Assembly (NCBI GenBank): GCA_001784175.1
Contig: MFPR01000022.1
Span: 1 to 35,200, forward strand
Length of the DNA: 35,200 bases
Reading direction: 5' to 3'
Source of the DNA: Candidatus Lindowbacteria bacterium RIFCSPLOWO2_12_FULL_62_27
Lineage (GTDB): Bacteria > Lindowbacteria > 2-12-FULL-62-27
A program made the translations under genes and the position numbers. Shown here in pieces: positions 1 through 35,200 of the stretch. The notes under the pieces are model-generated. The model had not been told where the DNA came from and made no database searches. It saw nothing but the letters and a program-made list of their open reading frames with translations. The first letter of the stretch is position 1. Each line of letters opens with the position of its first letter.

Positions 1-3000
1 CCCAGCCCGCGCCCAGCGCCGCCGGCGCTTTCGACGCCGGCACCCGCCGCCGGTCCGTGTACACCACCGTCCGCGCGTCGTCCGTGTCGCCCGGGCGGGT
101 CGACACCAGGATCACGTACATGCCGTCGCCCGCCGTCAGCGGGATTGATTGCGTGAGACCGCCGGAATCGGTCGTCGTGCCCGAGGGGTTGGCGACTTCG
201 GTGCCCTCATACTCAACCTTGAAATTCACGATCGCGTTCGGCACTCCTTCGCCGGACGAATCCTTGACGGTGACCTGAAACGCCGCCGACCCGCCGCTCG
301 GGACCATCTGGTGCGCGCCGCTGTCGATGATGGCCGAATCGCCGCCGACGCCGGCCGCGACCATCGTCGCGGTCATGGTCCGCAGATCGCCGGACGGTGT
401 GTCGATGTAGGTCACGCGGATCTGGTCGGACGCGCGCACCAGGAGCTTGCCGCTGTTGGGTGTGTCCGACGCCATTGTCGTCATCATGATCTTGCCGGAA
501 AAGACCGGCGAGTCCACGCTGATCTCCGTACACGTCACCGTTTCCGTTTCCGTGCCCAGCGTCAGGTTCACGATCGTCACCGTACAGGTCTGGACCACGC
601 CCGGGTCCGTGTTCGGGTCCGAGTCGTTCACTTCCACCGACACGCTGTCGCCCGCGCGCACCTTGATGTACGCCGCCGTCGCGCCCGTGTCGCTGACAAA
701 CCGCACGCCGCCTGACCCGCCGAAGATCGGGTTCACTTTGGAGACGTCCGACATGAACCCCTCCAGATTCGCGCCGTTGAACGTGCTCGAGTCGAACGCC
801 AGCACGCGGTAATAGTAGACGCTGCCCGGGACGAGGTCGGTGTCGATCAAAAACGTGTCGCCCGCCGCCGTATCAGGCAGGGGCGCGAGGAGCCGCCAGT
901 TCGAGGTGTCGTACAGGTTTCTCAAACGGAATACGCGGTATCCGGCGATTTCCGGGGCGCTGCCGTCCTCCTCCTGCGAGGGAGGCGACCACCGGATGAG
1001 GTTGCGGTTCGGCACGTTGTTCTCGATCACCACGCCGGTCGGCTTCCTCGACGCGCTCGAATCGCCGCTCGCGCGCGTGTCGACGGGGGCGAACCGGAAA
1101 GATTGCGCGACAAATCCGCTGCTGCGACTTTTCCTTTTGATCTCCTCTGAATCGGTTGTTCCAAAATAATTATAGTTGGCGGTGGGGAAGCCGCTGACGA
1201 ATACGAAGGAGTCGGAAATATTGTAAAGGTTGTTCCACTGAATCTCTCCGGTACTGAGCCCCCCGCTGATAGCGGTGTCGGCGTTGGAAATATCGTTGGC
1301 ATGGATGGTGTGGCCAAACCCCGGAGCTGATACCGCCAACCGGACGTTACGGATATTGTTTCGGACAATGCTGCCCGAGTTGCCGTTCAGATAAATCCCC
1401 CGCCAGGCCCCCCGAACGATGTTGTCCGCGATCAATATTCCGTTGGCGGACGACGACACCTGCCAGACCACGGTCGCCGCGCTCGTGCCGGTCACGTTTT
1501 CGGCGTAGCAGTTCCGAATCATTGCGTTGGCGCCGTCCACTTGGACGACCGCTTGGGAGAAATTGACGGCCGTGCAGTGCTCAACCGTGATGTTCGCGGC
1601 GCCGGATTTGCCGAACAATCCGTAGGCGGCGTTCCGGACGGTCACGTTGCGGATGATGAGCGGCTGGCCGGCGTTGGATTGGTTCGCCACGAGGATCTTG
1701 ACACCGGTCGACGAATCCCGGCCGTCCACCACGAATCCTTCGATCCGCGCACTGCTGTCCACCGTGAACATCGCGCCCGTCAGGCCCGACGTCTCGCCGC
1801 TCCACGTCACGGTCGGGAACGTGTCCCCGCCGCCGCCGTTGTCGGTTCCGAACAGAGCCTTGCGCGAGATGAGGGTGAGACCGCTGTCGATCGAATAACC
1901 GGTGTCGGAAATGGAATAGCTGTCACGCATGGATTTGAACACGATGATGGTGTCGAATCCGTTCGACGGGTCGAGCGCGGACAGCGCGGAATCGAGCGAC
2001 GGGAACGCCGCGATCGGGCTGTCCGCACTAGGCTGCGTGGCCTGGCCCGAGTCGCTCAGATAGACGGTCATCGATCCGAGATCGCAGAACGAGCCGCCGG
2101 GCGTCGCCTGGAAGCTGTCGGTGAAATAACTTTCGTTCGGGAAGGGCGTTGCGGCGTCAAAGGCGGTCAGGCGGTAGAAATACGTGACGCCGTTGGTCAC
2201 CGCCTGGTCCACATAAGTGGTGTCGGCCGAGGGCCGCTCAGTCAAAAACGCGTTGCCTTTCCAGTCCCGCTCGGCCGGATTCGTCGTCCGGTAAATCCTG
2301 AATCCCGTATGCCCAGGCGCCGCCTCGCCCGCCTCGTTCACGGTCGGCGCGGTCCACCGGACCTTCACGGCCCCCGCGCAGATCGACGACGCCCAGAACG
2401 CGCCCGCTGTCTCGTACGGCGCAAGGCTGTCGCCGGACACGCTCGTGTCGACCGGCGCGAATCGCGGCTGGGTGTCGGCGGCGTATGCCAATCCCCCCTT
2501 GTCCAATCCATCCCACACGAGGCCAAAGAGTGTGCGTTTGGTCACGATATTGTCGTTCCAGTCGCCTTCATTCGTCGTGTCCATGTAATTTCGCCAGAAA
2601 AAGTTGGTCGCCACCTGGCCGTTGGCCAGGAATATCCCGTAACTGTCGGGCTTCAAGACATTGTTGCGAATAAACCGGTTGCCGCCCGGCGGATTGAGCG
2701 CTCCTTTGTCAATGTAGATGGCATAGCGGTCGCCATGCGACTCGTTCTGAATAAACGTGTTGGTGTCGGAATTCGCCAACACATAAAATCCGGCGGTCGT
2801 GTCGTTTTCCGCCGACAGATTGCGCGCGAGGGTGTTCTGCGTGCTCATGTCCAGCGTGAAGCCTTCGGTGTTGTACATCGCGATGTTGCCGGTCACCGCG
2901 TTGCCCGTGGCCGACGACAGATAGATGCCGCGGTAGTTGCCCATCATCGTGTTGCCGCTGATCGTGTTGTTCGAAGACCCGGTAACATAAATGCCCTGGA

Positions 3001-6000
3001 CGCCGTTGGAAATGACGCTGTTGCCGCTGATGGTGTTGCCCGCGGCGTTGACCGAGATGCCGATCGTCCCGTTGGCCCTCACGGTATTGCCGCTGACCGT
3101 GTTGCCGGATGAAACGATCCTGATCCCGTTACCGGTGTTAGAGTCGACCACACAATTGCTGACCGTGTTGGTGTCAGAGCCCGCGCCAAGATAGACGCCG
3201 ATGCTGCCGTTGCCGCTGATGCTGTCGCCGCTCACGATCGAATTCGTGACGGCGTCCAGAAATACTCCGTGATACCCGCCCGTCACGCCGATGTTTCTGA
3301 TCACCATGCCGGTTTGCGTGTCCGCGTATATGCCGTAGAGTCCGGCCGTCGAGATCGCCCCTGGCGGGTCGATGACGCTGCGGTTCGAATCCACGCCCTC
3401 GATACAGATATAGTCGGTATCGATCACGACGGTCTCCGCGTACGTGTTGCGGTCGATCAGGACCGTGTCGAATTGCTGGGTGTCGGCCGGAATTGCCTGG
3501 AGGGCGCGGGTGATGGTCTTGAACGGATAGTTCGGATGCCCCGTGAACGTGTCGGCGCCGGTGTCCTTGTCGACGTACCACACCGGACCGCCCCAGTAGG
3601 GGACGGCGACGACCGCGACTTTCGTGTCCGTGAAAAACGACTGATTGACGACCGTGGACGCATCGAAGCTCGTCAGCTTGTAATAATAGGTGTTGCCGAT
3701 GGCGACGTTCGTGTCCGTCCAGGTCGTGTCCGACGCGCCGGTGGTCTTGACAAGGAGAACGGAGTTGGCCCATTGGGTCGTGTCGACCGCGTTGAGAAGC
3801 CGGTATATTTTAGCGCCGGCGAATCCGCTCAGGCTCTGCGTGTCCTCGTCCGCCGTCGGAATCGCCCACGTCAGCGTCACCGACACGCCGCTCGAGGTGT
3901 CCACCGTCACGTTCTGCGGCTCCAGCGGCGCGCGGGTGTCCGCGCCGGCGGCGGTGTCGACGACGCCCAAGCGGTAGGGCCGGAAGGTCGACGCGGTGTC
4001 GACGAACTTCGCCGAGATCGTCACCTCGTCCGTCGTGCCGAACCAGTTGCGTTTCATCGTCTGCGTCAATCCCGCCTTGTTCAGCACGCTGCTCACGGCG
4101 TTGCCGGTGAGGTTGTTGTGGGCAAGGATGTTGTTGAAGGCCGCGCCGTTGATGAGGACGCCGGTGTCGTTGCCGGAGATGTCGTTCAGCCGGACGCCGT
4201 TGGTGTCGGAGGCGTCGATGTAAAGGCCGGCCTGGACGTTGGATTTGATCGCGTTGTTCCAAAACGTGTTGAGGTTGCTGGCGCTTGAAATCCAGACGCC
4301 GTATTCCCTGTTGCCGGTGATGACGGAGTTCCGGACGACGTTGTTTTTCGACCCGCCGGTCAGCAGGAAGCCGTCAAACACATTGGAGGTAGCGGCGTTG
4401 CCGGTGAGGGTGTTGCCGTTGGCGGCGGAAAGTTCAATACCGGCGCTGAAGTTTCCGGAGGCCGCGTTGTTCTGAAGGGTATTGCCGTGACTGCCGTCCA
4501 CCACGATGCCGGTCAGGCCGTTCGAGTCGGCCGCGCAGCCCGTGACGGTGTTGGTGTCGGCGCCGTTAAGAAGATAAATGCCGTTGTTTCCGTTATCGCT
4601 CGCGCTGTCGCCGGATAGGGTCGAAAGATCGACGTTGCTGAACTTGATCCCGTCATACGCGCCGCGCACGGCGACGTTGCGGATGGTGACGCCGCTCCGG
4701 CCGGAGGCGTAAATGCCGTAGAGATCGGGCTGCGTTCTGGGACCCGGCGGATCGATCACGGTCGAGGCGGAGTCCTTGCCGATCAGATACAGATAGTCGA
4801 TATTGATGCTCGCGACGGCGGTTTCGGTCGCCGTGGGATTGACGTGCGAGTCGTACAGCCCGGCGTCGACAAACACGCTGTCGCCGGAAGTCGAGAACTG
4901 CAGGGCGCGCGAGATCGTCCGGAGCGGTTTGCTCGCCGTGCCCTCGCCCGCCGACGTGTCCGACCCGGCCGCGTAGGTGAAACTGTCGCCGGAGGTCGAG
5001 CCGTCGTTCACGAACCAGCTCACGCGGCTCGAATGCACCGCGCTGTCGCCGGGCTGGGAGTCGGAGTAAAAGCTTTCGTTCTTGAGCGGCGCGGCGGTGT
5101 CGTAGGCCGTGACACGGTAGTAATACGCGCGCCCCAGAACCACGTTCGTGTCCTGAAACCGCGTCGTTGTGCTGATCGCCAGCGATATCCAGGACGACGT
5201 GTCTCTGATTCCGCTCCGGTAAATCCCGTACGCCAGCACGCCCGGAGACCCGCCCATACCCTCTTCATTGGTGTTCACCGCGCTCCATTCCAGCACGATC
5301 GACGTGTCGTTTGAGATGATCGCCACTGTGTCCGGAGATTCCGGCGCGGTCGTGTCGGCGCCGGCGGCGGTGTCGACCATGCCGAGACGGTAGGGTTGAT
5401 ACTGGATCCCGTTGGTGGCCGACGTATCGTAAATCCGGCGCTGAATGGTGACCGAGTCGGCCGATCCCCACCAGTTGCGGGTGAAATCGAACGCGAAGCT
5501 CGTGACATTCTTGACGCCCGAATCGGGCCGGGCGTCCGAGCCGCGGAGATTGTTTTTGGCGAAGAGATTCGAACGCGAGTTTCCCGTGAGGGACAAGGCC
5601 CAACCACCGTTCGAATCCACCTGATTCTGAATCATCCGGTTGGATTGCGCCCCAACGAAACGCGCGCCGTCCAGCGTGTTGCTGAAACTGAGATTGCCCG
5701 TCAGGATGTTGCTGTCCGAACTGCTCACGTCGAATCCGTACTGCGAATTTTTGATGACGGTATTGCCGCTGAACACGTTGCGGTCGCTGCCGGAGGTCAG
5801 CCGGAAGCCGCTCAAGGCGTTGTTCGAGACGGAATTGTTTAGAAAGGCGCACGTGTCGGCTGAGGACAGAAAGAATCCGTTCGCGTTGGACATGCTGGTG
5901 TTGTTGGACAGCGTATCGCTGTTCGATCCGTCCACGTCGAATCCGCCGGCGCTGTTGGACGTGGCGGTGTTGCCGGTAATGACGTTGCCGTTGCTGGAAC

Positions 6001-9000
6001 CGTTCAGCCGGATGCCGTCATTGGAATTGCCGGTCACGGTGTTGCCGCTCAACGTGTTGAAACTGGAAGATGTCAGCGTGATTCCGTCGCCAGGCGTGTT
6101 GGAGGCGGCGGTGTTGGCGGAAAGAACGTTTGAATTCGACTGGGTCAGAACAATACCGTTGCCGTTGGATGCCGCGTAATTTCCGGAGATCGTGTTCCCG
6201 GCCGACGCGCTCAGTGAGATGCCGGTTCCCTGGTTGCTTTGGACGGTGTTGGACGAGAGGACATTCGTGTCCGAGCCGTTTTTAAGAATCATCCCCGCGC
6301 CGTCGGGGTAGGGGTCCCCGCCGAGCGTGGTCAACTCCACAGTGACGTTCTCGATGCGCGAGTTCGTGACGCCCGACCACTCGATGCCGATCAGACAAAT
6401 TTGGACCCGCAGGTTCCGGATCAAGAGTCCCGTCTGCGTGTCGGCCTGAATGCCCCTCATACTGTCGCTCGCAAGATCGTCGTTGGGATTGATCACGGTT
6501 GCGCTCGAATCCTTGCCGATGAGACTCACCCGGTCGGTGTCGATCGTCAGCGTTTCGTTGTAGGTTCCGGAGTCGATGTAAATCGTGTCGCCGGCCGACA
6601 CGAATTTCAGCGCGCGGCTGATTCTGAGGAACGGGCTCGACCTCTGCAAGCCCGTGTTCGTGTCGGCGCCGGCGGCGGTCGTGTAGGAGTCGCCGATGGT
6701 GAAGCTGTCGTTGACGTACCAGACGTTCGGCAGGGTCGTGTCGAGGCTGGGGACGACGCTCAAGGTGTCGGTGAAGACAGACTCGTTGAAGAATCCTCCG
6801 GTCAAGGTTTCGGATGCGGAGACGCGGTAGTAATAGGTGAGGCCGTCGGTCACGGCGAGGTCCACGTAATTCGTCTGGCCCGACGCCACGCTCGCCCGAA
6901 ACGCGTTTCTCCAGTCGCTCGTGTCCGGCGTCGAGATCAGGCGATAGATGCGGTACTCGCCGAACGCGTCCGGCGTGCCGCCGTCCTCATCGAAGTCCGG
7001 CGTGTCCCACGAGACCGTGACCTGGCCGCCCGTGCCGCTGACGCCGTTCAGCGCGAACGTGTCGGGCTTGCCGGGCGCGGTGGTGTCGGACTCGTCGGCG
7101 CTGGTATCCGGAGGCGTGGTGAGGTGCGGGAAAATCTTCACGGATCCGTCGGCAGCCATTTTCGACAGGATCGCGTTCATGTCGCGGATGCCCCACCAGT
7201 TGCGGCGCGCGTCGAAGTTCGGCGAGGAGCCCATGTCCAGCAGCGTCGAGCCGATGTTGACGAGACTGTTTTTGGCGAACGTATCGGCGCCCGCGCCCAA
7301 TAGCCAGACGCCGGTGTCGGAATTATAAATCTGGTTGTGGTAAATGTGGTTCTGTCCGCCCGTCGAGACGAATTCTGTCGCCATGTTGGCGTCGCGCACG
7401 ATGTTGTCGCGGACGACGTTGCGGGCGGTGGAAGTCTTGAGCTTGATCCCGTGGCCGTGGCCGGTCGGGTGCTTCTGCCGCTCGACGGTGTTTCTGTAGA
7501 TGAGGTTGTTCTGGCTTCCGTTATCGAAGTGGATGCCGTCGCGGACGATGTCCGCAATGTGATTGTATTTCACCGTCGTGTAATGCGCGCTGTCGCCGAC
7601 AATACCGTTGTAAACGTTCCGGATCTCCATATTCCGCACGAATGCGCCGGAACAGGAATTCGGCAGAAACACGCCGTTATGTTCCAGCGCGTTCGCCAGT
7701 ACGCCTGCGACGCTCGTGCGGGTCGAGTCGATGCCGTCGAGGAACAGGCCCTCGACGATCGTGTTGGTCCACACCTTGAGAATCGTTCCCGTATCGAAGG
7801 CGACGCGCGGCAGAGTGTCGAATACCGGATCGGTCCCGATGATTCGCTTCACCGCGATGATCTTCACGCCCGTGTCGTTCGTCAGGTCCAGTTGCTGGAA
7901 ATAGGAATCGCCGCCGGGCCGGGCGAAAACCACGATCGTGTCCCAGCCGTTGTCCGGGCGGACCGCCGACAGCGCCTCGTTGATGTTGCGGAAGGCCTTC
8001 GTCGTGTCGTACGCGCCGGGGTTGGTCGAATCGCCGAAGGACGAGACGTACACAAGCGCCGCGCCGGTGTCGAACCAGGCCGGCGTCACCGATTTCGTGT
8101 CGGTGAAGAAACTTTCGTTCTCAAACGGGGTGAGGCCGTCCAGGGCGCTGAGCCGGTAGTAGTACTTCGTGCCGTTGGTCAGGCCCGTATCGACAAATGA
8201 ATTCTTTCCGGCCGGCACATCCTTGATCAGCGCGGAATCCCAGTGGGTCGTATCCGGAACGGCCAGCCGGAAAATGCCGACGCTCGTGAACCCCGACAGC
8301 GACGCCGAATCCTCATCCTGCGTCGGCGTGTCCCACGTGATGAGCGCGGTCTCGCTGCCAGCGTGGATCACGATCGACGTGTCGAACACGTAGGGCGCGC
8401 GGGTGTCGGCGCCGGCCGCGGTGTCGACCGGGGCGAGGCGGTAGGGCTTGAAGGCCGACGCGGTGTCGTAGAATTTCGCCGAGATCAGGGTCTCCTGCGT
8501 CGTGCCCCACCAGTTGCGGTTGAAGGTCTGAGCGGCGGAGGCCGGGCTGAATACGTTGTAGACGGTGTTGTTGGCCACGTTGTTCCGGGTGAAGACGTTT
8601 CCGGCGCCGGAATTCTGGATCCAGATGCCGGTGTCGTTCGACCGGAATTCGTTCTGGTAGACAATGTTCGAGTTGGACGCCACCAGGCCGAATCCGGACT
8701 GGGTGTTGGAATCCGAGAGGTTGTTGCGGACGAGGTTCCCGTGGGAATTGATTTCGATATAAATTCCGTGCTTGTTGCGGCGGGCGATGTTCCGGGTGAT
8801 GACGTTATTGCGGGAACTGGAATTCAAATGAATCCCCTGGGAATTTTCCTCGGCGATGTTGTTGTCGATCGTGTTGTTGAAACAGTTGGTCACCATGTAC
8901 AGGCCCTGGTTGAGGTTCGAGATCAGAAGGTTGTTGGAGATCGTATTGGAGTCACAGCCGTTCTGGAGATAAATGCCGCGGCCGACGTGGTCGCTGAGGC

Positions 9001-12000
9001 TGTCGCCGGTGATCGTGGAGGCGGTGACATTGAAAAAGCGTATCCCCTCGGTGGCGCCGGTGACGCCGAGATTCTTGATGAGAAGCCCCGTCTGCGTATC
9101 CGCATAGATGCCGTTGCCCGACGCGGGATCGATCACCGTCGCGTTGGAGTCCTTGCCGATCAGGCTGACGGAATCGACGTCGATGACGACCGTCTCGGCA
9201 TAGACGCCGCGGTCGATGAAAATCGTGTCGCCCGGCGTCACGAATTGAAGCGCCTTCGTGATCGTCCGCAGGGGCTGCTGCTTCGTTCCCTTCCCGCTCG
9301 CGTCCGATCCCGCCGCCGCGGCCCAGGAGTCGCCCGAGGTCGAATCGTCGTTGACATAGATTTCGACGGCCGCGCTCAGGACCGCGCTGTCGGAGGGCTG
9401 GGAGTCCGAAAAGAACGACTCGTTCTCGAACGGCGATGCCGTGTCAAACGCCGTCACCCGGTAATAGTACTTGCGGCCCAGCACGACATCCGTATCCTGA
9501 TACCGGATGCCGGTCGCCTGACCCACCTTCATCCACGACGACGTGTCTTTCACCTCGCTGCGGTAGACCCGGTAGCCCGACAGCGCGACGTTGCCGCCGT
9601 TGACCTCCTCCAACGCCGCCACCGCGCTCCACTCGAGGATGATCGACGTGTCGGACGGCGCGCTGAGGATCGCCACCGTGTCCGGCGCCTTGGGCGCGGT
9701 CGTGTCGGCGCCGGCGGCGGTGTCGACGGCGCCGAGGCGGTAGGGCTGCCAGGCCGAAGCGGTGTCGCCGAGTTTGGCCTTGATCGTCACCGAATCGGCG
9801 GAGCCGAACCAGTTGCGGCGCAGGGTCTGGGCGACGTCGGTCTGGTTGTAAATATTCTTGACGTTGTTGTTCGCGATATTGTTTTTGGCGATCAGGTTGT
9901 TCGTCGCGGCGTCCGATATCCAGATGCCGGAATCGTTGGCGGCGATGTCGTTCTGCAAGACCACGATCGACTCGGCGTTCTCCAGCCGGAGGCCGGCCTG
10001 GGTGTTGGACCGGATGAGATTGTTGCTGACCGTCAGGTCGGTGCTCGCCGAAATATACACGCCGAACTGCCCGTTCGACCGGGCGATGTTGCCGGTGATG
10101 AGAAGTCCGGTGTCCCCGCCGGTAGCGTCAATGCCGCTGGCGAGGTTCGATTGAACGGTGTTGCCCTGGATGAGGATGGAGACGCCGGCGTTGATGAAGA
10201 TGCCGTCCTGGGTGTTCAAGTTGGCGGTGTTGTTGAGGATCGTGTCGAGCGCCGATCCGTCCACGAGAATGCCGCCGACGGAGGAGTTCGCGTTGGCCGA
10301 GTTGTTGCTGACGGTGTTCAGGTTGGACCCCATGTGGAGATAAATGCCGTTGACGTTCGAATCGGCGATGTTGTTCGTGATCATGTTGTTGTGGCTGGTT
10401 TGGAGGTAGATGGCGGTGGAGTTCGAGTCCATGGTGTTCCCGCTGATGGTGTTGGAGTCCGCCGGATTCAGATGAACGCCGTGGGTGGCATTCTGACGCG
10501 CGCCATTATTGCTGACGGTGTTCCCGGCGGAGTTCCCGGACAGCAGAATCCCGGCGGCGCCGTTCAGATTCACGCTGTTGTTGCTGATCGCGCACCCGGC
10601 GCCGGCCTCGATCTCCAAGCCGTCGCTGGTGTTCGACCAGACCGCGTTGCCGGTGAGGGTGTTCGTGTCGGACCCATTGATCAGATAGACGCCGCGGTTG
10701 CCGTTCGAGCTGAAACTGTCGCCGCTCAAGGTGGCCCGGTCGACGTTGATGAAATAGAGGCCGCGGTTGGCGCCGGTCACGCCAAGCGTCTTGATCAACA
10801 GCCCGGTCTGGGTGTCGGCGTAAATGCCGTAGAGGCCGCTGACCGTCTTCGCCCCCGGCGGGTCAATCACGGTCGACGCCGAGTCTTTGCCCACGAGCGT
10901 GATCGAGTCCTTGTCGATGTTGACGCCCGCCGTCTCGGCGCCGTTGACGGTCACGTACGAGTCATACAATCCAGCGTCAATCCAAATCGTGTCCCCCGCC
11001 GTCGCAAACCGCATCGACATCGGGATCGTCCGGAACGGTTTGGCCGCCGTGCCCAGCCCCCACGAGGTGTCGCTCCCCGTCCCGCTTGTGTACACATCGC
11101 CCGTTACGCTCGTGTCGTTCACGTACCAGTTCACCTGCGAAGCGAACATCGCCGTATCCCCCGGCTGAGAGTCGCTGTAGAAACTCTCGTTCACCGTCGT
11201 CGATGTGTCATACGACGTCACGCGGTAGTAGTACGTCAGCCCAAGCACGACATCCGTGTCCTGATACCTGATCCCGCTCGTCACCTGCGCCACCTGTATC
11301 CACGACGACGTGTCTTTCGTCCGACTGCGGTAGACCTTGTACCCGCCAAGCGCGATGTTGCCGCCGTTCGACTCCTCAAGCGCCCCGACAGCCGCCCACT
11401 CGAGGATGACGGACGTGTCGCTCGGCAAGCCGCCAATCACCGCCACCGAATCCGGCGCGCGCGGCGACGTCGTGTCCGCGCCCGAGGTCGTGTCCACCGC
11501 GCCGAGCCGGAACGGTATGTAAGAATCAACCGATGAGGTAAACTTTGCCTTGATGGCAGCCGAATCCGTCGTGCCATACCAATTGCGGAGAGCATTTTGA
11601 TTGTTGCCGGTGTTGTTGTCGACAAATGCCCTGGCGCTTGAGATGATATTATTCTTCGTAACCTCATTTCCCCGGATGGTTCCGCCTCCCGTGATATAAA
11701 CGCCGGTATCCCCTCCCACGATTTCATTGGCATAAACAACATTGCTGTCTCCCACCAAAGCCACACCCGCATTGATATTCGACCTTATTTGATTGAACGA
11801 GATTGTGTTCATCGGACTGCCGTTGTTCAACACGATACCGTAACCGTTTGCATTGACGATGTTATTCGTTACGGTGTTGACCAACGGCCCGAAAATAAAC
11901 ACGATGCCGTATTCGGCGTTTGCATTCGCCGTGTTTCCGCTGATGGTGTTTTGGGTACTGTAGTATCCCAACTCGATGCCATACATCCCGTTGGAATTGC

Positions 12001-14266
12001 ATGTGTTGTTGCTGACAATTGTATTTGTGCATCGGCTCATGGAGAGGCCGACCTGCCAATTCGAGTTGAACGTATTTGAACTTATCGTGTTGCCGTAAGG
12101 TTTCCCAAGTATCAAGTCGCATCCGGTTCGATTGAAACTGGCAATACTGTTGACCACCGTATTGGTATCGGAACCGTTCACCAGGTCAATGCCGGTGCCG
12201 TCACAGTATGTGAAACTGCTGTTGTTGATCGTCGAACGATCGACCGAATTGAGATAAACGCCGTAGTAGGCGCCGGTCACACCGATATTTCTAATCGACA
12301 GATTCACCTGCGAATCGGCAAAGATTCCGTAGATCACCTGATCGGAGGAGTCGCCCGGAGGGTCGATGACGGTCGAAGCAGAATCCTTGCCGATCAGAGT
12401 AATCGAATCCTTGTCAATATGGACCCCGGCGGAATCATTTCCGGAGATGTAGACATACGAGTCATAGATCCCCGCGTCGACGTAGATGGTGTCGCCCGTG
12501 TCCGCGTACTGCATGGCCTTCGGGATGCTGGCAAACGGCCGCGCCGCCGTCCCCAGCCCCCACGACGTGTCGCTTCCCGTCCCGCTCGTGTACACATCGC
12601 CCGCTGCGCTCGTGTCATTCACGTACCAGTTCACCACGGGCGATGTCGCTCCGATGCTCGACACTTGCGAGTCGGAATAGAAACTCTCGTTGGCATAAGG
12701 CGACGCCGTGTCGAACGCCGTCACGCGGTAGTAGAACGTCGCGGCGCCCGTCGCGCTCGTGTCCTGATACCGAATGGAACCTGCCGCCACCGTTCCCATC
12801 AATGTCCACGACGACGTGTCCGCGATGGTGCTGCGGTAGACTTTGTATCCCGACAGCGCCGTGCCGCCTGCCATCGTCTCCTCGTTGGTCGTTACCGCCG
12901 CCCACTCCAGGATGATGGACGTGTCATTGTTCAGAACCGCGACCGTATCCGGCGCGTCCGGCGCAGTCGTGTCGGCGCCCGCCGTGGTGTCTACCGCGCC
13001 GAGGCGGAACGGCGTGTATCCGATGCGGTTGACGTAGCCCGTGTCGAACATTTTGCGTCCGATGGCCACCGTGTCCGCCGTGTTCCACCAGTTGCGCGCG
13101 AAATCGAAAGTTTTGCCGGTCCAGTTGTACACCCCGCTGTCGGGATTCGTCGCCGACGTCACGATGTTGTTCTTCTGCACAGTGTCCGACGACGATGTGC
13201 CGGTGATAAAGATCTGATACCGCGTATTCAGCCGCACGTCGTTTAGACTCACCGTGTTGTTCGAAGAAGAACTTAGATAGATTCCATAGTATGCGTTCGA
13301 ACTGAGCGTGTTGTTCGTGATCATGTTGTTGCTCGAACTCGTAGTCAAATACAGGCCGACGCTGCTATTCGACGTGATCGCGTTGTTCGTCACCGTGTTG
13401 TTCGAACCCCCGGTCAGATTGATGCCGGTGACGCCTGAAGGGATCGTGTTGTTCGATATCGTGGCGCCGCCCGAGCCGTTAGCCAGTTGGATTCCGACGC
13501 TTCCGTTCGAAGTGAGCGTGTTGTTCGTCACCGTGCTGCCGTTCGCACCCCCGTTCAGCATGATGCCGTAGAGGTTCGAAGCGACCGTATTGTTCGTCAC
13601 CGTGTTGCTGTTCGAAGACGAAAACACATCGATGCCGCTGTTTGTATTCGACACCGCCGTGCTGTTTTTGACTGTGTTGGTGTCGGACCGGAAGTACAGG
13701 TAGATGCCGTCGTTGCCGCAGGAACTTGCGCTGTCGCCGTCGATGGTCGAGTAGTCCACGTTATAGAAATGAATCCCGTTATACGCCCCCGTCACGCCGA
13801 TGTTGCGGATGAACAGATTGATCTGCGTGTCGGCGTAGATGCCGTACAGACCGGACTGCGTCTTGGGCCCGGGCGGATTGATGACCGTCGCGCCCGAGTC
13901 CTTGCCGACGAGCGTGATGGAGTCCTTGGTGATGTTGACGCCCGCCGTTTCCGTGCCGTTCACCGTCACGTACGAGTCATACAGTCCCGCGTCGATGTAG
14001 ATGGTGTCGCCGATGGCCGCGGAATCGATGGCGCTCTGAATGCAGCGAAACGGCTCGGCGGCGGTGCCGGGCTGGGTGTCTTCGCCGTTGGACGACGTGT
14101 AGACGTCGCCGGCGGCGCTGGTGTCGTTCACGTACCAGTTGGCGGCCTCGGCTCTCGAAGTTAAAAGTGAAAAGCTAAAAGTCAACAGCGATAAAGGCAG
14201 GATGAGCGGCAAGCGGACCAGAAAGGAGGAAAAGGGGACGGATACTAACTTTTTAACATTTCGCAT
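1..14266 (-). CDS. Giant secreted surface protein (>=4755 aa, 3' end outside window): signal peptide, nine right-handed beta-helix (NosD/pectin-lyase-like) + FN3-like modules, then Ig-like domains
   Basis: Manual translation from the ATG at 14266 gives MRNVKKLVSVPFSSFLVRLPLILPLSLLTFSFSLLTSRAEA|ANWYVNDTSAAGDVYTS...GDTIYIDAGLY. The same frame (first codon base = 1 mod 3) reads ...TVVYTDRRRVPASKAPAALGAGW at positions 70-2. The ORF track has no minus-strand ORF in this frame, which fits an unbroken frame with no stop in the window; I spot-checked segments rather than every codon. N/S/T/G-rich 'GIYL..S.SNT..GNT..SN' turns are typical of beta-helices. Alternative in-frame ATGs lie at 14305 and 14347, with an upstream TAA at 14374. 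Confidence 0.92.
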   Translation of the reverse strand, partial: MRNVKKLVSVPFSSFLVRLPLILPLSLLTFSFSLLTSRAEAANWYVNDTSAAGDVYTSSNGEDTQPGTAAEPFRCIQSAIDSAAIGDTIYIDAGLYDSYVTVNGTETAGVNITKDSITLVGKDSGATVINPPGPKTQSGLYGIYADTQINLFIRNIGVTGAYNGIHFYNVDYSTIDGDSASSCGNDGIYLYFRSDTNTVKNSTAVSNTNSGIDVFSSSNSNTVTNNTVASNLYGIMLNGGANGSTVTNNTLTSNGSVGIQLANGSGGATISNNTIPSGVTGINLTGGSNNTVTNNAITSNSSVGLYLTTSSSNNMITNNTLSSNAYYGIYLSSSSNNTVSLNDVRLNTRYQIFITGTSSSDTVQKNNIVTSATNPDSGVYNWTGKTFDFARNWWNTADTVAIGRKMFDTGYVNRIGYTPFRLGAVDTTAGADTTAPDAPDTVAVLNNDTSIILEWAAVTTNEETMAGGTALSGYKVYRSTIADTSSWTLMGTVAAGSIRYQDTSATGAATFYYRVTAFDTASPYANESFYSDSQVSSIGATSPVVNWYVNDTSAAGDVYTSGTGSDTSWGLGTAARPFASIPKAMQYADTGDTIYVDAGIYDSYVYISGNDSAGVHIDKDSITLIGKDSASTVIDPPGDSSDQVIYGIFADSQVNLSIRNIGVTGAYYGVYLNSVDRSTINNSSFTYCDGTGIDLVNGSDTNTVVNSIASFNRTGCDLILGKPYGNTISSNTFNSNWQVGLSMSRCTNTIVSNNTCNSNGMYGIELGYYSTQNTISGNTANANAEYGIVFIFGPLVNTVTNNIVNANGYGIVLNNGSPMNTISFNQIRSNINAGVALVGDSNVVYANEIVGGDTGVYITGGGTIRGNEVTKNNIISSARAFVDNNTGNNQNALRNWYGTTDSAAIKAKFTSSVDSYIPFRLGAVDTTSGADTTSPRAPDSVAVIGGLPSDTSVILEWAAVGALEESNGGNIALGGYKVYRSRTKDTSSWIQVAQVTSGIRYQDTDVVLGLTYYYRVTSYDTSTTVNESFYSDSQPGDTAMFASQVNWYVNDTSVTGDVYTSGTGSDTSWGLGTAAKPFRTIPMSMRFATAGDTIWIDAGLYDSYVTVNGAETAGVNIDKDSITLVGKDSASTVIDPPGAKTVSGLYGIYADTQTGLLIKTLGVTGANRGLYFINVDRATLSGDSFSSNGNRGVYLINGSDTNTLTGNAVWSNTSDGLEIEAGAGCAISNNSVNLNGAAGILLSGNSAGNTVSNNGARQNATHGVHLNPADSNTISGNTMDSNSTAIYLQTSHNNMITNNIADSNVNGIYLHMGSNLNTVSNNSANANSSVGGILVDGSALDTILNNTANLNTQDGIFINAGVSILIQGNTVQSNLASGIDATGGDTGLLITGNIARSNGQFGVYISASTDLTVSNNLIRSNTQAGLRLENAESIVVLQNDIAANDSGIWISDAATNNLIAKNNIANNNVKNIYNQTDVAQTLRRNWFGSADSVTIKAKLGDTASAWQPYRLGAVDTAAGADTTAPKAPDTVAILSAPSDTSIILEWSAVAALEEVNGGNVALSGYRVYRSEVKDTSSWMKVGQATGIRYQDTDVVLGRKYYYRVTAFDTASPFENESFFSDSQPSDSAVLSAAVEIYVNDDSTSGDSWAAAAGSDASGKGTKQQPLRTITKALQFVTPGDTIFIDRGVYAETVVIDVDSVSLIGKDSNATVIDPASGNGIYADTQTGLLIKNLGVTGATEGIRFFNVTASTITGDSLSDHVGRGIYLQNGCDSNTISNNLLISNLNQGLYMVTNCFNNTIDNNIAEENSQGIHLNSSSRNNVITRNIARRNKHGIYIEINSHGNLVRNNLSDSNTQSGFGLVASNSNIVYQNEFRSNDTGIWIQNSGAGNVFTRNNVANNTVYNVFSPASAAQTFNRNWWGTTQETLISAKFYDTASAFKPYRLAPVDTAAGADTRAPYVFDTSIVIHAGSETALITWDTPTQDEDSASLSGFTSVGIFRLAVPDTTHWDSALIKDVPAGKNSFVDTGLTNGTKYYYRLSALDGLTPFENESFFTDTKSVTPAWFDTGAALVYVSSFGDSTNPGAYDTTKAFRNINEALSAVRPDNGWDTIVVFARPGGDSYFQQLDLTNDTGVKIIAVKRIIGTDPVFDTLPRVAFDTGTILKVWTNTIVEGLFLDGIDSTRTSVAGVLANALEHNGVFLPNSCSGAFVRNMEIRNVYNGIVGDSAHYTTVKYNHIADIVRDGIHFDNGSQNNLIYRNTVERQKHPTGHGHGIKLKTSTARNVVRDNIVRDANMATEFVSTGGQNHIYHNQIYNSDTGVWLLGAGADTFAKNSLVNIGSTLLDMGSSPNFDARRNWWGIRDMNAILSKMAADGSVKIFPHLTTPPDTSADESDTTAPGKPDTFALNGVSGTGGQVTVSWDTPDFDEDGGTPDAFGEYRIYRLISTPDTSDWRNAFRASVASGQTNYVDLAVTDGLTYYYRVSASETLTGGFFNESVFTDTLSVVPSLDTTLPNVWYVNDSFTIGDSYTTAAGADTNTGLQRSSPFLRISRALKFVSAGDTIYIDSGTYNETLTIDTDRVSLIGKDSSATVINPNDDLASDSMRGIQADTQTGLLIRNLRVQICLIGIEWSGVTNSRIENVTVELTTLGGDPYPDGAGMILKNGSDTNVLSSNTVQSNQGTGISLSASAGNTISGNYAASNGNGIVLTQSNSNVLSANTAASNTPGDGITLTSSSFNTLSGNTVTGNSNDGIRLNGSSNGNVITGNTATSNSAGGFDVDGSNSDTLSNNTSMSNANGFFLSSADTCAFLNNSVSNNALSGFRLTSGSDRNVFSGNTVIKNSQYGFDVSSSDSNILTGNLSFSNTLDGARFVGAQSNRMIQNQVDSNGGWALSLTGNSRSNLFAKNNLRGSDARPDSGVKNVTSFAFDFTRNWWGSADSVTIQRRIYDTSATNGIQYQPYRLGMVDTAAGADTTAPESPDTVAIISNDTSIVLEWSAVNTNEEGMGGSPGVLAYGIYRSGIRDTSSWISLAISTTTRFQDTNVVLGRAYYYRVTAYDTAAPLKNESFYSDSQPGDSAVHSSRVSWFVNDGSTSGDSFTYAAGSDTSAGEGTASKPLRTISRALQFSTSGDSVFVDAGLYDSHVNPTATETAVASINIDYLYLIGKDSASTVIDPPGPRTQPDLYGIYASGRSGVTIRNVAVRGAYDGIKFSNVDLSTLSGDSASDNGNNGIYLLNGADTNTVTGCAADSNGLTGIVVDGSHGNTLQNNAASGNFSAGIELSAANGNTLTGNAATSNVFDGFLLTGGSKNNVVRNSVITGNREYGVWISSASNLNTFWNNAIKSNVQAGLYIDASDTNGVRLNDISGNDTGVLINGAAFNNILAHNNLTGNAVSSVLNKAGLTQTMKRNWFGTTDEVTISAKFVDTASTFRPYRLGVVDTAAGADTRAPLEPQNVTVDTSSGVSVTLTWAIPTADEDTQSLSGFAGAKIYRLLNAVDTTQWANSVLLVKTTGASDTTWTDTNVAIGNTYYYKLTSFDASTVVNQSFFTDTKVAVVAVPYWGGPVWYVDKDTGADTFTGHPNYPFKTITRALQAIPADTQQFDTVLIDRNTYAETVVIDTDYICIEGVDSNRSVIDPPGAISTAGLYGIYADTQTGMVIRNIGVTGGYHGVFLDAVTNSIVSGDSISGNGSIGVYLGAGSDTNTVSNCVVDSNTGNGIRIVSSGNTVSGNTVRANGTIGISVNAAGNTISGNSVISNGVQGIYVTGSSNNTISGNTMMGNYRGIYLSSATGNAVTGNIAMYNTEGFTLDMSTQNTLARNLSAENDTTAGFYVLANSDTNTFIQNESHGDRYAIYIDKGALNPPGGNRFIRNNVLKPDSYGIFLANGQVATNFFWRNYMDTTNEGDWNDNIVTKRTLFGLVWDGLDKGGLAYAADTQPRFAPVDTSVSGDSLAPYETAGAFWASSICAGAVKVRWTAPTVNEAGEAAPGHTGFRIYRTTNPAERDWKGNAFLTERPSADTTYVDQAVTNGVTYFYRLTAFDAATPFPNESYFTDSFQATPGGSFCDLGSMTVYLSDSGQATQPSADSPIAAFPSLDSALSALDPSNGFDTIIVFKSMRDSYSISDTGYSIDSGLTLISRKALFGTDNGGGGDTFPTVTWSGETSGLTGAMFTVDSSARIEGFVVDGRDSSTGVKILVANQSNAGQPLIIRNVTVRNAAYGLFGKSGAANITVEHCTAVNFSQAVVQVDGANAMIRNCYAENVTGTSAATVVWQVSSSANGILIADNIVRGAWRGIYLNGNSGSIVRNNIRNVRLAVSAPGFGHTIHANDISNADTAISGGLSTGEIQWNNLYNISDSFVFVSGFPTANYNYFGTTDSEEIKRKSRSSGFVAQSFRFAPVDTRASGDSSASRKPTGVVIENNVPNRNLIRWSPPSQEEDGSAPEIAGYRVFRLRNLYDTSNWRLLAPLPDTAAGDTFLIDTDLVPGSVYYYRVLAFDSSTFNGANLEGFMSDVSKVNPIFGGSGGVRFVSDTGATAAYIKVRAGDSVSVEVNDSDPNTDPGVVQTCTVTIVNLTLGTETETVTCTEISVDSPVFSGKIMMTTMASDTPNSGKLLVRASDQIRVTYIDTPSGDLRTMTATMVAAGVGGDSAIIDSGAHQMVPSGGSAAFQVTVKDSSGEGVPNAIVNFKVEYEGTEVANPSGTTTDSGGLTQSIPLTAGDGMYVILVSTRPGDTDDARTVVYTDRRRVPASKAPAALGAGW
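790..14140 (-). repeat. Nine tandem modules of about 1.3-1.8 kb within giant 1
   Basis: Module heads (W/Y)YV(N/D/S)-type at about 14137, 12630, 11130, 9360, 8053, 6722, 5017, 3580 and 2066. Most end with a variant of NWWG.TD / PYRLGAVDT..GADT.AP / GY.VYR..DTS.W / YYYRV.A.D...NESF..D. Segments 12541-12635 and 11041-11135 are near-identical DNA exactly 1500 bp apart. Confidence 0.85.
14144..14266 (-). other. Sec signal peptide of giant 1 (about 41 aa)
   Basis: Basic n-region (MRNVKK), Leu/Phe/Ser h-region and an A-E-A cleavage motif immediately before the first WYVND module. Confidence 0.75.
14161..14188. repeat. Degenerate heptamer tandem inside the signal-peptide coding sequence
   Basis: TTAAAAG-TGAAAAG-CTAAAAG-TCAACAG on the + strand; AT-rich against a GC-rich background. 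Confidence 0.55.
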
Positions 14267-14306
14267 CAGAGCACCGTCTGGATGTCCGGGAAAGGGGTCA
14301 AGCATT

Positions 14307-14385
14307 AAGTTATTGAAGTTATTGTTCCAGCGAGGAAGGGATTTCATAGGGCTGCGGTGCCAGCCCCTAAGTTATTGAAGTTATT
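14307..14385. repeat. Direct repeat TAAGTTATTGAAGTTATT (x2) and a REP-like hairpin
   Basis: Identical 18-mers at 14307-14324 and 14368-14385. Imperfect hairpin TAGGGCTG-cggtgc-CAGCCCCTA at 14347-14369. Confidence 0.7.
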
Positions 14386-15369
14386 GGATGCGGCCGACGG
14401 GATGGTATTCATCGCAGAGATTCCAGATCGACGCCGGAGGCAAGCTGAATAACAGCCGAAACGGTCTTCCCCAGTTTTTCGGCGATGTCGGTTGTTGAAA
14501 TGCCCTCGCGGCGGGACAGCGCGCAGAAAAGAGCGCGTGCTTTAGAGACCTTCCGCACACGGCCTCCGGCCAGCACGACCCCGCGCCCGACGCCGCAACG
14601 TTCCTCGACCTCACGCCAGATATGCTCCACGTCGATGTCCCGCGGGCGCCGGGCGAGCCGGCGGCGCTCCGCGCGGCGCTCAACCAGCAATTCGACCTTT
14701 TTCCGAAAATCCTCCGGCCCGGTCATCCAGAGATTACGAGCGGGATGCGAATCCGGGACCCGATCATCATCACAGTGTTCCCGGTACGGCGTCTCCCGCA
14801 AAAGCTTGGCGTAGGCGCCGATGCCTCCGGACAATTCGAGGATGAACTCAGAGCAAACCGGGATGTCCGTCGTTCCGCCGAAAAATGCCCTCACACTGCT
14901 CCAGCGATAGTCCCTGACGTCCTCGACCATTCCGGCGTCACGGGGATTAACATGAATGTAGCACGAGCAGATAACCGCATGCTCATCCCGCTCTACAGGC
15001 TCCGGCCTGTGCCGTTCTCCGAATACGTGCCCGGTTCGGCCCATGCTGAGGTTCCAAAAGCGGGCGTATCCGCCTTGCAGACGTTCCATCGCGTGCGGCA
15101 GGCCGACGCCCGTCACATCTTGAATGAGCAGATGTACGTGATTGGTCATGAGACAGTACGTCAATACCCTGATTTTATATGTCGGAAAAATGTCGTTCAA
15201 CCGCCTGATATATTCGAGTTTGAATTCGTCGGTCTGAAAAATATTCTGCCTGTTATTCCCCCGCGCGGTCACATGGTAAAGTCCTTCCGGCACGTGAATT
15301 CTCGGCGCCCTCATCGACTTATCCCCATCCGCGCACCTGAAAAACTTAAATAACTTAGGGGCTGGCACC
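14356..15369. mobile_element. RAYT cassette bounded by 27-bp inverted repeats
   Basis: 14356-14382 GGTGCCAGCCCCTAAGTTATTGAAGTT is the reverse complement of 15343-15369 AACTTAAATAACTTAGGGGCTGGCACC with one mismatch. No target-site duplication seen. Confidence 0.75.
14409..15314 (-). CDS. REP-associated tyrosine transposase (RAYT, Y1/HUH family) with C-terminal DnaA_C-like HTH, 301 aa
   Basis: YHVTARGNNRQNIF, HUH motif CLMTNHVHLL, GHVFGER, catalytic-Tyr region YIHVNP..AG, YRWSS, and C-terminal RALFCAL..ISTTDIAEKLGKTVSAV. Start set at ATG 15314 (MRAPR) because the longer 15389 start runs through the flanking repeats. Confidence 0.9.
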   Translation of the reverse strand: MRAPRIHVPEGLYHVTARGNNRQNIFQTDEFKLEYIRRLNDIFPTYKIRVLTYCLMTNHVHLLIQDVTGVGLPHAMERLQGGYARFWNLSMGRTGHVFGERHRPEPVERDEHAVICSCYIHVNPRDAGMVEDVRDYRWSSVRAFFGGTTDIPVCSEFILELSGGIGAYAKLLRETPYREHCDDDRVPDSHPARNLWMTGPEDFRKKVELLVERRAERRRLARRPRDIDVEHIWREVEERCGVGRGVVLAGGRVRKVSKARALFCALSRREGISTTDIAEKLGKTVSAVIQLASGVDLESLR

Positions 15370-15493
15370 ATTCGGGGGGCTGGCACCATTCGGATGGGGA
15401 CAGACCGGCAACGGCGACCGGGCGATCTCCATCGGTCCGGCGTACACCCCGCGCAGTCAATCCCCTCCGGCGCCCCCTCTTGAAGCCGGCCAT
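15311..15493 (-). CDS. Possible 60-aa leader ORF upstream of the RAYT gene
   Basis: Strong RBS GAAGGAG 8 nt before ATG 15493. Its stop overlaps the RAYT start (ATGA), and TTGACA lies at 15567-15562. No recognisable family. Confidence 0.25.
   Translation of the reverse strand: MAGFKRGRRRGLTARGVRRTDGDRPVAVAGLSPSEWCQPPEWCQPLSYLSFSGARMGISR
15358..15393. repeat. Perfect 18-bp tandem duplication GGGGCTGGCACCATTCGG
   Basis: Copies at 15358-15375 and 15376-15393, followed by a related GGGGACAGACC. Confidence 0.85.
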
Positions 15494-15608
15494 ACGGACT
15501 ACTCCTTCACCCCATCCACGGATCGATGAAACCTGATTCATGTTCTCTAATAGCAGGGGATTGTCAACGGGAAACTCGGGGCCGGGCGAAGAGGGGAGGA
15601 GAAGAAAC

Positions 15609-16358
15609 TCAATTGCGGTTGAACACCACATCCGCGAAGTTGCGGAGGTACCGTTCGTCGCTGAGGGCGTCGTCGGGGAAGGGCACGCGCGATTTGAAGT
15701 GTGCAGCGAGCGATGCAAAGACCGCCAGGCGTGCGGCCGGGTCGAGGTCGTCGCGGCTGAGGACGGCGCCGAGCAGAAGGCCCGCTTCCTCCGGGACGAT
15801 CCTCGATCTTGCCATGTACACGAGGTGCGGATGGTCGAGAAACGAGTTGTACCGGTCGCCCAGGAGCGCCGACACGTCCGGCCGGGCCCGGCGCGCCTCG
15901 CGGACGACGACCGTGCCGGCGAGCATGTCGCCGAGGCGCTGCCGGCGCGGGCTGAAAAACGAGACGATGCCGCCCAGAAGGTACGCGACCGGCAGCGCGT
16001 CGACCGCGCGCATGAGATTGCGGAGAACGACCTGTTCGAGGCGGAGCTTGAAGCCCTGCGCGTCCATGACGCGGAGGCCCAGGATTTTTTTCCCGACCGA
16101 CTGTCCCTGCAGATACCATTCCGTCGCGATGTAATAGCCCCACATAACGAGAAAAAACACGAGGAACTGCACGGCCGTCCCGACGTCGCGCCAGATCAGA
16201 TCGAGCGCCGTCGTGAACCGGTTCGCGAAATAATACAGGCCGTAAATGCACAGCCCGTCGAGGAGCAGAGAATACAACCGGAGGACGGGGCCGGCCAGTT
16301 CATACGTGAAGGAGATGCCTTCGGGCGTTTCGATTTCGAGAGCCGCCGGCGCGCTCAT
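15609..16358 (-). CDS. RDD family membrane protein, 249 aa
   Basis: IETPEGISFTYELAGPVLRLYSLLLD, GQSVGKKILGLRV, RNLMRAVD, QRLGDMLAGTVVV. ATG 16358 overlaps the upstream stop (ATGA). Confidence 0.9.
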   Translation of the reverse strand: MSAPAALEIETPEGISFTYELAGPVLRLYSLLLDGLCIYGLYYFANRFTTALDLIWRDVGTAVQFLVFFLVMWGYYIATEWYLQGQSVGKKILGLRVMDAQGFKLRLEQVVLRNLMRAVDALPVAYLLGGIVSFFSPRRQRLGDMLAGTVVVREARRARPDVSALLGDRYNSFLDHPHLVYMARSRIVPEEAGLLLGAVLSRDDLDPAARLAVFASLAAHFKSRVPFPDDALSDERYLRNFADVVFNRN

Positions 16359-17341
16359 CGCCGGCCGGCGAGGGTCAGGTACGACACGAGCGCGGCGAAC
16401 TCGACGACCCCGATCGAGATTTTGGTCGCGTAGGTCAGGACGGGTTCGTGGGTCTGGGAGAGGAAGGATTCGACGAATCCGGCCCACACGAGCATCGCGC
16501 AGATGCCGCCGATCAGCAGGATCAAGTCGGGTCCCTGCCGGCGCAGCCGGTCGAGCCGGGCCAGGCGCGGGTCGCGTTCGAGGATGCAGCGCGCGATCAG
16601 AAAGCCGGCCTGGCCGGCGATCAGGATCGCCGGAATTTCAATCGATCCGTGCGGCAGGAGCCACCCGAGGAGAAAGCGGCCGACGCCCGCCGACAGGTAA
16701 TCCGCCGCGACCGCGCCGAGGATCACGCCGTTGTAAAACAGGATGCACAGCGTTCCGACCCCGAACGTGAATCCGAGCGCGAGCGCGAACACGGAGACCT
16801 TGATGTTGTGCGTCATCAGAAACGTCGAAAAAGCCGCGTGCCGGCCCAGGGGATATCGCGCATCCACGGACCGCTCTTCCGCCGCCACCCGGTCCTCCGG
16901 GCGGCCCTGCAGATGCCCGAAGCCGATAAGCGCCGACTTGGCCGGCGGATCGAGGACGACGGCGAGACCGCCAAAGGCGGCGCCCGCCAGCGTCACGGCC
17001 GCGGACAGATAAAACATCCGGACGTGCCGCCGGAAGGCCTGGGGGAACCCCGTCCAGAGGCGCCGCCACCCCCGCTCCTGCCGCGCGCGCCGGACCTGGT
17101 ACATCTGCGTGAACGCGCGCGAGACCAGAGATTCGAGATAGGAAACCAGATCAGGGTCGGTCGAAAACGTCTGGAGCCGGTTCAGGTCCGACGAGACCGT
17201 GCGGTAGAGCAGATTAAACCGCTCGGTTTCCTTCAAGCTGAGATGCGCGATCCCGCCGGCGCGCGCGCGGTCCAGAAAGTCCTCGAGCTGCCGCCAGTCG
17301 AATTCGCGCGACTGGATGAACCGTTTGAGGTCGATAATCAT
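16355..17341 (-). CDS. Stage II sporulation protein M-like (DUF95) membrane protein
   Basis: LYRTVSSDL, HNIKV..LA.ALG, NGVILG, LLPHGSIEIPAILIAG, AGFVESF. Confidence 0.9.
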   Translation of the reverse strand: MIIDLKRFIQSREFDWRQLEDFLDRARAGGIAHLSLKETERFNLLYRTVSSDLNRLQTFSTDPDLVSYLESLVSRAFTQMYQVRRARQERGWRRLWTGFPQAFRRHVRMFYLSAAVTLAGAAFGGLAVVLDPPAKSALIGFGHLQGRPEDRVAAEERSVDARYPLGRHAAFSTFLMTHNIKVSVFALALGFTFGVGTLCILFYNGVILGAVAADYLSAGVGRFLLGWLLPHGSIEIPAILIAGQAGFLIARCILERDPRLARLDRLRRQGPDLILLIGGICAMLVWAGFVESFLSQTHEPVLTYATKISIGVVEFAALVSYLTLAGRR

Positions 17342-17344
17342 CTC

Positions 17345-18661
17345 TTAGATGAGCTGCCGTTCTTTGACGCGCAGATACGCGTTGAGGGTATCGGCACAGA
17401 TTCTCGAGGGGTCCGTGACGAGGAGGTCGACACCGAGCTGTTTGAGGTCGCGACGGATCCGGTCGATCTGCGTCAATCCCATCTGTCCCGCGAGACGTGC
17501 GTAGATTTCGCGCGCGTCGCCGGCCGGCGCCTCCTCAAAGAGGGGCCGGGCCCAGGCCGGCCGGAAGTGGATCGCCGCGCACAGGTGCTTGGGGCCGAGG
17601 ACCCGCAGGTTCTGCCGAAAGATCGCGCCGTGCGCAGGGTCGCTGAGGTCGGTGAAGAAAATGAGGAATGACCGCCGCCGGACCATCCGCCGGATGAAGA
17701 CCATCAGTTCCTCATAGGCCGGCGTCACGGCCGACGCCTCAAGGCCCGACACTCGCTCCCGCAGGCGTTTGAGATGCGCCGTGCCGCGCGCGGCCGGGAC
17801 AAATCCGTTGACGCGGTCGGAAAAATCGATGAGGCCGAACAGGTCGCCCTCGCGCTCGCAGCGGATCGCCAGGTGCAGCGCGGTTTCGGCCACATAGTCC
17901 AGACTGGACTTGTCGCCGTGCCGGACCCTGCCCAGCCTCGACGTGTCGACCGCCGCGTAAATCGTCTGCGTCCGCTCGATCCTGTAGAGCTTGGTGACGG
18001 GCCGGTCCAGCCGCGCCGTCGCCTTCCAGTGGATGTCCTGGTACGGATCGCCCGGCACATAATCGCGGAGCTGGTCGAACTCGCGCCCCTTGCCCGCCAG
18101 GTTCGCCCGGCGCGGCCCGGAGACGCTTCGGAGCATTCGGGACGAGTAGAGCGCCGCCGCCATGCGGCCGATGTCCGGATACACCGTGACCCGCGCGCCG
18201 ACCGTCGCCTTCCACCGCGCCCGCATGAGCCGCCAGGGCATGTCGGCCTCGAAGTAGATGTCGGACACGAGCGCCTTGCCGCGATCCACCGGCGTCACGT
18301 CAAATTCCAAGCGCGTCTCCGAGCCGGCCGGGAGCGTGACCGTCCGGATGGGATCATGCACGCCCAAGCGCGCGTCGGCGGCGAGACCCGCGCGCAGAAA
18401 GAGCGGGCGGGGGCCGGAATTTCTGATCAGGATCGCGAGCTTGTCCGGCCGGCACTGGAAAAAGCGCTGGTCGGGCGCCACCGCTCCAACGAACCGCGCC
18501 GGATTGGTTCGAAGCCATCCGTCGATCCACGCCGCAACGGCCAGCGCCGCCGCGCCCGCATACACGAGGACTTCGGCCCACGCCCCATGCGGCATGAGGA
18601 GCGCGAACGGCCCGAGGAGAAGGCCCAGCCGGAGAAGGCGGGGGGCGGGGAGGCGGCTCAC
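17345..18661 (-). CDS. DUF58 / vWA-like MoxR partner protein, 438 aa
   Basis: GREFDQLRDYVPGD..DIHWKATAR and AVDTSR. The GTG at 18661 overlaps the MoxR stop (GTGA); the track's extension to 19528 is a shadow of MoxR. Confidence 0.9.
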   Translation of the reverse strand: MSRLPAPRLLRLGLLLGPFALLMPHGAWAEVLVYAGAAALAVAAWIDGWLRTNPARFVGAVAPDQRFFQCRPDKLAILIRNSGPRPLFLRAGLAADARLGVHDPIRTVTLPAGSETRLEFDVTPVDRGKALVSDIYFEADMPWRLMRARWKATVGARVTVYPDIGRMAAALYSSRMLRSVSGPRRANLAGKGREFDQLRDYVPGDPYQDIHWKATARLDRPVTKLYRIERTQTIYAAVDTSRLGRVRHGDKSSLDYVAETALHLAIRCEREGDLFGLIDFSDRVNGFVPAARGTAHLKRLRERVSGLEASAVTPAYEELMVFIRRMVRRRSFLIFFTDLSDPAHGAIFRQNLRVLGPKHLCAAIHFRPAWARPLFEEAPAGDAREIYARLAGQMGLTQIDRIRRDLKQLGVDLLVTDPSRICADTLNAYLRVKERQLI

Positions 18662-19629
18662 CTGGGCACCGGACACGATTTGAGGATCTGGTCGAGGACG
18701 TCCGGGACCGTGAGGCCGTCGATTTCGTATTCGGGCCGAAGGACAATTCGGTGTTCGAGCGCGGGCCGGAACATCGACTGGATGTCGTCCGGCGTGACGA
18801 AGTCCCGGTCTCTCAGCGCCGCCGTCGCCTTGCTCGCATACAGGATCGACAGCGCCGCGCGGGGACTGGCGCCCAGCAGGATCGAGGGCGCCTTGCGGGT
18901 CGACGTGACGAGGCTGGTGATGTACTGGACAAGTTCCGGCGTGATGCCGATCGATTTCAGTCCGGCCTTGACCTGCTCCAGCCGCCCCTCGTCCATGACC
19001 GGCGCCGGAATCAGCCCGGCGATGTCGCGGTCCGGCTCGCGGCCCTGGTCCGCCAGATGGAGCAGTTCGGATTCCCGGTCGGAATCGGGATAGCTCATGG
19101 TGACCTTCATCAGAAACCGGTCTCTCTGCGCCTCGGGCAGCGGATACGTGCCTTCGAATTCGATCGGATTTTGCGTCGCGAAGACGGTGAAGTTCCGCGA
19201 GAGCTCGTGGGTCACGCCGTCGATCGATACCTGCCGTTCCTGCATGGCCTGCAGGAGCGCCGCCTGGGTCTTGGCCTGCGCGCGGTTGATCTCGTCGGCG
19301 AGGAGGAACGTCGAAAAGACGGGGCCTCGGACGAGATCGAACTCGCGCGTTTTCAGATTGAACACGCTGGTCCCTGTGATGTCGGACGGCATCAGGTCCG
19401 GCGTGAACTGGATGCGGTTGGAGGCGGCGCCGAACGCCCGGGCGATCGCCCGCACCAGAAGGGTCTTGCCGACGCCCGGCACGCCTTCGATGAGGGCGTG
19501 GCCGCCGCTGAAAATCGTGATCAGACACATCTCGATGGCGGTCTCCTGGCCGATCACCACCCGCGAAACGGCCTCGCGGGCCTCGCGGATGGCGCCTTTC
19601 ACCGCCTGCGCTTGTTCTTCAGAGGACAT
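18658..19629 (-). CDS. moxR: MoxR family AAA+ ATPase, 323 aa
   Basis: Walker A GVPGVGKT, RIQFTPDLMPSD, Walker B LLADEINR, ATQNPIEFEGTYPLPEAQ.DRF, GASPRA. RBS AGGAGA precedes ATG 19629. Confidence 0.95.
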   Translation of the reverse strand: MSSEEQAQAVKGAIREAREAVSRVVIGQETAIEMCLITIFSGGHALIEGVPGVGKTLLVRAIARAFGAASNRIQFTPDLMPSDITGTSVFNLKTREFDLVRGPVFSTFLLADEINRAQAKTQAALLQAMQERQVSIDGVTHELSRNFTVFATQNPIEFEGTYPLPEAQRDRFLMKVTMSYPDSDRESELLHLADQGREPDRDIAGLIPAPVMDEGRLEQVKAGLKSIGITPELVQYITSLVTSTRKAPSILLGASPRAALSILYASKATAALRDRDFVTPDDIQSMFRPALEHRIVLRPEYEIDGLTVPDVLDQILKSCPVPR

Positions 19630-20749
19630 GTCGTCTCCTTTCCTGAACGATGTTGTAAATGCGATTGTATGTATCACAAGTCTCGCGCTCCGCACGGCCC
19701 CCCGGAGCGCCTTCGGACGCCGCCCTCAGAGCCTGCCGGACCTCCGGGACGGCGGGGTCGTCTGGGTGACGGCGCGCCGCGATCCAGCGATCGACGCAAA
19801 CCGTGAGAAGTTCCCCGCGGGAAACCGTCTGCGTGAGGAGGTTGACGAATCCCTCGTGCGTGTCCTGGACCAGCCGGTGAGTCGGGCCAGTCGGCGGCGC
19901 CGGCATGAACGGCGGCACGGCCGACCAGAGGTACAAGAGCACCATCGCGGCGAGAAAAATCAAAAACGGCCGAAGCCTGTACTTGCCGAACAGCGCCGTC
20001 ACGCCCGTTCGCTGGATCTTCCCGTGATGGTATTCGTCGATCGACGCGCGCTTCCGGTCGCGCATGATCCACGACACCAGCCCGACCGGCCGGTGCCGGA
20101 ACAGGCCTTCGTTCGACAAAAGATAGGGCTCCGAACACGCGATCAGCTCGCCCCTCCCAACGCGCGCGCGCATCAGGACCGGGAACGTGTCCGACGCGAG
20201 GAGCGCGTCCGCCTGCGGCCAGAATCCCGAAAGGCGCCGCAGGCCCGGACTCCACATCGGCGTGTCGGCCGCGATCGCGCGCAGCGCTCCGATCGGCCGG
20301 ACGGGCTTCATGATCGGTCCCGTGTCGACTTCGGAATTCCATCTCACATAGATCCTGTAATCCGCCATGAGGGAGTTGTCGCCATCCGCGGTGACCACGA
20401 CGCGGCCGCCGTCGAGCAGAAACGCGCGGATGCGGGCAAGCTCCTCGGGGTCGAAATTCGAAAATCCCCACACGCGCGGCGACAGATAAAAAATCACCGT
20501 CTGGCCAGCGTCGGAGACGCCCTCCGGATCCAGCGGCGCCGTCAGCGTCTCCACCGATACGCCGCCGGATTCCAACGTTTCCCGCAGCGCCGAAGATCCC
20601 AGCGGGTCCGCGAGGAAGCTCGAGTAGGGCGGATAGACGTCGCCCGTGGAGAATTTGGCGGTCATGAGATGGACCGCGCCGGCGGCTGTCCCTGCGAGGA
20701 CCAGCGCGACCAGCGCGGCGGACGCCCTGCTACGCCGCACGGCCCGCAC
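19619..20749 (-). CDS. DUF4350-like membrane-anchored protein
   Basis: N-terminal TM segment, YSSF..DPLGS.AL, GGRVVV, LLSNEGL, IDEYHHG, second TM segment; occupies the usual position upstream of moxR. Confidence 0.75.
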   Translation of the reverse strand: MRAVRRSRASAALVALVLAGTAAGAVHLMTAKFSTGDVYPPYSSFLADPLGSSALRETLESGGVSVETLTAPLDPEGVSDAGQTVIFYLSPRVWGFSNFDPEELARIRAFLLDGGRVVVTADGDNSLMADYRIYVRWNSEVDTGPIMKPVRPIGALRAIAADTPMWSPGLRRLSGFWPQADALLASDTFPVLMRARVGRGELIACSEPYLLSNEGLFRHRPVGLVSWIMRDRKRASIDEYHHGKIQRTGVTALFGKYRLRPFLIFLAAMVLLYLWSAVPPFMPAPPTGPTHRLVQDTHEGFVNLLTQTVSRGELLTVCVDRWIAARRHPDDPAVPEVRQALRAASEGAPGGRAERETCDTYNRIYNIVQERRRHVL

Positions 20750-22613
20750 CCCCTTCCAAGACCGCCCGGGTCATGCCCCTGAACGACTCGAACGATTCCA
20801 GCGTGACGGGCCGGCCGCCGTACCAGACGCGTTCGAAGCGCAGGACCATTTCCGAAAAGGCGCCGGCCGGCGTCGGAGACGCCGGCACTTGGGGCGCCGG
20901 AGGCGCTGACCCGGCCCGCTCGGCCGCCGAAACGCCTCGCAGGCTGAATTCCCTCACATAGGCGAGGTTGGTCTTGTGCGGCTCAAACCGGATCAGGCCG
21001 AGTTCGTTGAGTTTCGACAGCGTCGCGAGAAACACGGCGCGGAGCGCCAGCGGAAGCCGGTTTTCCCTCAGCATCGACTCCGCCATCGCCATCCATTCGT
21101 CCAGGGCCAGTTGACGCGCGTCGATCCGGCTCGCTTCAAGGTCCGGCCCGGCGGCCGGCGGCGCGGTTGCGCGGACGAATTTTTTCCTCTGCCGGACGAG
21201 CAGGACGGCGAGTACGGCGGAGAGAACGAAAACGAACACGATGCCCGCCAGTTCCAGATAATAAGGGACTGCGGTCGGCGGGCTCGCCGGTCCCGACCGG
21301 TCGCGGAGGTTGAGGATCCACTCAAGAAGCCACCGGACGATTTTTTTCACCCCCCGGTTCAGCCACCGGACCGCCGCCTTGACGGGCCGGCCCAGCCACT
21401 CGAAGAGCGGCGCGAACAGGCCGTCCTTCCGGGCCGGTTCCGGCTCGTACGCCACGCGCCAGCGGTATTTGTCCGCGCGAAACACTTCGCTCATCGGGCC
21501 GCTGAAGTTGCGCGCGCCGGCCGGCGAATCCCCTGCGACCTGCTGCGATTCGTAGCGCACTCTTTGTTTGAGAAATTTGACAGTTTCCGGAGTCCAAGTG
21601 TCCGTCTGGAGCAGTTCGGGGATCCACCAAAGCTGCGCCGTGTCGGCGCGGCGGATTTCTTCAGCCCAGTATTTTTTCAAGAGCGGGACGTAGTAGTCCC
21701 GATGGCCCGCGCGGGTATCCTCCGGGCCGTCGAGAATCCGGCGGTCTCCAGCCGATGCGATCGAGGGAGCCATGACGAAAACAAGGACCGCCAGCGCCGC
21801 CAGCGCCAGCGCCCCACGCGCCGCTTTCACAGCCGACAGCCGCGCGAGGAGATCCGCGCCGCTTTTACGCGAGACGCTGCGGTAATGGAAAATCACGTAC
21901 CCGAGTTTGACGATCGGGTCGACGGCGAGGTAGGTGAATCCGAGCGCCAGCATGAGAAAGGTCGAGTTGAGCGTCGAAACGGGTGACTCGGAAAAGACGG
22001 TGTCGATGTTGAACAGCGTCTTCAGCAGCGCCGGAAGGATTTGGAACAGGAACGCCAGATTCACGAAGATCACAAGATACAGGAGACTCGCCAGGCTCCA
22101 GAACCCATGTTGCGCCCATACGCCCTCCATCGACATCTTGTACGCGCGCTTCAGCGCCGGTTTCCAATCGGCGGTTTTTTCTCCGGCCAGCACGAACAGA
22201 TGCTGGCACATCGCGCAGGTGACGCCGAACGTCACGAAGAGGAACGACGACAGAATCGATACCGGCAGCATGATCGACTGGACCGTACCGGCGACGACCG
22301 CCAGCCGGGCGATGCCCCCCGCGGACCACGCGGGCGGCGCGCCGGTAAGCTCGGCCACCGCCGACCGGCAGTAGATCGTCTGGCCGGCGGACTTGAGGCA
22401 GAAAAGTCCCGAGAGGACGAAGGCGCGCCTCGCGATCTCGCCGGGAATCACGAGGCCTTCCGAGAGGCTCGCGACGAATTCGATCGCGGCCAGCACGAAC
22501 GGCGCTGTGAACAGATAATAGATCCACGCGGGGCCCAAGAGATGCCGGCGGAACATCTGGCCGGCTTCGCCCAGAACGCCCGCCGCGCCCAGCCGTTGGT
22601 CTAGGGAAGCCAC
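20730..22613 (-). CDS. Multi-pass membrane protein with C-terminal DUF4129 domain
   Basis: Several hydrophobic helices; C-terminal ALRAVFLATL..L...GLI....KTN..Y.....FERVWYG. Start uncertain: GTG 22613 chosen because it overlaps the upstream stop. Confidence 0.75.
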   Translation of the reverse strand: MASLDQRLGAAGVLGEAGQMFRRHLLGPAWIYYLFTAPFVLAAIEFVASLSEGLVIPGEIARRAFVLSGLFCLKSAGQTIYCRSAVAELTGAPPAWSAGGIARLAVVAGTVQSIMLPVSILSSFLFVTFGVTCAMCQHLFVLAGEKTADWKPALKRAYKMSMEGVWAQHGFWSLASLLYLVIFVNLAFLFQILPALLKTLFNIDTVFSESPVSTLNSTFLMLALGFTYLAVDPIVKLGYVIFHYRSVSRKSGADLLARLSAVKAARGALALAALAVLVFVMAPSIASAGDRRILDGPEDTRAGHRDYYVPLLKKYWAEEIRRADTAQLWWIPELLQTDTWTPETVKFLKQRVRYESQQVAGDSPAGARNFSGPMSEVFRADKYRWRVAYEPEPARKDGLFAPLFEWLGRPVKAAVRWLNRGVKKIVRWLLEWILNLRDRSGPASPPTAVPYYLELAGIVFVFVLSAVLAVLLVRQRKKFVRATAPPAAGPDLEASRIDARQLALDEWMAMAESMLRENRLPLALRAVFLATLSKLNELGLIRFEPHKTNLAYVREFSLRGVSAAERAGSAPPAPQVPASPTPAGAFSEMVLRFERVWYGGRPVTLESFESFRGMTRAVLEGGAGRAA

Positions 22614-22912
22614 GGCAGCTTGCCGGCGTGGTAGTCCGGCGGGATCCAGGAGAGAATCTGGCCGGCGAAATAGAATAGGGTGTAGACGCCGAAAAGCCCC
22701 GCCCCCAGCATCGCGAGGCGGGCCGGCCACTCCCAAAGGCCCGCGCGGCGATCCGCCGGAGACCGAACCGCATCCATGCATGACCGGCACAGGAGCTGAT
22801 CATCGTGTTCGGTTACGCACTCCCGGCAATAATACCGCCGGCATCCCGGGCACAGCGCCGCCGCCGGGCGGTCCGGATGGAGTCGGCAGGACGACGCCGC
22901 AAGTTCCGTCAT
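22601..22912 (-). CDS. Small B-box zinc-finger protein with C-terminal TM segment
   Basis: CRLHPDRPAAALCPGCRRYYCRECVTEHDDQLLCRSC followed by a hydrophobic helix; ATGA coupling with the upstream gene. Confidence 0.8.
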   Translation of the reverse strand: MTELAASSCRLHPDRPAAALCPGCRRYYCRECVTEHDDQLLCRSCMDAVRSPADRRAGLWEWPARLAMLGAGLFGVYTLFYFAGQILSWIPPDYHAGKLPWLP

Positions 22913-23919
22913 GCGCGCTCCTGCGGCTGATTTGGCGCGTCCGGCGCGTCCGGGTCGCGCCGCGAGATCGCGCGGGCGACCGCGGCGCCGCAGAGAAGCA
23001 CGGCCAGCGCGAGATTACCCGAGAGCGGATGCATGACGCCGGCGTAGGCCGGATCGCGCGACATGCGAATCAGCACGTCCAGCTCGGAAATCCACGGCTT
23101 GGCCGCCTGCAGACTCTCCTTCAAGACGCCCTTGTAGTAAAAAAAGATCAGCGCCGCCATCGCCGCCGCGGCGGACAAACATCCGTACCAGCCGGCCGCT
23201 TTCGTCCACGGCGTCGACTCCGGAAGCTGGCGGAGCCGGAACATCACGAAGATCATGCCGGCCAGACTCAGGCAGAAGACAACGGGCGAGACCACAAAAA
23301 TTTTCGGGAAGAAAAATCCGGCCGACATGATCACCAGGTTTGGAACCGCCATCATCCACAGCGTCGCGTACAGCCACACGTCGGCCGGTTTCGGAGGCGC
23401 GGCGCCACGCGCGCCGGCGGCCCGGGAACGCGGAGAGGGCGAAAAGCCGGCGAACGAGACCGGCGCGAACGGCTCATGGGCCGGCATCGGGTCCGGCCAG
23501 GCGCCCTGGGCCTGCAGGACGGCGGCGGCGAGCGCGTCCAGAATTTTCCGGACCCGCCGCAGTCTCGACACGTGCGATATTTTTTCGGCGGAATTCGCCG
23601 TGCGGATCTCGAAGGTCGCCCGCGGGCCTCGCCAGAATTCCCACGCCAGACCCAGCGCGCCGGCCCCGAGCGCCCACGGACTGGTGAACACGCCGATCAG
23701 GAACACGCCGCCCCACACGCAGGGTTCGACCAGATAAAACCGCGAGCGCACGGCCACGAGACTCACGATGTCCTTGAAAAAAAACCGCTTCACCGTCATC
23801 GTGTATCCCGTGGTCCGCAGGACGGCCACGTGGTCTTCGAACTGATACATCGAAATCGTCTGGAAAAATCCGCGAAACCACGCCGTTCGGTTCCGGCGCC
23901 TCAGAAGATACTCGGCCAT
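22909..23919 (-). CDS. Hypothetical multi-pass membrane protein, 336 aa
   Basis: ATG 23919 overlaps the upstream stop (TGATG); several TM-like segments; translationally coupled on both sides. Confidence 0.7.
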   Translation of the reverse strand: MAEYLLRRRNRTAWFRGFFQTISMYQFEDHVAVLRTTGYTMTVKRFFFKDIVSLVAVRSRFYLVEPCVWGGVFLIGVFTSPWALGAGALGLAWEFWRGPRATFEIRTANSAEKISHVSRLRRVRKILDALAAAVLQAQGAWPDPMPAHEPFAPVSFAGFSPSPRSRAAGARGAAPPKPADVWLYATLWMMAVPNLVIMSAGFFFPKIFVVSPVVFCLSLAGMIFVMFRLRQLPESTPWTKAAGWYGCLSAAAAMAALIFFYYKGVLKESLQAAKPWISELDVLIRMSRDPAYAGVMHPLSGNLALAVLLCGAAVARAISRRDPDAPDAPNQPQERA

Positions 23920-24512
23920 CAGTCGCGGACCACCCGGCGGAGAATGAAATAGAACAGCCAGATCCATGCCGCGCAGAGGGCGAGGGCGAACAGGGCAGCC
24001 AGGTAAAACCGCCAGCGCAGGCGCGGCTGGATGCTCTGTCGCGGCGTGGACCAGTATTTGCAGATGTAGACGATCGTGAGAGGCGCGGTGATGATCGTGA
24101 ACGGCCACAGGAGGAGCGGCAGGACGGACATGGCGAGCGCGACCGAATCGTGCCGCGTTTCGTGATGTTTCAGCGTCTGAATCCGCCCCTGGCTGTCCAT
24201 CCGGCCGAAACAGGACGGGCAGTAGGTCCGGCCTTCCACGGAAAGTTCGCAGAGCGCGCAGAGGAACCGGCCGCACTGATCGCAGGCGGACACCGCCGGT
24301 TTCGCGTCGTGGTTGTAACAGACGGCCGCCGCGCCCGCGCCCGGCGGCGCGACTGACTCAGCGCCGGCGACCTCCGGCGCCGCAACCTGCGGGAACACCC
24401 GGCCGTGCAGCGGCGTTTCGCACGACACGCACGCGCCCTCGACAACGCCTCCGGCCCACACCGTTCCCCACGTCAGGGGCCTGTCGCAGCGCGGGCAGGT
24501 TACGGCCGGCAC
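23919..24512 (-). CDS. Zinc-ribbon + B-box membrane protein
   Basis: CPRC..CVSC, then CYNH..AVSACDQCGRFLCALC..YCPSC, then two hydrophobic helices. Confidence 0.8.
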   Translation of the reverse strand: MPAVTCPRCDRPLTWGTVWAGGVVEGACVSCETPLHGRVFPQVAAPEVAGAESVAPPGAGAAAVCYNHDAKPAVSACDQCGRFLCALCELSVEGRTYCPSCFGRMDSQGRIQTLKHHETRHDSVALAMSVLPLLLWPFTIITAPLTIVYICKYWSTPRQSIQPRLRWRFYLAALFALALCAAWIWLFYFILRRVVRD

Positions 24513-24534
24513 GAGTCAGACTCCGGCTGGATAA

Positions 24535-25074
24535 TTATTTTTGAATGACGATCGTTCCGCAGATGCGGTCGTGGAGCGCGCGTTTTTGCGGGTCCCAGCC
24601 GGCCATCATGTATCCGAAGAGGAGGGTGAGGGCCGACAGGATTTCCGAGAAGGCCCGGCCGGCGGCCTTGGCGTAGCTGATGGGCGTGCCGTCGGCGTTG
24701 ACGATCCTGGCGCCGATCATCATCTTGCCGGGCGTCGCGCCGTAGCGGCCGTTGAAAAAAATGGGATAGGAAAATCCGATGACCAGGCCGATCAGCATCT
24801 CGATGCCGACCACCGCGAAAGACTGGTTGCCTCCCGCCGCGACTCCCACCGCCACGCCGATGAGCATGCCGGCGACTTGGGTGATCAATCCGTCAACGAA
24901 CTTGGCGACGAACCGGGTCCAGAAACCTTTGTACTGAAACCCGCCGGCCGCCGCCGACCCTTCCTGCAGACGCTTCAGATAGCCGGGTTTGCAGCCGCCG
25001 CAGACGGTCACCCCCTGGATCGCCACGACGTTGTCCGGCAAAAAGTTCTGTCCGCATTCCGCGCATACCGCCAT
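24535..25074 (-). CDS. RDD family protein with N-terminal Cys4 zinc finger
   Basis: CAEC..CGGC, YKGFWTRFVAKFVD, GATPGKM, KRALHDRICGT; RBS GGGGAGG. Confidence 0.9.
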   Translation of the reverse strand: MAVCAECGQNFLPDNVVAIQGVTVCGGCKPGYLKRLQEGSAAAGGFQYKGFWTRFVAKFVDGLITQVAGMLIGVAVGVAAGGNQSFAVVGIEMLIGLVIGFSYPIFFNGRYGATPGKMMIGARIVNADGTPISYAKAAGRAFSEILSALTLLFGYMMAGWDPQKRALHDRICGTIVIQK

Positions 25075-25082
25075 TGCCCGCG

Positions 25083-25147
25083 CCTCCCCGGCTTTATGGT
25101 GAAATAAAACCCGATGGCATGACAGCAGACGGCGCCGTGGCTGTCAA
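25083..25147 (-). promoter_or_regulatory. Putative sigma-70 promoter and RBS for the nine-gene operon
   Basis: TTGACA (25147-25142), 17-bp spacer, TGTCAT (25124-25119); RBS at 25089-25083. Confidence 0.5.
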
Positions 25148-25158
25148 GTTGGGACCCG

Positions 25159-26604
25159 CTACGAAACGTCCACTTCCTTGAACTCGGCCGAGCCGACGCC
25201 TTTGCGCGTCGGGTTGAGGTAAAAGCGCGACGCGCTCTGCGCCTTGTCGATCGAGAGTGTCTGGTCGACGATGATGAGGTGCGTGCCCGGATAGATTTTT
25301 TCGCGGACGCTGACGAATCCCGGTTTGGCGGCGCCCGCCTGCTCCTGGAGGGTCGTCTGTTCGGCGAGGAGCTTTTTCAATTCGGCGCCGTGGGTTTGCG
25401 CGGCGGCGATCATCTGTCGAAGCTGGGTTTCCTTGTCGAGGGGAATCTGCCGCATCCGGGCGCGCAGTTTGTTGAGGGCCTCGACCGCGTGGATGTTCTT
25501 TTCGAATTCGGCCCTGTGCTCGTCGATCAGCTTCTGCACTTCCGCAAGTCTCGCGCGGAGCGCGGGATCGAGGCCGATTTCAACCTGCGTTTCGACGGTG
25601 ATCTCCGCGCCGATGGCCCGGGCCTCGATGCATCCGGCGGCCCGGATCTGGCCGCCGACGATACTCGCGTGTTTTCCGCCGCGCACGACGACGTGCTTGC
25701 CGGCGGTGACGTTGGCGTGCAGAATGATGTCGGCGACGATCACGCTGCCGCCGGCATGGACATTGGCGTTTTCGATGAACTTCGCGGTCACGTTGCCTTT
25801 GGCCGTCACATGAGTCTCCGGCGATCCGATGATCCCCCTTTCGACGACGACGTTGCGGCCGGCCTCCACGAAGGCCTTGGAGACGGACTGGACCACGACG
25901 TCGGCGGTGGCCTTGACTGTGAAGCCCTCGTGGATCGCGCCCTGGATGTTGATGGTTCCGTCGAAATCGATGTTGCCGACGTTGAAATCGACGTCGCCCT
26001 GGTGAACGAGGACGGCATCGACGGACAACACGGCGCCTTGAAGCGTCACGACGCCGGGTCCGGCGGCCGAAAAGCGCGCGCCGTCCTCCGAAACCGTCAC
26101 GTTCGGTCCCGCGGACAGCGCCGCCGCCTGGCCGGGGTTGGCGGGGATTTCCGAGCCAAAGACATCGGCGCCGTTTTCGCCCGGCGTGGGCGGGCGGCGC
26201 GTGGTGAGAAGCTCGCCGGATGTGGCGAAGTTGAGGGAGGAGTACTCCCGGAAGTCGACGCGGCCCTTCTCGTCTTCCGAAACTTTTTCCTCGGACTTTT
26301 GAAGGAAATGATGTTCCAGGGTCCCGTTCTCGCCGGCGCGGGGCGGCCGGCCGCGCACGATCACGAGGGGGCCGCCGAAGTTTCCCGCCTGCAAGTAGGC
26401 GCGCACGGCGTCGCCGTCCACGGATTTGATCCCCAGCTCCGACGCGCGGCCCAGGACCGCGTCCGAATCGACCGCCTTGCCGCCCGGATCGGGCGGCACG
26501 ACTTCAAGCGACGCCATCATCTTGTCGGGCGCCACGGTGACCTCAAACGTCCCGTCGCGCGGTACGCCTGACTTCGCGTCTTCGGCCTTCTGCTCCTCTG
26601 CCAT
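25159..26604 (-). CDS. fapA: FapA / DUF342 family protein (flagellar assembly protein A-like)
   Basis: V.VAPDKM.A, GRVDFRE, PPTPGENG.DVFG, GDVDFNVGNIDFDG, IVGG.I.A, coiled coil, IYPGT; RBS GGGGAG. Confidence 0.88.
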   Translation of the reverse strand: MAEEQKAEDAKSGVPRDGTFEVTVAPDKMMASLEVVPPDPGGKAVDSDAVLGRASELGIKSVDGDAVRAYLQAGNFGGPLVIVRGRPPRAGENGTLEHHFLQKSEEKVSEDEKGRVDFREYSSLNFATSGELLTTRRPPTPGENGADVFGSEIPANPGQAAALSAGPNVTVSEDGARFSAAGPGVVTLQGAVLSVDAVLVHQGDVDFNVGNIDFDGTINIQGAIHEGFTVKATADVVVQSVSKAFVEAGRNVVVERGIIGSPETHVTAKGNVTAKFIENANVHAGGSVIVADIILHANVTAGKHVVVRGGKHASIVGGQIRAAGCIEARAIGAEITVETQVEIGLDPALRARLAEVQKLIDEHRAEFEKNIHAVEALNKLRARMRQIPLDKETQLRQMIAAAQTHGAELKKLLAEQTTLQEQAGAAKPGFVSVREKIYPGTHLIIVDQTLSIDKAQSASRFYLNPTRKGVGSAEFKEVDVS

Positions 26605-26647
26605 GCGTGATCTCCCCGTCCAGTGATGGAAACTCTCCCCTTGAGAC

Positions 26648-26675
26648 TTTTCGGCAGAACGTGCGTTGGATATTA
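26648..26675 (-). promoter_or_regulatory. Putative sigma-28 (FliA/SigD) promoter
   Basis: TAAT-N16-GCCGAAAA, against the consensus TAAA-N15/16-GCCGATAA, about 45 nt upstream of fapA. Confidence 0.45.
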
Positions 26676-26781
26676 CAGCGCCGGAGAAGGCGGGAAAAGA
26701 CGGCGACCGTGGATCAGCAGGAGAATTTCGACGCGGCGGGATACGAATCGGTACGGGGAAAATGATTTCGCGTGACTTACC

Positions 26782-26830
26782 AATATTTTCTATTTGTCAT
26801 TTTCTATTGGCTATTTTCTATTTATCATTC
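26782..26830 (-). repeat. Seven tandem heptamers (AAATAGA-like) overlapping the 3' end of the four-helix gene
   Basis: Minus strand reads GAATGAT AAATAGA AAATAGC CAATAGA AAATGAC AAATAGA AAATATT. Confidence 0.85.
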
Positions 26831-27185
26831 GTCCTCGAACTGTTTTGATCGAAGTGGATATAATTCGAGCGAGCTGGTCGTTTTCATCAAGGATATCGTC
26901 AAGCAGGGTCTTCTTCATCAGGCCGCTTTTCGATATCATCTTCAGCCATATCATTGTTTCATTGAGTTCCTTCAATACGACGGACAATTTGTGAACAAAG
27001 TCAGCGTCGCTTTCGGCAGAGCGGGATTCTCCGTAATTGGGAGCGGGCGACGTTCCAGACCGCACTATCTGACGCGCAAGATGTTTGCCGGCCGGCGTTG
27101 GAGGAAGATGTCCGGACAGCTTGATGATTCTTACGCCAAAGTCGATAAGCCTCTCTTCAAGTTCATCCGCTTTCCGCTGATCCAT
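26811..27185 (-). CDS. Four helix bundle protein (23S rRNA-IVP / TIGR02436-like, Avd-like fold)
   Basis: LEERLIDF, QIVRSGTSPAPNYGE, AES.ADFVHKL...LKELNET..WL; 124 aa; lower GC than its neighbours. Confidence 0.92.
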   Translation of the reverse strand: MDQRKADELEERLIDFGVRIIKLSGHLPPTPAGKHLARQIVRSGTSPAPNYGESRSAESDADFVHKLSVVLKELNETMIWLKMISKSGLMKKTLLDDILDENDQLARIISTSIKTVRGRMINRK

Positions 27186-27198
27186 CGATGACGAACTG

Positions 27199-27240
27199 TA
27201 ATAGAAAATAGCAGATAAACAATGACAAATAGAAAATAGT
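27199..27240 (+). repeat. Six tandem heptamers, inverted relative to the 26782-26830 array
   Basis: Plus strand reads TAATAGA AAATAGC AGATAAA CAATGAC AAATAGA AAATAGT. Confidence 0.85.
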
Positions 27241-27292
27241 TTTGTAAGAGGCTGTGGTCAGACGGTCAGCGCACCCTACGACGACATCCCTG

Positions 27293-30200
27293 TCAGCGGA
27301 CGATCGCGAGCTTGTCGATGAGTTTGTTGCCGCTCGATTCGAGGATGTAGATGTAGACGCCCGAGCCGACTTTCTGGCCGTGCTTGTTGGTGGTGTCCCA
27401 CTTGAGCGTCATGTTGAGGCCGGCCTTGCCGGGTTCGGCGAGTTCCCGGATGAGGCGGCCGGCGACGTCATATATCTTGAGTGTGACCGGCGCGTCGGCG
27501 GGCAGACTGTACTTGAAGGTCATCTGGCCGGTGGCGGCGTCCGGGCCCGGATTCGGGTAGACGAACGACTGTTCCTTGTCGAGCGCGGCCGCAAGGAAGG
27601 CGGCGAGATAGTCCGGCAACCCGACGGCCAGGGTCAGTTTGACCGACGAGGACAGCATGACGGCGGTGGAGGCCGCGCTCTTCATGTCGACCGGGCCCGA
27701 CGGACCGCCGATGAGCACGGCGCCGAATTCGCCCGGCACGTTGCTCGCGTCCCACTTCAGCGTCACGGGGCCGGTCGGGCCTGTGACGACCACCGGCCAC
27801 GCGGCCGCCGTTTTCACCGGCGCGCCGATGCTCGCCGCATAGTATTTCCCGGATTCTTCGGCCGGTGATTCCGGCGACGAGGGTTCGCCGATCCATACCT
27901 GCACGTCGCCCGCCATGCCCGGGGCCTTCCAGAGATCGTTCATGTCTTCGTCATTCCGCGCCGCGGGGGCAACGCCCACGAAGTTGTACTCGTCCCGCAC
28001 CTGACTGTCGCCGGTGTAGGCCATGAGCTGGAGCCGCCAACTTGAAATATCCCCTCCCCCCTGCGAGTAGACGGGGGCCGATTGCTTGACCTTGGTCGAC
28101 TGCGGCATGCGCTTGTTGCCGCCGTAATAGACGATGGTGCAGGCCGTGTTGATCTTGACCCAGTATCCGACCCACGGTTTGATCTGCAGAGAATCCTCGC
28201 CGGTGGACGTCAGGGACGCGAGATACTGCCCCGCGCTGTGATCCCGCCACTGGAGTTTGGTGTCGATGTACGTGGTGGTGCGCAATTGGGACAACGGGTA
28301 CTGACACCCTGTTGCATCGGTTTCCACGTAGACGTCGTCAAGCCAGTTGATGAAGTGCGGGAACGGGTTGCCGATCATATTGGCGCCCGCGGTCATGATG
28401 GTTTTCGCGTAGCTGGCGGTGGACACCACGGGAGTCCCGAGAAGCCCGACGGACGTCGCCGACGTCGATTTGAACCAGTAGGCCTGGCCGGTGTCATATT
28501 TAGTGAACTCGCCGTTTGCCGAATTGTTCGGCGAGGCCTGGCCGGTAACCGATTTGTATCTATAAAAGGTCGCGTTCGAAGACGAGATGGTCGGATCGTT
28601 CGAATAGGACAGGCCCGTGCCGCTGTAAGACAACTGGCCAAGACCGGTGAGGGACTGGTCCGGCCGTTTGAAGGGCGAGAACATGACCCATGTGTTCGCC
28701 GGGACATCGCGCTTGTCGGTGTAGACCACGATTTGCGCCTGTCGGGAGCTCGCGCTCGTCGCCGTCACCACATAGATGCCGTTGCCGCTGCCGAGCGTCA
28801 GGGTGATCGACGACGTGAAGCCATTCGAGCCCGTCGTGGTGGACGACGTGGGAGACAACGTCGCGCCGCCGGCGGCGTTGGAGCCGTTATAATCGACGGT
28901 GTAGGACACGGTCGCGTTGGACACGGTGTCGCCGGTGGTGTCGTAGGCGGCGATCCTGAAGGTCATCGAGCCGCCCGCGCTCAGGATGTGGTGGTTGCCG
29001 GTGTCGAACACGAGCGAGTCGCCCGTCGTGCCGCCGCCTTCGATCGTGGCCGTCGCCGTGACCAGAATCAGGCGGGGGCTGTCCAGATAATTGACGCGGA
29101 CCACGTCGCCCGGCCGGACGAAAAGCTTGCCGCTGGCGGCGGCGGAGTGCGAGCTGCTGACCAGCGAGATCGGGAAACTCTCGCGGAAGACGCTTGCGTT
29201 GGCGCTGAGTTCGCCAAGGGTCGCCGTTTCGTATTCGGCGTTGCCCTCGGAGTTGAACGTCACATTTTCAAGCCAGACCTGCACGCTGTCCACGGCGCCG
29301 GTGTTCGCATTCGGATCCGTGTCGTTCACTTCGATCACGATGCTGTCATGCCGGATGGCCTTGTAGGTCGTCGCGACCGATCCGCCCTTCGTCAGCATCT
29401 GCACCGTGCCGAACCGGACGTTCGTGTCGGACCGGAAAGAGCCGGTGGCCGAATAGGCGCTGTTGTTGGCCAGATCGTCGATGGTCCTGACGCGCCAATA
29501 GTATGTGTCGATGTACAAATTCGTGACCGTGTCGCTGGTCCGCGCGCCGTCGATCGTGTCAGAGAAGGTGAGGGACGTAAAGTTGGTGTTCTTGGACACT
29601 TCGAGGGCGAACGAATCGATCCCCACGCTGTCCGAGCCGGCTGTCCACGACACCACAACCTGCGACACGGTCGTCTCGTGGCCGTTGACCGGCAGCATCG
29701 TGTCCGGCCGCGGCGCGTGGGTGTCGACGACGAATCCACGCGCGGTCGAGTGCGCGCTGACGTTGCCGAGATCGTCAATTGCGCGGACGTGCCAGAAGTA
29801 CGTGTCGTTGTAGAGAGGCGACGCGGTCCGGCTGGCGGTGGCGGCGTCGAAGGTGTCGTTGATGGCCATCATCGTGAAGTTGCTGTTCTTCGACAGCTCG
29901 ATCGCGTAGCTGTCCAAGCCTACGCTGTCGGAAACCGCAGTCCATGAGAGCACGATAGAGGTGTTCGTGGTCTCATGCGCGTCGGCCGGCTGGCTGAGCG
30001 TTGTGACGTTGACGAGAGTGTCGACGACGAATCCCCGCGTGGCCGAATTGGGGCCGACATTGGCCAGATCGTCGATCGCGCGGACACGCCAGAAATAGGT
30101 GTCGTTATACGTGCCCGTGATGTAATCGGTGGTCGCCGTGCCGTCGACGGTGTCGGCGAAGACGGTCGTGGCGAACGACGTGCCTTTGGACGCCTCGACC

Positions 30201-33200
30201 ACGAATGAATCGATCCCCACGCTGTCGTCCAGGATGGCCCAACTGACCGGGATCGACAGCGCGGTGGTTTCTGTTCCGTCGGCCGGCGCGGACACCGTCA
30301 CCTGGCTCGCGTGCGTGTCGAGGAGAACCGTCTGGGTGGCCGTGGTGTCGGTCAGGGCGCCGACCGCCACGGTGCTGATGACGCCCACGCGCCAGAAGTA
30401 GGTGTCTTCGCGGGGCAGCTTGAAGGTGGTGTCCGTGGCCGCGTCGAATACCTGCTGCGCGAGGATGGAGGCGAAGGTCGACACCTGCGATATCTGGAAT
30501 ATGTAGGTGTCGACATTCGAGCCGCTCCACTGGAAGACGATGTTTGCGTTGGTCGTATCGTGCGCGACCGTCGGGGACACCAGCGCGACGCCGAAGGACG
30601 TGTCGACCTTGAAGGCGAACGTCTCCGAATAGGCGCCGGCATTGGCCAGATCGTCGATCGCCTTGACGCGCCAGTAATAGTGGGTGTCGCCGATGAGTTC
30701 CTTGGTGGTCGAATCGGTGAAGGTTCCATTTCTTGTGTCGACGTGGAGCGTCTGCGCGAACGACGTGTCCCGGGCAATCTCGACCACGTACGAATCGACG
30801 CCCACGCTGTCCGAAATCGCCTGCCAGGTCAGGGTCGGGGTCGTGTCCGTCGTCACGGCGTTGTTGACCGGCAACAGCAGCGTGACTTTCGCGATGATCG
30901 TGTCCGTCACGAATCCCCGGGTCGACGAATACGCGCCGGCGTTGGCGCGGTTGTCGACCGCGCGAACGCGCCAGTAGTACGTGTCATTGTACAAGCCGGT
31001 CACGGTGTCGCTGGTGAACGCGCCGTCGATCGTGTCGGTGAACGCGATGCCCGTGAAGCCGGTGTTCTTCGACACCTCCACCGCGTAGCTGTCGATCCCG
31101 ACGCTGTCGGCCAGCGTGCTCCAGCTTACGAGGAAGTTGGTGGCTGACGTTTCATGCGCGTCGGCCGGCAACGACAGAGCCACGGCGCCGATCAGGGTGT
31201 CGGTCACGAACCCGCGCATGGTTGACCATGCGCCGCCGTTGCCCAGATCGTCGACCGCTCTGACATGCCAGAAATAGGTGTCGTTGTAGAGACCGGTCAC
31301 GGTGTCGCTGGTGAATGCCTGATCGATCGTGTCCGTGAACGCCAGATTCGTGAATAGCGAGTTCTTCGAAACCTCCACGGCATAGCTGTCCACACCCACG
31401 CTGTCCGTAACCGAACTCCAACTCACCACGACGCTGGTCACCGCTGTCTCGTGACCGTCGGACGGCTGGCTCAGGCTTACCACCTTCACGATCGTGTCCG
31501 CGATGAATCCCCGCGTGGTCGAGAAGGATCCGCCGTTGGCGAGGTTGTCGACCGCCCGGACGCGCCAGAAGTATGTGTCGTTGTAAAGTCCGGTGATCGC
31601 GTCGCTCGTAGAGGCGCCATCGATCGTATCGGTGAAGGCGATGCTCGTGAAGCCCGTGTTCTTCGACACCTCCACCGCGTAGCTGTCGATCCCGACGCTG
31701 TCGGCCAGCGCGGTCCAGCTTGCCGAGAAGTTGACGGCATTTGTTTCATGCGCGTCCGCTGGCAGGGACAACGTCACCTGGCCGATGAGTGTGTCGACGA
31801 CGAATCCGCGTGCGCTCGAATAGGCGCTCACGTTGCCCAGGCCGTCGATGGACCGGACGCGCCAGAAATGCGTGTCATTGTAGAAGGGCGACACGTTGAG
31901 GACGTTGGCGCCGGTGATGGCCTGGAAGGTGAGGCCGAGCGGCGTCAGTATGGTAAAACTGCTGTTCTTCGCTATCTCCACCGCGTAGCTGTCCAAGCCG
32001 ACGCTGTCCGGCTCCGCGGTCCAGCTCAACCGGACGTTCGTGGCGGTGGTTTCGTGCCCGTCCGCCGGCCCGGTGGGCGAAGGGGCAGTGACAATGGTGT
32101 CGGTCACGAACCCCCTCGAGGTCGACCAAGCGCCGCCGTTGCCGAGGTCGTCGATGGCCCGGGCACGCCAGTGGTAGGTGTCGTTGTAGAGGCCGGTGAC
32201 GGTGTCGGACGTGTTAGCCTGGTCGACGGTGTCGGTAAACGCCAGATTCGTGTAGTCTGAATTTTTCGAGACTTCGACCGCGTAGGAATCAACGCCGACG
32301 CTGTCGGAAACGGCAGTCCACCGGACGACAAAATCGATCGCCGTCGTCTCGTGGCCGTCCGCCGGAAGGGACGCGGACACCTGGTTCACGATCGTGTCCG
32401 TCACAAACCCGAGGGTCACCGAGAACGAGCCGCTGTTGGCCAGAGTGTCGATTGCGCGCACCCGCCAGTAATACGTATCGTTATAGAGGCCCGTCACCGT
32501 GTCGTTCGTGAACGATCCGTCCACCGTGTCCGTGAAGGCGATGCTTGTGAAGGCCGTGTTTTTCGACACCTCCACTGCGTAGCTGTCGATCCCGACGCTG
32601 TCGGCCAGCGCGGACCAGCTCACCAAAATGTTGATCGCCGTCGTTTCGTGGCTGTTCGCCGGCTGCGAGGCGCTCACCTGGTTGACACTCGTGTCGAGGA
32701 CGATCGACCGCGTCGCTGTGGTGTCCACCGTGTTGGTGGACCCCCGCGTTCCAATGACACGCCAGTAAAAGGTGTCCTGGTCGGGCAAAGCCTTTGTGCA
32801 GGACGTGACGGTCGTGTCGGCAACGGTGAGCAGGATGCTGGAAAATGAAGCCGATCTCGACAACTGCCACGTGTACGTGTCGACGTTGGTCCCGGCCCAA
32901 TTGAACACCACGGTGCCGTTCGTCGTCTCATGGCCGTCCGCAGGGCTGGTCAGAGAGATGGAGAAGTTGGTGTCGACCTTGAACGCGAACGAGTCCGCGG
33001 CTGCGAGGGTGCCGGCGTTCCCCAGATCATCGATCGCCTTGACGCGCCAGTAATAGGTCGTGTCGCCATACAGAACCACGGTCGTCGAATCGGTCGACGC
33101 GCCGTCCCGCGTGTCCTCGTGCAGAATCGCAGAAAACGTCGAGTCGCCTTTTGATATATGGAGAACGTAACTGTCGATCCCCACGCTGTCCGACACCGCG

Positions 33201-35200
33201 CCCCACGCCAACGTCGGGGTCGAGTCAGCAATGACCGCGTTGTTGGACGGCGTCGACAGCGCCGGCTTGTTCACGATCGTGTCCGTCACAAACCCGCGGG
33301 TCGACGAAAACGACCCGGCGTTGCCCAGATCGTCGATCGCGCGCACGCGCCAGTAGTACGTATCGTTGTAGAGTCCCGTCACCGTGTCGGCCGTGAACGC
33401 CTGGTCGAACGTGTCCGTGAAGGCGATGTTGCTAAACCCCGTATTTTTCGATACCTCCACCGCGTAACTGTCCACGCCCACGCTGTCGCTTGCCGCGCTC
33501 CAGCTCACCTGAAAGCCGATCGACGTCGTCTCGTGGCCGTCCGCCGGGAGCGACAGGCTCACCGTGTTCACGATCGTGTCCGTCACGAACCCCCGCGTTG
33601 CCGAGTACGATCCGCCGTTGGCCAGATCGTCGATCGCGCGCACGCGCCAGTAATACGTATCATTGTATAACCCCGTCACCGTGTCGCTCGTCAAGGCTTG
33701 GTCGATCGTGTCGGTAAAGACCATGTTCGAGACAAAGTTCGAATTCTTCGCGACTTCCACCGCGTAGCTGTCCACCCCCACGCTGTCCGAGACCACGCTC
33801 CAGCTCACCACGATGTTGATCGCCGTCGTCTCGTGCGCGTCCGCAGGCTGCGACGCGCTCACCTGGTTCACCAGCGTGTCCGTCACAAAGCCCCGCGTCG
33901 ACGAGTACGACCCGCCGTTCGCCAGATCGTCCACTGCGCGCACGCGCCAGTAATACGTATCGTTGTAGAGACCCGTCACCGTATCGCTCGTCAATACGCC
34001 GTCCACCGTGTCCGTGAACGCGATGTTCGTGAACCCTGTATTCTTCGATACCTCCACCGCGTAACTGTCCACACTCACGCTGTCCGAGACCACGCTCCAG
34101 CTCACCAGAATGTTGATCGCCGTCGTCTCGTGGCCGTCCGCAGGCTGTGACAGGCTCACTGTGTTCACGATCGTGTCCGTCACAAAGCCCCGCGCTGTCG
34201 AAAACGTCCCCTGGTTCCCCAGATCGTCCACCGCTCGCACACGCCAGTAATACGTATCGTTGTAGAGACCCGTCACCGTGTCGCTCGTCAAGGCCTGGTC
34301 CAGCGTGTCCGTAAAGATCATGTTGCTGAACCCCGTGTTTTTCGATACCTCCACCGCGTAACTGTCGATCCCCACGCTGTCGGCCAGAGCGGTCCAGCTC
34401 ACCACAATATTGATCGCCGTCGTCTCGTGGCCGTCCGCCGGCTGGGACAGGCTCACTGTGTTCACGATCGTGTCCGCCACAAAGCCCCGCGTCGCCGTAT
34501 ACGGACCGCCGTTGCCCAGATCGTCGATCGCGCGCATACGCCAATAATATGTGTCGTTGTAAATCCCGGTGGGCGTCGAAAGGGTCGTGCCGCTGTCCAC
34601 CGTGTCCGTGATCACGTTCGTAAAATTCGTGTTCTTGGATACTTCCACCGCGTAGCTGTCGATCCCCACACTGTCGCTCACCGCGGTCCATACAAACGCG
34701 ACGTAGAGCGACACGGTCTCCAATCCGTCCGCTGGCTGCAGCAGGCTCACCACGTTCACGATCGTGTCCGTCACAAATCCACGCGTCGCCGAAAACGACC
34801 CGCCGTTCGCCAGGTCATCGACGCCGCGGACACGCCAATAATACGTGTCGTTGTACAAGCCCGTCACCGTGTCGTTGGTGAAGGCGCCATCCACCGTGTC
34901 CGTGAACGCGATGTTCGAAAAGCTCGTGTTCTTCGATACCTCCACTGCGTAACTGTCGATCCCCACGCTGTCGGCCAGCGCGGTCCAGCCCACCAGGAAA
35001 TTGATCGCCGTCGTCTCATGCCCGTCCGCCGGCAAAGAGGCGCTCACTTGGTTGACGCTCGTGTCGAGAACAATCGCGCGGACGCCAGTCGTATCGAACG
35101 TGCTTGTGGCCACCCTCTGCCCGATGACGCGCCAGTAAAAGGTGTCCGGATCCGGCAGGGCCTTCGTGCAGGACGGGACCGACGTGTCGGCCACGGTCAA
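27293..35200 (-). CDS. Giant surface protein (>2635 aa, 5' end outside window): about 20 FN3-like repeats, Ig-like domains, C-terminal FlgD-Ig/T9SS-type sorting domain
   Basis: Repeats of about 99 aa (P.DG.ET...VSW..DSVG.DSYAVEVSKN..F...YNDTYYWRVRA.D..GN). C-terminus VYPNP..FKYSL..VTLKIYDVAGRLIREL..WD..G..VGSGVYIY..KLAIVR. The track's start codon is only the window edge. Confidence 0.93.
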   Translation of the reverse strand: MTVADTSVPSCTKALPDPDTFYWRVIGQRVATSTFDTTGVRAIVLDTSVNQVSASLPADGHETTAINFLVGWTALADSVGIDSYAVEVSKNTSFSNIAFTDTVDGAFTNDTVTGLYNDTYYWRVRGVDDLANGGSFSATRGFVTDTIVNVVSLLQPADGLETVSLYVAFVWTAVSDSVGIDSYAVEVSKNTNFTNVITDTVDSGTTLSTPTGIYNDTYYWRMRAIDDLGNGGPYTATRGFVADTIVNTVSLSQPADGHETTAINIVVSWTALADSVGIDSYAVEVSKNTGFSNMIFTDTLDQALTSDTVTGLYNDTYYWRVRAVDDLGNQGTFSTARGFVTDTIVNTVSLSQPADGHETTAINILVSWSVVSDSVSVDSYAVEVSKNTGFTNIAFTDTVDGVLTSDTVTGLYNDTYYWRVRAVDDLANGGSYSSTRGFVTDTLVNQVSASQPADAHETTAINIVVSWSVVSDSVGVDSYAVEVAKNSNFVSNMVFTDTIDQALTSDTVTGLYNDTYYWRVRAIDDLANGGSYSATRGFVTDTIVNTVSLSLPADGHETTSIGFQVSWSAASDSVGVDSYAVEVSKNTGFSNIAFTDTFDQAFTADTVTGLYNDTYYWRVRAIDDLGNAGSFSSTRGFVTDTIVNKPALSTPSNNAVIADSTPTLAWGAVSDSVGIDSYVLHISKGDSTFSAILHEDTRDGASTDSTTVVLYGDTTYYWRVKAIDDLGNAGTLAAADSFAFKVDTNFSISLTSPADGHETTNGTVVFNWAGTNVDTYTWQLSRSASFSSILLTVADTTVTSCTKALPDQDTFYWRVIGTRGSTNTVDTTATRSIVLDTSVNQVSASQPANSHETTAINILVSWSALADSVGIDSYAVEVSKNTAFTSIAFTDTVDGSFTNDTVTGLYNDTYYWRVRAIDTLANSGSFSVTLGFVTDTIVNQVSASLPADGHETTAIDFVVRWTAVSDSVGVDSYAVEVSKNSDYTNLAFTDTVDQANTSDTVTGLYNDTYHWRARAIDDLGNGGAWSTSRGFVTDTIVTAPSPTGPADGHETTATNVRLSWTAEPDSVGLDSYAVEIAKNSSFTILTPLGLTFQAITGANVLNVSPFYNDTHFWRVRSIDGLGNVSAYSSARGFVVDTLIGQVTLSLPADAHETNAVNFSASWTALADSVGIDSYAVEVSKNTGFTSIAFTDTIDGASTSDAITGLYNDTYFWRVRAVDNLANGGSFSTTRGFIADTIVKVVSLSQPSDGHETAVTSVVVSWSSVTDSVGVDSYAVEVSKNSLFTNLAFTDTIDQAFTSDTVTGLYNDTYFWHVRAVDDLGNGGAWSTMRGFVTDTLIGAVALSLPADAHETSATNFLVSWSTLADSVGIDSYAVEVSKNTGFTGIAFTDTIDGAFTSDTVTGLYNDTYYWRVRAVDNRANAGAYSSTRGFVTDTIIAKVTLLLPVNNAVTTDTTPTLTWQAISDSVGVDSYVVEIARDTSFAQTLHVDTRNGTFTDSTTKELIGDTHYYWRVKAIDDLANAGAYSETFAFKVDTSFGVALVSPTVAHDTTNANIVFQWSGSNVDTYIFQISQVSTFASILAQQVFDAATDTTFKLPREDTYFWRVGVISTVAVGALTDTTATQTVLLDTHASQVTVSAPADGTETTALSIPVSWAILDDSVGIDSFVVEASKGTSFATTVFADTVDGTATTDYITGTYNDTYFWRVRAIDDLANVGPNSATRGFVVDTLVNVTTLSQPADAHETTNTSIVLSWTAVSDSVGLDSYAIELSKNSNFTMMAINDTFDAATASRTASPLYNDTYFWHVRAIDDLGNVSAHSTARGFVVDTHAPRPDTMLPVNGHETTVSQVVVSWTAGSDSVGIDSFALEVSKNTNFTSLTFSDTIDGARTSDTVTNLYIDTYYWRVRTIDDLANNSAYSATGSFRSDTNVRFGTVQMLTKGGSVATTYKAIRHDSIVIEVNDTDPNANTGAVDSVQVWLENVTFNSEGNAEYETATLGELSANASVFRESFPISLVSSSHSAAASGKLFVRPGDVVRVNYLDSPRLILVTATATIEGGGTTGDSLVFDTGNHHILSAGGSMTFRIAAYDTTGDTVSNATVSYTVDYNGSNAAGGATLSPTSSTTTGSNGFTSSITLTLGSGNGIYVVTATSASSRQAQIVVYTDKRDVPANTWVMFSPFKRPDQSLTGLGQLSYSGTGLSYSNDPTISSSNATFYRYKSVTGQASPNNSANGEFTKYDTGQAYWFKSTSATSVGLLGTPVVSTASYAKTIMTAGANMIGNPFPHFINWLDDVYVETDATGCQYPLSQLRTTTYIDTKLQWRDHSAGQYLASLTSTGEDSLQIKPWVGYWVKINTACTIVYYGGNKRMPQSTKVKQSAPVYSQGGGDISSWRLQLMAYTGDSQVRDEYNFVGVAPAARNDEDMNDLWKAPGMAGDVQVWIGEPSSPESPAEESGKYYAASIGAPVKTAAAWPVVVTGPTGPVTLKWDASNVPGEFGAVLIGGPSGPVDMKSAASTAVMLSSSVKLTLAVGLPDYLAAFLAAALDKEQSFVYPNPGPDAATGQMTFKYSLPADAPVTLKIYDVAGRLIRELAEPGKAGLNMTLKWDTTNKHGQKVGSGVYIYILESSGNKLIDKLAIVR
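29420..35200 (-). repeat. FN3-like tandem repeat (about 297-bp unit) with a 2370-bp higher-order period
   Basis: I counted 20 W(R/H)-type strand motifs. The variant 'DT(F/Y)(Y/F)WRV(I)G' unit recurs at 35131, 32761 and 30391. Confidence 0.88.

Follow-up and report, generated by a model that had tools for sequence, protein, structure and literature searches.

The minus strand of the window, by which we mean the whole stretch of 35,200 nucleotides that was analysed, carries a real gene for a giant protein of about 5,200 residues. From its N-terminus onwards, the protein consists of a predicted signal peptide, nine modules and a C-terminal tail of 741 aa, and each module comprises an N-cap, a right-handed beta-helix, a C-cap, a Thr/Pro linker and a domain with an FN3 fold. 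With moderate confidence, we interpret this protein as a surface-exposed, multivalent and mainly non-catalytic binding fibre, for which we propose an export route.

The minus-strand frame spanning positions 2..14347 contained no stops in 4782 codons, and was still open at the window edge in both an ORF listing with open ends and the translation. The other five frames of this stretch contained 25, 63, 150, 170 and 223 stops. GC content at the first, second and third codon positions of the frame was 0.50, 0.49 and 0.83, and the longest open run in 200 mononucleotide shuffles had a mean of 210 codons and a maximum of 399. The initial annotation had placed the ATG at 14266 and the codons at the window edge in one minus-strand frame, and the translation agreed, with no in-frame stops between 14266 and 2. 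It had also noted that the ORF track misses this gene. Indeed, all other ORFs in 1..14347 are in other frames or on the plus strand (up to 1097 aa), and the giant ORF is absent because the track omits ORFs that run off an end. The predicted chain of about 5000 aa matched the public database protein P0003, which is ~100% identical and represents the whole protein with 5237 aa. P0003 and the window ORF differed at only one of their 4768 shared residues (V/G at residue 1541, numbered from the ATG at 14347).

Long repeat-rich genes are easily misassembled, and one residue is different in the database record, as might occur if the frame were not a functional single gene but a repeat assembly chimera, or a decaying pseudogene that is still open. 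However, the modules are too divergent for collapse or mis-joining (23-53% identity), their order is collinear with that in a relative from another genome, and the same sequence recurs in a protein record that was predicted independently. Together with the strong codon-position GC signal and the 4782 codons free of stops, against a maximum run of 399 codons in the 200 shuffles, these results make such an artefact extremely improbable.

The ATG at 14266 is the best candidate for the start codon. From this ATG, a charged n-region (MRNVKK), a hydrophobic region of ~30 aa and a cleavage site between AEA and ANWYVND can be recognised by eye. Sequence inspection thus yielded a probable signal peptide of 41 residues (MRNVKK...SRAEA; 14144..14266, minus strand), with cleavage predicted before ANWYVND. 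Conversely, the in-frame ATGs further upstream, at 14347 and 14305, both lie within or beside copies of a repeated non-coding element. In P0009, P0010, P0014 and P0016, a signal-like N-terminus leads straight into [WIY]YVND, as in the giant protein.

Two copies of the repeated element (AATAACTTCAATAACTTA; the upstream copy continues GGGGCTGGCACC) are located just upstream of the start codon, at 14306..14385 on the minus strand. The element had three matches in the window, compared with none expected in 100 shuffles, and forms a 30-nt inverted repeat with positions 15340-15369. Its 30-mer was present in locus L001 at 100% identity, and a 42-nt match at 88% was found in L002, in both cases upstream of genes of relatives. 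A neighbouring gene is Y1 transposase-like, and the element might be connected with it as a REP-type repeat. A sigma-54-like reading of TGGCAC in this element was dropped by eye, because the -12 element misfits in the window copy. Scans for sigma-70 promoters and terminators upstream of the gene yielded no sites, Rfam gave no matches over the whole window, and no phage genes were found among the ORF translations between the two giant ORFs of the window. The best outside match of the neighbouring FapA gene was 49% identical and labelled '[bacterium]'.

The annotated number of nine modules was confirmed by HMM matches to the N-cap, the C-cap and the FN3 linker, nine of each, and by nine [YF][YF]Y[RK] FN3 motifs. 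Pairwise identity among the modules was 23-53%. In contrast, the WYVND head and the GDTIY motif are not present in every module, as had been claimed. A WYVND-like head occurred in seven modules (exact in four of them), and a GDTIY-like motif ([TS][IV]x[IV]D) in six. Modules 5 and 9 (M5 and M9) form a separate subtype, type B, without WYVND or GDTIY. Their heads are VYVSS and VYLSD, with WDTIVVF and FDTIIVF, respectively.

All nine modules are encoded on the minus strand, with module 1 (12644..14143) nearest to the signal peptide. This type A module, with N-cap, beta-helix, RNWW C-cap, linker and FN3 domain, matched the Pfam families Beta_helix (1.5e-37), NosD (1e-27) and DUF1565 (8e-7); the stretch scanned and folded was 12644-14152, i.e. 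with three residues of the signal peptide. Module 2 (11144..12643; Beta_helix 4.7e-33, NosD 8e-18) is also of type A, as are module 3 (9377..11143; NosD 1.6e-39, Beta_helix 1.2e-38), which comprises 589 aa and has the longest helix, and module 4 (8072..9376; Beta_helix 4.6e-22, DUF1565 4e-10), which has a short one. Module 5 (6737..8071; Beta_helix 7e-14) is of type B, with its VYVSS head, WDTIVVF and a conserved HGHGIKLK loop. Type A continues with module 6 (5033..6736; Beta_helix 2.4e-49), which has a long helix and a weak match to AlgG, with module 7 (3596..5032; Beta_helix 2.5e-38), and with the divergent module 8 (2081..3595; NosD 4.9e-33), which has a WYVDK head and a long insert before FN3. 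Module 9 (722..2080), of type B, scored 27.2 bits for Beta_helix (cut-off 25.9) and 20.8 bits for fn3, below the cut-off of 25.

The initial reading of the modules as right-handed beta-helices followed by FN3 domains was supported by both profiles and structure prediction. PF13229 (Beta_helix) passed its gathering score in all nine modules, barely in M9 and with 52-168 bits in the others, and matched 19 stretches of the whole protein (E 8.6e-190). Pfam NosD was found in eight modules, and PF07602 (DUF1565) exceeded its cut-off of 20.3 in six, with 25-40 bits, mostly over the N-cap. Furthermore, the parallel beta-helix repeat TIGR03804 occurred in 20 stretches of the protein. Structure prediction with AF2 covered two of the nine modules, M1 and M5, and both gave a beta-helix; failure to do so would have spoken against the annotation. 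The M1 model had a mean pLDDT of 81.5 and a pTM of 0.78, with 239 residues at 90 or above, and shows 13-odd coils followed by a 7-strand domain. From residue ~40 to ~350 its 10-residue blocks had a pLDDT of 84-98, apart from one block at 81. For M5, pLDDT was 65.5 overall and 72-88 in the helix body, but below 50 in the N-terminal ~110 aa.

Foldseek searches of these models against the PDB gave 149 matches for M1 and 44 for M5 at E<=0.001, including AlgE4, tailspikes, alginate lyases and FN3 domains. M1 matched AlgE4 (2pyg) with a TMt of 0.62, and the FN3 part of M5 matched an FN3 domain of ROBO1 with a TMt of 0.83. The module profile also matched titin FN3 at 6e-6. Scores for the FN3 part against Pfam were below the cut-offs, at 20.6-20.8 bits for fn3 (cut-off 25) and 19-21 bits per module for Ig_RIMBP2 (cut-off 27). 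Over the whole protein Ig_RIMBP2 reached 51.3 bits, yet no single stretch exceeded the cut-off. The initial annotation had envisaged an adhesion filament. A chain on the cell surface is consistent with our results, but every helix is capped at both ends, and the Thr/Pro/Ala/Asp linker between it and its FN3 domain was modelled with low confidence. The chain is therefore better pictured as beads on a string than as a filament.

Of the C-terminal tail, the first 240 aa are Ig-like and lie within the window (2..721, minus strand), with a weak match to Big_1 (26.7 bits, cut-off 34.9). The remaining 455 aa, including a type-A sorting domain of the T9SS (type IX secretion system), lie beyond the window edge, and the full tail of 741 aa is known from P0003. 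The last 115 aa of P0003 matched TIGR04183 with 32.3 bits (cut-off 23). A part of the tail of ~380 aa matched no Pfam or NCBIfam family, and yielded only unnamed clusters in the ESM Atlas. Closely similar endings of the form K[LV]A[IV][IV]R were found in six others of 15 database matches (P0005, P0008, P0009, P0013, P0014 and P0015). By similarity, a paralogous tail with the same sorting domain at its end was located inside the window (27293..29602, minus strand), where TIGR04183 scored 34.6 and FlgD_ig 31.3 bits (cut-off 27). This tail belongs to a second giant ORF (27293..35200), in which an FN3-like unit of ~99 aa is repeated 20 times. The two tails are 52% identical, and the second giant shares 81 of its last 90 residues with the C-terminus of P0003.

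The two giants thus combine one type of tail with quite different bodies, as might be expected of a shared anchoring base that carries exchangeable stalks. The same observation would suit a structural coat or spacer without a specific ligand, similar to an S-layer or a glycocalyx-like brush, that fends off particles, phages or predators from the outer membrane together with the second giant. Ser, Thr, Gly and Asn are abundant in the giant protein and Lys, Glu and His scarce, a composition typical of inert repeat surfaces. Moreover, its relatives vary from 2 to 13 modules, as if length outweighs content. The conservation of the individual modules, however, argues against a mere coat.

Relatives with 2-13 modules are already present in the databases as 'right-handed parallel beta-helix repeat-containing protein [bacterium]', among them P0004-P0015 and P0097-P0099. 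They share the N-cap with [WIY]YVND and GDTI, the NosD/PbH1-type helix, the RNWW C-cap, PxRLGxVDT and an FN3 domain ending in YYYR...NESF, and many also have the tail and sorting domain of the giant protein. The giant protein differs from them in module number, since its nine modules are near the top of the range. It thus belongs to an existing, little-studied family. Our literature search found no published description of this beta-helix and FN3 family. When a profile of the C-cap and FN3 was searched against a library of 1.84 billion proteins, 46 of the best 150 matches had 2-9 modules, and 14 of these 46 share the C-terminal domain. A profile search of genome contigs with modules 1-3 yielded five loci, all in uncultured MAGs. 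The window's last 333 codons gave 46 pattern matches in genome contigs, none of which was confirmed. The two module subtypes, the shared sorting-domain tail of 741 aa and the existing database relatives go beyond what the initial annotation had noticed.

Module order was compared on a tree built from 85 modules of 13 proteins. Modules m1, m4, m5, m7, m8 and m9 of P0003 paired collinearly with m1 to m6 of P0008, a six-module relative from another genome, with supports of 0.92-1.0. Five of these pairs (m4, m5, m7, m8 and m9) were 45-67% identical. M4 and its ortholog P0008_m2 shared 67% identity (support 1.0), M7 paired with P0008_m4 (support 0.975), M8 with P0008_m5 (51%, support 1.0) and M9 with P0008_m6 (45%, support 1.0). 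The orthologs of M5 were P0005_m7 (68%) and P0008_m3 (56%). The best outside match of M1 was P0005_m4 (74%) and that of M3 was P0013_m2 (64%), while modules 2, 3 and 6 had no counterpart in P0008. The sequence comparison thus shows collinear conservation, and suggests that the modules are old and individually kept. Positional orthologs were 45-74% identical, compared with 23-53% for neighbouring modules, which argues for module-specific constraint rather than bulk. We therefore consider a coat or spacer function unlikely.

Individual conservation of modules across genomes would also be expected if the helices had different substrates. Some or all of them might then be lyases, hydrolases or epimerases of varied specificity on a surface-tethered chain, forming a depolymerase battery against biofilm matrix, capsules or plant and algal polymers, like several tailspikes on one string. 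The solved beta-helices that resemble our models are mostly enzymes (epimerases, lyases and tailspike depolymerases). A profile search against the PDB gave AlgG as the best sequence match (3e-9), as well as AlgE6 (1e-6) and the alginate lyase 6kfn (1e-5), and the Foldseek matches also included the Det7 tailspike, the alginate epimerase/lyase 8jaz, PL6, RbmB and DFA-IIIase. Furthermore, the M5 ortholog group retains RDG[IV]HFD and HGHGIKLK on successive coils. Judging from this conserved motif, the HGHGIKLK loop could be catalytic or metal-binding; a GH28-like reading of it was considered, but is not claimed. Active sites could differ from module to module, and would then be invisible to an alignment of all modules.

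In contrast, none of the modules carried the signature of catalysis that is seen in the most similar solved enzymes. DPH(D/E) is the catalytic motif of AlgG and AlgE, the closest solved enzymes, and 'DPH' did not occur once in 4782 aa. In the weak match of AlgG to M6, YGIDPHD was aligned with GGFDV-D, with DPHD opposite DV-D, and the likeness in this alignment was mostly the generic pattern of coil repeats. The nine-module alignment contained no invariant acidic, basic or His residue in the helix body, where the sole invariant positions were G149, N169, G243, N304 and N328. Moreover, His makes up only 0.7% of the residues, the AlgG family model NF038177 scored 34.1 bits (cut-off 700), and a phmmer search of M5 against the PDB gave no matches at E<=1. 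Hence, an array of enzymes seems rather doubtful, although less so than a coat, and a binding fibre remains our preferred interpretation.

Three more specific identities were rejected. An identity as mannuronan C-5 epimerase (AlgG or AlgE A-module) disagrees with the NF038177 score and the absence of DPH(D/E). For NosD, TIGR04247 reached 282.4 bits summed over 10 stretches, below its cut-off of 300, and nos genes were absent from the 21 ORF translations between the two giants. Membership of the LIC10774 family was rejected because NF047854 scored 52.7 (cut-off 380); these leptospiral surface proteins have the DUF1565 domain type in common with the giant protein, but belong to a different family.

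Several known systems resemble the giant protein in part. AlgE proteins have more than one beta-helix module per secreted chain, with small beta-rich modules in between. The A-module of AlgE1-7, the secreted mannuronan C-5 epimerases of Azotobacter vinelandii, was among our best structural matches (2pyg), and the best sequence match, AlgG, is periplasmic. However, AlgE proteins have one or two helices and calcium-binding R-modules, whereas the giant protein has nine helices, FN3 spacers and a T9SS-type C-terminal domain as export signal. NosD, a maturation protein of nitrous-oxide reductase, shares its Pfam domain with eight of the nine modules, and its structure 7o0y matched the module profile at 2e-7, but it is a periplasmic protein with a single domain. 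The phage tailspike depolymerases (Det7 gp208, Sf6 and CBA120 TSP2) were the top Foldseek matches by E-value (6f7k, 1.5e-8), and recognise surface polysaccharide with a beta-helix. Yet their TM-scores were only 0.28-0.44, with an rmsd of 12-17 A, and they form trimers in which every chain contributes one helix. SprB of Flavobacterium johnsoniae is a giant surface filament protein exported by the T9SS. Like the giant protein, it is very large and repetitive and has a T9SS C-terminal sorting domain, but its type of repeat is different, and the host here is probably not a member of the Bacteroidota. For a beta-helix protein of the cell surface with a binding instead of a cleaving role, a precedent is PfbA of Streptococcus pneumoniae, which PMC3718772 presents as a surface-attached right-handed parallel beta-helix with a role in binding, not catalysis. 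PfbA differs in having a single helix and a Gram-positive wall anchor, and no sequence match between PfbA and the giant protein was found.

We infer the export route, surface orientation and length of the fibre, and binding rather than catalysis, as follows. The N-terminal signal peptide would direct the chain through Sec across the inner membrane, after which the type-A sorting domain at the C-terminus would mediate export across and attachment to the outer membrane by a T9SS-like system. A role at the cell surface is reasonable in view of the signal peptide, recognised by inspection, and the C-terminal TIGR04183 domain. On the cell surface, the tail would be nearest to the cell and module 1 outermost. 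The nine self-contained helices, capped at both ends and separated by flexible Thr/Pro-rich linkers and FN3 spacers, would form a beaded fibre with a length of roughly 100 nm if extended. Although the helices are not alike, six match positional counterparts in P0008, which points to a multivalent array in which every helix may bind its own ligand, most probably a polysaccharide or the surface of another cell. From the fold, glycan binding or adhesion may be proposed.

The T9SS route is only proposed, because the nearest named relative is not a member of the FCB group, whereas published abstracts link the T9SS to the FCB superphylum, one of them with the wording 'specific to'. This relative is a Candidatus Lindowbacteria MAG, which showed 88% identity across the C-terminal 469 aa. 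NCBI lists Candidatus Lindowbacteria under the candidate phyla, not in the FCB group, and a preprint calls Lindowbacteria the phylum that is nearest to Spirochaetes. No T9SS component genes were found among the 21 ORF translations between the two giants, which include competing frames and represent ~11 gene positions.

These results illustrate that an ORF track without open-ended frames can conceal the largest gene of a window. They also clearly exemplify a modular family, found in public metagenomes, with 2-13 self-contained beta-helix and FN3 modules, many of its members with a T9SS-type sorting tail. The collinear conservation of diverged modules suggests a testable idea, namely that each helix has its own ligand. 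Furthermore, the sorting domain occurs in a genome with a non-FCB bacterium as its nearest named relative, which raises the question whether T9SS-like sorting is wider than stated. A bolder and improbable reading is that a non-FCB candidate-phylum bacterium mounts interchangeable giant stalks on the conserved 741-aa base by means of a T9SS-type sorting domain. The stalk of nine individually conserved, differently specific helices would then read glycans with multiple specificities, or serve as a battery of depolymerases, in order to attach to or attack other cells or matrix. If true, sorting that depends on a C-terminal domain would extend past the FCB superphylum, and one chain would do the work of a set of phage tailspikes.

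The beta-helix giant at the left edge of the window is a genuine gene, about 5,200 codons long. In an ORF list that allowed open ends, a single minus-strand frame stayed open over 4782 codons, between 14347 and the window edge (position 2). Its full translation contained no stop, and hence none between 14266 and 2, compared with 25 to 223 stops in the remaining five frames over the same 14.3 kb. The longest open run in 200 shuffles averaged 210 codons (maximum 399), and the GC content of the frame was 0.50, 0.49 and 0.83 at codon positions 1, 2 and 3. Moreover, over the 4768 residues that they share, the full-length database protein P0003 (5237 aa) and the window translation differed at a single position (V/G, residue 1541 of the ORF counted from ATG 14347), and P0003 provides the 455 residues lying past the window edge. 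The open frame, the shuffles, the third-position GC and the match to P0003 confirm the hidden 14.3-kb minus-strand ORF proposed in the initial annotation, and it is very improbable that the gene is an artefact. It was absent from the ORF track because frames that cross the window end are unlisted by default; the further ORFs across this stretch lie in another frame or on the plus strand and do not exceed 1097 aa.

Three in-frame ATGs are available, at 14347, 14305 and 14266. Two copies of an AT-rich 18-mer, AATAACTTCAATAACTTA (14368-14385 and 14306-14323), overlap or adjoin the first two. From the third, inspection gave MRNVKK, about 30 hydrophobic residues, AEA and then ANWYVND. A signal-like N-terminus running directly into [WIY]YVND was also found in four relatives (P0009, P0010, P0014, P0016). 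The repeat copies at the other ATGs, the putative signal peptide and the N-termini of these relatives make 14266 the best start, as had been suggested.

The 18-mer copies belong to a non-coding repeated element of about 30 nt (AATAACTTCAATAACTTAGGGGCTGGCACC), present in the window at 14356-14385 (-), 14306-14323 (-) and 15340-15369 (+). Two loci with relatives' genes from other genomes carry it at 7515-7540, 8228-8255 and 8357-8386 (L001) and at 1572-1613 (L002). The 30-mer AA[TA]AACTT[CA]AATAACTTAGGGGCTGGCACC forms an inverted repeat with 93% complementary arms at 14356-14385 and 15340-15369. L001 has it, unchanged (100% identity), upstream of its own beta-helix giant, with two further copies near, and L002 has a 42-nt version with 88% identity. 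The arms bracket a Y1-transposase-like ORF (14409-15389, minus strand) with an IS200-like Y1 domain and a DnaA-C-like helix-turn-helix, which scored 62 bits against the REP-associated tyrosine transposase model, under the cut-off of 80. Its first 25 codons are translated repeat arms, so that translation probably begins with the Met at 15314 instead. The element and this ORF look like a REP-type repeat with its own transposase, in line with the REP/RAYT concept; the element could also be regulatory. Adjoining the right arm, the 18-mer GGGGCTGGCACCATTCGG is duplicated exactly in tandem (15358-15393, plus strand).

Local HMMs made from the module alignment gave nine matches each for the N-cap, the C-cap and the FN3 linker in the beta-helix giant, which bears out the nine modules claimed initially. 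In ORF numbering from ATG 14347 these are M1 (residues 69-568), M2 (569-1068), M3 (1069-1657), M4 (1658-2092), M5 (2093-2537), M6 (2538-3105), M7 (3106-3584), M8 (3585-4089) and M9 (4090-4542). A module begins with a head strand and helix ([WI][YF]V[ND][DK] ... GDTIxID.G.Y ... [IV]GKDS), followed by a run of coils of 22-23 residues each that bear Asn ladders, then a C-cap (RNW[WFY]G...P[FY]RLGxVDT), a Thr/Pro/Ala/Asp linker and an FN3-like domain ending in YYYR...NESF. Pairwise identity between modules was 23-53%, and their length varied from 435 to 589 aa through coil number. The motifs ascribed to every module turned out to be less general: a WYVND-like head occurred in seven of the nine (exact in four) and a GDTIY-like motif in six, not in the remaining three. 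M5 and M9 make up a subtype of their own, with the heads VYVSS and VYLSD followed by WDTIVVF and FDTIIVF, respectively; together with their orthologues they were a separate clade in the module tree (support 1.0).

The modules are nine capped beta-helices with FN3-like spacers. Pfam Beta_helix exceeded its cut-off in all nine (M9 narrowly, at 27.2 vs 25.9 bits), NosD in eight and DUF1565 in six, and 20 stretches matched NCBIfam parallel-beta-helix repeats. Structure models of two of the nine modules, M1 and M5, based on an alignment of the nine modules alone, agreed with this fold. The M1 model had a mean pLDDT of 81.5 and a pTM of 0.78, with 10-residue blocks at 84-98 (one at 81) across residues ~40-350; its helix was followed by a low-confidence linker and seven strands. 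The M5 model had a pLDDT of 65.5 overall (helix body 72-88, FN3 moderate, first ~110 residues <50). Against the PDB, Foldseek returned 149 matches for M1 (E<=0.001), including the Det7 tailspike (1.5e-8), the AlgE4 A-module (TMt 0.62), alginate epimerase/lyases, PL6, RbmB and DFA-IIIase. For M5 it returned 44, comprising beta-helix proteins and FN3 domains (ROBO1 FN3, TMt 0.83). The module sequence profile matched 12 distinct PDB sequences, with AlgG on top (3e-9), NosD at 2e-7 and titin FN3 at 6e-6. The FN3-like character of the linkers thus rests on fold rather than on the Pfam threshold, because fn3, and likewise Ig_RIMBP2 in per-module scans, scored below cut-off.

M9 is followed by a 741-aa tail: first an Ig-like domain and a weak Big_1 match, then a stretch of ~380 aa, and finally a C-terminal domain scoring 32.3 bits (cut-off 23) against TIGR04183, the model of the T9SS type-A sorting domain. 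The ~380-aa stretch (P0003 4768-5150, past the window edge) matched no family in Pfam or NCBIfam, and its Atlas look-alikes were all unnamed. It recurred with 50-56% identity in five shorter proteins, including the window's second giant (27563-28690, minus strand), and with 92% identity in a Candidatus Lindowbacteria MAG fragment. In the second giant ORF (27293..35200, minus strand), which the window truncates at its upstream end, 20 FN3-like repeats of ~99 aa (…NDTYYWRVRA…) precede the same tail and sorting domain. The two tails were 52% identical over 769 alignment columns and agreed at 81 of their last 90 residues. With a shared tail and unlike bodies, the two giants have one base in common, and the ~380-aa domain may be the piece that anchors them. 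L001, which comes from another MAG, has a giant ORF whose tail is of this kind (33% identity, 647 aa) immediately upstream of its own beta-helix giant.

Several other minus-strand genes lie between the giants. A run at 15609-22790 and 24535-25074 encodes RDD, SpoIIM, DUF58, DUF4350 and DUF4129 proteins and a second RDD protein; it is similar to the sets of membrane genes commonly found alongside MoxR-type ATPases, and no ATPase was seen in the window. Two ORFs of 455 and 197 aa (22909-24512) had no convincing family in Pfam or NCBIfam, one giving a weak B-box zinc-finger match below cut-off. A FapA/DUF342 gene (25159-26604; Pfam 1.4e-65) had its nearest outside relative at 49% identity, and its remoter matches included Treponema and Leptospira proteins.

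A length-matched search yielded 15 proteins out of 1237 scored candidates, with 3 to 13 modules each and usually labelled 'right-handed parallel beta-helix repeat-containing protein [bacterium]'. Among 1.84 billion representatives, 34,572 proteins gave a match to a C-cap plus FN3 profile with E<=0.001, and for 1,144 of these E was <=1e-30. Among the best 150 matches, 46 had 2-9 C-caps and are true family members, 14 of which end in the same sorting domain; 104 matched in the FN3 part alone. No published description specific to this beta-helix plus FN3 family was found in the literature searched, and the beta-helix giant is a further member of a family already in public databases. A FastTree phylogeny covered 85 of the 87 N-cap hits in 13 proteins (P0016 and P0017 were omitted, as were two P0004 modules whose N-cap lacked a following FN3 hit). 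Modules 1, 4, 5, 7, 8 and 9 of P0003 paired collinearly with the six modules, m1 to m6, of the complete relative P0008 (supports 0.92-1.0). Identity was 45-67% over the five pairs m4-m9, and the top-scoring outside match of m7 was another module than its P0008 partner. Modules 2, 3 and 6 had no counterpart in P0008 in the tree. The collinear pairing implies that divergence of the modules preceded the split of these genomes and that each module has been retained since. The array expands and contracts by whole modules.

Across the nine modules, Gly and Asn were the only invariant helix-body residues. The DPH(D/E) motif, catalytic in AlgG/AlgE-type enzymes, is that of the nearest enzymes; no DPH occurred in the 4782 aa searched, and AlgG GIDPHD aligned with GFDV-D in M6. 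The curated models for NosD, AlgG and LIC10774 each scored below cut-off. These results argue for binding rather than catalysis. Against this, the structural neighbours are mostly enzymes, different modules could have different active sites invisible in an all-module alignment, and an HGHGIKLK loop is kept in the M5 orthologue group. We consider an array of enzymes unlikely, and an inert coat seems less likely again. We lean, with some reserve, towards a binding fibre. The multivalent glycan-binding or adhesion filament proposed initially is supported in part: the beta-helix and FN3 chain stands, and the binding role is one that we infer. As a beta-helix surface protein, PfbA is described in PMC3718772 as binding fibronectin, plasmin and plasminogen. 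A giant-gene preprint (10.1101/2023.11.21.568195) concludes that giants often serve adhesion to other cells; the proteins presented there are far larger than the beta-helix giant and differ from it in architecture.

In the proposed model, the beta-helix giant would be exported through Sec followed by a T9SS-like route, with the tail adjoining the cell and M1 outermost, and would serve in multivalent binding. About 115 coils at the textbook rise of 4.8 A, plus nine FN3 domains, would give an extended length on the order of 100 nm. The tail has a counterpart in a protein of a Candidatus Lindowbacteria MAG (88% identity, 413 of 470 alignment positions), and NCBI places Candidatus Lindowbacteria among the candidate phyla; one preprint regards it as the phylum nearest to Spirochaetes. 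T9SS is presented as specific to the FCB superphylum in PMC12398890, and among pathogens of that superphylum in PMC9170169; the literature searched contained no joint mention of Lindowbacteria and type IX secretion. Because T9SS is tied to the FCB superphylum and the phylum of the nearest relative is listed elsewhere, the export route is where the model is weakest, and also where it is most interesting.
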